The notes beneath the pieces were generated by a model. It worked only from the letters and a program-made list of their open reading frames with translations. It made no database searches and was not told the DNA's origin. The position numbers were made by a program, and so were the translations under genes. Shown in pieces: positions 1 through 53,859 of a stretch of DNA of 53,859 nucleotides; position 1 is the stretch's first letter, and every line of letters starts with the position of its first letter. The stretch spans positions 1-53,859 of the IMG/VR virus record IMGVR_UViG_3300030106_005380, one strand, 5' to 3'. Origin of the DNA: a virus. Taxonomy: Duplodnaviria > Caudoviricetes.

Positions 1-3000
1 TTCCGTTGTCAGTGCAAAGCTCTGAGCCTAGTACTATGAAAGGTTGGTCGGTAGCCGTATCCTGAGTAGCATCCTCACCGCCACTTTGGTTATACCAATT
101 CACCACATGAACATCGCCAGTAAGGGGGGTGTTACCTACAGTCTCAACGTAATCTTTTGCACTGTTTGTGTTTAGTTGGGGTGAAGACACTAAAACCTCT
201 TCTCCTACTACTGCTGAATCTACTGGGTCAAATCTCAAGGCTACTGTTCCTGATCCTGTCGGGGTAGCTTCTAACTCAAATCTTTGCCACTCATCTGTTA
301 ACACAAGGTTGCTATCAAATGTAGTTGGTCCTGTAGCAGTGCCTACACCAAACCAAACTTGAAACTTTGCTTTTTTACCTATAGTTGTCCCTACTCCTTT
401 CATGTACATTGAGAACACGTATTTTTGTCCTGCAATAACATTGTTATCAGTTTTTATGATGTAAGGATCTGTCCCTGTTGCTCTTGCTGAAATTGCTGTA
501 GTTCCTCCAAACGGGTCGGTATGTCCTGTAGAGGCTATTTCTGCTTGGTTATTCGACCAACCATTTCCCATTATTGTGGAAGTGTAAGCTATCAAATTCT
601 CTTTCCCTGCGAAACTCTGTAAATCAGTCGCATCGGTGCTGTGATGCGTTGAGACTATTACTGGCGTTTGAGAATAAGTGCTTGGTGATTCTTTAGGAAG
701 TTCTGTGACAGTGACATCATCAACATAGAAAGTTTTAGTATCACCTGATGTGAAGAATGAAAGATAAGTAGAAATTTGTCCTGATGCAGTAGCAATCGCA
801 TCATAAGTGATATTTGTCCATTGCCCTTCCGTAACTGCTCTGCTAGTAAATACGCCCTGATCTGTGTTACCTAGACCCGATTGAATGTTGGCACTTCCGC
901 CTCCATCAACAGCGTAGATCCAAGCTGAAATTCTGTATCTATTCCCTGCTGTCAAGTCCAGTCCATTACTACCGCCTTGAGCAGATTGTGTTCCCTTACC
1001 ACTAGCTGACGAAGTAATTTTACGACTGTAAGTTCCACTTCGTACTACCTCAGTGGATCGTGTTTGAGTGACGGGACTTCCAAAGTCATTCCATGATGTG
1101 TCGAGTTCAAAGTCTCCATTATATAAAATATTTGATCCAGAAGATGCGTAGAGTGTTTTTTCCAACTGCATCCCAAATGCTATAATGCTTTTAGAACTAC
1201 TTTCCGCACCGCTATCAGTTTCGGCTGAATAAAACTCAGATGTTCCACCTAAATCACTTGTTGTTTTAAATGTGACGGCACACCTGTACCACCCATCATA
1301 ACCTGTGACCGCTTCAATAGTAGCACCTACGTGTGCTGTGCCTCCGTCAGTAGATCCCACTGCTCCAGTGAGTAAATTGAACCAAGTCCGTGCTGAAGAT
1401 CCTGAGTCCCAATTCATTGTACGGATGACTAGAAAATCAGCAGTTCCCTTTTTAGCGTAAATACTCAATGTAGATGTACCACTTTCTACTGTAGCTGTAG
1501 CGTGTGTGGCATTTCCAATAATTTCATAAGCATTATTGCCTCCAAAGGGATCAGCTTGTCCTCCTTTTAAAGTGGTAGGAACAGCTTGTAAACTTCCAAA
1601 GTCCTCACTGAATCCAAGAAGGTTTTGACTAGATCCTTTGATACTTGATGAGAGTGAAATTTCATCGTTGTCATCCGCATAAAGTTCCGCCTCTGTGTTA
1701 TCTTGCCTACGGATTCTCATCAAAGGCTTACCTTTGTAATCAGCATTAATCAGACGAGTAGAGAAGCCAGTTGCTGAATTTGAGTTTAAGACCTCTTTGA
1801 CTGAGACGTTGTCCCAGAACCCACGATGGTCACCAATGCCATAAAATTGCATAAGCAAGTTTCCAGTCGTGTTGGATGTGAACTCTGCACTTACGTGACC
1901 CGAACCATATAGTTGTCCAATGGTTATGTATCCTCCTCCTGGGTTAATGTAAACATTTGAATAGTTGTTTCCGCTTGTGTGAATAACATCATACTCAACT
2001 TTGTATGTTTTCCCTTTCCTTACTGGAATGGTTTGAGTGAAGGCTGAGTTTTCGGAACCTGTTCCACCAAACTTTTCAATTTGATTGCCACCATCAGAAG
2101 GTCTGAAATGAGTTCCTAAACCCCAACTACCTTCTATTATACGTACGTTGTCTATACTGCCTACAAAATCTGCACTCGCATTAAAGTAAATGTATCCGTT
2201 TGTCGTTGCTGTTAAGGCTTGGCTAAAGGTTCCAGTGGTTGTTCTAGCCGTGCCATGCGTACCACCTAATTTGACGTTTACTTGTCCTGCGGATCTGGCT
2301 GTAACGTCAAAGGTTACTGTATAAGTTTTACCAACTGTTGTGTAAATGTTTTGATAAAGTTCTGATGGTAGGGACTGGCTTCCATCACTACTTGCTACAC
2401 CACTTCCAATAGACCATCCTGACTGTTTAACCCAAACGCTGTCTGATGCAAAGTCTGCGTTGGAAATAGAAAGAGCCGTAAAGTCTCCACCTACAATCAT
2501 CTCATCAGCTTCTACGGAAACATCGAGTGGCAATGTGGTTTGGTCGGCACTTCTAAAGTCCTTTTCCAAGTCACCATTTGATACTTGAGCAGCCGTATAA
2601 TCCGCTTCATGAGAGTCATAAGAACGCCTGATGCGAGTGACGGCTGAGTTATCCCTACCATCTCTCAAAGATCTAAGACTGTGGGCTGCTTTGGCTCCCT
2701 TGTATTTGTCGAGAAGAAACGAGGTGTCTGTGAGCTTCTGGACTTGTGCGTCACTCTTTTTCTTGTTGAAGTATCGTAGTCTACGTATCCAACCACCGAG
2801 TTGAGATGTGTTATTAAATCTTGCTCCTAAGGTTAATTTGTTAAGACCCAAAGGTAGATTTACACTGTTGTCTTCTTCACCTTTGACTCCATCTTGGTAA
2901 ACAGTATGTATATCTGTTTTGTAAGTTTGCCCTAACTTAGCAATTTCTCCAGAATTTATCAAAACATCACTTGCTTTAAAATCTCCTTGGCTAGAGTTGT

Positions 3001-4549
3001 TTGAAACTATTTTTCCGTAAGCTTTATTGGAAGTACCCGCTATCCACATTTCTAACTCATCAGAAAAACTGCTGTCAGAAAAGTTGAATATCCTGCTGTA
3101 GGACGCTTCATGACCTTTCGGTAGCTGAATATCAACCACTGTAGTTCCCTCAGTGTCCTTAAAGAATCGATTGAAGTTTGTGCCATCTACCCTGACTACA
3201 TCTGCACTACGGGTGGCTGTTGAGCCTAGAGTGTTTATCAAACTGGATAAAAATCCACCTGCTTCCTGCTGGACTCCCCAACAGTAAATCCCCGAACCCT
3301 TACCAGGATTAAAGTTTGCGTGTACTGAATTTCCAAATGTATCACTAGCTGCGTCTCCCACCGACCAATAGATATAATTGTCAGTGTTGGCGTAGGTACT
3401 AGTATAAGTAAAACTTACTCTTCTCCAACCATTGCCCACATCTTCAATGGTTGCGCCCTGATTGCCCATTCCGCCATTGGTAATTACTTGACAATTAATT
3501 AGATCATAAGCTGCCCCTCTTGATGTAGCTCCTGCCTCTGACCCCCTGAGATGAGTTACAAGTCCGAAGGGTTTTATGTAAATACTCTGAGTATATTGAG
3601 TGGCATCTGCTTGATTAAATCGTGTATAAAATTCGTGTCTTGCTGCTCCTCCAGTATCATAACATTCCCCACGCCATGCGTCCCTCGCTCCTGATGGTGA
3701 GATTGCAAAGTTGTTTGTTATCGCATTGAAATTATTGATGGCATGAGTTGCCACTAACCATTGGTTTGAGTTGGCTTGTAAATTGGTTCGAGCTTCTTCA
3801 ATAAGTAATCCCTTGCTGTTTCCGTAGCCGTCAGCCGAGTAGTCGAAGCGAGGTGCTTGATAGGCTGCTCCAGAGGTTTTGTTGTAGTCAGTTGGAGTTG
3901 TAAGAAAGTTGCTTTCAAACTGCGCTCCAAATATATGTGCGTCACCGCCAGAACTGTTGTCATCATCTCCGCTCGATCCGCAAGGATAAATCCAAGGAAC
4001 AATACTACTATAGCTACCTGTAGTCGTTACACTAAATGAAACACGTTGCCAGACATTAGGAGTGACTGTTATGTTTTTATTAACATCGTCTGCACCTACA
4101 AAAGTTATAGCTAAACCAATAAGGCTTGTAGTCGGTTTTACATAAACAGACAAAGTGTATGTCTCTCCTGCTCCACCTGACCTTGCAACACCATCATAAA
4201 GTCGTTGATGATTTAATGATCCTTGCTTAACCGCCTTAAAAGATCCAGTCCCTCCAAAGGGATCAGTAACCGAGGTGTCTGCTGTAATTGTTAAACTTTG
4301 TTTTGCCCAATCGGAATGTCCAAAGTTTTCAGAGTAAACGTAGTAATTATGAGGCGCATAACAGATTTTACCCTCGCTGTTCGTCTGAGTAGCTCCCGAA
4401 GCCCTGCTGAAGTCTATGTCATCGTCGAGTATATCGCTACGCAAGAAATTATAATCCCTGCGTAATACAGGTTGTTCCTCTTGTCGTAAACGTCCGTCAG
4501 CCCTAGTTGAAGAGTTGGCAGATCGTAATGATCTGGGTATGCGTGACAT
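1..4549 (-). CDS. Large tail fibre/spike (receptor-binding) protein, N-terminal ~1516 aa, runs off left edge
   Basis: Absent from the ORF track, consistent with no in-frame stop inside the window. ATG at 4549-4547 overlaps the upstream stop (TAATG). Manual translation gives MSRIPRSLRS...DFSRASGAT...APRFDY...GLLIEEARTN...ATRSADV, then a LamG-like segment, repeated DPFGG and 'DNVSVKE'-type beta-sandwich modules, and WYNQSG in the same frame at the left edge. Confidence 0.85.
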   Translation of the reverse strand, partial: MSRIPRSLRSANSSTRADGRLRQEEQPVLRRDYNFLRSDILDDDIDFSRASGATQTNSEGKICYAPHNYYVYSENFGHSDWAKQSLTITADTSVTDPFGGTGSFKAVKQGSLNHQRLYDGVARSGGAGETYTLSVYVKPTTSLIGLAITFVGADDVNKNITVTPNVWQRVSFSVTTTGSYSSIVPWIYPCGSSGDDDNSSGGDAHIFGAQFESNFLTTPTDYNKTSGAAYQAPRFDYSADGYGNSKGLLIEEARTNLQANSNQWLVATHAINNFNAITNNFAISPSGARDAWRGECYDTGGAARHEFYTRFNQADATQYTQSIYIKPFGLVTHLRGSEAGATSRGAAYDLINCQVITNGGMGNQGATIEDVGNGWRRVSFTYTSTYANTDNYIYWSVGDAASDTFGNSVHANFNPGKGSGIYCWGVQQEAGGFLSSLINTLGSTATRSADVVRVDGTNFNRFFKDTEGTTVVDIQLPKGHEASYSRIFNFSDSSFSDELEMWIAGTSNKAYGKIVSNNSSQGDFKASDVLINSGEIAKLGQTYKTDIHTVYQDGVKGEEDNSVNLPLGLNKLTLGARFNNTSQLGGWIRRLRYFNKKKSDAQVQKLTDTSFLLDKYKGAKAAHSLRSLRDGRDNSAVTRIRRSYDSHEADYTAAQVSNGDLEKDFRSADQTTLPLDVSVEADEMIVGGDFTALSISNADFASDSVWVKQSGWSIGSGVASSDGSQSLPSELYQNIYTTVGKTYTVTFDVTARSAGQVNVKLGGTHGTARTTTGTFSQALTATTNGYIYFNASADFVGSIDNVRIIEGSWGLGTHFRPSDGGNQIEKFGGTGSENSAFTQTIPVRKGKTYKVEYDVIHTSGNNYSNVYINPGGGYITIGQLYGSGHVSAEFTSNTTGNLLMQFYGIGDHRGFWDNVSVKEVLNSNSATGFSTRLINADYKGKPLMRIRRQDNTEAELYADDNDEISLSSSIKGSSQNLLGFSEDFGSLQAVPTTLKGGQADPFGGNNAYEIIGNATHATATVESGTSTLSIYAKKGTADFLVIRTMNWDSGSSARTWFNLLTGAVGSTDGGTAHVGATIEAVTGYDGWYRCAVTFKTTSDLGGTSEFYSAETDSGAESSSKSIIAFGMQLEKTLYASSGSNILYNGDFELDTSWNDFGSPVTQTRSTEVVRSGTYSRKITSSASGKGTQSAQGGSNGLDLTAGNRYRISAWIYAVDGGGSANIQSGLGNTDQGVFTSRAVTEGQWTNITYDAIATASGQISTYLSFFTSGDTKTFYVDDVTVTELPKESPSTYSQTPVIVSTHHSTDATDLQSFAGKENLIAYTSTIMGNGWSNNQAEIASTGHTDPFGGTTAISARATGTDPYIIKTDNNVIAGQKYVFSMYMKGVGTTIGKKAKFQVWFGVGTATGPTTFDSNLVLTDEWQRFELEATPTGSGTVALRFDPVDSAVVGEEVLVSSPQLNTNSAKDYVETVGNTPLTGDVHVVNWYNQSGGEDATQDTATDQPFIVLGSELCTDNG

Positions 4550-4929
4550 TAAAATGCGTAAATATTTACGTCACCTGCTGCTGCTGACTTGAGATAGATT
4601 GTTCTTTTCTTACCAATCGTGAAACTTCTTCTATCAGATGGTGCTATAACTCCATTTTGGAAAGATGAAGCTGCAACTGGTGAAGCTGTTATTTTTGCAG
4701 GGATTGAAATAGCCCCTTCAAAGTTGATAACAAGTTCATCCAAATCCGTATCAATCTCAAATCCCGTACAGTTAACAGGTAATGTAACTTGAGTTTCATC
4801 ATTAGCCCCTAAAGTTAAACGGACGTATTTGCTTTCTGTCGTTAGATCAGGCAGTGAGTGTACTTGAGTAACTCCGTTATCCAATGGTTCAATGGATTCT
4901 CCATCAATCTTTTTGTTGAATTTATACAT
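4549..4929 (-). CDS. Hypothetical virion-associated protein
   Basis: 126-aa beta-rich ORF translationally coupled to the fibre gene; A-rich leader AACAAACTAAACACATG. Confidence 0.6.
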   Translation of the reverse strand: MYKFNKKIDGESIEPLDNGVTQVHSLPDLTTESKYVRLTLGANDETQVTLPVNCTGFEIDTDLDELVINFEGAISIPAKITASPVAASSFQNGVIAPSDRRSFTIGKKRTIYLKSAAAGDVNIYAF

Positions 4930-4954
4930 GTGTTTAGTTTGTTAAATTATTGTT

Positions 4955-5566
4955 TTATCCAATCCTATTAGCTTGCATAGACCTAGTATTCATTCCTATG
5001 CCTCTTGACCTTTTTTCTCTTGCCAGTCTTTGCATTTCTTTGCGTCTTTCCCAACTCGTTTTTCCTTGTAAATCCATTGGCTCAGACCTCATGTCCTCAG
5101 CCATAGGAAAGGCTTCCATCCACTTTTCATCATCTCTTTCCTGTTTGCTTTTTACTCCTCTAGCCCCCTTAGCAGCGTTGCCTTTTGCAGCAGCTACTTT
5201 ATTAAGGTCGTCGTAGTATGCCTTTCTCTGTCGTGAATATCTCGAACCGCCATGTCCTCGTACCTCTCCTCCAATTAATCTAATTGGGACGTTTGTGCCT
5301 CGCTGTAAGGCTCTCAATGATGTTCTGTACGGGTTAGCGTCGATTATTGCACGACCTCTTTGCTTTAACTTCCTATTCGGTGCTGCAAGATTATAGGTAG
5401 TATGCTGGCGTGGTTGTGGAGCCAATGGTCGCCATCTTTGCCTCGGAAACTGCAAGGGCTTATATGGCGTCTGTTGTTTTTGTGACATTGAAGGATACCC
5501 AGCAGGCATGGATCCCATACCTATCATAGGATTACCTCTCTTCTTGTATATAGATTTTAACGCCAT
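4955..5566 (-). CDS. K/R-rich hypothetical protein
   Basis: 203-aa, very basic ORF; first gene of the fibre operon. Confidence 0.6.
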   Translation of the reverse strand: MALKSIYKKRGNPMIGMGSMPAGYPSMSQKQQTPYKPLQFPRQRWRPLAPQPRQHTTYNLAAPNRKLKQRGRAIIDANPYRTSLRALQRGTNVPIRLIGGEVRGHGGSRYSRQRKAYYDDLNKVAAAKGNAAKGARGVKSKQERDDEKWMEAFPMAEDMRSEPMDLQGKTSWERRKEMQRLAREKRSRGIGMNTRSMQANRIG

Positions 5567-5586
5567 AATTTAAAGCCCCAGTGGCG

Positions 5587-5613
5587 TGAGTCTAAATGTC
5601 GTTTATAGACTCA
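5587..5613. promoter_or_regulatory. TGAGTC-N15-GACTCA operator-like inverted repeat
   Basis: TGAGTC taaatgtcgtttata GACTCA upstream of the 5566 gene; one copy of a genome-wide family. Confidence 0.7.
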
Positions 5614-5707
5614 AAAAGGTCAACTAAAGTTAATCAATTAGTTGTAAATCCGTATTTTGAATTGCTGCTAGGAAATTTTAGAGATTGCGTTCCTTGGATT
5701 GCAGCAT

Positions 5708-5741
5708 AAAAAAACCTCCCTCCAGTTACCCAGAGAGAGGT
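5708..5741 (-). terminator. Rho-independent terminator of the early operon
   Basis: Minus strand CCTCTCTCTGG-GTAA-CTGGAGGGAGG followed by T7, downstream of the DUF3846-like gene. Confidence 0.85.
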
Positions 5742-5814
5742 CCAATATAATAATAAGATGAGTGAAAACACTATGTTTTCTGTATTTTCTCGTTGGTAGT
5801 ACAAGAAAAAGTCT

Positions 5815-6045
5815 TTAATCCCATTTGGCTTCCTCTTCTAAAATAATTGCATTACCTAATATGATTTTTCCTGCCTGAAAGGAGGCTGGGTAATTGATTG
5901 GAAGATTGTGCATTACACCTTCTTCATTGACGAGCATTTGGTCACCGTCTTCAAGGTTAACAAGCTCAACAAGACCGCCTACAAATTGTTGTGCATCCTG
6001 TAGGCTTGGCTGTTCATCTTTCGTTCTTAGTATTTTGAGTTCCAT
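5815..6045 (-). CDS. DUF3846-like protein
   Basis: PSLQDAQQFVGGLVELV...MLVNEEG...LPIN..AS...ILGNAII pattern. Confidence 0.75.
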   Translation of the reverse strand: MELKILRTKDEQPSLQDAQQFVGGLVELVNLEDGDQMLVNEEGVMHNLPINYPASFQAGKIILGNAIILEEEAKWD

Positions 6046-6055
6046 GGTATGTAAT

Positions 6056-6931
6056 TTATAGGGTTTTGGTTACGGTGTTTGTGTTCTGTGAATTGAAGAG
6101 TAGGGGAGGTTGAGCTGAATTGATGCGACCTTCTGCCAGCTTTTTATAATCTGGATTAATCTCCACGCCTACAAAATTCCTACTGTTTTCAACAGAGACT
6201 TTGCCTGTGGTTCCAGATCCAGTAAAGGGGTCCAGTACAGTGTCGCCTGTTTGTGTTCCTGCTAGAATGCAAGGCTCTATAAGTTTCTCAGGGAAGGTAG
6301 CAAAGTGAGCGTCCTTGTAGGGCTGTGTGTTGATGGTCCATACATCACGCTTGTTTCTCGTTCCAGCGCTTGTGGTGTCAGCTACTGCATCACAGTCATA
6401 AAAATAATTTTGTGATTTGCTGAGTAAGAAAATATGCTCGTGGGATTTAGTACAGCGATCCTTAACGGGTTCTGGCATGGCGTTAGGTTTGCTCCAGATA
6501 ATGTCCTGCCTCAAATACCAGCCATCAGCCTGTAATGCAAAAGCAACTCTCCAAGGGATGCCGACTAGGTCTTTTTTCTTGAGTCCATCAATCTTGTTGT
6601 TAAGGGCTTTATGCCCGTCCCAGTTTCTACCTTCTTTGTGCTTAGGATCCTTGCCATCGCCTTTATCTCCAGTTCCGCAGTAAGTGTCGCCAAGATTTAA
6701 CCAAAGCGTTCCTGATGGCTTTAGGACTCTCTTTACCCCATCAAAAACTTTAACCATGTTTTCAGTGTATTCTTCTGGTGAAGGCTCAAGCCCTAGCTGT
6801 TCATCTCCCGTGCCGTAATTGCGTAGCCCCCAGTAAGGTGGAGAGGTAATGCAAGACTGAATAGACTCGGTAGGTAATGAATCTAGTTCAGTCCTGCAAT
6901 CTCCTAACATGATCTTTGAATCGGCTATCAT
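6056..6931 (-). CDS. Orphan DNA amino-methyltransferase (N4-C/N6-A, beta class)
   Basis: Catalytic TSPPY precedes the SAM-binding VLDPFTGSGTT; also LRQDIIWSKPN and HFATFP. No cognate restriction enzyme is evident. Confidence 0.93.
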   Translation of the reverse strand: MIADSKIMLGDCRTELDSLPTESIQSCITSPPYWGLRNYGTGDEQLGLEPSPEEYTENMVKVFDGVKRVLKPSGTLWLNLGDTYCGTGDKGDGKDPKHKEGRNWDGHKALNNKIDGLKKKDLVGIPWRVAFALQADGWYLRQDIIWSKPNAMPEPVKDRCTKSHEHIFLLSKSQNYFYDCDAVADTTSAGTRNKRDVWTINTQPYKDAHFATFPEKLIEPCILAGTQTGDTVLDPFTGSGTTGKVSVENSRNFVGVEINPDYKKLAEGRINSAQPPLLFNSQNTNTVTKTL

Positions 6932-7068
6932 TCTTCTGCGTCTGGATATTCGCCTAACATCTCCTCAATGATGTTTGTTTCGTGGTAGATCGCTCCTCCA
7001 GCGTCTTCGTAGTAATCGCCACCCTTGTGGGTGAACTCCTTAAGTTCTATGTATTCTGCAAATGTCAT
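6928..7068 (-). CDS. Small acidic hypothetical protein (46 aa)
   Basis: Manual translation MTFAEYIELKEFTHKGGDYYEDAGGAIYHETNIIEEMLGEYPDAEE; ATGA overlaps at both ends. Confidence 0.6.
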   Translation of the reverse strand: MTFAEYIELKEFTHKGGDYYEDAGGAIYHETNIIEEMLGEYPDAEE

Positions 7069-7190
7069 GATTTTTTTTCTGCTTCCATTTCTTTTTCCCA
7101 CGCCTCAATGGCCTCTTGCTCTCTGTCCTCAATCTCTTGAGCGATTTGAGTGGCGTCATTGCCTGTATATTCTCTAAGCTCTTCGATCAT
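7065..7190 (-). CDS. Small acidic hypothetical protein (41 aa)
   Basis: Manual translation MIEELREYTGNDATQIAQEIEDREQEAIEAWEKEMEAEKKS; ATGA overlaps at both ends. Confidence 0.6.
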   Translation of the reverse strand: MIEELREYTGNDATQIAQEIEDREQEAIEAWEKEMEAEKKS

Positions 7191-7408
7191 CCGTGCCATG
7201 GTTGCGGGAGTATATGTTTTAAAGATTTTTCTTCGATGCTCTCAAAGTCTCTACGCTGGTTAATCACTTCGATGATTCTCTCATCTATTTCCTTCATGCT
7301 TTCCTCAAGAAGTTCTCGTGTGCCTTCGAGGCATTTAAGTATCTCCTCAGCATGAATCCTGCTCGATTTGGCTTCGTTATAAATCTTTTTAGCTTTGCTT
7401 GTATTCAT
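7187..7408 (-). CDS. Hypothetical coiled-coil protein
   Basis: 73-aa ORF in the coupled early operon. Confidence 0.6.
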   Translation of the reverse strand: MNTSKAKKIYNEAKSSRIHAEEILKCLEGTRELLEESMKEIDERIIEVINQRRDFESIEEKSLKHILPQPWHG

Positions 7409-7432
7409 ATCAATCTATAAAAGTAGGCTCAC

Positions 7433-8203
7433 CTAGTCACGCAAATGTGAAACTTTATGTGAAAAATCATCGTAGGCTACGCTGTAAGCCTTGCTGTTAC
7501 TGCGACCTGCTGTTTTAGCGTAGATGTCAGAACATATATCCCACTGTTTCCAAGAGATTTTATCACCTCTCATCATCTGCCTTGTAACGCTGACAAGAAA
7601 ACCCTGATAAGCGTTATCTAAAAACTTTTCTAACTCTTCAAGGTCTGAGGTTCCCCACACTTTATCAAAAAAGAATCCCCAAGTTTCACAGGCTTTGAGG
7701 TAAGTAATTACAAATCTCTCACGAGCGAGCTGTGCTTCTTTCTGGTAACGGTCTTCACGTTCCTGACGTTTGACCTCAGCTAACTGCTCATTAGAAAGTT
7801 CTGGGTTTTCCTCAGAAGGAGAGGCGAGCCATATCTCGTGCTTGATCTGCTTATTCTGCTCTCTGACTGTTGCTGCCATTTTTCTGGCTGCGATCTTAGT
7901 CTTTTCACCAAGGTACTGGTCAGCCGTCTTTTGAACGCATACGTTGCCAACTATAAAGGTCTTACCTTTTGAGTCCTCGATAATGCAGTGGTGCATTAGT
8001 CCCATTCCACAGTGGTAGCAGCTACCAAGTACAACGCCATAGTTGGAAGCCTCCTTGTGAGCCATGTCAAGAGCTGCATTGTATGCGCTAGGGTTGTGTT
8101 CCGCTAAAGCAGGTGACGGTAAAAGTATGCTGCCTACAAACTCGAATGGACCTATGCCCATGCCTGACTTCTCGAAAGGGTGAATTTTTTCTGCTGTATT
8201 CAT
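7433..8203 (-). CDS. Hypothetical protein with a putative Zn finger
   Basis: CYHCGMGLMHH...VGNVCV; preceded by the conserved leader TAACTCAAAAAACTAAC. Confidence 0.7.
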   Translation of the reverse strand: MNTAEKIHPFEKSGMGIGPFEFVGSILLPSPALAEHNPSAYNAALDMAHKEASNYGVVLGSCYHCGMGLMHHCIIEDSKGKTFIVGNVCVQKTADQYLGEKTKIAARKMAATVREQNKQIKHEIWLASPSEENPELSNEQLAEVKRQEREDRYQKEAQLARERFVITYLKACETWGFFFDKVWGTSDLEELEKFLDNAYQGFLVSVTRQMMRGDKISWKQWDICSDIYAKTAGRSNSKAYSVAYDDFSHKVSHLRD

Positions 8204-8226
8204 GTTAGTTTTTTGAGTTAGTTAAA

Positions 8227-8535
8227 TTATGCGCTCCACTTATCTTTGCCTTCTGGTCCCCATCCGAAAGAATGGAAGTGCTGGAGCTTGGTTTTAAGGT
8301 CAGCTAATGCTGGTCCTCCCGCATTGTAGGAATCAGTAATGAGTCGAAGCTCTTTCCTAGGAATGTCCCATCGAGGGTCGTCCATCCACGCCTCGTCATC
8401 ATCAAGTGAATCGAAGATAGGAAAACCAATCCATTCATCCATCTCAACATCGTACTGGTAAGTGAGCTGTAGCTTCTGACCGAAGCCGAACATGAAGGTT
8501 GGAAATAAGGAAGGAAAAGAAGTTGTTTTAGCCAT
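8227..8535 (-). CDS. Hypothetical early protein
   Basis: 102-aa ORF with the conserved leader and a promoter upstream. Confidence 0.65.
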   Translation of the reverse strand: MAKTTSFPSLFPTFMFGFGQKLQLTYQYDVEMDEWIGFPIFDSLDDDEAWMDDPRWDIPRKELRLITDSYNAGGPALADLKTKLQHFHSFGWGPEGKDKWSA

Positions 8536-8563
8536 GTTAGTTTTTTGAGTTATTTAAGTTGGT

Positions 8564-8614
8564 ATTAATATGAAACATGATGACACATGAGTCAACCATA
8601 TAATTAAAGACTCA
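8564..8614 (-). promoter_or_regulatory. Sigma70-like promoter overlapping a TGAGTC-N15-GACTCA site
   Basis: Minus strand TTGACT-catgtgtcatcatgttt(17)-CATATT; dyad at 8588-8614. Confidence 0.7.
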
Positions 8615-8624
8615 CTAAGTTTTT

Positions 8625-9062
8625 TTAAAGAGCCATCAGCCCGCTACGTTGTTGTGGAGTACAGCCTTTGAAATAGAAGCCAAACTCACTAAGACCGTAG
8701 CTTGCCATTCTTGCCAACTCTTGACCATCACCCTCTACCAGAATACGGATTCTGGTCACACCATGCTTGTATAGGTAGGACAGTAAAGGCATAGAAATTT
8801 CCATGTCCTCTCCAAACATTTCTTGCAGGGTTTGCTCCGTGCTTTTTTCATAAGGGAACCATGTGAAACAAGTGTTTAGCCATGTAAACTTTTTTATATT
8901 ACCATCTACATCCATCAGGTTACTTTTGGTAATTATATCTTTGCCAGCAGTAGGGTTATATTCGTCGGTTGGAGTACCCCACCTAAAAGCTGATAGATAG
9001 ATTCTCTCAGCTTTCGGATAACTTTTTTTAACTACTTCTAGAAACTCTTCTGGTGTATCCAT
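8625..9062 (-). CDS. Hypothetical early protein
   Basis: Start moved to ATG 9062 (MDTPEE), matching the GGAGG..TAAgATG junction of its neighbours. Confidence 0.65.
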   Translation of the reverse strand: MDTPEEFLEVVKKSYPKAERIYLSAFRWGTPTDEYNPTAGKDIITKSNLMDVDGNIKKFTWLNTCFTWFPYEKSTEQTLQEMFGEDMEISMPLLSYLYKHGVTRIRILVEGDGQELARMASYGLSEFGFYFKGCTPQQRSGLMAL

Positions 9063-9063
9063 C

Positions 9064-9480
9064 TTATGCACCCTCCCTAACTGTCCATTGAGCGTGATTA
9101 TTCCAGCTCAGCCATTTCTCTTCGAATTGACTGCCTTCCTGAAGATACGGCTTAACATTCTCATCCCATGTCCAGTCAACAAATTGAAGAGGGTAAGTTC
9201 CTAAGTCAATAGTCCCTTTAGTGGTGTTAAGAACCTTCCTGCTTGTAAGGTAGCATAAATCACGCCTACAAAATTTCGTAGGGTTTGTAGGGTTAATCTT
9301 CTTGAGCCGTGCCATAATTTCCTTACTTGTCGGCAATTCTGTAAAGAGAGTTTTGTTATCCCAGAGCTTTCTATCATCCAATTCGATAGTCGTGTTAATC
9401 GGAGAGTGAAACACTCCAATGTCGTGAAACACATAGCACCCTTTCTCATCTCTAGTGAATCCTAATTGGTCAATCTTCAT
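9064..9480 (-). CDS. Hypothetical early protein
   Basis: 138-aa ORF with a GGAGG SD and a TAAgATG junction. Confidence 0.65.
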   Translation of the reverse strand: MKIDQLGFTRDEKGCYVFHDIGVFHSPINTTIELDDRKLWDNKTLFTELPTSKEIMARLKKINPTNPTKFCRRDLCYLTSRKVLNTTKGTIDLGTYPLQFVDWTWDENVKPYLQEGSQFEEKWLSWNNHAQWTVREGA

Positions 9481-9481
9481 C

Positions 9482-9907
9482 TTATGCCTCCTCCTTTACA
9501 ACGTGATGGTTCCAGTTAACTGATCCCGCCTCTGGGTGCTTCCATGTCTCTTCAACCTTGTAGTTCTTAGACAACTTGTTATGTAGCACCATTCTCATAG
9601 CTGTCTTTTCCCAGTTGGTGAACTTGTGATTACCTCTATCCCAATGCTCTGCAACACTGCACAATTGGCTTACAGCCTCTTCCATCCACCCTGTAGGAGT
9701 GATGTGATTTAATGGGTATCCGTAGCCCCATGACTCTTCGAGTTGATGCCCGTTGTCAAAATCCTCGCCCTTGCAGAATTGCAAAGGACACTGTTCGATG
9801 TCTGAGATGAGAAAGTAAAAGTATCTTCCGCTTCCGTAGGAGTGACCCCATACAAGTTCTATGCCTAAGCTGGCGAATGCTTTGTTAAGTCCTTTTAAAG
9901 TTACCAT
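9482..9907 (-). CDS. Hypothetical early protein
   Basis: 141-aa ORF with a GGAGG SD and a TAAgATG junction. Confidence 0.65.
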   Translation of the reverse strand: MVTLKGLNKAFASLGIELVWGHSYGSGRYFYFLISDIEQCPLQFCKGEDFDNGHQLEESWGYGYPLNHITPTGWMEEAVSQLCSVAEHWDRGNHKFTNWEKTAMRMVLHNKLSKNYKVEETWKHPEAGSVNWNHHVVKEEA

Positions 9908-9908
9908 C

Positions 9909-10169
9909 TTACGCCTCCCTCCTTAACATTGAATCTGCAACCTTGTTCATTCTGCTGATTGTTTCTCTTATTGCCTTTAGTTCCGCAGCCAATCTTTCCT
10001 TTACAGCAACAGCATCGGCAGGGGAGTAATCTTCTTCTGCGTTGGCATCGAGTGTGTAGATGGTTTGTACTCTCGCTCTTAGCTCCTCCAAGGTAGAGTC
10101 GTAGGTAACTGAGTAACCATCACCGTAAGTATAACTTATTGTTATTGTAGGTAAGTAATTTAATTTCAT
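9909..10169 (-). CDS. Hypothetical early protein
   Basis: 86-aa ORF with leader TAACTCAAATAACTAAC, just downstream of the hammerhead candidate. Confidence 0.65.
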   Translation of the reverse strand: MKLNYLPTITISYTYGDGYSVTYDSTLEELRARVQTIYTLDANAEEDYSPADAVAVKERLAAELKAIRETISRMNKVADSMLRREA

Positions 10170-10186
10170 GTTAGTTATTTGAGTTA

Positions 10187-10246
10187 TTAGCTATCTCGTC
10201 AGATAAACTTGCTAAAGGCTGATGACTCCCCTTAAGGGAGTTTCGA
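10187..10246 (-). ncRNA. Candidate type II hammerhead ribozyme with pseudoknot
   Basis: Minus strand UC-GAAA-CUCCC-uuaag-GGGAG-UC^-AUCAGCCUU-uagc-AAGUUUAU-CUGACGA-GA-ua-GCUAA. Core nucleotides are intact and stem III is perfect. Stem II is 2 bp and stem I is imperfect. Confidence 0.6.
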
Positions 10247-10247
10247 A

Positions 10248-10463
10248 TTAAAAACCTGTGCCTACTTCGCTGTTCAAAAGACTGGCGATGTCTTTTTTTG
10301 TAAGTTTAAAATCAAAAGAGCTGATATTTGTTTCAGTGATGTTGCTTTTGCCGTGGCGCTCTTTTTCTTCTTTTAAGTATTCCAACGCTGCTTTTTTTGT
10401 AGGCAAGTAGTAAAGCTCGTCTTCGTTTCCGTGGAGTGTGTAAGATAATGTATATAGTGTCAT
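10248..10463 (-). CDS. Hypothetical early protein (71 aa)
   Basis: Start moved to ATG 10463 (MTLYTL), directly after leader TAACTCAAATAACTAAC. Confidence 0.65.
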   Translation of the reverse strand: MTLYTLSYTLHGNEDELYYLPTKKAALEYLKEEKERHGKSNITETNISSFDFKLTKKDIASLLNSEVGTGF

Positions 10464-10485
10464 GTTAGTTATTTGAGTTAATAAA

Positions 10486-10535
10486 TAATTAATGACACAT
10501 TGTAGAACATGAGTCAACAATTAAAAGTAGACTAA
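10486..10535 (-). promoter_or_regulatory. Sigma70-like promoter with operator variant
   Basis: Minus strand TTGACTCATG-ttctaca-ATGTGTCATTAAT, nearly identical in layout to the promoters at 8564-8595 and 26475-26503; plus-strand TGAGTC-N14-GACTAA. Confidence 0.7.
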
Positions 10536-10601
10536 CGTAAAAAAATAATTAACAGGATGCAGACGCCTAGAGAGAGCAGCAACCAGATAGGAATATCATC
10601 A

Positions 10602-11129
10602 CTAGGATAGCGCATTGTCTTTAAAGATTTGAATAAGGTGATGCGCCTGAGATAAAGCATCATTCAATGCGTGGTGTTTTGTGCCTACCTGAAGTGGTGT
10701 TTCTGATAAGGGAAAAGTTTCCTTTAATGTTCTAAAACATCTACTATTCCAGAATCTCCACGGCACTTGCATCTTACAGGTCTTGTAGGCTTCTGCGAGA
10801 TGGGCATTATCGAAGTCGGCTCCGTTACCCCAAAGGTATAGGTTGTTGTTTGGTCCCATCCAGTGTCTTAATTCATTGAGTGCGGTAGGTAGATCACTAG
10901 TGCTGTTCGTGATTTGTTCTCTTGCCTCTTCGTCTTGAAACATCCACCACTTAAGGCTATCCGCTTGTACTTTGAATCCTAGTTCTAATCCTGACTCAAC
11001 ACTGGGGTGAGCAATAAACTCGCCAGCTATCTTATTACTTTTTATTTTAATTGCTGCTATCGAAAAGATGACTGACTTGGGTGAAGTTCCAAGCGTTTCA
11101 ATGTCTAACATAATATGTGTATTGCTCAT
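10602..11129 (-). CDS. DEDDh 3'-5' exonuclease
   Basis: HIMLDIETLG, WGNGADFD, RCFRT, HHALNDA; likely start ATG 11129 (ATGA overlap). Confidence 0.9.
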   Translation of the reverse strand: MSNTHIMLDIETLGTSPKSVIFSIAAIKIKSNKIAGEFIAHPSVESGLELGFKVQADSLKWWMFQDEEAREQITNSTSDLPTALNELRHWMGPNNNLYLWGNGADFDNAHLAEAYKTCKMQVPWRFWNSRCFRTLKETFPLSETPLQVGTKHHALNDALSQAHHLIQIFKDNALS

Positions 11130-11605
11130 GGTGGCGGTATTAAATCTTTTTGTCTGATCATGTGACAAATCCCAAAACCGGGATCGACCAAGTTATCTTC
11201 TTTAAAGACCATGTCTTTTGTTGCATAGCCTACGAAACTGAAAACTCCTGTCGTCCACTTGCCTAACATCAAGGCGTAAGTGTCAGCAGGGTGATCGTAC
11301 TTCTCTTGTCTCACTAAAAGATTGTGATAATCTTCAGGAGCCGTTTTTACATCAACGTGCTTCATCTTGGGATGCCAAGCATCGGCATCTTGTCTGGTGT
11401 TACCAAGGTCTGGATAGAGGCGATAGATTTTACAGAATGCTAACTCACCAGCGAATCCTTCCCGATCTACTTCAAGAGAATCCTTGTCATGAACCTTCTG
11501 GTTGACGGTTCCTAACTTTCGATTAGTTACCTGCCTGATTAATGCCATCTTAGCAGCTATCTCTTTTTCAGCTTGGTTAAGCCTTATTATAATTTCTCCC
11601 ATCAT
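11126..11605 (-). CDS. Hypothetical protein, possible PD-(D/E)XK fold
   Basis: G.AGELAF...D...VDVKT pattern. Confidence 0.55.
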   Translation of the reverse strand: MMGEIIIRLNQAEKEIAAKMALIRQVTNRKLGTVNQKVHDKDSLEVDREGFAGELAFCKIYRLYPDLGNTRQDADAWHPKMKHVDVKTAPEDYHNLLVRQEKYDHPADTYALMLGKWTTGVFSFVGYATKDMVFKEDNLVDPGFGICHMIRQKDLIPPP

Positions 11606-11607
11606 GT

Positions 11608-12945
11608 TTAAATAATTCCCTCTGAGAAAGTCATTGTCTTTCTGTTGAAAATTACATCTATTGCACCCGTGGGACCGTTACGGTTTTTACATACCAGCAA
11701 ATCTCCATCTTCTTGGGCAATGCTTTGTTCTCTTTCTGGTCTATGAATAAGGATCACAGCGTCGGCATCTTGCTCAAGTTGACCTGATTCTCTTAGATCA
11801 CTCATTTTAGGGCGCTCACTTTTTTCAGATTCTCTCCTGAGTTGACAGAGACAAACAACAGCCACGTTGGCGGATCGTGCTGCTGCCTTTAATTTTGCTG
11901 AACATTCCGTTATCAGGAGGTAACGACTCTGTCTCTGTTCTTGGCTGTCAGGTCTGATAAGTCCAATGTAATCAATGACAACAACTTCAATTCCTTTTCT
12001 GCCAGCTTCACGAATCTTTGAGCAGGTTTGTGCAATAGTCAGGGTGGGGGGATCATAAATTTCTAAATCCCACTGCTTTAAATTTTTCATAGCGTTGGTA
12101 ATTTTAGAATGTTCAACAGCATTAGGTCTTTCTTCGTAGCTGGCGACCTGATAGCTAGTTTGTGATGCTTCGGCTATGAGTCGTGTACTCACCTGTACGC
12201 TTGTCATTTCGAGCGATATGAAAAGACTCCTGTGATTATTTTTTGCCAATCCGCTCATGAGATTGCATGCCAGTGCCGTTTTACCTGCTGACGGTCTTGC
12301 TCCAACTACGATGAATGCTTGTCGTTGAAGTCCACCAATCGTTTTGTCTAATTTTTCAAACCCAGTTTGCGCTCCTTTTATTCCTGGGTTTTTGTGATTC
12401 TCCATTTGCTGGTCAAGCAACTCATTGAGTACAGTTCCAATGGTTTTAGATTGGTCAGCGTGATGCTGCTTTAACTCTTTGAGTGAGTGAATGCCTTCTT
12501 CCAATTGATCAAGGTTTACCGTTCCATCAGCAACGCCTTGTGTAAGGCTGTGAAGTTTTCGATGAGTTGCTCTGTGTACATGCTTATCGGCAACTGTCTT
12601 TGCATAGTAATCGATGTGATCGGCTGCTTCGTGAGAGTTGTCAGTGGCGTCCATAATCTCGCTCCAAATTCCTGATGGGAGCTTTTCCGACATTTGACCA
12701 ACTTTAATTGCCAGTGCTGAAAGGCTTAAGGGGGTATCCTCGTCAACCATTTCAAGGATTTGATCCCATATTTTGCCTCTCCATGGGTTAGAAAAATACG
12801 ATCCATTTGGAATAATTTTGACAGCTTTGTTGACTGCGTTTTCCCCAGAGCTATCTCCATAGCTTTCGTCAGCAGCAAAGCATCCGATAACTTTAAGCTC
12901 TGCTGCCTTCAAGGCTTCATCTTGATAATTAAGTTCGTCGATCAT
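11608..12945 (-). CDS. dnaB: Replicative DNA helicase, DnaB family
   Basis: GARPSAGKT Walker A, SLEM, VVIDYIGL, QLRR, DLRESGQLEQDAD, KNRNGPTG. Confidence 0.96.
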   Translation of the reverse strand: MIDELNYQDEALKAAELKVIGCFAADESYGDSSGENAVNKAVKIIPNGSYFSNPWRGKIWDQILEMVDEDTPLSLSALAIKVGQMSEKLPSGIWSEIMDATDNSHEAADHIDYYAKTVADKHVHRATHRKLHSLTQGVADGTVNLDQLEEGIHSLKELKQHHADQSKTIGTVLNELLDQQMENHKNPGIKGAQTGFEKLDKTIGGLQRQAFIVVGARPSAGKTALACNLMSGLAKNNHRSLFISLEMTSVQVSTRLIAEASQTSYQVASYEERPNAVEHSKITNAMKNLKQWDLEIYDPPTLTIAQTCSKIREAGRKGIEVVVIDYIGLIRPDSQEQRQSRYLLITECSAKLKAAARSANVAVVCLCQLRRESEKSERPKMSDLRESGQLEQDADAVILIHRPEREQSIAQEDGDLLVCKNRNGPTGAIDVIFNRKTMTFSEGII

Positions 12946-13622
12946 AGTCGTGGCATATAATTTTCTTTTGGAGTTTTCTGTTGTTCATCATTCAAATGTT
13001 TAGACCATCTTTCTGCGTACAGCGTTAGATCTGCCCTCCAGTCCTGAATGGGTTGACCAAATTTTGTTAACCAACCGTTAGCCGATCTATCCAAATGCCA
13101 CTTGGTTGTTAGTTCTTTCAAGCTCGTGATAACAGGTCTGAGGGATTCGATCATGGGAAACTTCTCATCAGCAAACTTCATAGCTGCTGCTGCTGATGGG
13201 TTTTCCTCTACTACTTCTTTATTCTCTTCTCCTCTCCTCTCCTCTATTCTGGTGTTCATTCCGTCACGCTCTACCGTGACAGCATTCTTTCTCTTCTTAG
13301 CCTGCCTCTTTTGATTCTGCGCCCTAGTTTTGGCTGTACTTCCGTTATGTTCCTTGTAGTCAATGAATTGCAGCCCTTGATCAACTTCTTTTATCCAGCC
13401 GACTTCTGCCATTGCCTGTGCTAAATTTTCGATTCCCACCATGGTGTTGAGGGTGTCAAAATTCAGGTGATCAATGTAGCCATCATCATCAGCGTGTCCG
13501 TCGGCTATCATCCATGCGTGAACAATAGCTCCAAGTGCTGTGACGTTAGTCACGCCAGTACGTGACGCAATCGTGACCATTTTAGGTGAGTGTCTTAATT
13601 CTGTTCTAACTTTGATCCACAT
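12942..13622 (-). CDS. Phage replication initiator (O-like)
   Basis: MWIKV...PK N-terminus, LAQAMAEVGW, a basic RQAKKRK segment and a low-complexity linker; directly upstream of dnaB. Confidence 0.75.
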   Translation of the reverse strand: MWIKVRTELRHSPKMVTIASRTGVTNVTALGAIVHAWMIADGHADDDGYIDHLNFDTLNTMVGIENLAQAMAEVGWIKEVDQGLQFIDYKEHNGSTAKTRAQNQKRQAKKRKNAVTVERDGMNTRIEERRGEENKEVVEENPSAAAAMKFADEKFPMIESLRPVITSLKELTTKWHLDRSANGWLTKFGQPIQDWRADLTLYAERWSKHLNDEQQKTPKENYMPRL

Positions 13623-14016
13623 AAATTGTCTTTGTAATTGTGAAAGGCGATCTTGAGCCTTTGCGTTTTGTAATTCTCAATGGTCCGTATCCATATTTTT
13701 TCCAGAGCCGTGCCTTGATCCTGAATCCTTCCGTCTCTACGCCCTTAACATCTTCATAGATCCGCACACCTTTTTCAGTATAAGCAAAGTCGGGCTTGTA
13801 CTTTATTTCAGCATCCGAAAGTGAGGTTTGTGGCTGGAGTTCTAGTTTCTGTATATCGCCATCTTTCTCCATCACCTTCAGTTGTTCCGCACGATCCCGT
13901 TCAGCTTTGGAATCAAACATCCGTCCCTCGAACAAAAGGGATCCTGCTTTTTTAGCGCCATACTTGTTTTTTCTTTTAGGGACTTTCCCAAGCACCTTTT
14001 TGAGTTCTTTATCCAT
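13606..14016 (-). CDS. DUF1064-like putative endonuclease
   Basis: NKYGAKK...FDSKAE...LELQP...YKPDFAY...EDVKG. Confidence 0.85.
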   Translation of the reverse strand: MDKELKKVLGKVPKRKNKYGAKKAGSLLFEGRMFDSKAERDRAEQLKVMEKDGDIQKLELQPQTSLSDAEIKYKPDFAYTEKGVRIYEDVKGVETEGFRIKARLWKKYGYGPLRITKRKGSRSPFTITKTIYVDQS

Positions 14017-14287
14017 TTGCTCTGTCCATGAGGATCGAGTTATAGATCTTTGATTTAAGGAGCTTAATCTCTAACATCCTCATTTTTGCTTGCTGATGAA
14101 GACCTAGGAAAATAAAATTGGCTAATAAGCAGCCAATGGTTGCAAAAGGTTTATCCATTAGGAAAAAGACTAATGCAGCGATCAAACTGCAAAGAATGAC
14201 TCTACACCAGAAAATTTTAGCTTTTAGGCACTTGAATCTTTCGATTCTCCATTTGCGATGCTGTTCATTGGAGATTTGATCACGCAT
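14009..14287 (-). CDS. Two-TM membrane protein
   Basis: Two hydrophobic segments; coupled to its neighbours. Confidence 0.55.
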   Translation of the reverse strand: MRDQISNEQHRKWRIERFKCLKAKIFWCRVILCSLIAALVFFLMDKPFATIGCLLANFIFLGLHQQAKMRMLEIKLLKSKIYNSILMDRANG

Positions 14288-14498
14288 ATCTCACGCCTTT
14301 CTTCATCGGTATTCCAATCTCTTTGCAGCCTCTTTTTAGCTCATTTATAGTAAAATGCTCTGTGGATTTGTCGGCTCGCCAGCTTCCGATGAAGTATTCT
14401 AGTTTGCGTAAGCGGTAAAATTTTGAACGGCTCCATGAGGATTGAGTGTATTTATTAAGCCATTCAATACTGTCAGTGATATTGAGTTGAGTCTTCAT
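14280..14498 (-). CDS. Small HTH protein (excisionase/Cro-like)
   Basis: 72 aa, basic, SRSKFYRLRK helix; first gene of the replication operon near int. Confidence 0.55.
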   Translation of the reverse strand: MKTQLNITDSIEWLNKYTQSSWSRSKFYRLRKLEYFIGSWRADKSTEHFTINELKRGCKEIGIPMKKGVRYA

Positions 14499-14514
14499 TA
14501 TATTGATTGACTCA
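14488..14514. promoter_or_regulatory. TGAGTC-N15-GACTCA operator-like inverted repeat
   Basis: TGAGTC ttcattatattgatt GACTCA, overlapping the start codon of the xis/Cro-like gene. Confidence 0.7.
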
Positions 14515-14638
14515 AAATATTAACAAAAGTAAACTATGTCAACACGTAATAACACATTTCAAAACTTAATGTTAGGATTCGTTATTAAAATGCCAGGAAA
14601 TATTTCTTATAACTTGTTGATAACCAACCAAAAATAAA

Positions 14639-14908
14639 ATGGACGAACTTGATAATTTTTTTCACGTAGAAGTATGGAAAGAAAATGCTTTCTTTTTTAT
14701 AAGCCAACTGAAGAAAGGTCAGATCCTTTCAGCCGATAATATCGTCGAAATGGCTGAGACGGATCCAGAAATAGCATCACCTCCGCCAAGTGGCACTTGG
14801 CAATGGCCCATCGCAGAAGCTGAATGCGTCGATAAATTAATATTTACGGGAAAGGTTGGTCCTAAAGTCAATTACTTGCCTATTAACCCAATTTACAGGG
14901 TGGCATAG
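14639..14908 (+). CDS. Hypothetical protein
   Basis: 89-aa ORF, divergent from the replication operon and convergent with int. Confidence 0.5.
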   Translation: MDELDNFFHVEVWKENAFFFISQLKKGQILSADNIVEMAETDPEIASPPPSGTWQWPIAEAECVDKLIFTGKVGPKVNYLPINPIYRVA

Positions 14909-16121
14909 TTGATAACCATTTTTCACCTTCTTCGGGTGTAATCTCACCGAGGTAGTTTGATTTGATCATTGCGACGGAGTTATCACTTCGCAGCGCAGCT
15001 TCTCCCATTTCAACTCCTGTAGCAACCCATGAGCTAATGCAAGTATGACGGTGACCGTTGGCAACGTGTTCAACTCCTGATCGCCTTGAGGCATGTTCAA
15101 GTCTCTTGCTTATATACTTTGCTGAGTCAGTTCCAGCTATTGGCCCTTTGGAATTTTCATCCGCTCCAGCATAGCGAAGCCAAGCCTCAAGGGTGGGGGA
15201 GATGGCTACTTTACGGTGAGCTTTATTGTTTTTCGATACAGCAGCGGGGATTCGCAGATACTTTGTTTTCCATATAAAATTATTTTCCCAAGTCATTCTC
15301 GAAATTTCACAAACTCGGCAGGCAGCGAAGGCAGCGAGGGCGATCATAATAACCACCTCTTTATTTTTAGTCTTACACCTCATCCCGCTGGCTGTTTTGA
15401 GTAAGGTTGGCAATAAGTCAATATCCCATAATTCGACCTCTTCTACGCCCTTTTTTGAGCGTATTGCCTTTTTTTGCAGAATGTTGGCTGCATGATTGCC
15501 GTACGGGAGATATTTCATCATCTGGGCATAGTTGAAAAACTCTATAATCTTAGCCTGATAATTATAAACTGTTCTGGGCGCCCGCCCTGCAATAATAGAG
15601 GTATTCCACTCTAAAATCTCCTGCTCTGTTATTTCGTGAATATCAAACGGAAACATTTCCGTGAAAGGAAGAATCATATTTAGACCGCCTATTGTTGATT
15701 TGCACCGATTTAAATCCTTTTTGTTCTGCTTAAGCTCGTCCCAGATGGCCACAGTTGATTTGGGAGTGAACTCATCAGGCTGCTTTTGTCGATTAGTTAC
15801 AGCCTCATTAATGAGGGTGTCTATACGGAGTCGATCAGGTGAATCTTTTATTCTGGCAAAAGAATTTAGAAGATCGACGGCTGCTTTATACTCATTGAGT
15901 TCACGACCCGTTAAAGTAACGGCATCTCTTTGTTTTGTAATTTTGGTTTTTCTAGCTGCTGCTTTTGCCTCTTTTATGGTCTTATAAGTTCTTCTTATAC
16001 TCTTGCCATTTTCGCTGTGATATAAGGTAAAAGAGTTTCTGTTTTTGTAGATTGAAAAGGTCGTACTCCCTACTTTGAGTCTATCTACTATAGTTGAATC
16101 TTTGCTTTTTAATTTAGGCAT
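14883..16121 (-). CDS. int: Tyrosine integrase
   Basis: ACRVCEI (R), VSK (K), NGHRH (HxxR variant), SDNS..MIKSNY (catalytic Y); adjacent to a tRNA-derived att core. Confidence 0.92.
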   Translation of the reverse strand: MPKLKSKDSTIVDRLKVGSTTFSIYKNRNSFTLYHSENGKSIRRTYKTIKEAKAAARKTKITKQRDAVTLTGRELNEYKAAVDLLNSFARIKDSPDRLRIDTLINEAVTNRQKQPDEFTPKSTVAIWDELKQNKKDLNRCKSTIGGLNMILPFTEMFPFDIHEITEQEILEWNTSIIAGRAPRTVYNYQAKIIEFFNYAQMMKYLPYGNHAANILQKKAIRSKKGVEEVELWDIDLLPTLLKTASGMRCKTKNKEVVIMIALAAFAACRVCEISRMTWENNFIWKTKYLRIPAAVSKNNKAHRKVAISPTLEAWLRYAGADENSKGPIAGTDSAKYISKRLEHASRRSGVEHVANGHRHTCISSWVATGVEMGEAALRSDNSVAMIKSNYLGEITPEEGEKWLSTMPPCKLG

Positions 16122-16131
16122 CTCGATTGGC

Positions 16132-16360
16132 TGTATGAAAAAATATGAAAGAAATATGACACATATTAGAACATAAATAAAGAATTTAATGAAATATCGA
16201 TGTCATTAAATTTTCATATACTGCTATAATAGTATATAAAACGAGTCATCCTTTAAAGGTCGACTGGGTTCGAGTCCCGTCCACTCCGCCACTACAAGTA
16301 ACACATTATCAACAAGTTATAAGGGTGGACAAAAAGTGTATGAAAGAAATATGAAAAAAT
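16132..16360. mobile_element. attP site: tRNA-Asp 3' fragment, arm-type repeats and IHF-like site
   Basis: GGGTTCGAGTCCCGTCCACTCCGCCA (16266-16291) is a T-arm plus acceptor 3' end with CCA, typical of tRNA-Asp. TATGAAAGAAATATGA occurs at 16144-16159 and 16339-16354. TATCAACAAGTTA (16307-16319) fits WATCAANNNNTTR. Confidence 0.88.
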
Positions 16361-16435
16361 TTTTCGTAGTTTTTTTCATTCTGTGTCGTGAAAATAAACG
16401 TGACACATTGTGACACACTTTTTATTTGACCTAAG

Positions 16436-16462
16436 TGAGTCATTAATCTACTTATTGAGTCA
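16436..16462. promoter_or_regulatory. TGAGTC-N15-GAGTCA operator-like site upstream of the RHH gene
   Basis: TGAGTCAttaatctacttatTGAGTCA; TGACACA variants at 16401 and 16411. Confidence 0.65.
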
Positions 16463-16546
16463 TAGAAGCATTTGATAAATTAATATTTTATTAATGTTAA
16501 GTTTGTTAATTGACCAAAAGCCACACACAAAAACCGAGAATGAATA

Positions 16547-16843
16547 ATGCCACCTAAGCCAGAAAGACGAGTTGTCACCACCTTTAGATTACCTGAATCC
16601 GACAAAATAAAAATCGAAAACCACTTAGCCAAAATGGGTGAGACTTGGCAGAGTTACCTTGAGCCGATGGCTTACTCTGTCCTTAATGAAGGTAAAGCTA
16701 GGAAAGACTTTTTAGATACAACAAGAGACAAGGCAATGAAAGAAAACGCTGCTGCCTCTATTGAGTTATTAGAAAAGACTATAACCAAGTTAAAGAACAT
16801 CACCAACAACAGAGGATATAGAGGAAACAGAACGGGTGATTAG
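16547..16843 (+). CDS. Ribbon-helix-helix-like regulator (candidate repressor)
   Basis: VVTTFRLPESDKIKIENHLAKMGETWQSYL fits a beta-strand plus two helices; lone gene beside attP. Confidence 0.6.
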   Translation: MPPKPERRVVTTFRLPESDKIKIENHLAKMGETWQSYLEPMAYSVLNEGKARKDFLDTTRDKAMKENAAASIELLEKTITKLKNITNNRGYRGNRTGD

Positions 16844-16850
16844 CTTGTGC

Positions 16851-16890
16851 TAGTCTTATTAAGAATTAATAAACCTTAATAAGCAGGCTA
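16851..16890. terminator. Hairpin between convergent genes
   Basis: CTTATTAAG...CTTAATAAG inverted repeat between the 16843 and 16888 stops; no clear U tract. Confidence 0.4.
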
Positions 16891-18249
16891 CTCAGTGACT
16901 ACAGTGCTTGCGCCAGCCTCCGCAGGTTGGTAAATATTGCTATATCCTCTCTCATTATTGCCTAAAGCTAGGTTTACCACTGGAAGAGAGTTATTTTGGC
17001 TGTCTCTCACATGGGTCTGGTAAGGTAAAAGATTGGAATTATTTAAATCCGTGGTGCTATTTAAGGAATAGCCAGTATCTCCGCTGTTTAACTTTGTAAT
17101 AGACATTACATTTTCTAGGGGTAAATAGGTCGCCCCTGTATCCAAGCTCAAAGGATCGCCCTTAACAGGATCGGGAACAGTTGTTGTGTAATTACCGTCA
17201 TTTCCGTCTACTGAGAGTCCAGTATAGTTTGAGTCACCATAGGTAAAATGCCCTATTTTAGACCCTGCTAACCCTGTTCGTAGCATATAAGAGTGGGATT
17301 GAGTGTTGGCGGGATAGCTTCCAGTAAAGGTTTTAGCGTTGTGATAATCACCTGTATAATATTGCCCGCCATAAGAGTAAAAATATACCAAAGGCGTTGT
17401 GGGTCTGACGATTCTATCAACTGTGTCGAAGTTACCCTCAGCCTTTATCATGCGTAATGAGGGTTGAGTGGTTACCGCATAACCTCCTGCATTTACATCA
17501 AATGTGCCTCCACCCTTTAAATGCACCCTGTAAGCATTACTTTTAATGACTTCAGGTCCATATCCATTTCCAGAGTGATTGATACTAGCAGCTCCCTCAA
17601 GGACGTTACGATGAAATACCGCAGCCACATTTTCTAGTGGCATATAGTTGTCGCCCATATTGGCATTGCCGTTAGATATTTGAGAGCTGCCAGCGCCTCT
17701 AATTGGGTTAGCGGCTAAAATTAATGGATTCCATGGGTGTTTGTTGCCTGCAAAGTGAAGGCTTGTCATGTGCGAGGCCCGCTGAAAATAACCGCTCTCA
17801 TTGCCAACTCCAGCAGATAGACCCTTATGTCTGCATATAGACCAGACGCTCTGAGTCATAATATCGGTTGGAACATCAGACCCTTTGAAAAATACCCTAT
17901 AAACTGGAAACTTACTGGTTAATGATGCTGAGTTAATAATGTTTGCATCTGCACCTGTTGCACCCGTAAGAGGCGCATAGTAATTAGGTCCATAGGTGTC
18001 TCTAGCATGAGACGGAGTATAAGGAATAGTTTTGTTTTGTACGGCTAGATCTGCAAGGTCTTGGGTTTTTTGCAAAAGTAAGGTTGCTAGTTCAGGTATG
18101 GTGTCTACTACAGTTGATCCATTATCTAAAACAGCTTGTGATGAGCCGTCTGTGTTAGAGCTAGTTACTGTTGAAGAATCATTGCCGGGAAAATTCGTTG
18201 CTCCATCGGATCCCGAACTATTAGCGTTGTTTGGTGAAGAAGGATACAT
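16888..18249 (-). CDS. Virion structural protein (tail/neck, unassigned)
   Basis: 453 aa, rich in S/T/G/N; last gene of the head operon. Confidence 0.6.
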   Translation of the reverse strand: MYPSSPNNANSSGSDGATNFPGNDSSTVTSSNTDGSSQAVLDNGSTVVDTIPELATLLLQKTQDLADLAVQNKTIPYTPSHARDTYGPNYYAPLTGATGADANIINSASLTSKFPVYRVFFKGSDVPTDIMTQSVWSICRHKGLSAGVGNESGYFQRASHMTSLHFAGNKHPWNPLILAANPIRGAGSSQISNGNANMGDNYMPLENVAAVFHRNVLEGAASINHSGNGYGPEVIKSNAYRVHLKGGGTFDVNAGGYAVTTQPSLRMIKAEGNFDTVDRIVRPTTPLVYFYSYGGQYYTGDYHNAKTFTGSYPANTQSHSYMLRTGLAGSKIGHFTYGDSNYTGLSVDGNDGNYTTTVPDPVKGDPLSLDTGATYLPLENVMSITKLNSGDTGYSLNSTTDLNNSNLLPYQTHVRDSQNNSLPVVNLALGNNERGYSNIYQPAEAGASTVVTE

Positions 18250-18252
18250 GGC

Positions 18253-19836
18253 TTACCAAGCCACGCAATAAAGAGGCTGGCTCTCAGATTGTGGCTGAAG
18301 TTCTTTTAAAATTTCCTTAGCTTGCTGATAGTCCTCGTCAATTTGTAAGAGAATGTTTCCGCTTTGCAGTGATCCCTCAGAGGGAAGTACATCAAAGCCT
18401 ATAAACTTTACAAAGTTCTTATAGACAAATGGCAGCAAGACCGTCTCATCATAATCAGCAGGACAACCAGTATCTTTAGCCTGACCTGTATTAGAATATG
18501 TATCTTGGATCACCCATTTCTCAGGCAAGACGGAAGCTGTGAATCTTAATCTAGCTTTCTTTTCTGGAAAGGGGCGTACTCTTAAATAATAGTTCTGACC
18601 GTTCGTAACCTCATTGTGTTCAGCATCTATATAGTAATAACTCGGTGTCCCTTTTTTATCCTGTAACTCGCTAGGCAATTCCCAGCCTGAACCATATTCT
18701 CCGAACCTTTCACTTTGATCTAATCTATCTCGATGAAGTCGGTCAGATTGATCATTGTTCATTAGAGGTGTTAATACACTTTCATCATTTAAGACTACGG
18801 AACCTAGAATCTCAGTCACTTTTGTATTCAACTTCACGGCATCGTAATAAACGGTACAGGTTTTCGTGCCTGATGTTCCCATGTATTCCTCGTGAAAATC
18901 GCCTTGAGTGCCTGTTACATATCCATTATCAAGAGAACTGGTTTTCACCATTGAAAAAGTTCCGCTGCTTGCAGTGATTGTAATATCACTATTGCCTGCG
19001 GAAGTTCCTAATCTTATGTATCTCCTGTAAGTATCAGCTCCACTCGTTGAACCTATTCCGTCTAAGGAGGTGATTTGGGTTACAAAATAACTAGTCCCAA
19101 CAGCCAGTGAACTTGAATTAGCAGGAACCGCATCAACAAATGCCACTGTATCTCCTACCTTTAAAGTGCTTTGCCATGATTCGGGGTCATCTGTGTCATC
19201 TAAAAAGACTGTTTTGGATGTACCTGAATAGACAGCGACAGAAACTGAAGCAGCCTCAACATCGTATTTACAGGTGTTAATCCTCATCACCTCATCACTT
19301 CCATCTATTTCGATTGAGCAACCTTCGGGTAGGGGATCAATAACTTTATGTCCTGCAAAAGAGTCGGTTGCATTCATCGCTATTGGTGTGCCACCGCTTG
19401 TTAAACCTATTCTAAAGCTATTTGCATCTGGTACAGTCACAACATGATAAGTAACGCCAGCGCTAATTACGGGAGGAATGCCAAGTTCATTGAACCTAAT
19501 TTTATCACCAACAGCAAGACCGTGGTTGCTGGATGACAAAGTAGAAGAGGTATTAGTAGAGCCAATACCAATGGAGTCAATTAACCTTAGCTTAGTGTAA
19601 GCCTTGGAGTCCTCTGTAACGTCAACGGTAGCGGTTATGGGCGTTCTTAATAAAGAAGATCGAGTCTGCTTAAAGAAGTCCCGTGGTGCGTAATGAGCTA
19701 TTTCTTGAATAGCAGCATTACAGGATTCTAATATCGACCGTGCCTCTGCATTTATAATGGTATTTCCAGCGCCATCTTTGGCTGGCTCAGAACTGATAAA
19801 ATCCCAAAGTCTTTGTACTACGTCGGCTCTTGTCAT
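18253..19836 (-). CDS. Head-tail adaptor-like protein with beta-rich inserts
   Basis: MTRADVVQRL...NAAIQEIA N-terminus and KGTPSYYY...LRVRPFP C-terminus are typical of podovirus adaptors; internal HGLAVGDKIRF and LKVGDTVAF repeats. Confidence 0.65.
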   Translation of the reverse strand: MTRADVVQRLWDFISSEPAKDGAGNTIINAEARSILESCNAAIQEIAHYAPRDFFKQTRSSLLRTPITATVDVTEDSKAYTKLRLIDSIGIGSTNTSSTLSSSNHGLAVGDKIRFNELGIPPVISAGVTYHVVTVPDANSFRIGLTSGGTPIAMNATDSFAGHKVIDPLPEGCSIEIDGSDEVMRINTCKYDVEAASVSVAVYSGTSKTVFLDDTDDPESWQSTLKVGDTVAFVDAVPANSSSLAVGTSYFVTQITSLDGIGSTSGADTYRRYIRLGTSAGNSDITITASSGTFSMVKTSSLDNGYVTGTQGDFHEEYMGTSGTKTCTVYYDAVKLNTKVTEILGSVVLNDESVLTPLMNNDQSDRLHRDRLDQSERFGEYGSGWELPSELQDKKGTPSYYYIDAEHNEVTNGQNYYLRVRPFPEKKARLRFTASVLPEKWVIQDTYSNTGQAKDTGCPADYDETVLLPFVYKNFVKFIGFDVLPSEGSLQSGNILLQIDEDYQQAKEILKELQPQSESQPLYCVAW

Positions 19837-20327
19837 TCGATATTAAGGCTTGTTGATTTTAATTTCACCGCTCCTAGCTTTTCACGAGCTTCTTCTAACT
19901 GCTTTTCAGCTTCATCAACTTCCTTTTCAACCACCTCTCTAGCTTTTCTCATAGCCTCCTGCTTTTTCTCTTTGGCTATTTTAGCAGCTTCTCTATCTCT
20001 AAGAAGTTTTTCATGCTGTGCAACTGTTACAATTTGCACTTGGAAGACAGTTGCTCTTGCTGATCTTCCCATAACATTGTGGATAAGATCCTCTCTTACC
20101 TTTTCGTATTCTTCCACAGAATCGAATTCTATGATGTGCTTACCCATTACAGGGTCGTAAACGAAAGTGTAAGCGTTGTGTATGCCTTGCCAGTTAATTG
20201 GCTCTCTCTGGTAGCCGTCAATAGATACAATAATCTTAGCTACTTCTAAATTCTTGTCCCTTTGTAAACCAACAGAAACAACTTTTGTTTTCGTGGTTTT
20301 TTTCTTTGTGCTTTTTTTTGAAGTCAT
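19833..20327 (-). CDS. Hypothetical protein
   Basis: 164 aa with a C-terminal coiled coil; follows the MCP. Confidence 0.6.
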   Translation of the reverse strand: MTSKKSTKKKTTKTKVVSVGLQRDKNLEVAKIIVSIDGYQREPINWQGIHNAYTFVYDPVMGKHIIEFDSVEEYEKVREDLIHNVMGRSARATVFQVQIVTVAQHEKLLRDREAAKIAKEKKQEAMRKAREVVEKEVDEAEKQLEEAREKLGAVKLKSTSLNIE

Positions 20328-20350
20328 TCTCTAGTGCCTTTCTTTTTGTA

Positions 20351-20410
20351 TCCCCGATAGTGCCGAGGCAGGAGCAGCCCGAAGACCACCCCCACCATTG
20401 GCACTAGGGA
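20351..20410 (-). other. Long RNA hairpin with cUUCGg loop 3' of the MCP gene
   Basis: UAGUGCC-aau-GGUGGGGGUGGUC-UUCG-GGCUGCUCCUGCC-uc-GGCACUA; 6 G.U pairs in the 13-bp upper stem. Confidence 0.75.
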
Positions 20411-20421
20411 ATTATTTAGGA

Positions 20422-21900
20422 TTAGCTTCCTGTTATTGTTGGAAGACCTGATCCGATTGGGTTGTAAGCGTGTATGCCGAGGACATAGTTACGAACACGA
20501 TCGTTACGATCAGTCCAAACATTGTCACCAAACATAGCCTGATAACCGATTCCTTTACGGAATCCGTAATCATCACTGTCAGTCTTAAGGCTCATCTCCT
20601 CACCGTATGCACGGATAAGAGCGTCAGCACCCATAAGGAGACTGTAAGCAATAGGTTGTCCATGCTTGTTCGCAGGGAAAGCTAATGCACCTGTCTCAAT
20701 AGTGTCGCTAAGTTTTCCTGAGAAAACACCAGCGTTATTATCAACTGTTGTTCCACTTACAGGAGTGTTGTCACTTGGATCAGAACTCAACTTGATTGAG
20801 TTACCGTTGTTGTCACCGTCTCCATAACTGGCAAATGTGAAGGTTCCACTTGGGTTAACAATCAACACATAATAAGTGTTGTTATCATTACTTGCACTTT
20901 GCTCTTCAGTGTACTGGTAATCATAACCAGGAAAGTCAATGAAGTATTTAGGAAGACCAGCACCATCGGCACTAAATTGTCTACCTTTAAGATCAACATT
21001 ATCCGCACCTGTTACTGCTGTATGGATTCTAGCTGCTGGAGCTAATGGAGAACCAATAGGACCATCAACGTCGCCATAAGAAGACCTCATGTTGAGAATC
21101 TTTGTTCCATCATAGTCTTTCATTTGACCATTATGGAGAACATTCTGCTGTCCGTTCGGTGTGTTTGACACCTGATTAAGATATGCAGAAGACCTGAATA
21201 CAGGACGCAATAACTGTGAGTCAGCTAACAAGCAGTAATGGTGAGTGTCTTGGCTGGACTGATATCCGTTATTGGATATTCTTCCCGGTTCGACACCGTT
21301 CCAAGCTGCTGTTGTTACAATGTCAGTGATCCTGTCAGCACTAAGACTGTCAGTAGAAACAAGGTCATTGATAGTATTCTTGTCGTTACCGATAAGAGCC
21401 TGATCAATAGAGTCAGTAAGTTGCTTTGCTGTAGTTCCAGATCCACGAACACCGTCAATTAAACGACGAAGTGCGTCTCTCTGTTTCCACTGACCAAAGT
21501 GGTTACCAAGAACCTCTGCTGAGAGAGACTCCAGTGTATGACCACCAGCCATTTTCTTTTTCAAACTTTCAGTAAGAGCTGTTGCGTGACGCTTGAACTC
21601 AAGTGTGCAGGTAGTACCTGAAAACTTTAAGCTCTCCTCATTACCTTTAAGAATGCCTTCACCAAGCTGACCAAACTCTCCTAACTCAGAAGAGGCAGTA
21701 AACTCGATACGATCGCCCCTACGACCTTTGAGGTCGTTACGGACACTAATAGAAGCTCCCGATCCTTCTGGCCCTTCAAGGGGAGAAAGAACGTCAGCCG
21801 TACTGGCAAAACGCTTGAAAGTTTCCTTCCAAACTTTTGCTCTTGCGTTAGCTACATCAGCAAATGTGGATGTAGCAGTAGTTGGACTTATGTCAGCCAT
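20422..21900 (-). CDS. Major capsid protein (N4 gp56/DUF4043-like)
   Basis: DLKGRRGDRIEF...LG..GQLGEGILKGNEESL and a C-terminal DDYGFRKGIG pattern; follows an acidic scaffold gene. Confidence 0.85.
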   Translation of the reverse strand: MADISPTTATSTFADVANARAKVWKETFKRFASTADVLSPLEGPEGSGASISVRNDLKGRRGDRIEFTASSELGEFGQLGEGILKGNEESLKFSGTTCTLEFKRHATALTESLKKKMAGGHTLESLSAEVLGNHFGQWKQRDALRRLIDGVRGSGTTAKQLTDSIDQALIGNDKNTINDLVSTDSLSADRITDIVTTAAWNGVEPGRISNNGYQSSQDTHHYCLLADSQLLRPVFRSSAYLNQVSNTPNGQQNVLHNGQMKDYDGTKILNMRSSYGDVDGPIGSPLAPAARIHTAVTGADNVDLKGRQFSADGAGLPKYFIDFPGYDYQYTEEQSASNDNNTYYVLIVNPSGTFTFASYGDGDNNGNSIKLSSDPSDNTPVSGTTVDNNAGVFSGKLSDTIETGALAFPANKHGQPIAYSLLMGADALIRAYGEEMSLKTDSDDYGFRKGIGYQAMFGDNVWTDRNDRVRNYVLGIHAYNPIGSGLPTITGS

Positions 21901-21974
21901 TGTCTTTTTATTTTATTTTGGGTTTATGTTGCAGCCCCTAGACAATGACTGAAGGTCAATGCTACAGGCTGTGA

Positions 21975-22934
21975 TTATTCTTCATGCAAACCTCGACCGA
22001 TCTTTTTAAGTAGATCCATGCCTTGGTCAGCAGTCATTTTGGAAAGGTCAACCGTCCCAGCAATATCCATTGGAGGTCCACCGCTTGCAGTTCGGCTTCC
22101 ACTCGTAGGAGTAGCGTTCGTAGGACGACGACGATTACCGAACGGGCTTTCAGGTTGCTCTGCGGGCTGGGCTTTTGAACTGGCGATACCAAGTTCCGCT
22201 GCTGCCACCGCTGCTGCCTGAAACGGCCAATCGGCATTGTGTAGAGATGAGTCATTAGCGGCTTTAAGTGCGTCGTATTTACTTTGTACTAAGTTAAACA
22301 GGTCACTATTCTCGTCCTCTAAATCTGGGTAGAGGTCTAATGCCTTGTCAGCGGCATCGTCCCAACTTCTAGTAAACTGCTGCTGTTCTTCAGCCGAGGC
22401 AGTTTGTTGGGCTTCACGAATGTCCATTTGAGCGTTGATCTTTTGCTCTTGCAAATCAAAGCGCCTTTGCAGTAAGGCGTCGGCTTGCTCAAGCTCACCC
22501 TCAGCTCGCAATTCACCAATCTGTTTATCAAGATCAGTAATTTGCGTATTGATACCCGTAAGAGCTTCCTCTGCGTTGGAAGATGGAGCATCCTGAACTG
22601 GATCCGCCTGAACCTGCTGTTGATTGCCTCCAAGTTGCGACTGCGCTTCTGACAAAGTTATGTTATGCGCTGATGCGTAGGCGACTACCAATCTATCGGC
22701 TTCAGGTAGATTCTTGATCCGTGTTCTACCAGAATCTAGTATGCCTTGTGTACGGGCATCTAATTCACCATTCTCTTCAGGTTCTTCCAAATCTGGCGGA
22801 GTTTCCTCAGATGCTCCCGCATCATAAAGATCAACTGATCCATCTTCGTTAACCTGAATATCTAAATTGCTTCCGACTTCTGCTCCCGCAGAGTCACTGC
22901 TTGTTTCAGCTCCCGCTGATTCTTTACTTAACAT
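21975..22934 (-). CDS. Capsid scaffolding protein
   Basis: Acidic coiled-coil 319-aa ORF immediately upstream of the MCP, with a 'DLSKMT' C-terminal helix. Confidence 0.75.
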   Translation of the reverse strand: MLSKESAGAETSSDSAGAEVGSNLDIQVNEDGSVDLYDAGASEETPPDLEEPEENGELDARTQGILDSGRTRIKNLPEADRLVVAYASAHNITLSEAQSQLGGNQQQVQADPVQDAPSSNAEEALTGINTQITDLDKQIGELRAEGELEQADALLQRRFDLQEQKINAQMDIREAQQTASAEEQQQFTRSWDDAADKALDLYPDLEDENSDLFNLVQSKYDALKAANDSSLHNADWPFQAAAVAAAELGIASSKAQPAEQPESPFGNRRRPTNATPTSGSRTASGGPPMDIAGTVDLSKMTADQGMDLLKKIGRGLHEE

Positions 22935-22989
22935 AAGCTAAATTTAAGGTGGTGCAAACAATGATTCAACCTTTAATTATTGACTCATT

Positions 22990-24777
22990 ATGGAAAAAAC
23001 AGGCACTGAAGAACCTCCTAAGGTTATTACTGACGAAGGAAAGGCAAAATTTGAGCTATCTAGCATTGAAAGTGCATTTAGTGGTCTTGCTAGGATTATC
23101 GACAAACAAGGTCGGATCATTGGTCCTAACCCGACATATTTACAAAAAAAAATATTTGAGACGGTAGAACATTTTCTTAACACGAAGCAGGCTTTGAGGT
23201 TGCTGGTGTTAAAACCCCGTCAAGCAGGATCCTCAACAGCTTTGAACTGGATTGTTTATTGGTGGATGCGAACAAGATTAACAAGAGCGATCTGGGTGAC
23301 TGACACAAATGCAACGAACGCTTATCACCGTAACATGATACAAACCTATGCAGAGTTTGATCCGTTTCCATGGGGGAATGAGTTTGCTTTATTTGATCGT
23401 AGAGCTGAAGCCAGTAACCGATCAGTAAGATATACCTCCTCAGCAGAATCCAAAGCCCCAGGGGTTGGAGGAACATGGACAATTGTTGGCAGTAGTGAGA
23501 CGGCAAAATTTGGTAAACAGGGTGCAGCTAAAGATGCCAGCGTCATCATGCCACAGCTCAAGGCAGGGTTAGCTGATTCTCCAGAAACTTTTGGAGTTGA
23601 TGAGTCAACGCCTGACGGTATCAATTATTTTTCTAAACTGATAACGGGTGATCCTGATGCTGCCAGTGATGGATCGAAAGAGGGAGCCGTGACGCTTGAT
23701 GAATGGAAGGAAGGTAAAAGAGGTAATGGAATGGTAAAAATTGTTACTGGTTGGTACGACGTTCCTGAATATGAAATGAAAATTCATAGTCAAATGGAGT
23801 ATGAGGATATTCTGTCAACACTAAGCATGGAAGAGAAGCGGGTCATGGCAGAACAAGGGGATAAGATTACTGCTGAAAGAATTAAATGGAGAAGAGTTAC
23901 AATCGACAGCAAGCTGGGAGGTTCAGAGGAAATATTCCAACAGGAGTTTCTTGAAAGTGAAGAAAGGTGTTTCCTTGTTTCAGGTTCACCACGTTTCGAT
24001 ATGGAGGGACTCATTCATATTACCAACAATGTTAGAGTTGCTAGACCAAAAAGAAAGAGTGGCAAACTTGTTGAGAGTGATGGCAAAATTATTTTCGAGG
24101 AATGTGAGAAGGAGGACGCAGACTTTCAAACATGGGATGAACAACCAGAGTTTGGTAAGCATTATCTTATAACCGTAGACTCGATGATAGGAAAAGAGGT
24201 CAGCACTGGTAACAGTAAGCAGGACAGAAACTCTGTTCTTTTATGGAGATGTCCATACAAAGACAAGGAGGGGGTCATGCGTCCACTAAAACTGATTGCA
24301 AGAACTATGCCTGATAACCAAGACGATCCAACCGTTGGCTGTGGAAAGACAGGACTTTTAAGCAGGTGGGCAGGGGAATGTATTGTGGTTCTTGAAATAA
24401 ATAACTCAGGGTTAGCTTGGGTAAGCCCATTGAAAGCTGCTGGTGTTAGACTATGGCGGAGGAGAATCTATGATTCAGTCTCTGGAAAAACTCTGAGAAA
24501 AATTGGATGGTCTACAGATCAGAGAAGCCGAGAGGTTATTATAAGCGCTTTAGCTGATGCCGTGAGGGATAAAGAAGAAGGGATTGATATACCGTGCGCT
24601 CAAGTTTCCTCACAATTACAGACCTTTGTAAGAAATAAAACAGGTAAACCTGAAGCCTCAGCAGGGAATCACGATGACGATGTTATTGCTACTGCTCTTG
24701 CCTGCGAATTGCAAAATGAAGGGGATTTGTATGAAGATAAGAAAAAAGCACTTATTGTTGAGTCTGACTATAATTGA
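22990..24777 (+). CDS. terL: Terminase large subunit
   Basis: LLVLKPRQAGSST Walker A variant, ESTPDG, FQQEF, and nuclease motifs ITVD, LEINNSG, HDDDVIA. Confidence 0.93.
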   Translation: MEKTGTEEPPKVITDEGKAKFELSSIESAFSGLARIIDKQGRIIGPNPTYLQKKIFETVEHFLNTKQALRLLVLKPRQAGSSTALNWIVYWWMRTRLTRAIWVTDTNATNAYHRNMIQTYAEFDPFPWGNEFALFDRRAEASNRSVRYTSSAESKAPGVGGTWTIVGSSETAKFGKQGAAKDASVIMPQLKAGLADSPETFGVDESTPDGINYFSKLITGDPDAASDGSKEGAVTLDEWKEGKRGNGMVKIVTGWYDVPEYEMKIHSQMEYEDILSTLSMEEKRVMAEQGDKITAERIKWRRVTIDSKLGGSEEIFQQEFLESEERCFLVSGSPRFDMEGLIHITNNVRVARPKRKSGKLVESDGKIIFEECEKEDADFQTWDEQPEFGKHYLITVDSMIGKEVSTGNSKQDRNSVLLWRCPYKDKEGVMRPLKLIARTMPDNQDDPTVGCGKTGLLSRWAGECIVVLEINNSGLAWVSPLKAAGVRLWRRRIYDSVSGKTLRKIGWSTDQRSREVIISALADAVRDKEEGIDIPCAQVSSQLQTFVRNKTGKPEASAGNHDDDVIATALACELQNEGDLYEDKKKALIVESDYN

Positions 24778-24826
24778 GTCTATCTTAATACTTTGACACT
24801 AGGGATCTAATTTTATTAATGATATT

Positions 24827-25003
24827 ATGAAAAAAGGTCTATATGCAAACATTCATGCCAAGCGTAGGCGAGGTGAACGCATGAGGAAAAAAGGTGAGAA
24901 GGGCGCTCCTTCTGATCAGGATTTTAAAGATGCAGCTAAGACTGCTAAGAAAAGACCACGCAGGCGCAGAGGAAATAAATTTAAAGCTACAATCAGACCC
25001 TAG
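24827..25003 (+). CDS. Small basic phage protein (GLYANIHAKR type, 58 aa)
   Basis: Manual translation MKKGLYANIHAKRRRGERMRKKGEKGAPSDQDFKDAAKTAKKRPRRRRGNKFKATIRP; below the ORF-track cutoff. Confidence 0.8.
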   Translation: MKKGLYANIHAKRRRGERMRKKGEKGAPSDQDFKDAAKTAKKRPRRRRGNKFKATIRP

Positions 25004-25005
25004 TT

Positions 25006-25446
25006 ATGGATACTAAGAAAAAGAAAAAGAAATTTAAGGACATGATGGGACCGCCCTATATCAAAGAACCGATGGGTCCACCCAAGTCACTTAAAAAGTA
25101 CAGCTACGGGTACACTGATAATTTGCCAAGGTATGGATATTTAGGCAGAAATAATCCTAAAGGTTTAGAATCAAAAAGACCTGATCCGTACGAAGGCATG
25201 ACAGAGGAGCCACCTCACCGTGGTGGTGGTGAATATGATTGGGCAAAAGAAGCGAGAGGAATCGATCTTTCTAAAGAGATGAAGGATTTTAAAAAGGAAA
25301 ATAGAGCGATGAAAAAAGGTAAGAGCTTGACTGATGTGCTTCTAGAAAAAGATAAGAAAAAAAAGCGCAAGGCTAAAAGAGCCATGAAGCGTTCGCTTAT
25401 ACCTGCCGAGCCTCGCAACACTCCATATCGAGTTCCTCAAGGCTGA
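25006..25446 (+). CDS. Lys-rich hypothetical protein
   Basis: 146-aa ORF coupled to its neighbours. Confidence 0.6.
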   Translation: MDTKKKKKKFKDMMGPPYIKEPMGPPKSLKKYSYGYTDNLPRYGYLGRNNPKGLESKRPDPYEGMTEEPPHRGGGEYDWAKEARGIDLSKEMKDFKKENRAMKKGKSLTDVLLEKDKKKKRKAKRAMKRSLIPAEPRNTPYRVPQG

Positions 25447-25712
25447 TGAGTTACAAGTCTAAAATGCGACCTCCAAAGAGGAAAGGTGTATCCTTGCGTA
25501 AGGAACACAAGTCTGAGAAGGGTGGGCTTACTAAGAAGGGTCGTGATTATTATAATCGCAAGACGGGATCTAACTTGAAGGCTCCACAGCCACAAGGTGG
25601 TGCTAGGAAAAGAAGTTTCTGTGCAAGAATGTCTGGCGTGAAAGGTCCAATGAAAGATTCTAAAGGCAGACCTACTCGTAAGGCTAAAGCACTGAGGAGA
25701 TGGAAATGTTAA
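25446..25712 (+). CDS. DUF6321-like small basic protein
   Basis: GGLTKKGR.YY...GSNLKAP...RKRSFCARM...ALRRWKC. Confidence 0.8.
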   Translation: MSYKSKMRPPKRKGVSLRKEHKSEKGGLTKKGRDYYNRKTGSNLKAPQPQGGARKRSFCARMSGVKGPMKDSKGRPTRKAKALRRWKC

Positions 25713-25807
25713 TACTTATCGGATCTATATTATATATTCTTTTTTGTATATTAGTTTGCAGATTCTTTGCCGTGTCGAATGGCATACAAAAACGCTCAAA
25801 AAACTAA
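25706..25807 (+). CDS. Possible 33-aa single-TM peptide
   Basis: Manual translation MLILIGSILYILFCILVCRFFAVSNGIQKRSKN; the start overlaps the previous stop region. Confidence 0.35.
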   Translation: MLILIGSILYILFCILVCRFFAVSNGIQKRSKN

Positions 25808-25949
25808 CAGAGTTAGAAAAGTTCAAAACAGCGTCAAATTTTTTTCTTACTTTTTTTTAAGACTGTTATAGCAGTTTCTATTTTTTTATTTCTCTCCAAA
25901 TCGGGTGATTCCTAACAAACTCTAAAAATGAGTTTGGTATATTACCCTC

Positions 25950-26225
25950 ATGAAGAACATAATCTATCTTAAAAATAATAAGACAGGATTGTTCTGGAAG
26001 GCACGACTAATCAAGCGTAGGAAGGCTTACAGAATAACCCACTACACACCAGCAGGCGAAGTGTCTGCTTCAACTAAACAACCATGGGCTTACATGTCTG
26101 AGGCAATGTTCACGGAAACTCTTAAAAGGAACCGTGTACTCAAGAACAAACCAACCAAGGCTCAGATTAATAAAGTCGGTTGGTACGGTAAGAATCCTCC
26201 ATCATGGGTCAAACAAGCAGCATGA
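25950..26225 (+). CDS. Hypothetical basic protein
   Basis: 91-aa ORF. Confidence 0.6.
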   Translation: MKNIIYLKNNKTGLFWKARLIKRRKAYRITHYTPAGEVSASTKQPWAYMSEAMFTETLKRNRVLKNKPTKAQINKVGWYGKNPPSWVKQAA

Positions 26226-26440
26226 AAAACAAAGAATATATTTGGGATCATTTGTTTACTGGTAAAAAGAAAAAAACCAGAAAGCATAAAATCATAAAAG
26301 AGTTAGAGGACAAGGGCTATACAATTGAAAGACATTGTGACGGCTGGTGGGTAAAAGGTGAAGATCCTTTCGAGGATAGTGATTATGAAAGGCTCAAGGA
26401 TATACCAATTCTCCCAACGCAAAACAATATTACTCATTAG
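26222..26440 (+). CDS. Hypothetical protein
   Basis: Likely start ATG 26222 (MKNKEY; ATGA overlap). Confidence 0.55.
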   Translation: MKNKEYIWDHLFTGKKKKTRKHKIIKELEDKGYTIERHCDGWWVKGEDPFEDSDYERLKDIPILPTQNNITH

Positions 26441-26455
26441 TCATTACACATACAA

Positions 26456-26503
26456 AGAGTCTTTAATATAAACATTGACTCATGTTTTAACATGTGTCAT
26501 AAT
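26456..26503 (+). promoter_or_regulatory. Sigma70-like promoter with GAGTC-N15-GACTCA site
   Basis: TTGACT-catgttttaacatgtgt(17)-CATAAT; the dyad's right half is the -35 box. Confidence 0.8.
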
Positions 26504-26517
26504 CGTATTACTCAAAC

Positions 26518-27087
26518 ATGAATAAAGTTAATCCAAAGGATAGAAGAAAAATTAAAAGCTGGGTTCGTAAGTGCATGAACCTTTTAAAGAAAAAAGATTA
26601 CCCTCTAAACATTACTCGCAGTGATGTTGATTATGCTGTTAAGGTAACAAGGGTTGTAAACAAAAACTTTGAGGGTGCTACTTATGGTGGGCTTTACCAA
26701 ATCCAAATTAATCTAAATTATTGGCAGCACAGAAACGGAGCTGGCATTGAAGAGGAATATGCAGCCTTCGCAAATAATCCTGTTTACGGTGACAGGCAAG
26801 TAACAGACGTTGATGATCGTCTTTTAATAACAGTAGCCCATGAGGTCGCTCATCATGTCCAGTACCGTATCATGCAGGCTGATCACAGAATCAAAAGATC
26901 TGTATGGAAAAAACCTCACGGTGACGGCTTCCAAAGAATCTATCGGTGGCTCAGGCAGGACTTAGTTAATCCAATCATTGACGCTAAGATTGCTGAACAG
27001 GATAAGCTGAATCAGCTTAAGAAGATCACAAGGCGCAGGCAAATGGATCTGCCAATGCACGGTGAAGAATTCAAACTCGTAGCATAG
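26518..27087 (+). CDS. SprT-like zinc metallopeptidase
   Basis: TVAHEVAHH followed by KPHGDGF. Confidence 0.75.
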   Translation: MNKVNPKDRRKIKSWVRKCMNLLKKKDYPLNITRSDVDYAVKVTRVVNKNFEGATYGGLYQIQINLNYWQHRNGAGIEEEYAAFANNPVYGDRQVTDVDDRLLITVAHEVAHHVQYRIMQADHRIKRSVWKKPHGDGFQRIYRWLRQDLVNPIIDAKIAEQDKLNQLKKITRRRQMDLPMHGEEFKLVA

Positions 27088-27100
27088 AAAGGAGGTGACG

Positions 27101-27172
27101 ATGTTAATTGATGAGGACAACCCTTATGATGATGAACCCATAGATATTTATGGCTCATGCGACGAAGATTAA
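27101..27172 (+). CDS. 23-aa acidic peptide
   Basis: AAAGGAGGTGA SD, then MLIDEDNPYDDEPIDIYGSCDED, then a terminator. Confidence 0.5.
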   Translation: MLIDEDNPYDDEPIDIYGSCDED

Positions 27173-27183
27173 ACGTCAGTCAC

Positions 27184-27211
27184 AAAGAGAGGTTAGCGCC
27201 TCTCTTTTTTT
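27184..27211 (+). terminator. Intrinsic terminator, possibly bidirectional
   Basis: AAAGAGAGG-ttagcg-CCTCTCTTT-TTTT between convergent operons. Confidence 0.85.
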
Positions 27212-27575
27212 ATGCCCCCCACATTGCTCTAATTCTGAATATCTCCGCCCGTGACCAATCCTTTACCAATCCATTATTATCACGGTAATCAAGACTGATT
27301 GAAATGTATTCATTAAAGCTGCTTTGAATTGGAACAATTGGTCTGTACCATAAAAACTCTGGATCAGGTATTCTATTTTCATCAACCTGTTTAACTTCGA
27401 CAATGTACCAAATTGGCTTTTCAAAGGTTGAGTCTGATATCCAGCTTACTCTTACAATCCCACTGAAATGATCATGCTCCAAAGTAATAACTGGAGCAGG
27501 GGGGGTAGTCCCCCAATGATCATCAGCTTTTATTAACGTGGGAAGTAATAGCAGAAATATAAGACCCCGTAACAT
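27210..27575 (-). CDS. Exported protein with signal peptide
   Basis: MLRGLIFLLLLPTLIKA signal; VRVSW...YIVEVK...FRIRA resembles an FN3-like fold. Confidence 0.6.
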   Translation of the reverse strand: MLRGLIFLLLLPTLIKADDHWGTTPPAPVITLEHDHFSGIVRVSWISDSTFEKPIWYIVEVKQVDENRIPDPEFLWYRPIVPIQSSFNEYISISLDYRDNNGLVKDWSRAEIFRIRAMWGA

Positions 27576-27760
27576 TACTGGTCAGGCTGCTTATAGAGTC
27601 GAAGGCAAGTCCAGAATCCAAAGATAATCATAAGTAACCCTGCGATTCCTATGAGAAGTGGATTGGTCATTGATTTACCTGTTAGCTCCTCACTCATTCC
27701 CAAGAACATTGGAAACATGATTAGAAGTGCGTTTGTTGTAGCTAGTGTTTTGTTGCTCAT
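27575..27760 (-). CDS. Small two-TM membrane protein
   Basis: 61 aa with two hydrophobic segments. Confidence 0.6.
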   Translation of the reverse strand: MSNKTLATTNALLIMFPMFLGMSEELTGKSMTNPLLIGIAGLLMIIFGFWTCLRLYKQPDQ

Positions 27761-27762
27761 AA

Positions 27763-28089
27763 TTATTCTTCATGTGGCGAACTGAATATCCATTCGCTTA
27801 AGGCTTTGTTTTCCAGCATTACAGCTCTCATTCCTGTAGAGAAACGACTGACAAAATCTTCCTCTGAACAGTCGTCTTTTAAATTCATTAAATAGAATAA
27901 GGCGTGACCTATCTCATGCAGAACAGTGTCCCTCATTGAACAGGCTCCTTGCCTTTCGTTTATCATCAGCTTCTGATGAGTTGTTTCGCATCTGCCTAAT
28001 TCCTCGTCGCTTATATCTTGAGACAATTCTATTCGGTAGAGTTGTCCTAAGATAATAACGTGACGAATAGGTGGCAGTTTATCCTTCAT
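27763..28089 (-). CDS. HExxH metallopeptidase-like protein
   Basis: DTVLHEIGHA...EEDFV. Confidence 0.75.
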   Translation of the reverse strand: MKDKLPPIRHVIILGQLYRIELSQDISDEELGRCETTHQKLMINERQGACSMRDTVLHEIGHALFYLMNLKDDCSEEDFVSRFSTGMRAVMLENKALSEWIFSSPHEE

Positions 28090-28318
28090 TAATCCAGTAG
28101 ATGTGTGTGTTTCTCCACTTTCTTCTTTCCATCTTTTCTGCTCGATAAAGCCGAAGCAGTTTTTCTCCTGCTGCGCTCATGGTAATCTTTTTTACCTCAG
28201 CATACTGGCGTGGTGTTATTGTTCCTTCAGGCTGCGGATCCTGCTCCTCTTGAAGAGCTGCGAGCAAATTGTCAGCCGTGTCTAATATGTCATCTATAGT
28301 TTTTTTGGATCTAGCCAT
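28079..28318 (-). CDS. Small winged-HTH-like protein
   Basis: ITPRQYAEVKKITMSAAGEKLLRL...MERRK...IYW. Confidence 0.55.
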   Translation of the reverse strand: MARSKKTIDDILDTADNLLAALQEEQDPQPEGTITPRQYAEVKKITMSAAGEKLLRLYRAEKMERRKWRNTHIYWINEG

Positions 28319-29058
28319 GTGTTTGTTTCTTGGTCTTTTTGTATTCGATAAACCACCCAGTTACCGCTTTTATCATTGATCGCTCCTGCAAGGAATGAAT
28401 GCTCGTGCTTCAATCTTCGGGCGTGAGTCCTGTTGTATTCCTGTGCGATCTGGCAACCACATCCTGATACATAACTTTCGTCACCTGCTAAATTATTCTG
28501 CCTCCAAAAATCAAAAGCATGCGTGTGACCTGACAGCGTTGATGCTCCTGCTGCTTGCGTCATGCTCTTGGCGGGGTACATGTTTGAAAAGTATCCGTGG
28601 CTAATAAGTTTGCGTCCTGTGTGTGTCCCTTTGGGAGCTATTTCTATCCAGCCTTTTCTAATGTCATACTCTACCCAGTCAGTTCCCATCGCCTCAAACT
28701 CGTTTTCAAATTGCTTGGCAAGCTGCCTAGCGTAATCAACGTCTAAACCTTCTCGTTCTGATCGAGCTAATAGCCATAGCCTGTGATCGTGATTACCTAA
28801 GGTGAGCTTGTGTGGTTTAAAAGCACGGAGGAATCCTATGGCGGCTTTGCAATCCTCTCTCATTGAGCTACTTCTATCCTCAGCATTAGCGCCCGCTCGA
28901 ATCGCTTTAGCGTCTATAAAATCACCTAGCATAAATCTCCACTTAGGTTTGTGATCTTTAATCCACTGAAGGATATAGCTCTGATAACTGTTCTTCCCTT
29001 TGCGATCAATTAGATCACCGTGAGTATCTGCGGATGTGATGAACGTCTGCCAAGCCAT
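28294..29058 (-). CDS. Calcineurin-like metallophosphoesterase
   Basis: DTHG, LGDFID, GNHD, HG and GHTH motifs in order. Confidence 0.9.
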   Translation of the reverse strand: MAWQTFITSADTHGDLIDRKGKNSYQSYILQWIKDHKPKWRFMLGDFIDAKAIRAGANAEDRSSSMREDCKAAIGFLRAFKPHKLTLGNHDHRLWLLARSEREGLDVDYARQLAKQFENEFEAMGTDWVEYDIRKGWIEIAPKGTHTGRKLISHGYFSNMYPAKSMTQAAGASTLSGHTHAFDFWRQNNLAGDESYVSGCGCQIAQEYNRTHARRLKHEHSFLAGAINDKSGNWVVYRIQKDQETNTWLDPKKL

Positions 29059-29059
29059 C

Positions 29060-29365
29060 TCACTCCTCCTCCTTACATAAAATTTCTAGCTTTTTGCTAT
29101 GATCTTGTAGGGTGTGAGCTTGATCCTTTTGAGTGTCTTTTAAATCTTCTATCTTTTCATCGATGCCCCGTTGTCTTTCTTTGATAGTGCCTACCATCTC
29201 ATACAACCGTGGACTGCCATCAGGATTACCGTTAACGGCTCTATTTGCCTGTGAGGCTTCTTTGTTAGCCTTTGAGGCTTCACTCTTTGCCTTCCAAGAT
29301 AAGTAAGCTCCTAGACCTGCTATCAAGCCCACAATCGCTTCAATCAGTGGAGGGTCATTTTCCAT
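29060..29365 (-). CDS. Membrane-anchored coiled-coil protein (lysis accessory)
   Basis: N-terminal TM plus coiled coil, next to the endolysin. Confidence 0.55.
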   Translation of the reverse strand: MENDPPLIEAIVGLIAGLGAYLSWKAKSEASKANKEASQANRAVNGNPDGSPRLYEMVGTIKERQRGIDEKIEDLKDTQKDQAHTLQDHSKKLEILCKEEE

Positions 29366-29925
29366 TAGACGACGTCTTGATTTTTTTTGTGGCGTCGAAC
29401 CATTTGGTTAATGGTTAAACCATTCCTAAATTCAAAGTGTGGAGGATCTGGAAAGGACCTCCACTGACCTCCGTGAATAATCGGAAGGTTATATTCCTGA
29501 GCCTTCTTAAACATCTCTGCATAGATTTTGCTCGATAGAACCGAGTTGGTGGCATCGAGATATTTACCTTTGGAGAAGCAACCATAATCAGCAGCGATTC
29601 CAAAACAATGGCGACTCACTTTAACAGTCGTTACCTTTGGACCCTTGTCTCCAAACCTTCCTTTCTTATAAAGCTCAATTTGCTTTTCAAAACTCCTATA
29701 ACCACAAATCATTTTGATGGTGATGCCATACTTGTCACCTATTTCCATGGCTATTTCTGTTAGCTCAGTAAAGACAGGAATAACTTTTGGATTAAGAGTG
29801 GCTAAATTCTTTTTCGTTCTCGCATCAAATACCCAACGACGACGAGGTGGTTCCTTCTTTTTTGAAGGTAATGGCTTGGCTTTACGACGCAATCGTCCAA
29901 GCAGCTTCTTTATGAACCTGAACAC
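29365..29925 (-). CDS. Endolysin, M15-family peptidase
   Basis: GYRS..KQ..LY, SRHCFGIAAD, GGQW..FPDPPHFE. Confidence 0.9.
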   Translation of the reverse strand: MFRFIKKLLGRLRRKAKPLPSKKKEPPRRRWVFDARTKKNLATLNPKVIPVFTELTEIAMEIGDKYGITIKMICGYRSFEKQIELYKKGRFGDKGPKVTTVKVSRHCFGIAADYGCFSKGKYLDATNSVLSSKIYAEMFKKAQEYNLPIIHGGQWRSFPDPPHFEFRNGLTINQMVRRHKKNQDVV

Positions 29926-29945
29926 AAGGGATACGGGGTGAGCGT

Positions 29946-30113
29946 TTATTTATTTACCCAGACTCCTACGCCTGCTTTGTAGTCAAGTACGCCTACTTCA
30001 AGACCAACTACATTTCTGTCACCTGACATTAAACCTGCGGAATCCACAGGGACTTTGTTAAAAGTGCAAGATGACAATCCAATAACGGCTATTGCTAATA
30101 GTATGTATTTCAT
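29946..30113 (-). CDS. 55-aa lipoprotein (spanin-like?)
   Basis: Manual translation MKYILLAIAVIGLSSC-TFNKVPVDSAGLMSGDRNVVGLEVGVLDYKAGVGVWVNK; lipobox LSSC; lies between holin and endolysin. Confidence 0.7.
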   Translation of the reverse strand: MKYILLAIAVIGLSSCTFNKVPVDSAGLMSGDRNVVGLEVGVLDYKAGVGVWVNK

Positions 30114-30367
30114 TTCTTTTTTTGTGCTGCTGCCACCTTTTCAGATGGCGTTGTATTATCCCTAGCCATGATTAGTCCTAATGCTGCGACAACAAGCTCC
30201 CAACGTCCTTGTAGACTTTCTACCTCCAAAGGTGTTGTTGTATCTAGTAAGGTACTTAGTAAGCCACCTGATGCTTCGAGTAACAAGGCAACGCCCACGA
30301 GACTAGTCTTCCATGACGCAATAAATTCTAAGAGCTTTGTTCTAGCCCAGTTGATCAACATATTCAT
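30110..30367 (-). CDS. Holin
   Basis: SWKTSLVGVALL...LVVAALGLIMARD with two TM segments and a basic tail. The start is uncertain (30367 or 30361; the ORF extends to 30442). Confidence 0.7.
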   Translation of the reverse strand: MNMLINWARTKLLEFIASWKTSLVGVALLLEASGGLLSTLLDTTTPLEVESLQGRWELVVAALGLIMARDNTTPSEKVAAAQKKK

Positions 30368-30467
30368 AAACTTGTTTTTCAGGTTGGGGAAGATCTTGAT
30401 TCTTCCCTTTTGTTTTTTGGGGAAACGTAATCCTTTTTTCACCTGTTATCAACCTTTCTAAATAGAC

Positions 30468-30746
30468 TCACTTATCGAAGCGCTTGTCCCATTTTATGAG
30501 AATTTTGTCAGCATTTTCTACTATATCAGCAGGTATTCTGGCAACTTCCATAAGGGCGCTAAGTCTTGCTCTAGCAATTAAATTCTCTTTTTCATCTAGC
30601 GTTAAGGCTTCTACACGCTCCCTTTCACGCTCTATCATCGTGTTTAGGACATTGGTAACACACTCATATCCTTTGTTTTCAGCTAATCCCAGAACGTGCG
30701 CTCTCTGGTAATCAGCCCTTTCTGCATCCCCAGCGTCAGTTGCCAT
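30468..30746 (-). CDS. Portal-adjacent helical hypothetical protein
   Basis: 92-aa ORF coupled to the portal stop. Confidence 0.6.
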   Translation of the reverse strand: MATDAGDAERADYQRAHVLGLAENKGYECVTNVLNTMIERERERVEALTLDEKENLIARARLSALMEVARIPADIVENADKILIKWDKRFDK

Positions 30747-32836
30747 TAGATATTAACGTCAGTATCTGTTTCTTGTATAAGTTCCTCTGCCTCGTCAGAA
30801 GCCTCCTCAGCTTCGTTTACAGGTAATTCTGGTTGTGCTTGTTCAACCTCTTGCTCTGTGGGCTGTTCTTCTGGTGGAGCCATAGCCATAGCAACTTCTT
30901 GTGCATACGGTAATTTCTCCTCTGCATCTTCAATGCCTAGGATTCGTAATTGATCGACGAATAAAGGTCTGGCTCTTTCCATTGAGTAAACTGGCAAAGC
31001 TAAATACCTTTCAAGTGTCATCATTACTCTCATTAATCGACTTTCCTCTTCATCTTGATGAAACTTAGTAAGTGTGAGTCTTACATCCAGATCCAGTTGA
31101 TTAAAGTCGTCCTTGTCTATTATGGCTTCAACCTCATTTTCACCTTCAAAAAATTTGATAGTCTCGATAGGGTCCATGGAATTGAGCATTAACTTGGTTA
31201 AGTTTTGAATGGCTTTTTCAACTCCTCTTTGAACCTCTCTTATGCTCATCTTGTTTAGGATAGATCCATGTCCTAAAACCTGTTTAACTCCTGTGGCTGT
31301 ATTCATCTGAGGTAAAGCACCCATGTCTCCCTGCGCTGCTCCTGATACACCTGAATCCATAGTGATCATTTGAATCACTGTTTCCATCATGCTCTTTGTT
31401 TCATTCTCCATTTGAGGTAATGCCATGATTTGTACTGCCTCTGAGGCAACGGCATTTCCTTTTAATTCCTTATGAAGCCCTGGTCCCCACTCAAATGCCT
31501 TACCTGTTTCTCCGTCCTGAAATGCCTTTCTATCAATCACCACAATCGGGTTTGCAGCATAATCATTTCTTACCTTTATCTGATTAAAGCACTCGTCGAT
31601 AAACTGTTGCTCTTGATCAAATCGTTGCAGGAATCCTGCGCCCGTCCAACTGTTGCGCCTCTTGTCACAGGTAACAATTGTGAACGGCAAGTCAGCTTGT
31701 GGAGTGACGTTACCAAGATAGTCAGCCCATATAATCTCCTGTGTATCTAGCGTAACTAATGCAAACATCTTAACGACGTTACCAACTTTTTCATTACCGT
31801 CTTCGTCCGTCTCACTTGGTCGCTCGTAGTTGAAATAACATTCCGCTACATTAAGAAAGTTGGCGTTTTCTCTTTTACCCCAAAGTTTACCGCTGTTGCC
31901 TGCCTGATTAAATGGATCGTCATCAGTAACGCTAGGAACTTTGTTCATGCCTGCGCTATCAATGATTTGCTCATAACGGTCTGGATCAATCATACCTAAC
32001 CCAAACTCGTTTTTAAGTTCACCAACTGTCCATGCTTGGTGATGAGCTACAAAGTCGCAGTCTTCTAATTTGGCAGCATCAGGATCAGCTATAAAATCTT
32101 TATATGATACACAAGCAAGTTCAGGACCATTATACTTAACTGCGTAATCTGAATTTGTTGTTTCTGAAAAGTTAGGATTTTTAATAGGTCTTTGTTCTGG
32201 ATCGTCTTCAAAAATGTAACCTTTGTTTTTATCATCCCAGAAGTTTTCTGAATTTGTTGTGATTGGCCTGCCAGACTTTCCTATAATTGGATTGTTTTTA
32301 TCATCCAACAACACATCAATAACTGTATCGAACTCCTCAATTTGTCTAATGTATGATGTTTTTAATACACCGTAGCCCATACCCCAAGCGCTAAGGCAAG
32401 CATCTTTAATGGCAGGTTCAACATTAGCTTTAGTGTGATTAAATTTATGCTCACAAAACTTTTGTAAATCCCGTGACTTTTCCATGTCACCTAACCCGAC
32501 AGCCTTAACAGCCAACCATGGACGGCTGCCAAACATTTCATCAAAGGTTTTACTTACAATATAACGAACCTGACCACGGGTGACTGATAGACTGAAGTTA
32601 CTGCGATCAAATACCTGCTCATTAATGGCTCCTCGAATATCTATATCGGTAGCTTTACCTGTAACCCGATGCCTAAAATCTCCATCTAGCTCAGATGAAT
32701 ATTTATCCATCCTTTCGATAGTGGGTTTTAATTTACCTTTTAAGCTATTAAATTGAGAAACACAATGCTCTGCCATCTTCTTTAGGTAGAGCGCCTTTTG
32801 TTGATCATTAGAAAATGCTAACGCAGATGCTTTCAT
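30746..32836 (-). CDS. Portal protein
   Basis: 696 aa; GYGVLK, VSYKDFIADP, SGVSGAAQG...TATGV; acidic tail typical of podovirus-type portals. Confidence 0.9.
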   Translation of the reverse strand: MKASALAFSNDQQKALYLKKMAEHCVSQFNSLKGKLKPTIERMDKYSSELDGDFRHRVTGKATDIDIRGAINEQVFDRSNFSLSVTRGQVRYIVSKTFDEMFGSRPWLAVKAVGLGDMEKSRDLQKFCEHKFNHTKANVEPAIKDACLSAWGMGYGVLKTSYIRQIEEFDTVIDVLLDDKNNPIIGKSGRPITTNSENFWDDKNKGYIFEDDPEQRPIKNPNFSETTNSDYAVKYNGPELACVSYKDFIADPDAAKLEDCDFVAHHQAWTVGELKNEFGLGMIDPDRYEQIIDSAGMNKVPSVTDDDPFNQAGNSGKLWGKRENANFLNVAECYFNYERPSETDEDGNEKVGNVVKMFALVTLDTQEIIWADYLGNVTPQADLPFTIVTCDKRRNSWTGAGFLQRFDQEQQFIDECFNQIKVRNDYAANPIVVIDRKAFQDGETGKAFEWGPGLHKELKGNAVASEAVQIMALPQMENETKSMMETVIQMITMDSGVSGAAQGDMGALPQMNTATGVKQVLGHGSILNKMSIREVQRGVEKAIQNLTKLMLNSMDPIETIKFFEGENEVEAIIDKDDFNQLDLDVRLTLTKFHQDEEESRLMRVMMTLERYLALPVYSMERARPLFVDQLRILGIEDAEEKLPYAQEVAMAMAPPEEQPTEQEVEQAQPELPVNEAEEASDEAEELIQETDTDVNI

Positions 32837-33047
32837 GCGTTAAATGTCGCTTATATTTAAGATGACTCAAATACTCTTTTTTTATGACTCAACCCTAAAT
32901 TTTCTATTCAATATTCAAAATCAATGACCTCATCATTATTATCGATGTTTATAAAATAACCTATTTAAAAGGGCAAAAATAGTTATTTCAAATATGAAAT
33001 GATATTTTATCTTGTCTAACACATTCAAATTGCAATAGCCTAACATT

Positions 33048-33269
33048 ATGTCTTTGTTGAACCGTACTGAAATAGTGCAGCTAGATGACGGCCGACTTCT
33101 TACTTTTGACGAGGATGAGTTGCAGTTTTATCTCGCTGATATTCAGATAACTATAGAAACAGCCCTGAGATATTGGGTTGATCAAGGGATAGCAGAACCC
33201 TTTAGAAAACTGCTCGAAGGTAAAATTGATTGCCTTGTTCACCTTGTAGACTCAAAAATGGTGGCTTAA
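33048..33269 (+). CDS. Hypothetical protein
   Basis: 73-aa ORF after an AT-rich divergent promoter region. Confidence 0.55.
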   Translation: MSLLNRTEIVQLDDGRLLTFDEDELQFYLADIQITIETALRYWVDQGIAEPFRKLLEGKIDCLVHLVDSKMVA

Positions 33270-33279
33270 TGTTAGCACC

Positions 33280-33606
33280 ATGAGTGAAACTGAAAAAAAT
33301 AACACAGAAATTACATTACCAGATATCCCAATCACGGATGCTCGCTTGGACATGTTAGGGTCTAAGATAGCGCCCTCACTCCGTGATGAGATATATGATT
33401 CAGTAGGTAAGACGCCATTACTCAAGATGGGTAAGGAAATGAGGGAATGTGCAATTATTGCAGCAATGATAGGGGTTGGCTTTAAATTATGCGTGAGAGC
33501 AATAGATTTAGGTGCAACCTGTGAAATATCAAGAGTGCTGGGTGATGATAATTGGCTTCTTTATGGTACTCAGGGAGGTGAACCGCTGGAGGATTTTAAT
33601 GAGTGA
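33280..33606 (+). CDS. Hypothetical protein
   Basis: 108-aa ORF. Confidence 0.55.
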   Translation: MSETEKNNTEITLPDIPITDARLDMLGSKIAPSLRDEIYDSVGKTPLLKMGKEMRECAIIAAMIGVGFKLCVRAIDLGATCEISRVLGDDNWLLYGTQGGEPLEDFNE

Positions 33607-34153
33607 AGCTAAGAAAAAACCAAGAGGACAGGCAAAGAAAAGAGCTAAGGGTAAACAAATTATTACCAAAGGCACTCAATTAGGGTCTGCCTGCAAAACT
33701 CTGAGCTATTATCAAAAGATAAAAAAGGCTGCTGAGTTGAGCAACGAAGGCAAAAGCGGGAAGGAGATAGCTGAATTAATGAATTGTCATCCTTCATCGG
33801 TGACGAGGTATTTACAACATGCAACCAAGCTGGCTGCTCAAGAAATATCAGATCTGATGGATTATGAAGTAGCCTTTCAGATAAACACGACAGGCGACCT
33901 CATAAATACCCTTAGAAAGCATTTGGTTTATAAAGACAACCTTGGCAACGTCCGAGTTGATGCAGGGGCTGCTGGGCAGCTTTTAAGCGCTTTAAACCGT
34001 AGAGCTAAGATATTTGGGTTAGATAAACAGGCTGAGGAGCAGACTTCACGGAATGGTGACGGAGATACTTATAATATTGTTATGGCAAGATTTGAAGAGG
34101 CTGTTGAGAGGGGAGCAATGAAGAGGGAAGATATACCTGTTTTGAACATGTAA
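33599..34153 (+). CDS. HTH protein, probable terminase small subunit
   Basis: Likely start ATG 33599 (MSEAKK); GKSGKEIAELMNCHPSSVTRYL HTH and RRAKIFGLD motif. Confidence 0.6.
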   Translation: MSEAKKKPRGQAKKRAKGKQIITKGTQLGSACKTLSYYQKIKKAAELSNEGKSGKEIAELMNCHPSSVTRYLQHATKLAAQEISDLMDYEVAFQINTTGDLINTLRKHLVYKDNLGNVRVDAGAAGQLLSALNRRAKIFGLDKQAEEQTSRNGDGDTYNIVMARFEEAVERGAMKREDIPVLNM

Positions 34154-34171
34154 TATTTTTTTGTTGCATAA

Positions 34172-34198
34172 TGAGTCATACTTATTAGAATAGACTCA
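34172..34198. promoter_or_regulatory. TGAGTC-N15-GACTCA operator-like inverted repeat
   Basis: TGAGTC atacttattagaata GACTCA, lying across a TTGCAT...TAGAAT promoter-like sequence upstream of the Sak-like gene. Confidence 0.7.
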
Positions 34199-34236
34199 CA
34201 TAATTAAATATTAACTCAAAAGTATAAAACAGACGT

Positions 34237-34887
34237 ATGAACGAAAAAGCACTAGAGCATGTGGAGCTTTTCCACAAATTAGCAGCACCTCTTCCTAAGA
34301 CTGCGTATAAAGACCTCAAACTTGGAGGCAGAACGATGACCGTCATTGACGCTTATCATATTGTATCACGACTTACTCAAGTCTTTGGACTCGCTGGCTT
34401 TGGCTGGGGTGTAGAGGTTGAGGAGTTTAGACAGGAGGACGGCAATATCGCAGCCGTAGGTCACCTTTGGTACATCATTGAAGGTAAAAAGTACACAGTA
34501 TCTGCCATTGGTGATGCTCGTATTTTTAAGGGCAATGTAGCTGAGGGCATGAAAAAAGCTCAGACTAATCTTATTTCTAAAGCCTCTAGTCTTATTGGCA
34601 TTGGACTTTCAGTTTATCAGGGCAAGGGCATTGATGACCCTTATCTGGATCAGGAGTATGCCAAAGAAGATCGTGAGCCACCAAAGCTTGATGCTGGTGA
34701 TTGGAAGAAGGCAGCGACCTTAAAAGGTAAGGCGTTGAATGAACTAGGTGTTTGTGAGCGTGAGAAGCTCATCGAATGGCGCAATAGGGTCATGAGTCAA
34801 TCTTTAAGTGATGAAGCATTTAGGCTTTGGCACTTGGTTGGGCAAATGGCAAAAGAAATTTCTAAAGCTGAAGTTAAGGCAGCTTGA
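34237..34887 (+). CDS. Rad52/Sak-like ssDNA annealing protein
   Basis: IDAYHIVSRLTQVFG..GW...KKAQTNLISKASSLIGIG..VY. Confidence 0.82.
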   Translation: MNEKALEHVELFHKLAAPLPKTAYKDLKLGGRTMTVIDAYHIVSRLTQVFGLAGFGWGVEVEEFRQEDGNIAAVGHLWYIIEGKKYTVSAIGDARIFKGNVAEGMKKAQTNLISKASSLIGIGLSVYQGKGIDDPYLDQEYAKEDREPPKLDAGDWKKAATLKGKALNELGVCEREKLIEWRNRVMSQSLSDEAFRLWHLVGQMAKEISKAEVKAA

Positions 34888-34900
34888 TGAAAAAGGGGGT

Positions 34901-34947
34901 AGAGGCAGTCAGATTTGATTGGTAGGTCTGGCTGTCTCTTTTTTTTT
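34901..34947 (+). terminator. Long hairpin with U tract between sak and ssb
   Basis: AGAGGCAGTCAGATTTG-attgg-TAGGTCTGGCTGTCTCT followed by a T run; 17-bp stem with G.U pairs. Confidence 0.7.
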
Positions 34948-34962
34948 AACAAAGTAATAAAC

Positions 34963-35298
34963 ATGGCAGATAAAATAAAAGTAAAAATAGACGTAACGAA
35001 ACTCGATAAGGACAGGTTCTTTAAAGGCAAAAAGGGAACTTACTGTGATCTTGTTTTAATACCGACTCCTAAATCCCAGTTCGGTACTTGGGGTGTTGTT
35101 CAGGAGTTGAAAAAGGAACAAAGAGACGCAGGTGAAAAATCTGAGTTTGTTGGTAATGCCGATTATGCGATGACTAGAGAGAACTTTGATGATGCGCCAG
35201 CGCAGAACTTCAGTGGCTCTCAGGCTTCACAGCGTCCTATGACACAAACCATAACCGCTACACCGTCTGACTTGGAAGGGGATGACATTCCCTTTTAG
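34963..35298 (+). CDS. Single-stranded DNA-binding protein-like
   Basis: Start ATG 34963 (MADKIKVKIDVTKLDK...GKKGTY); acidic DDIPF C-terminus; follows the annealing protein. Confidence 0.75.
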   Translation: MADKIKVKIDVTKLDKDRFFKGKKGTYCDLVLIPTPKSQFGTWGVVQELKKEQRDAGEKSEFVGNADYAMTRENFDDAPAQNFSGSQASQRPMTQTITATPSDLEGDDIPF

Positions 35299-35300
35299 GG

Positions 35301-35410
35301 ACTAAGGAAACTAGTCAATGAAGAATAAGAGTCGGAGGAGAACTCCGAACTAGGTCATGTTAGGCATTCGCACGTATAACCTGAGTTGAACACTTCATTG
35401 ACTACTTAGT
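35301..35410. ncRNA. Unassigned multi-stem structured element
   Basis: ACTAAG/CTTAGT and TAGTCAATGAAG/CTTCATTGACTA closing stems enclose two hairpins and fill the intergenic gap. Confidence 0.55.
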
Positions 35411-35411
35411 T

Positions 35412-35603
35412 ATGGATAATCAATTACAACAAATAGCCGAAGATATAGTTCGTTTTGATCCTGACTTATTTGGGACATTAACGGAAATATCCTTCGGTAG
35501 TGATAACAATTTTAAGCTAAAGCGTATTTTAGATTGGGGTAACAAATGGCAAACTTCGAGCCAAGAACAAGTGACGGAAAGGTTCCCGCAAGAGCCTTCA
35601 TAA
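35412..35603 (+). CDS. Hypothetical protein
   Basis: 63-aa ORF overlapping the next ORF by 58 nt. Confidence 0.4.
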   Translation: MDNQLQQIAEDIVRFDPDLFGTLTEISFGSDNNFKLKRILDWGNKWQTSSQEQVTERFPQEPS

Positions 35604-35791
35604 GTAATAACAAAATTCACACCTATCAGGAAGAAGGGGAGTGGGTAGCATGGTATGGGTCAAGAGACATAGCCAAGTTTATGGCGAAGCATGAAATAGA
35701 TCCTTGTGGGTACGGAGAAACAAGAAAAGCTGCCATTATGGATCTTTGTGAAATACACGACATAAAAGGATGGACGAATATCAAATGGTAG
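35546..35791 (+). CDS. Hypothetical protein
   Basis: 81 aa; WVAWY...GYGETRKAAIMDL. Confidence 0.55.
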   Translation: MANFEPRTSDGKVPARAFISNNKIHTYQEEGEWVAWYGSRDIAKFMAKHEIDPCGYGETRKAAIMDLCEIHDIKGWTNIKW

Positions 35792-36159
35792 AAGGGGAGC
35801 CTCTTAAGGCTTGTGATTTATATTGTACGGTTGATGGGATCAATCGACGTAAAGACTTTACGGCAACAATCAGGCTGGCAACAGAGCGTGAATGTGGCAG
35901 GGAATTGTATCATGATCTGGTTGATCTACAGGGAGCCACAGCACGGGTTATAATTGCCCCAGATAATGTGGATCCAGAAGCACCCATGGTAAGTGATGAA
36001 GGCGCAAATAAGCACCCTAGTGGCTCTCTATCAAAGCGACTGCGTAGCGTCCTTTACAGGCGTTGGGAAAACTCAGAGCATTCCAAACACTTTTCTTTCG
36101 ACAAGTATTATAAGATGCAGATGGAAAGCATCATCGAGAGTCAGAAAGAACTTATTTAG
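35770..36159 (+). CDS. Hypothetical phage protein
   Basis: 129 aa; SLSKRLRSVLYRRW...FDKYY..QMESII pattern. Confidence 0.65.
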   Translation: MDEYQMVEGEPLKACDLYCTVDGINRRKDFTATIRLATERECGRELYHDLVDLQGATARVIIAPDNVDPEAPMVSDEGANKHPSGSLSKRLRSVLYRRWENSEHSKHFSFDKYYKMQMESIIESQKELI

Positions 36160-39100
36160 CCAGCACCTCTTCCACATCTTCAGGAACTTCAAATCCCTCA
36201 GAAGTATAAGGACGCATTCTTTTGTAGGCTGTTGATTCTTTTTTATTAATCAGCATGTAATTCATTGGGTTATCGCCTGCATCATCAATTAGTGGAGCGA
36301 CTTCCCATGTCTTAGAAAGCTCAAGCGAGATAGGTCGATTATCAGCCATGTTAACAAGATTGCCGTACTGGTCACGGCTCATATTTTCGACAACTTTCCT
36401 CAAGAAGTCAGGCTTTGAGTCTTTAGGAATGCCGTCAATTTTGTTATCCTTTTGTAATCGGTCTGCCACTTTCCCCTCAGCTTTAATCATGCTTCTAATG
36501 GAATCATGGTAGGCAGGGCTTTGGGTGTAGATACTCCATTCATTAATGGCTTTGGCTTCCTTCTTATCAAGAGTGAGCGGATTTTCGACAGCCTTGTTTA
36601 TCAGTCTATCCATATCCTTAAAGCTCTCCATACCCGTTTGTGCTAAGGCTCTCTCTATAGTTGGCATCACCTCAATTCTGAGAGTCATATCTAGAAGTCT
36701 TTGAGCGGGCTTCACAATTCTTAAGGTCGCTGGATCAGGATATTTAATAACAATAGTCCCATCCTTATCATCATCCACAAGAGTTGACCCACTCAAGTCT
36801 ATGCCCATAGATTGGAGCTGCATAAGATCGCTTCTGACGTCTGCACGCTGGAGCATTGCATGATCAAAAGAAGTTGTTTTAACAAACTCGCCTTTGCTTA
36901 CTTCAGTTGTGTCATCAAGGTCCAGTGTTTTTAGGCTTCCAGCAGGCATCACAGTTTTTGAAAGGAGAGGGATGTTTCTCTTCCAAGCATTCAAGAACTG
37001 GTCTGTTGAGGTCATATTAAAATCAAAAGGCTCACTTGGGTATCTGCGTCTCTGTATAGGATCAGTGACTCTTTGTAAGAATCTCCAGTATGGGGCAGGG
37101 ATTAGTGTTCTGGAGGAAATGATGTCAAAAGTGAAGTCGGCATACTCTTCAGGCTGAGTTTTGTTTTCATCATACTTGTTCTCTGTGAAGAGTGCCATTA
37201 CTGGACCACGAGGAATAAACTCCATCGCCATGTCCATTGTCTCACCTAAAGTGTCTCTAATATTCAACTGCTCATCTTCATCTCTTTCCTTAGAGATAGC
37301 GTCAATCCACAAGTCTTGTGTTGCTAATATGTTTAAGTATGGCAAGGCTCTACCTCTAAGCCATAATTCCTGACCTGCTGCCTCCTCTGCTCCATAGGCT
37401 TCAAGATATCCTCTTACAGCATTAGTGATCTTGTCTCCAAATATGCTTGGCATTTCATCAAGGTTGAGTTTACCGCCTGACATTAACCAGAACCTCTTAA
37501 TGTATTCATCGTTAATATCCATGTTGGTTCCAACCTTGCCTGCTTCGAGTTTTGATTTTTCATCATCCTCTTCACCTAAGAGTCTCCATAGAAGAGTTCC
37601 CATTGCATAAAGGCTAAATCCAGAAGCTGCATTACGCCATTCGGCTCCACCCATTTTATCTTTCTTGCCCTTGCTGGTTAATAGCTCAGGAACTAACCCC
37701 ACTGGAGTGGTCTTTGTTAACAGCTTCCCGTAGTTGTAAATGAAATTACTAAATGGAATCAGTGCTGGTTTTGCTGCCTGCATGAGAGGGTGTTTGCTAT
37801 CCAGCCACATAGGAATATTGCTGTAGTCAAAAGCAAATAGCATTGCTGTACCGTAGGCTTCGTCGTGGATAGCGTCTGTATCCTTTACGCCCTTCATCCA
37901 GTCTCTTATCCATTTCTTTTTAGGAACATCAATTTTGCGACCTTCTGCCTTAGCTTTTCTAACCGCATCATTGTATGCCATTTGAGCGTGTGCTTTGTAG
38001 GAGGCATACATAAGGTTCTGCTTAACGGTAGGATCCATCTCGTGGAACTGAGCAATCTTGAGAACAGCAGAGCCTCCTTTAAGGTTCAGTAAATCTTTAA
38101 CTAATGAATCTTTTGGCTCCTTGCGCTCTATGCCTGAAACTAAAGTGTTATTATCAAATTTCTCACGAGGTATAATTTCGTTATATTTAGTTCTGCGATC
38201 TGTTGCAGCTTTAATGGCTTTGCCTATTTGTCCTTCTGCGAGCAATTTTAAAGCGCCTTTATCATAATCCTCATCGGTCAGCTTGCCTCTGATGTAATCA
38301 TCACCTGTTAGGAATGTATCTATTCCACTGTAATTACTTAGCCTTCTTGTAGCCAAACCTTTGAGAGTTTGCAGACCTGCTCTCAATTCATATTCTGCTC
38401 GTCTCCTGTCCTGTGGATTAGCTGCTCCTGTAGCCAAATAGATAGCAGCTTTATTAATACGATACATTCCTGCAAGACCAGCCTGCATATTAGGTGCTAA
38501 CCAGTTGAATAATATAGTTGCTGGTGCTGTTAGGAATCCAGAAATGACCTGTCCTAATAACCCTTGAATGACTCTGCCAAACTGATCAGCTTTACTGTGC
38601 CTTGCTGAAAGGTTATCAATGAGCGCTTCATACGTGGGTCTATCCATCATACGGTCCTGACCAATAAAGCGACTGGCTTTCTTATCTCCAAATAGAAACT
38701 CTAATATCTTTTGCTCCCTCTCATCATAGTTAGATTCATTTTCATTGAATAAAACTTTTTCCTGATAAGTGCTAAGTTCTGGATTTTGTACTGCCTCTTG
38801 CCAAAATTTATTGAGTGATGTTCCTCTAGCAGACTTGTCACTCATGACTAAAAGCATTCCCTTTAAAATATCATTGATTGTCTTTTTGCTTAATTCAACA
38901 TGACCTTCTGGTAGGCTGCCATCTTTAGGTATCGGCTTCGTTGCTGCCTCGATAAGTTTAAAAGCATTGTTCCTGCTTGTTCTCTCAAGGTGTGACTCCA
39001 AGGCTCTTATATCAAAGCCTTCAAATATGTTTAAAGTTTGTCCCTTCTCTCTAGCTGCTCCTGTTTTAACTCTTCTTGCTCCGCTGGTATTTAAAGTGAA

Positions 39101-42100
39101 AGCGCCAAGTCTTTTCTTAAACTGATCTTTTTCTAGCGCCTCTCTTGCTTTTACAGCAGCACCGCCAAGGATGGTAGCGATAGCCACATCAGGGGTATAA
39201 CCCTCGACAAAACCAGGGTCGCCAAGCTCTGTGTCTCCGAAGGCTTGCTTAAGAGACTCACGGTTGAAGATCGGTGTTTTAATTCCACTCGATGATGTGT
39301 ATGTCGCATTGCCGAAAAGTGGGTTAATAAATCTAACAAGAAAGATTCCAAGATCAGGATATTTAGCAATGAAGTCATTGAATAATCGCTGTTGGTCCTC
39401 TGCTGTAAAATGCTGCACAAGTAAGTAACCGTCCATCTCAGGTATGTAATCGCCCAGCTTCAAGGTGTGTGTATTGCCTTCACTCTCCTCAGTCATATAA
39501 CTGCCCTTAGACAAGTTCATAGCGTCAGCCTCATACTTAGGAATGAATCCCATGCGGGCATCAAATCCTCTAAAGGTGAATTGATTTTCAGTTATGTCTG
39601 CGTCTGGATTAACAGATTCAACATTGAGCCTTGCAGCCGTTGTATGTAACTCAGCAGAAAACTCTTTAAGCCTCTTTGCCTTTTTAAGTATTCTCCAGAA
39701 TGGAACCCCAACACGTTTCTTTAGTTCTCTTGAAAGACGTTCGCTGTACTCATTCACAGCAGCTTTAACTTTAGCCACGTTGTATTCAGCATCCCTAAGC
39801 GTTGATCCTGCTGTTCCTGAACCGCCATATAGTCCAGACATAAAATCCAAGAAGTCATATTTGCCTTGGAAGAAACGTCTTCTCCATCGTGACATTTCAG
39901 TTAAATTGTCTTTTCTTTTCTTAGCTCGTTCTTCTTTCTTAGCTTCTTTAACTTTTTGAGCTGTCTTAAGAAGCTCTGCTGTGGCTTTGTCTTGTTGAGC
40001 TTTCTTAGCCTTGTAGTCCTGTTCAAGATTGTCAGGATCCAAAGCATACCTTGTGTCTCCAGCAGCAGGCATTACACCTTCTGCAATGGTTTTCCAGTTC
40101 TTGCCAAAATCTTTTTCTAGCGCTTTAGAAGCTGCTTTGAAGTAAGAGGATTTAGGATTGCCTTTATGTCTGTTGTAAAGGTTTATGAAATTTTGTTGCC
40201 TCTTGGTTTTTTCGACAGCCTTTGGACGACGCATGACCGCCTCCGCATATTCTCTATCCTCAACCATAGCGAGTAGATCAGGATGTCCTTTATAATTTTC
40301 AAGACGACGCCTTTCATTAATTAGATCTTCTACAATCTGCTTGGGCTGTCCGTCTTTTATAAGGGTACTAACCTGTTCAGCCAACTTAGTTTTAAAGTCA
40401 CTGGTGATCGGATTATCGTCATTAACAGGCTGTAAAGTTTCTTCAACCTTATCAGCCAAGGCGTAGAGCCTATCTTTATTCTCATCAGTTGCAGGAATAT
40501 GGTCATAAGCGCTCAGGATTGCCTCAGATGGCGCTCTATCCAGTGCCTTGGTAAATTCACCCTTGCCTTTAACAGCAGCAAGTTTCTTGCCTTCTACGGG
40601 ATCCAAAGCGAAGAGGGGAGGGACATACGGAAGTTGACCCTTCATCTCAGGGGTGAACTTGATAGCATGTGTTGGATCAAATCCCTCTGCATACTTCAAT
40701 TCAGTATTATCTAAAGTTTGTAAGAATTGGTTTATTTGATCAAAGTAAGTTGATAGTTTTTGATACGGTACGGCATAATCAAATGAACCTCCTGTTTCAA
40801 ACATTAAGTCCAACTGTTCAACAAACTTTAATAAACTTTTTGGGTTGTTCTCAATTGCAGCACTAACAAATCCACCTAACGCTTGTTCGCTTTTATTGGC
40901 TTTTTCCATTCCTCTGTAAGGCAAACGAGCGCTCACTAGACCTGAAAATTTCTTACCCATCATCTCGGAAAAATTCTCTTTATAGAAAATAGGGGCGTAT
41001 TTCCTCTCTCCAAGTCCTGTGTCCTCATAAGGCACTCTAATACCGTATGTTGGATTTTCGTTAGCTTCACTTATGAGTTTATCAAATTCTTCTTGATACC
41101 CTTTTCTATCATCAAATGGTATATAGGAATAAAGAATAGACACTAAATTTTGCTTATCTTTAATCTTTTCATCAAAATCAAAATCTGTTGCAGTCTCTGC
41201 CAGAGAAAAAGGCTGGCTTCCCATTCTGTATTCTACAAATGAAGGAATGTTTGAAACGTGGTCATAAAGATCTAAGTCGTCTGCGAGGATTTTAAATTTC
41301 CTGTGCAGTGGGGAAAAGTTTTGAGCGTCCTGACTGCTACTATCTTCAGTAATTCTAAAACGGCTCCAAACTGTTTTCCAGTAATCTGCAATCTCTTGAG
41401 TGAGTTCAGAAATATCATCAAAATTTATTCTGGAAACACCTCCAAAGGGGTTGATCATAGAGTATAAATCCGTCTTGTAATCCAATAACTTCATTCTAAG
41501 ACGATTGTATTCTTTATGCTCGTCAAATTCGCCATCTCTCATGGCTAAGGCTGAAGCCTTAACTCTACCCGTAGCTGTTTCATTATAGAGTCTTTTAACT
41601 TCAGGGGCTGGAATTTGATAAGCTGTGTCAAAAAGCAGTGGCTTACTTTCAAGTTTGGCGTTGAATTTTTTGAGGTAACCTTTCTTGCCAGTCAAGAAAG
41701 ATGGAGCTGCAACATCGTAAAGCATACGGTGTAACTGCCCTCCAATACTTAGATCATCACCACTATATGTGCCTTCGTCTTCTTTAGAAGAGCGTATAGA
41801 GTCAGCTACTTTTTTGCCTACAATATTTTCTAATGACTTATTGTGTAATCGGCTATCTGGGTCAGATAGTTTACCCGTTAAAGGAACGCTTCCCACATCC
41901 AAGGGGTCGCCTTCTACAGAAACAGCTTTTAAATATACCTTCCCATCTTCTTGTTTTGTGTACTTTATAGCTTTGACGTTTTGCCTTAATCTGTCTTTAT
42001 ACAGTTTAACCTGCATATTTCCTGTAGCCCACGCCAGTCCATCAAAATCATTTTTAACGGCTAACCTAATAGCGTGTTTCAAAGCAGCTTCATACCATGT

Positions 42101-45100
42101 ATTAAGAATCGGAAGGTAAGGTATATTGGTGGCAGTAAAGCCACCCGTTGCTATATCCTCCATGCCCTCTGCCTTTTGGTAGATTGCGCCTATTTGTCGA
42201 TCAAAGGCATCTATTGCACCCCCAGTTAACGAAGCTAAACCTCCTGAAAAGTCAGGAAAAAGCTGTAAGGATGTTAAAAATTCCTCATAACTAGGAATAA
42301 TCTTAGGGTCTATTGTTTGGTAAATCTCTTCAAGTGTTGGTGGAGCAATTCCGCCCATCTCTTTATCCTGAGACGCATTAAATTCTAAGGAACTTTCAAG
42401 ACGACTATACAGTTTTTTTGTACTAAGCAGTGTTCTTATTACCGAAGTTACTGTCTGCGGGCGACTCAATCCAGTGACTTGTACATTGCTAGTTCTTGTC
42501 CTTAACATATTGACATAGTCATTGTCGCTGTTAATGACTTCGATGAACCTTTCAGCAGTAGGAATTAATTTAAGTTTTTCAATCTCTTCGGGCGATAAAG
42601 ATTGAAGGGCTTCAACGTGATTTTTCTCAGATTCTAATCCTGCCCTTAACCATCTTACTGCGTCGTAGGTGCTGGAATCCCTATCACCCCTGCTCTCCAC
42701 TCGACCCCGTTGTTCTCTTTCAGACATTTCATCTGCTCTTGCTTCTCTAATGCCTGAAGTTTTATCCCATTCACCTAACACATCTATCAAGGCTTTTACG
42801 GCTACTTCATGTCTCTTGAAATGTTCCCTGTATGCCTTTTTACCCATTGACCTAATACCCTCTTTTCCAACAGCGTCAGCAGTACGAATGAGGTTATCTA
42901 TTTCAATACCAAAATCTTTTATCTGTTGTCTAAAGCCTGCATCTTGTCGGTAATCAGTCGCATAATCACTTTGAATTTCTTCTATGAATAAATATTTATC
43001 ACCGTTCTCAGCGATTCTGTCGCTGGTTCTCATGTGGAAAAGAATATTTTTCTTTATGCCTCCGAAATGTTGAGGTGTATATATAACCTCTTGGTCAGCT
43101 TCATCACTGGCGGGATCATATAAATAAAAAACAAATTCCTTATAATTTTCTCCACCCTTTTGTCTCCAGTCACTATACATGACGGAGTTTTCGTTTAACT
43201 CCGCAACCCCAATTCTCATTTGGTTTAACGATGCAAAGTCATACAGGTCTGCTTTTTTTATTGTCCCTTTTTGATATTGGTTGTTGTGATCTAATATCCA
43301 CTGCTCTAAGCCCATCCAATCAACCTCAGCTTTTTTAACTCCCGCTGTTTTGCCAGGCTTGAAGAACGCTAATGCTTGATCGATAGATGCTTTCTCTGGA
43401 AATTTATTTTTAATTGCGCTAACAACTCCTGAATAAAAAGGTTCAGTGTCAGGATCTAAAGCAAATCTTATATCCTCTCTCTCTGGATCAAATCGTTCAG
43501 ACAATGGAATGACGTTACCTTCATTGTCATAGGTAACTGGATCTGCTTTTTTAATCTGCTCAGACTCAAATACAGAATAAGTTGTTGTTGGCTTGTCCCC
43601 TCTAACCACACCTGTCTGATAGTTATCTCTGACGTTTTCTATGATGACGCCATCCTTGCCTTCTTTGAGGGCTTTCTCAATGACGTTTCTTGTTCTGCCT
43701 GCCCCTTGAGCGCTACGCCATTTCGCTCCTTTCCCGTCAACCATATAAGGGTCATCAATCTTAATATAATAGTAATCAGTTCTTGGTTCTGCGTTCTGAA
43801 AGTCAAATGCTCTAGTATCATCAGCGTAAGTGGTTGCTGTATTGTAATCCTTAGCAAACCAATGGACTGCTGTGTCTGCCCACTCTTTGGGTCTAAATAC
43901 AGGATCGCTATCTAAAAATCTTCCATCAGGAGTACCATGCCATCCCTTGTATTTATAACCTGCATTCTCCGCAGCTCTATCAAGGAGTTTAGTTAGGTTC
44001 CAATAGTTATTATCAGGATCCTCAGCTAACCTCAAATACTCAGCGTCAGTTTCAGGATCAATGGCAAAGCGTTTAGTTGGAGACTTCTTAATTGCATCTT
44101 CTATTTCTTTAGGACCATAGGTTCTTGCGGGTTCCTGCGTGATTAGTTCCTCGCTTATCAAGCCTACATCCTCTGCTTTTTTGAGGGCTTCAGCATCAGC
44201 GCTAATGTGCATCTTGATGCTTCGTAGTCCTAAGTCTCTTAATACAGCGTATCGGTGTCTGCCGTTTATAAATTGAACTGAAAGTTCTCCTTTGGAGTTG
44301 GATTTAATTCGTGCTTCACTGGCTCCAATCGGCAAGTCAGTTTCAAGATATTCTTTAAAGGCTTCATACCTATTTGCAGGGAAAGCAAATCCACGTTTTT
44401 TGGTTTTTCTTTCAACGCTTTTTTCTGGAAAAGCTACGCCTCCTTCTCCACCTTTACCTATATACAATCCTGTATTCTTTTTAAATAACTTATCAAAATC
44501 TTTAACATTAACTTCAACAAATTGACTGTCTTCAGATGGAGTTCCCCTTGGCGATATTCTGTTAATAATCCCTCTCTTAGTTTCAGGATCTAAGGCAAAG
44601 AGTTTAGTTCCTCTATCAGTTTTCCGATACGTCATTTGCGAAAAGAGATAATCAAAATGTGGGGTGAAAATTTCTTTCTGTTCTTGTTGAGTTGGATAAG
44701 CTCCTCCAGTGGGATCAATATTAGCGAGGAAGTCGTTTGAAATTCCAGTTCCTGCCAACTTATTAACCACGTAACCCTCGAAGGCTCTCGCTGCTAACTC
44801 GATATTGGTGGAGTAATAGTCTTCTGTTCTTGCTTCATCAAATTTCTCTGCTCTTTTCTTAAAGTCGCTTGACCTAATTTTTCTCATCAGATCAACAAAA
44901 GCATCTATAACGTCATCACTGACATATTGAGCAATAGGTTTAGAGTGGCTTGTGATATACTCTGTGATATAACCACTAGCGCCTACGTCTGTTTTGTCTT
45001 TCTCATTTAGTTTTGAATAATAGTTATCCAATCCATGGAACCACTCGTGGGCTAGGGAACCTGCTCCTCTTTTTTTCGTAAGATTGATAGCAATCTTGAT

Positions 45101-48100
45101 AGGCTCATAGTGTGCAGCAGCAGCTCTCTTACCACCACTGCCTCTAGCTCCAAAAGCTAAGGCTAAGGTTCCATCTAATGAAAGAGCTTCGGTCGGTATA
45201 TTAAGGACTGAAGCTAAATCATTAAGAGCATCATAAGTTTCATTAAGGTTCTGTTGGCGACGTTTATTCTCAACGTAGTTTCCAAACTCAACGCCTCTGA
45301 ATCCAAACCGTGACATGAATTGATCAGGGTCAATGTTTTCATTGGGTCTTCTTAACCTTTCACCTTCTCTTGGTCTGTTTTCCTCACGCCTGAGCTTTAC
45401 ATTTTTCTTTTCGTTAAAGAGTTGTTCTATTTCATCAAAGTTATCTCTTAGGTAAGCGTGTGCATCAGAGACTGTTTCAAACCCATCCTTAAGTCTTATG
45501 ATTCGTCTGCTAACCTTTCTAGCAATGTAAATACTTTTATCCAGTCGGCTTTGATAGACTCCGTATGGCTTACGTCTCCTGTCCTCTTTGTCAGGATCAG
45601 GCTCTGTCTTCATCACCCTTTTAATCTGATCAGCTATTTCCATGATAGCTTCTTGAGGATCAGTCTTGAAGGATTTAGGGGCTGTTATTTTTGCTCTTTT
45701 GTTGTACTTGGCAACGTAAGCGTTAGTGGGCTTGTCTAGTGGCTCGCCCTGTTTGTCATAATTAACATTTCTGAAGTAGCCGATGCTCCACTTTTTAGCC
45801 TTAGTAAAATCAGGTAGTCCTAATGCTCGATACAGCATTGTTTTGCTCGCTATCTTTCCTAGCTGAGTGTTGACCCCATTAGCAGGAGCTATACCCACCT
45901 TTTTTCTTAAATCATAGTCTTCTTGTGTGGGCGTACGTCTTACAAAGGAATAAGATTTGATGTCCTTTAAAATTCCTGCCTCGTGAGAAAGTAATTCTTT
46001 CCACGCATTTGCAACTTCTGAATCAGGCTCTGTAAGTAGCTGGGTGGCTATCTCTCGCAAGGTTCTAAAAGTTTCAGCCCAGTTTCTGAGTTTAAATTTA
46101 CCTTTTGGTTTAGCAGGAATTGAATCTCTTATAGCAGCTATGGAAGCAAGCGTTTCAATACTCACACCTTCCTTAGCGAGTTGCTTGTAGTTTGGCATCG
46201 GGAAGTCCTTTGCCATCGTTATGTTGGCATCATCACCAACAAAACTTTCCATCTTCTCTAAATAGTCAGCATAAATATCTTTCTTAGCTCCACCTATCTT
46301 TTGACCAAAGTCCTCAATCTTTTCTTTAGTTTTTGGCAGTTGTGGCTCTCCAACTGGTAATGTTGGTGACTCTTTTTTCTTAGACTGAAAATTGAAAAAC
46401 TGTTGCTGTACTCTTTTAATGCCTCTTCGAGCAGGAGCATTACTGAAGTTAAAAGTTCCCTGATCAGGATCTAAGGCATAAACTTTTAAATCGCCAAGGA
46501 CTGGAAATGTTTTACCAGAACCGACAGTCCTATCATAGTTTTGTGACTGAGTGATGGCATCGGCAAGAACTGACCTGACTTCATCTAATCCTGAAATAGC
46601 ATCTACAGCCTCCCATTTTCTTCCCTTGCGTGGGGTTCTTCTAAATTTGTTTCTTAGTCCATCTATAAAGTCTACAAAAGATCTAACAGCTCGCTCACTT
46701 AACTTCGGTTCTTTAGGTAGGAATTTATCCCAGAACCTTTTATCCATGAACATATCGCCAGCAATGTTAGCTAAAGCCTCTTCTTCTATAACGCTAAAGT
46801 CGCCATCGTAAACGCCATGGTATTGACCAACGACAGTGCTTACTAACTCAGGGTAGAACCTTGCGTTCTTCTTTACGGCTGCTTTGTATTTGGCATAGAG
46901 GTCAGGATTAGTTTTCCTAAGTGTGTGCATAAACTCATGACCGAGTGTGGCAACAGGATCCCTGTATCCATCCAAGTTAATAAAGATAGTCCCTTCACTT
47001 ACAAGTCCTGACATGCGCTGACCTTGATCAGCTTTGTCTGCTGGCTCCATGAGGATAATGCGTCTGCCTGTCCTTTGCTCAAGGGCGAAAACAAGAGGTA
47101 AATTAATTCTGCCATCTACATCAGTTACATCTACAGGAACAAATTGCTGGGCTTCTGGCTGGCTTTTGTTTAAGCGATCAACCAGTTGTATTTGTTTCTT
47201 AGGGGATGTTTTAAGTTTTGTGGGAAGGCTGGCTAATCTCTCTTCTTTAGAACCCTCTTCCTCTAGCGTCTTTTGACCTGCTGCCGTGTTTTTGGCAGAG
47301 TTCATAGCCCGTTCAATCGCATCATACATTTTGCTCACAGAGTCGTATTCTCCGAAGAGTCCTTGACCTACAAGCGCCCTCATCATTTGATCAGGGTACA
47401 TGCCAGTTTCGCTGTAAATGCTATTGAAAACAGGGTTGGTTATATCTGGTTTGTCATCCCAAAGGCTTTGATTTTTTTTGTACTTTTCTTTGTTTTGCTT
47501 TTCAGCTTGAGATGATGACAAAAGACCGCCTTCATCAATGATGGCTGCGACAACTGGATCCTGTTCGTAAAATTCAACAAGCGGAGCAGTTCGCCTTGGT
47601 CTTCCAACTGGAGTCTCTACCGTCGGGGTCAGTACCCCTTCTTCATCGGGCGTAGTCGGCTCTTGTATGGATTCTTCTTCTTCTTTTTCTTCGGTTCGCT
47701 GGCGTATGTTTTCTTCCGTGCCTGTGAAGGTAGCTGGGTCATTGATGTCTTCCTGTACATTTCCTTGTGGTGTTTGTGTTGTTTGTTGGTCGTCTAATAT
47801 ATCAACAGCTCCAGATCGGTTTTGACCTGTCGGTGTATCCTGTCTAAATTCCCCAGTCCCTGGTCTTTCTGTACCAAATTCTCCTGTCCTAGTTACCTGT
47901 CTAATGCCTGCCTCATCTTCTACAGCTTCACGCTCCTCTTGGGCAGTTTCTTGAGCAACTTCCTGCTCGTCTCTTTCCTGTTCTAAAGTTTCTGTTTGTT
48001 CCGTCGTTAAATCTTCATCAACCTTTTCTGTTTGCTCTTCAGTATCTTTCTCTGCACTTTCTTTTTCAGGTTCAACCTTTTTACCTTCTTTTAAATCAAT

Positions 48101-51100
48101 AGTTGGCAGGTCAGCTTCAGCCACTGCATCAATGTCAGTTTGTATGACCTCTACTTCATAATCTATTATTCCTAGAGTCTCTGCATTCGTTGCACCTATC
48201 TCCATTCCCTTCTCCACGCTACTCAACTCCATGGATGGCAATGAAATGTAATTTTCAGGATCAGCGTTAGGAACTATTCTTATTTCGTATTTAGGTAAAG
48301 ATGGTTGATCAAGTTCTGCATCGGCAACCCCTGAGGTAATTTCACGACCATCTTTTACATTACTATTTATGATGCTGTCGTTGGTTGTCTCGCCATCCAT
48401 TGCAGGCTCGACGTTAGTGTCTACCTTGCCTCTGACCTGTACATCTGCTTCTTGTCTAACTCTTTCAGCTAAATTGTGTGGAAGGATCCTAGCTGCTGAA
48501 GCATTTACCTTCATGCCTCCGTCCTCATCTTGTGTGGCGACTCCTAAATCAACGAGTATTTGTGCATTCTCGCTGCGTGTTGCCTTGCCATCATTTAGAA
48601 TACTTTCAGTCTCTTTAGCTATAAATATGTATCCCTGTATAGCAGACACGGCAGCATCCTTTTGTAAAAGAGTGGCTTCACCGTCTACTTCTAGTGCAGA
48701 AAAAATGTTATTAATATTTTCCTCAGAAAGAATTGCAGCGTCCTCTGCAATCTGATTGCCAACCGCAATGGCATTATAAAGTGCCTCGCCACCAGTAACG
48801 GCTGAATCAAGTATAGCTTCTTGCGTTTCGGGTGAGATGTTTTGATTGGCAAGAATATTGGAAATAGTTCTTCGGGCAATGCCTATATTAATTAGATCAG
48901 CAGCTTTGTTAGCATGGGCAGCAGTAACCGCATTTCTGTTGTCGATTATGTCTACAATATCAGCGTCACCTCGTGCATTTTGTGAGAGTTCTTCTTTTGC
49001 TGTCTCTCCACCTGTAGCTGCTGCATCAACCTTATCTAAATCTTTTTCTATTTGTTTATAGGCTTCAGCAATTTGTTTCCTTTGTTTAAAGTCTGCACCA
49101 AAAGACCTGACCCCCATACTTCCACCCAGCAGGGCGCCTACATAGAAAGAGACAAGTCCACCCTCAGTATATTTCCTGTCAGGATCATACTTGGATCGAG
49201 CATACATGTTCTCCCAGAATGTTTGTGCTACCTCTGTACCGCCCTCTGCGCCTGACTTGATGCCAGCTCCACCAAGCGCAGCCATGAAAGCTCCTTTTTT
49301 AGTGGAGATTAAACTTTGATACGCCTTTTTAGGCATCCACTTTTTAAAGATCGAATGACCTTTTAGTAGCATTATATCAACTATAGAGTCTAAGCCTGCT
49401 ATACCAGCAGCGTGAAGATACATGTCCAATGTCCCTTCTGGACTCATGCCCGCCTCAACCATTTCTCTCACCATGCCTTCAGCCTGTGTTGAGAAGTTTA
49501 CGTTAAAGGCTGCTGCTGCACCTCCTAATTTGTGACCTACCGCATAAGTACCACCTTTGTAGGCTTTAGCGAATACGTAAAGCTGGGCAGCGCCATCAAC
49601 CAATCCATTCCAAGTCTGCATGGCTTTGGAGGTTCTTGCTTTAAAATCAGAAGCCACACTAGTTGGCAATTCCTCATCAAACTTTTTCTCCATGCGTTCA
49701 GCAAACTCTTGCGTCGCTTTGGCGTGATAGTGGTCACCAAATATTCTGTGAGGGATGTACATCATATTCATGACGCTTTTACCTACAGTTTTTAGAAGTC
49801 GGTTCTTAGTATCCTTAAAAAATCCAACATCTTTTCTAGTGACAACAAGGTTTTCTGAAACAAAATCAAGGTGATCTTCTATCAGACCGCCCTCTTTATC
49901 ATCCTGCCATGAGTTATAAGTCTTTTCTTTTATGATTGAGCTGTCACCTAACTCACCATCAATCTTGTATTCAAAGGTAGGCTTGCCTTTCTTCTCATCC
50001 TTAAGGCGTATTGAAAAGCCAAGTCCTGTTCTTTCATCAACGTCTATGTGTTTCCATTCGTACCTTGCTTGCCTTTGTTGTTCTGCAAAATTCTCTTTTA
50101 ATCTTCTTTGTGCGTTCTGTAATGCGCTTAAATTGATATTCTGATCAAACCACTCAACGGTTGGTTTTATATCAAGGAAAGGACCAAACTCTTCTGCGTT
50201 TTGTTGCAGTCTTTTCGCAATGAGTTTCTTCTCGTGGTTTTTAAGTTTAGTGGGATTGTCACGAAGGTTTTCAAACGCCATGCCTGTCCTCATGTCTTCA
50301 TAAGAACCTTTTGTTTGAGGTCGTCTCTTTCCTTCTGCAAATCCATAAGGTGAATCTGCATCTTTACCCATTAAAAGATAAGAGTGTAACTGTGAGGACC
50401 ACTGTACATTATCCAAATCAGCCAATAGCTGTTTATATATGTATCTTAATGAATATTGTTTGGCTTCCTCCTGTAAAACTCTTTTGGCGACACTAATGTT
50501 GGAGCCGTCGTATCCAGCTACTCCAACAGGCAGCTTGGGCTTGCCCATATCCGTGCTGCATAAGTCATCAATGTTTTGATAAAGTTTAGTTAAGCTGACG
50601 TCTTCTGGTGAAAGAACTACAGGAACTTTAGCCTGTGCTTCTGGGCTACTTGTTGAGTTTCGGTTCTCCTTGTGAGAAGCGTCTTCAGTAAGCGCATTTT
50701 GTGCCTCCTCGTCCTTTGGATTCTTTTCGGCATGGTGAGAGCTTATTCTGACCTTAGCGTCTTGAGCTGTAATTCCTGAGTTTAAGGATTCACCAATGGC
50801 TTGTACATTTTTTGTCTCTTCGCTTTGATCATCCTTTGGGGGCGTAACCTGTAACTTACCTTCTGTCGTGTTGACGGGCTTTGACTCCTCTGGTCGCTTT
50901 TCTTCATCCTTAGTTCCCTCATTCAAAGGGGTCATATAAAAGATGCCTGCGGGACCAATGTTTTTATAGAGACTGCCTTTATCCTTGTAACCTTCAAGGC
51001 TTTCCAAGGATTCCATCAGATTACCAGTGTAAGGTCTGGTTTTTAGATAGTTAGTGTATCGACCCTGTAAGATGTTCTGATATTCACTTTCAGTCTTATC

Positions 51101-51895
51101 AGAATCTAGTCTGGCTTGCTCCTCTATTAACGCTGCTAATTTTGTTTCATCTTCTACACGAGCAGGGATTTTCTTGCGTGTATTATTGTAGCCTGTAACA
51201 GTTTTCTTCTTATGCTCAATGAGCCTTTCCTGTTTAGAAATTTCAGCTCGTTGTTTATCGATGTTGTAAGTCTTATCTTCTAGCTCTTTCTGCTGGTTAA
51301 GTTCAACAGCGTTTGATTGCTCAATAGCTTTTTTTTGCTGTTGTTCAAAATACTTTTCTTTATTGGTTCCTATAACATGCTTTCTGCCATCTTTGAGAGT
51401 AATATAAGCCTCTCCAGTTTTTGGATCAGTTTTGTAGTTACCAGTCTTGAGGGGATCTTTATATTTGTATTTTAGTTTTCGATCACGAAATACTTCTGAG
51501 GCAACGCCAAACTCATCAATATCAAAACCTTGAGATTCCCACTCTTTAGTTTGGTTCATGTACGGCTTGTATTTACCGTTTTCCAAATACCAGTGATCAA
51601 CATCACTAGGATCTAAATTATTGTCTCTTATCCATTTTTTCTGAGCTTGTACATTTCGTTTTTTATTATCAGCCTCAATCTTCTTTTGCTCTGCTGCTCT
51701 ACGGGCTTCGTCAGCTCTTTGTTTAGCCAGTTGCTTCTCTTGCCAAATCAAGTTGGCTTGGTTAGCCATATCCCACTGCTCACGCCTTTTACGGCTTTTA
51801 GTTGGCGTTGAAAAGGGGTTGTTAGTCCTAGTCCCATCATACCCAATACCAGTGTCTTTTCTTTCTCCAAATGGGTTCTTTTTAGGTCTAGCCAT
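36152..51895 (-). CDS. Giant polyvalent protein (5247 aa), probably virion-packaged and ejected
   Basis: Contains HEFMH...EEALAN zincin, IEDFGQKIGGAKKD and FGFRGVEFGN...LAHEWFH (LPD5/LPD1-like), NGRHR ParB-like, WHGT...WF...DGVII...YSVFESEQIK (ART-PolyVal-like) and FHMR...EEIQSD segments, plus Gly/Ala-rich membrane-like helices. Confidence 0.88.
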   Translation of the reverse strand: MARPKKNPFGERKDTGIGYDGTRTNNPFSTPTKSRKRREQWDMANQANLIWQEKQLAKQRADEARRAAEQKKIEADNKKRNVQAQKKWIRDNNLDPSDVDHWYLENGKYKPYMNQTKEWESQGFDIDEFGVASEVFRDRKLKYKYKDPLKTGNYKTDPKTGEAYITLKDGRKHVIGTNKEKYFEQQQKKAIEQSNAVELNQQKELEDKTYNIDKQRAEISKQERLIEHKKKTVTGYNNTRKKIPARVEDETKLAALIEEQARLDSDKTESEYQNILQGRYTNYLKTRPYTGNLMESLESLEGYKDKGSLYKNIGPAGIFYMTPLNEGTKDEEKRPEESKPVNTTEGKLQVTPPKDDQSEETKNVQAIGESLNSGITAQDAKVRISSHHAEKNPKDEEAQNALTEDASHKENRNSTSSPEAQAKVPVVLSPEDVSLTKLYQNIDDLCSTDMGKPKLPVGVAGYDGSNISVAKRVLQEEAKQYSLRYIYKQLLADLDNVQWSSQLHSYLLMGKDADSPYGFAEGKRRPQTKGSYEDMRTGMAFENLRDNPTKLKNHEKKLIAKRLQQNAEEFGPFLDIKPTVEWFDQNINLSALQNAQRRLKENFAEQQRQARYEWKHIDVDERTGLGFSIRLKDEKKGKPTFEYKIDGELGDSSIIKEKTYNSWQDDKEGGLIEDHLDFVSENLVVTRKDVGFFKDTKNRLLKTVGKSVMNMMYIPHRIFGDHYHAKATQEFAERMEKKFDEELPTSVASDFKARTSKAMQTWNGLVDGAAQLYVFAKAYKGGTYAVGHKLGGAAAAFNVNFSTQAEGMVREMVEAGMSPEGTLDMYLHAAGIAGLDSIVDIMLLKGHSIFKKWMPKKAYQSLISTKKGAFMAALGGAGIKSGAEGGTEVAQTFWENMYARSKYDPDRKYTEGGLVSFYVGALLGGSMGVRSFGADFKQRKQIAEAYKQIEKDLDKVDAAATGGETAKEELSQNARGDADIVDIIDNRNAVTAAHANKAADLINIGIARRTISNILANQNISPETQEAILDSAVTGGEALYNAIAVGNQIAEDAAILSEENINNIFSALEVDGEATLLQKDAAVSAIQGYIFIAKETESILNDGKATRSENAQILVDLGVATQDEDGGMKVNASAARILPHNLAERVRQEADVQVRGKVDTNVEPAMDGETTNDSIINSNVKDGREITSGVADAELDQPSLPKYEIRIVPNADPENYISLPSMELSSVEKGMEIGATNAETLGIIDYEVEVIQTDIDAVAEADLPTIDLKEGKKVEPEKESAEKDTEEQTEKVDEDLTTEQTETLEQERDEQEVAQETAQEEREAVEDEAGIRQVTRTGEFGTERPGTGEFRQDTPTGQNRSGAVDILDDQQTTQTPQGNVQEDINDPATFTGTEENIRQRTEEKEEEESIQEPTTPDEEGVLTPTVETPVGRPRRTAPLVEFYEQDPVVAAIIDEGGLLSSSQAEKQNKEKYKKNQSLWDDKPDITNPVFNSIYSETGMYPDQMMRALVGQGLFGEYDSVSKMYDAIERAMNSAKNTAAGQKTLEEEGSKEERLASLPTKLKTSPKKQIQLVDRLNKSQPEAQQFVPVDVTDVDGRINLPLVFALEQRTGRRIILMEPADKADQGQRMSGLVSEGTIFINLDGYRDPVATLGHEFMHTLRKTNPDLYAKYKAAVKKNARFYPELVSTVVGQYHGVYDGDFSVIEEEALANIAGDMFMDKRFWDKFLPKEPKLSERAVRSFVDFIDGLRNKFRRTPRKGRKWEAVDAISGLDEVRSVLADAITQSQNYDRTVGSGKTFPVLGDLKVYALDPDQGTFNFSNAPARRGIKRVQQQFFNFQSKKKESPTLPVGEPQLPKTKEKIEDFGQKIGGAKKDIYADYLEKMESFVGDDANITMAKDFPMPNYKQLAKEGVSIETLASIAAIRDSIPAKPKGKFKLRNWAETFRTLREIATQLLTEPDSEVANAWKELLSHEAGILKDIKSYSFVRRTPTQEDYDLRKKVGIAPANGVNTQLGKIASKTMLYRALGLPDFTKAKKWSIGYFRNVNYDKQGEPLDKPTNAYVAKYNKRAKITAPKSFKTDPQEAIMEIADQIKRVMKTEPDPDKEDRRRKPYGVYQSRLDKSIYIARKVSRRIIRLKDGFETVSDAHAYLRDNFDEIEQLFNEKKNVKLRREENRPREGERLRRPNENIDPDQFMSRFGFRGVEFGNYVENKRRQQNLNETYDALNDLASVLNIPTEALSLDGTLALAFGARGSGGKRAAAAHYEPIKIAINLTKKRGAGSLAHEWFHGLDNYYSKLNEKDKTDVGASGYITEYITSHSKPIAQYVSDDVIDAFVDLMRKIRSSDFKKRAEKFDEARTEDYYSTNIELAARAFEGYVVNKLAGTGISNDFLANIDPTGGAYPTQQEQKEIFTPHFDYLFSQMTYRKTDRGTKLFALDPETKRGIINRISPRGTPSEDSQFVEVNVKDFDKLFKKNTGLYIGKGGEGGVAFPEKSVERKTKKRGFAFPANRYEAFKEYLETDLPIGASEARIKSNSKGELSVQFINGRHRYAVLRDLGLRSIKMHISADAEALKKAEDVGLISEELITQEPARTYGPKEIEDAIKKSPTKRFAIDPETDAEYLRLAEDPDNNYWNLTKLLDRAAENAGYKYKGWHGTPDGRFLDSDPVFRPKEWADTAVHWFAKDYNTATTYADDTRAFDFQNAEPRTDYYYIKIDDPYMVDGKGAKWRSAQGAGRTRNVIEKALKEGKDGVIIENVRDNYQTGVVRGDKPTTTYSVFESEQIKKADPVTYDNEGNVIPLSERFDPEREDIRFALDPDTEPFYSGVVSAIKNKFPEKASIDQALAFFKPGKTAGVKKAEVDWMGLEQWILDHNNQYQKGTIKKADLYDFASLNQMRIGVAELNENSVMYSDWRQKGGENYKEFVFYLYDPASDEADQEVIYTPQHFGGIKKNILFHMRTSDRIAENGDKYLFIEEIQSDYATDYRQDAGFRQQIKDFGIEIDNLIRTADAVGKEGIRSMGKKAYREHFKRHEVAVKALIDVLGEWDKTSGIREARADEMSEREQRGRVESRGDRDSSTYDAVRWLRAGLESEKNHVEALQSLSPEEIEKLKLIPTAERFIEVINSDNDYVNMLRTRTSNVQVTGLSRPQTVTSVIRTLLSTKKLYSRLESSLEFNASQDKEMGGIAPPTLEEIYQTIDPKIIPSYEEFLTSLQLFPDFSGGLASLTGGAIDAFDRQIGAIYQKAEGMEDIATGGFTATNIPYLPILNTWYEAALKHAIRLAVKNDFDGLAWATGNMQVKLYKDRLRQNVKAIKYTKQEDGKVYLKAVSVEGDPLDVGSVPLTGKLSDPDSRLHNKSLENIVGKKVADSIRSSKEDEGTYSGDDLSIGGQLHRMLYDVAAPSFLTGKKGYLKKFNAKLESKPLLFDTAYQIPAPEVKRLYNETATGRVKASALAMRDGEFDEHKEYNRLRMKLLDYKTDLYSMINPFGGVSRINFDDISELTQEIADYWKTVWSRFRITEDSSSQDAQNFSPLHRKFKILADDLDLYDHVSNIPSFVEYRMGSQPFSLAETATDFDFDEKIKDKQNLVSILYSYIPFDDRKGYQEEFDKLISEANENPTYGIRVPYEDTGLGERKYAPIFYKENFSEMMGKKFSGLVSARLPYRGMEKANKSEQALGGFVSAAIENNPKSLLKFVEQLDLMFETGGSFDYAVPYQKLSTYFDQINQFLQTLDNTELKYAEGFDPTHAIKFTPEMKGQLPYVPPLFALDPVEGKKLAAVKGKGEFTKALDRAPSEAILSAYDHIPATDENKDRLYALADKVEETLQPVNDDNPITSDFKTKLAEQVSTLIKDGQPKQIVEDLINERRRLENYKGHPDLLAMVEDREYAEAVMRRPKAVEKTKRQQNFINLYNRHKGNPKSSYFKAASKALEKDFGKNWKTIAEGVMPAAGDTRYALDPDNLEQDYKAKKAQQDKATAELLKTAQKVKEAKKEERAKKRKDNLTEMSRWRRRFFQGKYDFLDFMSGLYGGSGTAGSTLRDAEYNVAKVKAAVNEYSERLSRELKKRVGVPFWRILKKAKRLKEFSAELHTTAARLNVESVNPDADITENQFTFRGFDARMGFIPKYEADAMNLSKGSYMTEESEGNTHTLKLGDYIPEMDGYLLVQHFTAEDQQRLFNDFIAKYPDLGIFLVRFINPLFGNATYTSSSGIKTPIFNRESLKQAFGDTELGDPGFVEGYTPDVAIATILGGAAVKAREALEKDQFKKRLGAFTLNTSGARRVKTGAAREKGQTLNIFEGFDIRALESHLERTSRNNAFKLIEAATKPIPKDGSLPEGHVELSKKTINDILKGMLLVMSDKSARGTSLNKFWQEAVQNPELSTYQEKVLFNENESNYDEREQKILEFLFGDKKASRFIGQDRMMDRPTYEALIDNLSARHSKADQFGRVIQGLLGQVISGFLTAPATILFNWLAPNMQAGLAGMYRINKAAIYLATGAANPQDRRRAEYELRAGLQTLKGLATRRLSNYSGIDTFLTGDDYIRGKLTDEDYDKGALKLLAEGQIGKAIKAATDRRTKYNEIIPREKFDNNTLVSGIERKEPKDSLVKDLLNLKGGSAVLKIAQFHEMDPTVKQNLMYASYKAHAQMAYNDAVRKAKAEGRKIDVPKKKWIRDWMKGVKDTDAIHDEAYGTAMLFAFDYSNIPMWLDSKHPLMQAAKPALIPFSNFIYNYGKLLTKTTPVGLVPELLTSKGKKDKMGGAEWRNAASGFSLYAMGTLLWRLLGEEDDEKSKLEAGKVGTNMDINDEYIKRFWLMSGGKLNLDEMPSIFGDKITNAVRGYLEAYGAEEAAGQELWLRGRALPYLNILATQDLWIDAISKERDEDEQLNIRDTLGETMDMAMEFIPRGPVMALFTENKYDENKTQPEEYADFTFDIISSRTLIPAPYWRFLQRVTDPIQRRRYPSEPFDFNMTSTDQFLNAWKRNIPLLSKTVMPAGSLKTLDLDDTTEVSKGEFVKTTSFDHAMLQRADVRSDLMQLQSMGIDLSGSTLVDDDKDGTIVIKYPDPATLRIVKPAQRLLDMTLRIEVMPTIERALAQTGMESFKDMDRLINKAVENPLTLDKKEAKAINEWSIYTQSPAYHDSIRSMIKAEGKVADRLQKDNKIDGIPKDSKPDFLRKVVENMSRDQYGNLVNMADNRPISLELSKTWEVAPLIDDAGDNPMNYMLINKKESTAYKRMRPYTSEGFEVPEDVEEVLAK

Positions 51896-51902
51896 ATCAA
51901 TA

Positions 51903-51928
51903 AGAGTCTACTATAAAAGGTTGAGTCA
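51903..51928. promoter_or_regulatory. Operator-family variant upstream of the giant gene
   Basis: AGAGTC-N14-GAGTCA filling the 38-nt intergenic gap. Confidence 0.5.
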
Positions 51929-51933
51929 TGCCA

Positions 51934-52383
51934 CTAGCAAAATACTCGGTCAGGAGCGTTTGCAGGGCGGGGGACAGGTTGTTCAATCCATGCCTCGTCT
52001 TCTGGTGTATCTGGGTCATCGGCCTCAAATTCGCCATCATCGTTTCTTGCACGGACTCTCTCAGTCATTTGGCTATGCCAAACTACAAAGTCTTCAGCAG
52101 GGGATAGATCCCTGTCAGCCATATCACGAAACAATACCCACCATGCTTCATCACTTTCCATGATTTTGTGATCATGCACTGTGCCGTCTTCGTCTCTCCA
52201 TTCTTCTGTTTTACCTGTCTCTGTCCAGTGTTCTCCAATGACTGTAAAAACATAGTCATCGCCTTGAGTGATTATGTTTACTTTCTCTTCACCTTCTTCT
52301 TCAACAACAGAAGTAAAGCCGTTGTCCTCTGCGAAAGTAACGGCTTGTTCTTTTGAATCGAATTTTAAAAGTATGTCTTTCAT
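51934..52383 (-). CDS. Acidic fibre-associated protein
   Basis: 149 aa; follows the fibre gene; LLKFDSKEQA...PANAPDRVF pattern. Confidence 0.65.
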   Translation of the reverse strand: MKDILLKFDSKEQAVTFAEDNGFTSVVEEEGEEKVNIITQGDDYVFTVIGEHWTETGKTEEWRDEDGTVHDHKIMESDEAWWVLFRDMADRDLSPAEDFVVWHSQMTERVRARNDDGEFEADDPDTPEDEAWIEQPVPRPANAPDRVFC

Positions 52384-52751
52384 TAGTCGGCAAGTGGTGG
52401 GTCTTCTTCATCGGCATTGTCCTCGTCATCACTGTCCTCATCGTTGTCTTCTACCATAGGATCTGGAGGGTAAACCCAGTCTTCTGGAAGCTCATCCACC
52501 AACTCATCGTTATCATTTAGAAGGGCTTCATCAGGAATGCTTACGTGTTCTTCTTCTGTTTCCTCGTCTGTCCAAGTGTTCTTCTGTATCTCAATAAATG
52601 CACGAGGATCTTCTTCGGCTGCCTCTTCACTCCATCCCCACCAATACTTCGTGCCACTTCCTGTAGACCAAAATGAGGTGTTCTTTTGTTGTGCTGCCTG
52701 TTCGCTTCGAGCTTGTGCTTCTTCTTTGCTGTCAAATATTAGATATGCCAT
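52383..52751 (-). CDS. Acidic fibre-associated protein
   Basis: 122 aa; YLIFDSKEEA...TKYWW...LVDELPEDW. Confidence 0.65.
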   Translation of the reverse strand: MAYLIFDSKEEAQARSEQAAQQKNTSFWSTGSGTKYWWGWSEEAAEEDPRAFIEIQKNTWTDEETEEEHVSIPDEALLNDNDELVDELPEDWVYPPDPMVEDNDEDSDDEDNADEEDPPLAD

Positions 52752-52756
52752 GTTTT

Positions 52757-53859
52757 TTAATAAATGTTATAGTGAGTGTTTATGTTGGATTCGATGCCTG
52801 ACTGGTTGCTGTGTTGGTCTGAGTCATACCAGATCCATTCAGAAAACTTGGTGTTTTTAAGGTTCCAATTAGAATCAGCGGTACTAGCATATTGACTCAT
52901 AGTAAAAGTAGGCCAGTTTGTTGTAGAAGCACTTCGATGGTATACGAGCTTACGTCCTGTCAAATGACCTTCAATATCATCTCTGTTACTGAAAGACTTA
53001 TTATCCCCATTTACCTCCAACGCAGGGCTTCCATAATTGTTTGTTGTTTGCGTTGAAGTGCTATTATCATTTGCTACAAACCCATAATAAGATCCAGAAG
53101 AAGATGATGGGTATATGAACTGAGTGTCTGATGTATCGTGAACAAAGAATGCGTCAAGATGCGCTATTCCAGTCATACCTTGTATATCCATGTATCTCTG
53201 AGGATTACTTACTGGATACTCCCAAGCAGGATGTCCACCTGACTTGATTAAGTCACCTCCGCTAACGATTTGACATTGATGAGCAGCAGTCGCTTGAAGG
53301 GCATGGGAATTATTTCCGCTCTGATCAAAAAGTTTAGTTACATAACCTGCGGTTCCGACTTCTCTTACTGTAATATTATCGTAATAAGTTTTGTCATCCT
53401 TGGTGGTGTAAGCATACAACCTGATTTGGTTTTGAGTTGGTTGCACGATTTTACTATACGTAGTCATTGTGTTGGTAGCATTGAACTGACCAAACGCATA
53501 CGAGTAGTTAGCTCCATCAGACATATATAATCTTGCTGCTCCGCTCCCTGATGTACTATCAGTTCTCATGTCTACGCTTATCTCGTAGTATTTGCCAACT
53601 GTTACATCAACGTGTGTTCGAGCATCAGAAGTTCCTTGAGAACCATCCAGTATAGCCTCACCATTTACTATAGATGTGTAACTTGGATTCGTTATATTAT
53701 ACCAACCACTAGAACTATCACCACCCCACGTATTCATGTCAGTGTTGAACTCACTCTTGTGGTTGTAAATTTCAAAATGCCTCAACATATTCTGCTCGAT
53801 GGGGAACCGCTTGGTATCCATGTCAGCAGGGAATAGAACTACCTCAGAATACTTACCAG
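52757..53859 (-). CDS. C-terminal part of the tail fibre/spike protein (open to right edge)
   Basis: The frame stays open beyond the track's Met (GKYSEVVLFPADMDTK...); contains YDNITVRE, LFDQSGN and IESNINTHYNIY; same module types as 1-4549. Confidence 0.85.
   Translation of the reverse strand, partial: GKYSEVVLFPADMDTKRFPIEQNMLRHFEIYNHKSEFNTDMNTWGGDSSSGWYNITNPSYTSIVNGEAILDGSQGTSDARTHVDVTVGKYYEISVDMRTDSTSGSGAARLYMSDGANYSYAFGQFNATNTMTTYSKIVQPTQNQIRLYAYTTKDDKTYYDNITVREVGTAGYVTKLFDQSGNNSHALQATAAHQCQIVSGGDLIKSGGHPAWEYPVSNPQRYMDIQGMTGIAHLDAFFVHDTSDTQFIYPSSSSGSYYGFVANDNSTSTQTTNNYGSPALEVNGDNKSFSNRDDIEGHLTGRKLVYHRSASTTNWPTFTMSQYASTADSNWNLKNTKFSEWIWYDSDQHSNQSGIESNINTHYNIY

Follow-up and report, generated by a model that had tools for sequence, protein, structure and literature searches.

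The gap between two small, co-directional genes of an uncultivated phage from marine samples raises the question of whether these few dozen nucleotides encode a self-cleaving hammerhead ribozyme, and whether the copy in this particular genome still works. The window (the whole stretch of DNA analysed here, 53,859 nucleotides) is a complete 53.9-kb IMG/VR virus record, and the element occupies positions 10185-10248 on its minus strand, lying between a 71-aa ORF and an 86-aa ORF and taking up the interval from the stop codon of the first to the start of the second. Since 2011, pseudoknotted type II hammerheads have been on record between phage genes, and to our knowledge their function there is still undefined. 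The available text of Perreault et al. (2011, PMC3088659) describes a type II consensus that combines a 2-bp stem II with a pseudoknot between loop I and the 3' tail, and hammerheads that flank prophage genes. According to the part of a cyPhyRNA-seq study available to us (PMC8782182), direct mapping of RNA ends demonstrates in vivo cleavage by three type II hammerheads of Desulfovibrio vulgaris that lie close to phage-like genes. A role of bacterial and phage hammerheads in splitting mRNAs is treated, in the accessible sections of a review (PMC6765202), as proposed and not established. Our answer for the present locus is a joint one, which we hold with a probability of about 0.78: the element is a genuine type II hammerhead of the Rfam family Hammerhead_II, it is predicted to cut itself between positions 10224 and 10223, and the allele found in the window, with a U at 10205, is probably the slower one.

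Read on the minus strand, the element consists of UC, GAAA, the stem III hairpin, UC, the stem I hairpin, CUGACGA, GA, UA, GCUAA, and a 16-nt leader (Table 1). This leaves stem II open and stems III and I capped, which is the helix order of a type II hammerhead. All invariant nucleotides of the hammerhead core are present (C3-A9, G12-A14, A15.1-U16.1, and C17, plus the G10.1-C11.1 pair), in agreement with the invariant pattern C3 U4 G5 A6 N7 G8 A9, G12 A13 A14, and A15.1-U16.1, with any base but G at H17. A descriptor with the type II helix order matches with 2 bp in stem II, 6 bp in stem III, and 5 bp plus one mismatch in stem I, and the loop I/3'-tail pseudoknot, as defined from PMC3088659, forms between 10215-10211 and 10187-10191. 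Stem I extends over six positions, which include one C·U mismatch (10221·10205) and one G·U pair (10219·10207). The first-pass annotation had placed every segment correctly, base for base, on the minus strand; it had also described a mismatch and a bulge in stem I, of which the C·U mismatch stands and the bulge is not needed for the pairing.

Table 1. Features of the element and its flanks, numbered along the window.
Feature	Position	Strand	Pairing, basis, or remark
Stem II, 5' strand UC (U11.2, C11.1)	10246-10245	minus	Pairs with A10.2 and G10.1 (10194-10195); 2 bp, open
Stem II, 3' strand GA	10195-10194	minus	Sequence
Core GAAA (G12 A13 A14 A15.1)	10244-10241	minus	Aligned to Rfam consensus CGAAAC
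Stem III hairpin CUCCC / loop UUAAG / GGGAG	10240-10226	minus	CUCCC 10240-10236, GGGAG 10230-10226; possible sixth U·G pair
U16.1 and C17	10225-10224	minus	Rfam alignment position; predicted scissile bond 10224/10223
Stem I hairpin AUCAGC / loop CUUUAGCAA / GUUUAU	10223-10203	minus	AUCAGC 10223-10218, loop 10217-10209, GUUUAU 10208-10203
Core CUGACGA (C3 U4 G5 A6 C7 G8 A9)	10202-10196	minus	Sequence and Rfam alignment
3' tail GCUAA	10191-10187	minus	5-bp pseudoknot with loop I UUAGC (10215-10211)
Allele-specific base	10205	minus	U in this genome, G in every relative seen; A>C on the plus strand
Upstream cistron, 71 aa	10248-10463	minus	ORF list; start put at the AUG behind the repeated leader
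Upstream stop UAA	10250-10248	minus	Ends 2 nt before C11.1
Downstream cistron, 86 aa	9909-10169	minus	AUG 10169-10167
Repeated leader and AUG of the downstream cistron	10167-10185	minus	Without a Shine-Dalgarno sequence
Promoter-like TTGACT-17-CATTAA	10489-10517	minus	Upstream of the first cistron; putative

The Rfam model Hammerhead_II (RF02276) matches the element end to end (model positions 1-66; 26.5 bits, with E 6.9e-4 when 111 bases are searched against all 4227 Rfam families). L003, a close relative of the phage, is likewise matched over model positions 1-66, at 31.7 bits (E 5.4e-5), a score common to two near-identical relatives. Neither score reaches the Rfam gathering score of 37 bits, which is an operational cut-off for annotation and neither a structural nor a biochemical feature. 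The Infernal search with type II models that the first-pass annotation had proposed as a check succeeds as a full-length match on a short stretch and falls short of the level at which Rfam annotates. A scan of the whole window against Rfam at the gathering threshold, a scan of 251 bases at E of at most 10, and single-family RF02276 searches of the window's own record and of the records of two relatives each gave no match; since the same model does match when given 111-201 bases, we read these blanks as filter misses and not as absence. Blank results from whole-window cmscan runs, 251-base searches, or genome-record searches should consequently not be counted as absence of small ribozymes.

Compared with RF02276 as its available documentation presents it, the element shares the core, the circular permutation, the 2-bp stem II, and a pseudoknot of at least 4 bp with the nucleotides just after stem II, and its tail aligns to the conserved 3' tail of the model. 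It differs from the curated set in its lower scores and AU-rich stems I; the model also takes one nucleotide after the core as an insertion, and the window allele has its C·U mismatch in stem I.

The motif taken by itself is less telling. A descriptor scan finds the element as the only type II match in the window, and 150 dinucleotide shuffles of the window yield 143 relaxed matches of any topology, of which 8 have both stem III and stem I of at least 5 bp, or about 0.05 per window. From this frequency the bare motif is only moderately significant and not decisive; judged from the Infernal match together with the comparative data, the element is beyond chance. It also appears to be alone, as a search of the window with our own covariance model and filters off revealed no second hammerhead copy (next best 12.5 bits, E = 1).

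The comparative data come from a pattern scan of IMG/VR in which only the core, the GUC, and the first six bases of the tail were fixed and both hairpins were left free. It returned 66 loci, with a few pattern matches expected by chance according to rough arithmetic with a guessed collection size; 63 of the 66 have a stem III and a stem I of at least 3 bp each, giving 70 matches. The stem filter removed L009, L015, and L038, L040 is cut by a contig end, and 60 distinct sequences were left, making 61 copies with the window included. For the covariation alignment we used the 21 of these 61 copies that have a 21-nt stem I segment, chosen because MAFFT keeps their columns in register.

In these 21 copies, 98.7% of 399 cells hold standard pairs, against 70.5% in shuffled alignments (0 of 500 reach the observed level) and 33-38% when the columns are slid by 1-3 positions. 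Both sides change in 12 of the 19 pairs, and the covariation score of 0.760 compares with 0.175 after shuffling, again reached by none of 500 shuffles. Covariation extends to all six stem I pairs, four of six in stem III (15.3-15.6), and two of five in the pseudoknot, a helix in which 96.2% of cells are paired and where one pair, 50-76, occurs as AU in 8 copies, UA in 5, GC in 4, and CG in 2. Both stem II pairs are invariant in all 21 copies, C11.1 and G10.1 being fixed by the search pattern and U11.2 being free. A lack of covariation among homologues, which the first-pass annotation had named, together with a lack of Mg-dependent cleavage, as grounds for giving up the ribozyme, is thus the opposite of what the family displays, with compensatory changes reaching into the pseudoknot.

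Across all 61 copies, for which, as for the 21 aligned among them, the fixed core, GUC, and tail start and the required stems of at least 3 bp inflate and partly select the pairing near the core, 304 of 305 cells are paired in the inner five stem I pairs (the sole exception being the C·U of the window) and 183 of 183 at stem III indices 2-4; the outer pairs and the pseudoknot are free of this selection. A pseudoknot run of at least 5 bp is found in 48 of the 61 copies, compared with 44% after loops and tails have been exchanged among the copies.

When 12 of the loci were sampled, 4 of their 18 pattern matches passed the Rfam gathering score: two copies in L033 (60.3 and 60.2 bits), one in L072 (45.2 bits), and one in L068 (40.4 bits), which shares loop I and tail with the window copy. 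Two further Hammerhead_II matches lie outside the pattern in the same 12 loci. Because copies of the subfamily pass, L068 included, the window element is a low-scoring member of the same family and not a look-alike. Default Rfam annotation evidently misses most of the sampled subfamily, with filtered whole-window searches blank as well, so that hammerheads in phages are undercounted.

Placement is as consistent as structure. An ORF of at least 40 codons ends within 20 nt upstream of 47 of the 61 copies, and in 17 of those 47 the stop codon ends exactly 2 nt before C11.1, as in the window; for 58 of the 61 copies an ORF starts no more than 120 nt downstream (median 31 nt). Such tight placement supports the mRNA-splitting model for the family as a whole. 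The full-length Rfam match, the family covariation, and this intercistronic placement support the central proposal of the first-pass annotation, namely that two cistrons are separated by a type II hammerhead on their sense strand that has a stem II of 2 bp and a pseudoknot of loop I with the 3' tail. On sequence grounds, the element is of the common form defined by these two traits and is an additional member of an already known family; as a matter of ribozyme biology it is ordinary. Several loci of the set (L024, L033, L035, and L052) have arrays of 2-3 subfamily copies within 0.3-3 kb, each copy between small ORFs. L033 has an additional Hammerhead_II copy at 5188-5251 and a glutamine riboswitch match at 12245-12338 (36.1 bits against a threshold of 35).

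What sets the window apart within this family is a single base. Two IMG/VR contigs, L002 and L003, carry the same locus, with upstream genes 100% and 94% identical to that of the window, and inside the element they differ from it only at 10205, where they have G in place of U. The G restores the C1.3-G2.3 pair, so that stem I is fully paired in the relatives. Contigs from four of four other marine DNA runs, from four studies, span the element and all have G at this position; in one of them, run X6, the G·U pair 10219·10207 is also converted to G-C, and the contigs of the four runs show no further difference in 10185-10248. The G allele dominates in related populations, and the U of the window is a minority allele. 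With 2 variable sites in its 64 nt, the element varies no less than its flanks among these four runs of short divergence, and the population data alone therefore show no extra constraint.

The first alternative to weigh is that the element is a hammerhead by descent that is dead or nearly dead in this genome: the change from G to U at 10205 would break stem I and contribute one more pair to a small competing hairpin that spans the core, reducing the element to an intergenic spacer or hairpin and leaving both cistrons on one RNA. The mismatch is, as noted above, the only unpaired cell of its kind in the family, all six other sources carry G, and U lowers the Rfam score by 5.2 bits relative to L003. 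Nested folding points the same way, as the hammerhead fold has an energy of -4.2 kcal/mol with U and -9.2 kcal/mol with G, the U copy being the weakest of the 61, and the nested minimum free energy is -16.0 kcal/mol with U versus -14.6 kcal/mol with G, a competing fold that U slightly favours; these energies ignore the pseudoknot, and several family members have gaps equally large, so the measure does not separate active from inactive copies. Against a dead copy, pairing persists at five of the six stem I positions, nothing is disrupted in the pseudoknot, the core, or stems II and III, and the available text of PMC3088659 describes natural hammerheads that are active despite weak stems or even a variant core. 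We consider complete or near-complete loss unlikely on balance. With the third pair of stem I broken, the U allele is probably less well folded and slower to cleave than the G allele, and by our estimate the chance that it still cleaves measurably is slightly better than even.

Two related ideas can be set aside. The nested minimum free energy as a test of activity was rejected, since it recovers stem I in just 14 of the 61 copies, the pseudoknot not being modelled. The first-pass annotation had also pointed to an alternative pairing of UCAUCAG with CUGACGA that might make the ribozyme switchable; the pairing exists, with 6 of 7 positions paired, and it is not a feature of the family, in which an alternative run of at least 5 occurs in 8 of 61 copies, 4 of them near-identical. 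On that count a conserved switch is rejected as a family feature, and a designed switch is not supported.

A second alternative attributes the U at 10205 to an error of assembly or sequencing, or to a rare variant within the population, the phage itself carrying G and a fully paired hammerhead. The uniform G in the two related contigs and in the contigs of all four runs favours it, as does the fact that only X6 shows a second difference inside the element (at 10207). Two runs hold all sampled words of a 1.8-kb stretch around the locus and may be the source sample, which speaks for the record as assembled; these words need not cover 10205, and the observation is weak either way. We regard an error or rare variant as improbable. 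If the allele is real, phages that are otherwise near-identical differ naturally by U or G at stem I position 2.3, which makes them a convenient comparison for the effect of stem I stability on cleavage and downstream expression.

A more distant orthologue, L065, shows what is retained over longer divergence. Its 71-aa gene is 68% identical to the upstream gene of the window, and the layout is the same: promoter-like box, leader, gene, UAA, hammerhead, leader, and next gene. Relative to the G allele, the sixth stem III pair has changed on both sides, from U·G to A-U, another stem III pair from C-G to U·G, and the stem I G·U to A-U; N7, the one free position of the core, has gone from C to U, and the pseudoknot lacks its outermost pair. 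All invariant core bases are retained. Two other, more distant phage relatives with an exonuclease 71% identical to that of the window, L005 and L006, keep the promoter and leader layout and have no hammerhead within 4 kb, so synteny with them gave no covariation. The remaining alternative, a chance hammerhead-like arrangement around an ordinary intergenic hairpin (a transcript stabiliser, attenuator, or RNase site) without ribozyme ancestry, can draw on the frequency of comparably stemmed matches in shuffled windows and on the score below the gathering score, and it is scarcely credible, being contradicted by the strong covariation, pseudoknot included, by the L068 copy that shares loop I and tail and passes the gathering score, and by the invariant core of L065, in addition to the full-length covariance-model match with a significant E-value and a hairpin that has neither a U-tract after it nor a terminator predicted there.

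We thus return to a type II hammerhead, probably slowed by its U allele, and to what it would do. The element is sense-oriented between co-directional ORFs with no predicted terminator, and we take it as part of a polycistronic mRNA region. Once the 3' tail has been made, the RNA would fold and cut itself between C17 (10224) and A1.1 (10223); we infer the cut site and the chemistry of the ends from hammerhead chemistry and from what the available portions of PMC3088659, PMC6765202, and PMC8782182 describe. Of the two products, the upstream one would be the mRNA of the 71-aa cistron, with the stem III hairpin and a 2',3'-cyclic phosphate at its end. The other, downstream, would begin with a 5'-OH, 54 nt before the AUG, and would carry the stem I/pseudoknot fold, a 24-nt leader, and then the 86-aa gene and the genes that follow. 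We expect the halves to separate after the cut, since only the 2-bp stem II would still join them, and the two parts of the mRNA could then differ in stability and translation.

The surroundings of the element have a modular appearance. An almost identical 16-nt leader rich in A, U, and C runs into the AUG of four genes on the minus strand (8201-8219, 8533-8551, 10167-10185, and 10461-10479), four copies where 0.05 would be expected by chance. This suggests that the leaders are phage-specific translation leaders, perhaps for a host that does not rely on Shine-Dalgarno pairing. In L065 a leader of another sequence also recurs, in three copies, and L006 has a related one. Two of the leader copies have the same box upstream of them, TTGACTCATGT, with a run rich in A and T behind it (minus strand, about 10517-10489 and 8595-8567); these boxes are possible phage promoters heading cassettes of small genes. 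A consensus promoter scan flags the 8595 site and not the 10517 site. The stretch from the box at about 10517 to the downstream genes contains no predicted terminator. The ribozyme lies within a run of uncharacterised co-directional small genes, preceded upstream by an integrase, a resolvase, a replication initiator, DnaB, and an exonuclease; the 71-aa and 86-aa cistrons themselves have no PHROG or Pfam match. From this position, co-directional small genes after a replication module, an early-operon setting is plausible.

Two other readings of the element's own sequence were discarded: TTGATC/TTTATC inside stem I as a promoter, for which there is no -10 box at a workable spacing and nothing was flagged by the scan, and stem III as a terminator, for which there is neither a U-tract nor a predicted terminator. 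A difference between close relatives also falls at the leaders. L003 is without the 86-aa gene, exactly from start codon to next start codon (L003 3270-3300 versus window 9908-10169), and its hammerhead and leader run straight into the homologue of a 141-aa gene, which looks like the gain or loss of a cassette at repeated leaders.

A broader idea, which we offer as a long shot, is that the ribozyme is one half of a modular cassette joint in which promoterless cassettes obtain their 5' end from the hammerhead, upstream of the common leader. Were it true, several consequences would follow: (i) internal cistrons would gain a defined, structured 5'-OH end before the same leader as promoter-proximal ones; (ii) this end might serve 5'-end-dependent initiation, or stability, in a host not using Shine-Dalgarno pairing; (iii) the repeated leaders would be recombination points for cassette swaps, for which the missing 86-aa gene of L003 may be compared; and (iv) the U or G at 10205 would tune the amount of downstream cassette released.

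Among known systems, the element resembles the prophage hammerheads described in the available text of PMC3088659 (the triple array of Agrobacterium tumefaciens and others), in that it is in sense orientation, intercistronic, and near small uncharacterised phage genes; unlike the Agrobacterium tumefaciens prophage array, it is a single copy in an uncultivated marine phage and not in a bacterial prophage. With the Desulfovibrio vulgaris copies, as covered by the accessible part of PMC8782182, it has in common a type II architecture near hypothetical and phage-like genes. Those copies belong to another organism and habitat, the likeness is one of architecture and gene setting, and their activity is no proof for the window allele.

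Searches of GenBank phages yielded no match by blastn with 1.8 kb of the locus and only a 25-base chance match with 101 bases, and a tblastn search with DnaB gave nothing above 32% identity; these searches thus provide neither a cultured relative nor a host. No RNA runs are listed as holding the 1.8-kb stretch. Elsewhere in the genome, a single ORF of 5247 aa (36152-51895, minus strand) takes up about 29% of the 53.9 kb. A 213-aa ORF on the plus strand (33512-34153) has a PHROG match annotated as 'Rnase E' (phrog_645, E 2.2e-10), and a phage-encoded RNA-processing enzyme would bear on the fate of the mRNA beside the ribozyme. An integrase-family ORF at 14883-16121 on the minus strand (phrog_1, E 1.5e-19) suggests a temperate lifestyle.

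Follow-up and report, generated by a model that had tools for sequence, protein, structure and literature searches.

What is the purpose of a short peptide that recurs along a single phage protein of extraordinary size? The window, i.e., the whole 53,859-b stretch of DNA analysed here, is a complete IMG/VR virus record (53.9 kb), and 29% of this phage genome is taken up by one gene, a single ORF at 36152..51895 on the minus strand that translates without a stop to 5,247 aa. The peptide, [FY]A[LI]DP, occurs in it six times. A first-pass annotation had taken it for a cleavage or ejection signal that separates effector modules, and we followed up this idea by computational analysis.

The giant protein and its six junctions

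Both the domains and the setting of the protein are those of the phage polyvalent proteins described by Iyer, Burroughs, Anand, de Souza and Aravind in 2017 (PMC5512222), which are likewise giant and multi-domain, have a virion-gene context, and carry LPD5, LPD1, ART-PolyVal and HExxH peptidase domains. Pfam finds LPD5 (E 1.2e-20), LPD1 (E 4.3e-15) and ART-PolyVal (E 1.7e-9) in the ORF, all above the gathering score, and the 5,247-aa chain thus joins many unrelated effector and LPD domains in one polypeptide; portal, major head, terminase and tail genes on the same 53.9-kb record place it among virion and late genes. LPD domains are also present in 73 giant homologues. Polyvalent proteins were proposed in PMC5512222 to be processed by in-cis zincin-like metallopeptidases, as the first-pass annotation had correctly stated. 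The passages of that paper on cleavage, linkers and domain boundaries specify neither a cleavage site nor a junction motif, whereas here a defined peptide marks every junction. The modules follow one another in the order D, E (LPD5-zincin2-LPD1), G, A (ART), H, B, C:

36152..51895, minus strand: giant polyvalent protein gene (Pfam LPD5, LPD1, ART-PolyVal)
46481..51895, minus strand: Module D, aa 1-1805, conserved N-terminal piece with no internal junction (module map)
45314..45736, minus strand: LPD5 domain, aa 2054-2194, within Module E (Pfam PF18799)
44069..44587, minus strand: Module G, aa 2437-2609, possibly ParB-like, contains NGRHRY (Atlas lead, ParB_N 0.90)
43466..44056, minus strand: Module A, aa 2614-2810, ART-PolyVal ADP-ribosyltransferase module (Pfam PF18760)
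40613..43453, minus strand: Module H, aa 2815-3761, contains EEIQSD, widely conserved, no Pfam model
40049..40600, minus strand: Module B, aa 3766-3949, conserved 188-aa module (relatives' module map)
36155..40036, minus strand: Module C, aa 3954-5247, conserved C-terminal piece (relatives' module map)

The modules are those that the first-pass annotation listed. Two of its labels, 'ParB-like' for segment 3 and 'zincin' for the HEFMH domain at the C-terminal end of Module D, lack Pfam support and are weak leads, the former from the Atlas match and the latter from a conserved HExxH with a downstream Glu. Module G, the body of segment 3, has no Pfam, PHROG or NCBIfam match and is restricted to P0001, P0003 and P0004, while homologues of Module D are found in P0004-P0008. 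Module A, whose tail reads GNVIPLSERF, varies in position and copy number among the relatives; an H-like module is found in 57 of 224 stored proteins, and the C-terminal module is the most conserved part of the protein. The six motifs, all obtained by motif search, map exactly where they had been reported:

46466..46480, minus strand: Junction 1, YALDP, aa 1806
44585..44599, minus strand: Junction 2, FALDP, aa 2433 (also placed by the zincin-2/LPD1 family profile)
44054..44068, minus strand: Junction 3, FAIDP, aa 2610 (motif columns invariant in alignment A2)
43451..43465, minus strand: Junction 4, FALDP, aa 2811
40598..40612, minus strand: Junction 5, FALDP, aa 3762
40034..40048, minus strand: Junction 6, YALDP, aa 3950

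Six copies are far more than chance would give. The protein's own composition predicts 0.0148 (Poisson P(>=6) = 1.5e-14 for six against 0.015), and 2,000 shuffles of the protein gave a mean of 0.015 motifs with a maximum of 1. A relaxed search with [FYWLIVM]A[LIVM]DP in all six frames of the whole 53.9-kb window gave no match beyond the six, and in eight loci on four related contigs the motif was likewise confined to the giant ORF. The annotation's claim that the copies fall at domain boundaries was borne out, with one copy per boundary, the Pfam domains lying within the segments and homology breaking at the motifs. LPD5 and LPD1 both lie inside segment 2, where 14 aa separate the end of the Pfam match to LPD1 from the motif at 2433; in segment 4, ART-PolyVal occupies residues 39-172 of 201. 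In the flanks of the motif, polar residues are more frequent (0.72-0.76) than at random positions (0.59-0.62; P<=0.005 for every one of seven proteins). In the AF2 model, Junction 1 follows the folded domain in a stretch with pLDDT below 50 (model residues 356-381, aa 1805-1830); the model spanning junctions 2-4 has a mean pLDDT of only 36.7.

Module exchange and the motif among relatives

That the motif is functional is indicated by three features of the relatives, namely the clade-specific copies, the exchange of modules at the motif, and the conservation at the level of the peptide. Among the 73 giant homologues, the seven closest have 4-6 strict copies and none of the other 66 has any; a further relative, L007, has 10 copies. 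Clade members carry 4-10 copies each, and all 54 sites in the eight clade proteins are at module boundaries. When the chains are cut in silico at [FY]A[LIV]D, the pieces are entire modules that differ between relatives through exchange, duplication and loss. Their orders include D|E|G|A|H|B|C, D|E|A|A|I|B|C and D|A|o|p|F|q|B|J|C, and homology breaks exactly at the motifs. P0005 and P0006 illustrate this well: their modules E, A, B and C are 92-96% identical, I is 77% and D 87% identical, and between two motifs they carry unrelated cassettes (28%).

The core of the motif is [RKLM]-[FY]-A-L-D, and the proline is lineage-specific. Among 37 non-redundant junctions the information is limited to positions -1 to +5, with position -1 and an acidic +5 also contributing. 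The 'ALDP' of the first-pass annotation therefore needs to be narrowed to [FY]-A-L-D: the junctions of L007 read D-V at 9/10 and D-D at 1/10, P0007 has S, R, A, T or I in place of proline at five of nine, and P0004 has D-E at one of six, homologous to a D-P junction of the window. At Junction 4, R-F-A-L-D is invariant among sequences merely 23-29% identical. A set of 28 junction copies is encoded by 18 different 12-nt sequences, and the Leu codon families at the motif differ from genome to genome, so it is the peptide on which selection acts. Within one genome the codons used at the motif are less varied than those of the gene at large (Ala is GCY in 32/32 copies; Leu is TTR in 5/5 window copies and CTY in 6/6 copies of L006). 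This uniformity counts against cleavage and is what one expects from DNA-level homogenisation by recombination.

The two candidate peptidases and the proposed cleavage

Two HExxH domains with conserved catalytic-type residues are present in the chain, neither of which reaches the threshold of any curated family:

46514..47269, minus strand: zincin-1 (predicted), aa 1543-1794, HEFMH at aa 1653-1657 (46925-46939), by profile match
44624..45367, minus strand: zincin-2 (likewise predicted) with LPD1, aa 2177-2424, HEWFH at aa 2283-2287 (45035-45049), by the LPD1 match and a family profile

In 20 sequences of zincin-1, the E and second H of HExxH are invariant, and the first H and the downstream Glu are at least 90% conserved; its homologues number 526 cluster representatives at E<=1e-3, and no Pfam model matches it. 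The AF2 core (pLDDT 74-87) consists of strands followed by the HExxH helix; the best Foldseek match is Ste24/ZMPSTE24 at E 0.07, and the VIA matches, with Z <= 6.6, are of helical hairpins only. Zincin-2 matches the NCBIfam CLCA_X-like model at E 1.8e-44 and 152 bits, under the curated cut-off of 260 bits.

Both domains are directly followed by a motif. Junction 1 begins 12 aa past the end of zincin-1, and the first motif lies 4-33 aa past it in 8/8 clade members, of which P0008, with eight junctions, has zincin-1 as its sole HExxH, as does L007 in the portion covered; Junction 2 lies 8 aa past the end of the zincin-2/LPD1 match (aa 2424) and 7 aa past the end of the 249-position model. The same placement extends to the wider superfamily. 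Within 30 aa of zincin-1, 43 of 139 tails have [FLMY]S[LIVR]x or [FY]A[LIV]x, as against 6.2% of control windows, and such a motif is found in 26 of 69 zincin-2/LPD1 tails (controls 6.3%), nearly all at offset 7-8. The LPD1-tail 4-mer recurs at least three times in the same protein in 8/56 giants but only for 2/345 control 4-mers, and reappears at homologous module boundaries (FQRE six times, FSRS and FQIS three times each, and others). The peptides that follow LPD1/HEW[FW]H and are reused at other junctions of the same protein are FQRE, FSRS, FSK, FQIS and YSSP.

The motif, its statistics, its placement at boundaries, its conservation and the way in which it follows both peptidase domains are all directly observed. 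From them we tentatively propose, at a probability somewhat short of even, that the motifs are polyprotein-style cleavage sites for an in-cis zincin. The gene would then encode a polyprotein carried in the virion, in which D, ending in a predicted zinc peptidase, and the conserved C-terminal pair B and C frame variable anti-host effector modules. One copy of [RKLM]-[FY]-A-L-D-[P/V]-[D/E] at each boundary, in a polar linker, would be the recognition site; zincin-1 (HEFMH), possibly with zincin-2 (HEWFH and LPD1), would cut the chain into seven products of about 1805, 627, 177, 201, 951, 188 and 1298 aa, with the scissile bond probably adjoining the invariant aromatic residue. The earlier idea of a cleavage signal is strengthened by the comparative data, in that there is one copy per junction, kept during module exchange and directly after both zincin domains; the 'ejection signal' part of it found no support.

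Several observations speak against cleavage. In the AF2 model the tail bearing the first motif is not docked into the active site of zincin-1, and many giants have zincin-2 without a recurrent motif. All 16 junction-bearing giants that were checked have at least one HExxH, but no one peptidase family is common to them: zincin-1 is absent from P0018, P0036, P0045, P0046 and P0048, and zincin-2 from P0008, P0064 and P0087, with none seen in the covered part of L007. The association of motif and zincin-1 is also confounded by descent, because both co-occur within one clade.

Four other explanations were weighed. The lack of a common in-cis family would suit sites cut in trans by a host protease or by another phage protein, such as an unrecognised head-maturation protease or the SprT-like ORF at 26518..27087 (plus strand), whose weak match (E 9e-4) is below the cut-off. 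There is a precedent in T4-like and phiKZ-like phages, where short motifs direct the cutting of head-packaged, ejected proteins by a prohead protease, as the available text on gp245 of SPN3US describes (PMC10052503). Prohead proteases, however, normally cut several head proteins, mostly for removal of N-terminal propeptides, whereas the motif here sits between the modules of one protein and is missing from the capsid, portal, scaffold-like and all other ORFs in six frames. With the motif confined to the giant ORF in the genome and related loci, and no prohead protease recognised by PHROGs or Pfam among the window ORFs of at least 150 aa, the motifs do not look like prohead maturation sites, although a divergent protease may be present. 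Cutting in trans as a whole seems improbable to us, since the lineage specificity of the motif follows the giant protein itself and at least one HExxH is always at hand in the giants checked. Spontaneous or self-catalysed cleavage, either at an acid-labile D-P or of the type of the Asp-Pro self-processing modules, a known kind of self-catalysed Asp-Pro bond cleavage, is suggested by the D-P in all six window copies; the D-V, D-D and D-E junctions and the replacements in P0007 deprive the clade as a whole of an invariant Asp-Pro, and we hold this explanation to be very improbable indeed.

The remaining two explanations leave the chain uncut. The motifs could be joints of recombination, i.e., a conserved stretch that mainly serves, or is kept by, cassette exchange between co-infecting relatives, much like the motifs ahead of the variable toxin domains of polymorphic toxins, with the peptide a tolerated linker. 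Where modules have been replaced, duplicated or lost, the breakpoints fall on the motif; its codons are homogeneous within a genome and different between genomes; and the junction peptide is particular to each lineage, as would be expected of concerted evolution. Yet the stretch is just 12-15 nt, and 18 sequences in 28 copies leave little exact DNA identity for recombination; the peptide has persisted where the Leu codon family changed between lineages, and at junctions of modules only 23-29% identical; position -1 and the acidic +5 carry information too; and the fixed placement after both peptidase domains, in hundreds of proteins, is left unexplained. We regard recombination joints as unlikely, albeit worth serious consideration. 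Docking peptides, short linear motifs or edge beta-strands that bind a common partner such as the capsid interior, the portal, a chaperone or a neighbouring module, would account for the hydrophobic F-A-L island within a polar linker and for the post-LPD1 motif, which comes after a conserved T-D-x-G turn and resembles the second strand of a hairpin. But a covalent chain needs a single targeting signal, not one at each junction; a structural strand need not be identical across unrelated modules yet variable among lineages; and in the only usable model the region of the motif has low confidence and is not a packed strand. Docking is, in our estimation, quite unlikely.

Comparison with known systems

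As a proposed polyprotein, the giant protein resembles in its layout the polyproteins of eukaryotic RNA viruses. In picornaviruses (3C) and potyviruses (NIa), one conserved short site per junction is cut by a protease of the same chain, and the site is lineage-specific; these sites have been mapped experimentally. Their proteases are chymotrypsin-like, whereas the candidate here is a zincin. Polymorphic toxins also have marked junctions, VENN in CdiA and DPxGL in Rhs, at the exchange point of a variable cassette. They have just one junction, which precedes a lone C-terminal toxin accompanied by an immunity gene, as against six to ten junctions inside one chain here; with six internal junctions and a C-terminal module that is the most conserved rather than variable, this assignment was rejected.

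The MARTX toxins, as described in the available text of PMC2900308, are likewise very large chains with conserved ends that frame exchangeable effector domains, and an in-cis cysteine protease domain cuts them at unstructured segments between the effectors. InsP6 activates that protease, which requires no more than a P1 Leu at the site, in contrast to the zincin and 5-6 residue motif proposed here; the carrier in our case would be a phage particle and the target a bacterium, and there is no sequence relationship.

Closer by homology are gp47 of the Stx phage phi24B and gp35 of the Stx2-converting phage 86, which have a homologous LPD5-HEWFH-LPD1 block, 34% identical to segment 2 across 92-94% of its length, and the same aromatic tail after LPD1 (…GVAFYSRK). 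The Stx-phage protein is about half the size with fewer modules, has no [FY]ALD motif, and its tail 4-mer is non-recurrent. In the preprint (bioRxiv 10.64898/2026.04.10.717836), gp47 was found in virions by mass spectrometry and proposed to be an ejection protein; fragments of gp47 are not mentioned in the available text. By analogy to gp47, the giant protein may be packaged in the virion and delivered with the DNA.

The 2017 prediction of processing by self-metallopeptidases came without a site, an enzyme assignment or a test, and the literature searched gave no account of such a junction motif and no paper on a defined-motif polyprotein scheme in tailed phages. One defined peptide per junction translates into exact predicted cut sites and product sizes, and offers a way to divide the large Pfam-dark regions of these giants by rule into their modules. 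The reuse of the post-LPD1 peptide, lineage by lineage, suggests that the principle is general, which hundreds of sequences allow one to check. It is possible, although we would not call it probable, that phage polyvalent proteins as a class are genuine polyproteins, each lineage having a cleavage code of its own. After the tail of each module would come an invariant aromatic residue, and the next three or four residues (ALD, SRS, QRE, QIS, SK, SSP, SLD, SLR) would be the specificity determinants for the in-cis zincin of the lineage; site and enzyme would co-evolve, and a common site would permit the free exchange of modules. The phage of the window would illustrate this most cleanly, having six sites and seven products. 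If this is true, a single phage gene supplies a whole array of separate anti-defence enzymes for delivery, much like MARTX toxins and RNA-virus polyproteins, and the common junction explains how these arrays are reshuffled.

A giant polyvalent protein in an uncultured phage

The window, 53,859 bases long, is an IMG/VR virus record given in full (CheckV completeness 100%), with genes for portal, major head, terminase, tail, integrase, replication and lysis. Among its features are:

14883..16121, integrase
30746-32836, minus strand, portal (Pfam SU10_portal match)
36152..51895, minus strand, giant polyvalent gene, 5,247 residues, 29% of the genome

Pfam matches in the giant are limited to LPD5, LPD1 and ART-PolyVal, the remainder having no family match. 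With these domains, it counts as a phage polyvalent protein as Iyer et al. 2017 use the term (PMC5512222). The block formed by LPD5, an HEWFH domain and LPD1 shares 34% identity with the giant protein of the Stx-converting phages; a preprint reports finding one of that group, phi24B gp47, in virions, and proposes it as an ejection protein (bioRxiv 10.64898/2026.04.10.717836). Gly/Ala-rich hydrophobic stretches, seen by eye in the translation at residues ~780-930 and ~4440-4480, in the N- and C-terminal conserved pieces, might fit the membrane-inserting parts expected of such a protein.

The phage belongs to an uncultured, integrase-bearing lineage. Its portal gave zero tblastn matches at E ≤ 1e-5 among 50,697 deposited phage records. 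Profile searches with the last two modules of the giant, B and C, found no relatives in 185,579 species genomes, and in IMG/VR their matches were confined to the same four related contigs. Two other genes deserve mention. A tail protein of at least 1,516 residues (2-4549, minus strand, extending past the window start) carries a CBM_4_9 carbohydrate-binding domain and is probably the receptor-binding protein, while a 189-residue ORF on the plus strand (26518-27087) has a weak SprT-like (zincin) match (E 9e-4, under the Pfam cut-off) and is possibly a separate metallopeptidase.

Junction motifs and the modules between them

The first-pass annotation had reported six copies of [FY]A[LI]DP in the giant, and all six are exactly where it placed them, at residues 1806, 2433, 2610, 2811, 3762 and 3950. 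Composition predicts 0.015 copies, none of 2,000 shuffles held more than one, and a six-frame scan of the whole genome with the relaxed pattern returned the same six and no others, which together rule out chance or low complexity as the origin of the motif. Its placement of the copies at domain boundaries is also borne out. When seven proteins of the clade (the window giant and motif-bearing relatives) were cut at every [FY]A[LIV]D and the pieces clustered at ≥60% mutual coverage, whole modules were obtained, in an order that varies between relatives:

Module order in the giant and its relatives (E, LPD5-zincin-2-LPD1; A, ART-PolyVal)
Window: D, E, G, A, H, B, C
P0005: D, E, A, A, I, B, C
P0006: D, E, F, A, I, B, C
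P0007: D, E, F, k, l, m, n, B, J, C
P0008: D, A, o, p, F, q, B, J, C
L007 (locus on a related contig): r, s, A, t, u, v, w, B, A, x, C

Between P0005 and P0006, identity is 92-96% in modules E, A, B and C, 87% in D and 77% in I, and the cassettes that the two hold between two motifs are unrelated (28% identity). When ART modules sharing only 23-29% identity with that of the window are aligned, the R-F-A-L-D downstream is invariant, as are the A and D of the upstream motif.

Across 37 non-redundant junctions, information is found only at positions -1 to +5, as [RLMK]-[FY]-A-L-D-[PV]-[DE], where positions 0-3 were set by the search pattern and -1, +4 and +5 were free. The flanks hold a larger fraction of polar and flexible residues, 0.72-0.76 vs 0.59-0.62 at random positions (P ≤ 0.005 in each of seven proteins). 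An AF2 model of residues 2400-2860, which span three junctions, had a mean pLDDT of 36.7 from a 6-row alignment, too low to be of use.

Some modules have features of their own. The giant ORF of L007 (locus nt 2-16945) contains several tandem ART-like modules, each flanked by R-F-A-L-D-V, and has the look of a paralogous ADP-ribosyltransferase array on a single chain. After ART-like modules, 8-9 residues upstream of the junction, stands a tail D-x-x-G-N-[VI]-I-P-L-S-x-R-F (window 43466-43510, residues ~2796-2810), also seen in many unrelated polyvalent proteins among the giants compared; it is similar to the …G-N-V-x-[LM]-F-S… tail after LPD1 and could represent an earlier version of that junction element. 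Module H (window 40613-43453, residues 2815-3761; 951 aa) has no Pfam, PHROG or NCBIfam match. It has two broadly conserved blocks, at its residues ~1-180 and ~440-620, with EEIQSD near the second, and 57 of the 224 proteins compared contain an H-like module. Without exception, the FYS[PG] at its N-terminus stands 2-10 residues downstream of a junction. Such a module is missing in L007, P0046 and P0087, and was thereby ruled out as the factor common to junction-bearing giants.

The giant contains two HExxH domains, both predicted peptidases:

residues 1543-1794, zincin-1, HEFMH
between LPD5 and LPD1, zincin-2, HEWFH, resembling NCBIfam CLCA_X with a score under the cut-off

No Pfam model covers zincin-1, whose family numbers 526 cluster representatives at E ≤ 1e-3, mostly within other giants. 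Across 20 aligned sequences, HExxH never varies in its Glu or second His; conservation is at least 90% for its first His and for a Glu that lies 49 residues past the second. In the AF2 model, three strands lead into the HExxH helix within a confident core (pLDDT 74-87), and the value falls below 50 in the stretch of the first motif. Foldseek against PDB and a wide VIA-align search gave no decisive fold match for this model; PDB sequence searches with zincin-1 and zincin-2 gave no match, and a complex prediction of the zincin-1 core with a 40-residue junction peptide and Zn (score 0.01) speaks neither for nor against an interaction. The first junction lies 4-33 residues past zincin-1 in all eight clade members, an association confounded by common descent, and the next lies 7 residues past the end of the zincin-2/LPD1 model. 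P0008 has zincin-1 as its only HExxH domain and still has eight junctions; zincin-1 is likewise the only one in the part examined of L007, whose N-terminus lies beyond the locus. A motif-like VFALE inside zincin-1 (window 47077-47091, residues 1602-1606), ~50 residues upstream of HEFMH, is kept in close relatives (IFALE in P0004) and is not at a module boundary.

Junction peptides in the clade and the superfamily

A homologue search limited to giants of 2,885-9,183 aa yielded 73 proteins. The strict motif occurs in 4-6 copies in each of the seven closest (P0002-P0008) and is missing from the other 66, as well as from Stx phage 86 gp35 and Bacillus phage Dartukuta gp57; it is thus not universal to polyvalent proteins, and giants that lack it carry other peptides at the corresponding positions, such as FSFA past LPD1 in the giant of a Bacillus phage. 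The clade is small: the window, four related IMG/VR contigs with 4, 6, 6 and 10 copies, and a handful of metagenome protein clusters. Within the stretches of those contigs that were examined, no frame held a copy outside the giant ORF.

The first-pass annotation regarded ALDP as the signal. Its A-L-D part holds and its proline does not: in L007, the most distant relative, nine junctions read R-F-A-L-D-V and one reads F-A-L-D-D, in P0007 the Asp is followed by P, S, R, A, T or I, and P0004 has E at one junction where the window has P. This leaves [FY]-A-L-D as the core and makes the proline a habit of the clade, which removes explanations that need an Asp-Pro bond and leaves Asp-Pro chemistry with next to no probability.

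The pattern extends to the wider superfamily. Within 30 residues past zincin-1, 43 of 139 family proteins have [FLMY]S[LIVR]x or [FY]A[LIV]x, vs 6.2% of control windows. The zincin-2/LPD1 tails of the 69 proteins with an aligned end read …T-[DE]-x-G-[VI]-x-[LM]-[FY]-x-x… at a fixed offset; the aromatic residue is present in 56 of them and the strict post-LPD1 pattern in 26, vs 6.3% of controls. The 4-mer beginning at the aromatic recurs at least three times in its own protein in 8 of 56 giants, vs 2 of 345 control 4-mers, and the recurrences fall at boundaries that have homologous counterparts in the window: past the GNVIPLSxRF tail that ends ART-like modules, past an …ITPEM… tail, and immediately upstream of the FYSP… start of H-like modules.

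Recurrent junction peptides in other giants
P0123: FQRE, six copies
P0046: FSRS, three
P0036: FQIS, three
P0045 and P0048: FSK, five to six
P0018: [FY]SSP, four
P0087: FSLD, six
P0064: [FY]SLR, four

A junction peptide specific to its lineage is thus a feature of a sizeable minority of the superfamily, and the FALDP of the window is its clearest example.

Proposed cleavage sites or recombination joints

Several facts call for explanation. Every junction has a single site, modules have no site in their interior, and conservation is at the level of the peptide; the same site recurs across unrelated modules of one protein and differs by lineage; and it is set in polar linkers, downstream of each peptidase domain. 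The relatives show that the motif is functional, and we infer that a protease recognition site explains the combination best, given that its placement is at once per-junction, lineage-specific, in polar linkers and post-peptidase. On comparative grounds we lean somewhat towards cleavage at the motifs by a protease of one kind or another. That an in-cis zincin cuts the chain there, as the first-pass annotation had it, is a more tentative proposal, at a little under even odds: the single site per boundary and the position after the peptidases agree with it, the need for proline has fallen away, and the acting enzyme, the bond it would cut and the moment of cutting are inferences. A trans-acting protease at the same motifs is quite improbable, and a role as a docking peptide is improbable too.

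The junctions could also be recombination joints in a chain that stays uncut. Within one genome, codon choice at the motif is more uniform than gene-wide usage: its Ala is GCC or GCT in 32 of 32 copies from L004-L007 and the window, where GCA and GCG make up ~34-47% of Ala codons gene-wide. This uniformity indicates some DNA-level homogenisation, as expected from repeated junction recombination, a qualification more than a result since the copies are not independent; homogenisation and a translational effect are both possible sources of the bias. Against such joints, the 28 junction copies of the window, L004, L006 and L007 comprise 18 distinct 12-nt sequences, and the motif Leu is TTR in the window, CTY in L006 and mostly CTG in L007. 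As the Leu codon family, uniform within each genome, varies from one genome to another, the peptide is what the lineages conserve, and we consider uncut recombination joints unlikely.

If the protease-site reading is right, the giant would follow the same logic as RNA-virus polyproteins, with their protease recognition sites, and would be like the MARTX toxins as well. In MARTX, an in-cis protease is described as cutting at Leu in unstructured segments between effectors (PMC2900308). Processing of polyvalent proteins was proposed by Iyer et al. 2017 (PMC5512222), in whose passages retrieved by term search no site, linker or junction motif is described. Full-text searches for FALDP returned unrelated papers only, and the literature retrieved on polyvalent proteins with proteolysis, virion or ejection, or on phage polyproteins, described no junction or cleavage motif. 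The protein class and the idea of its self-processing were already known; what is new is a defined, lineage-specific junction peptide.
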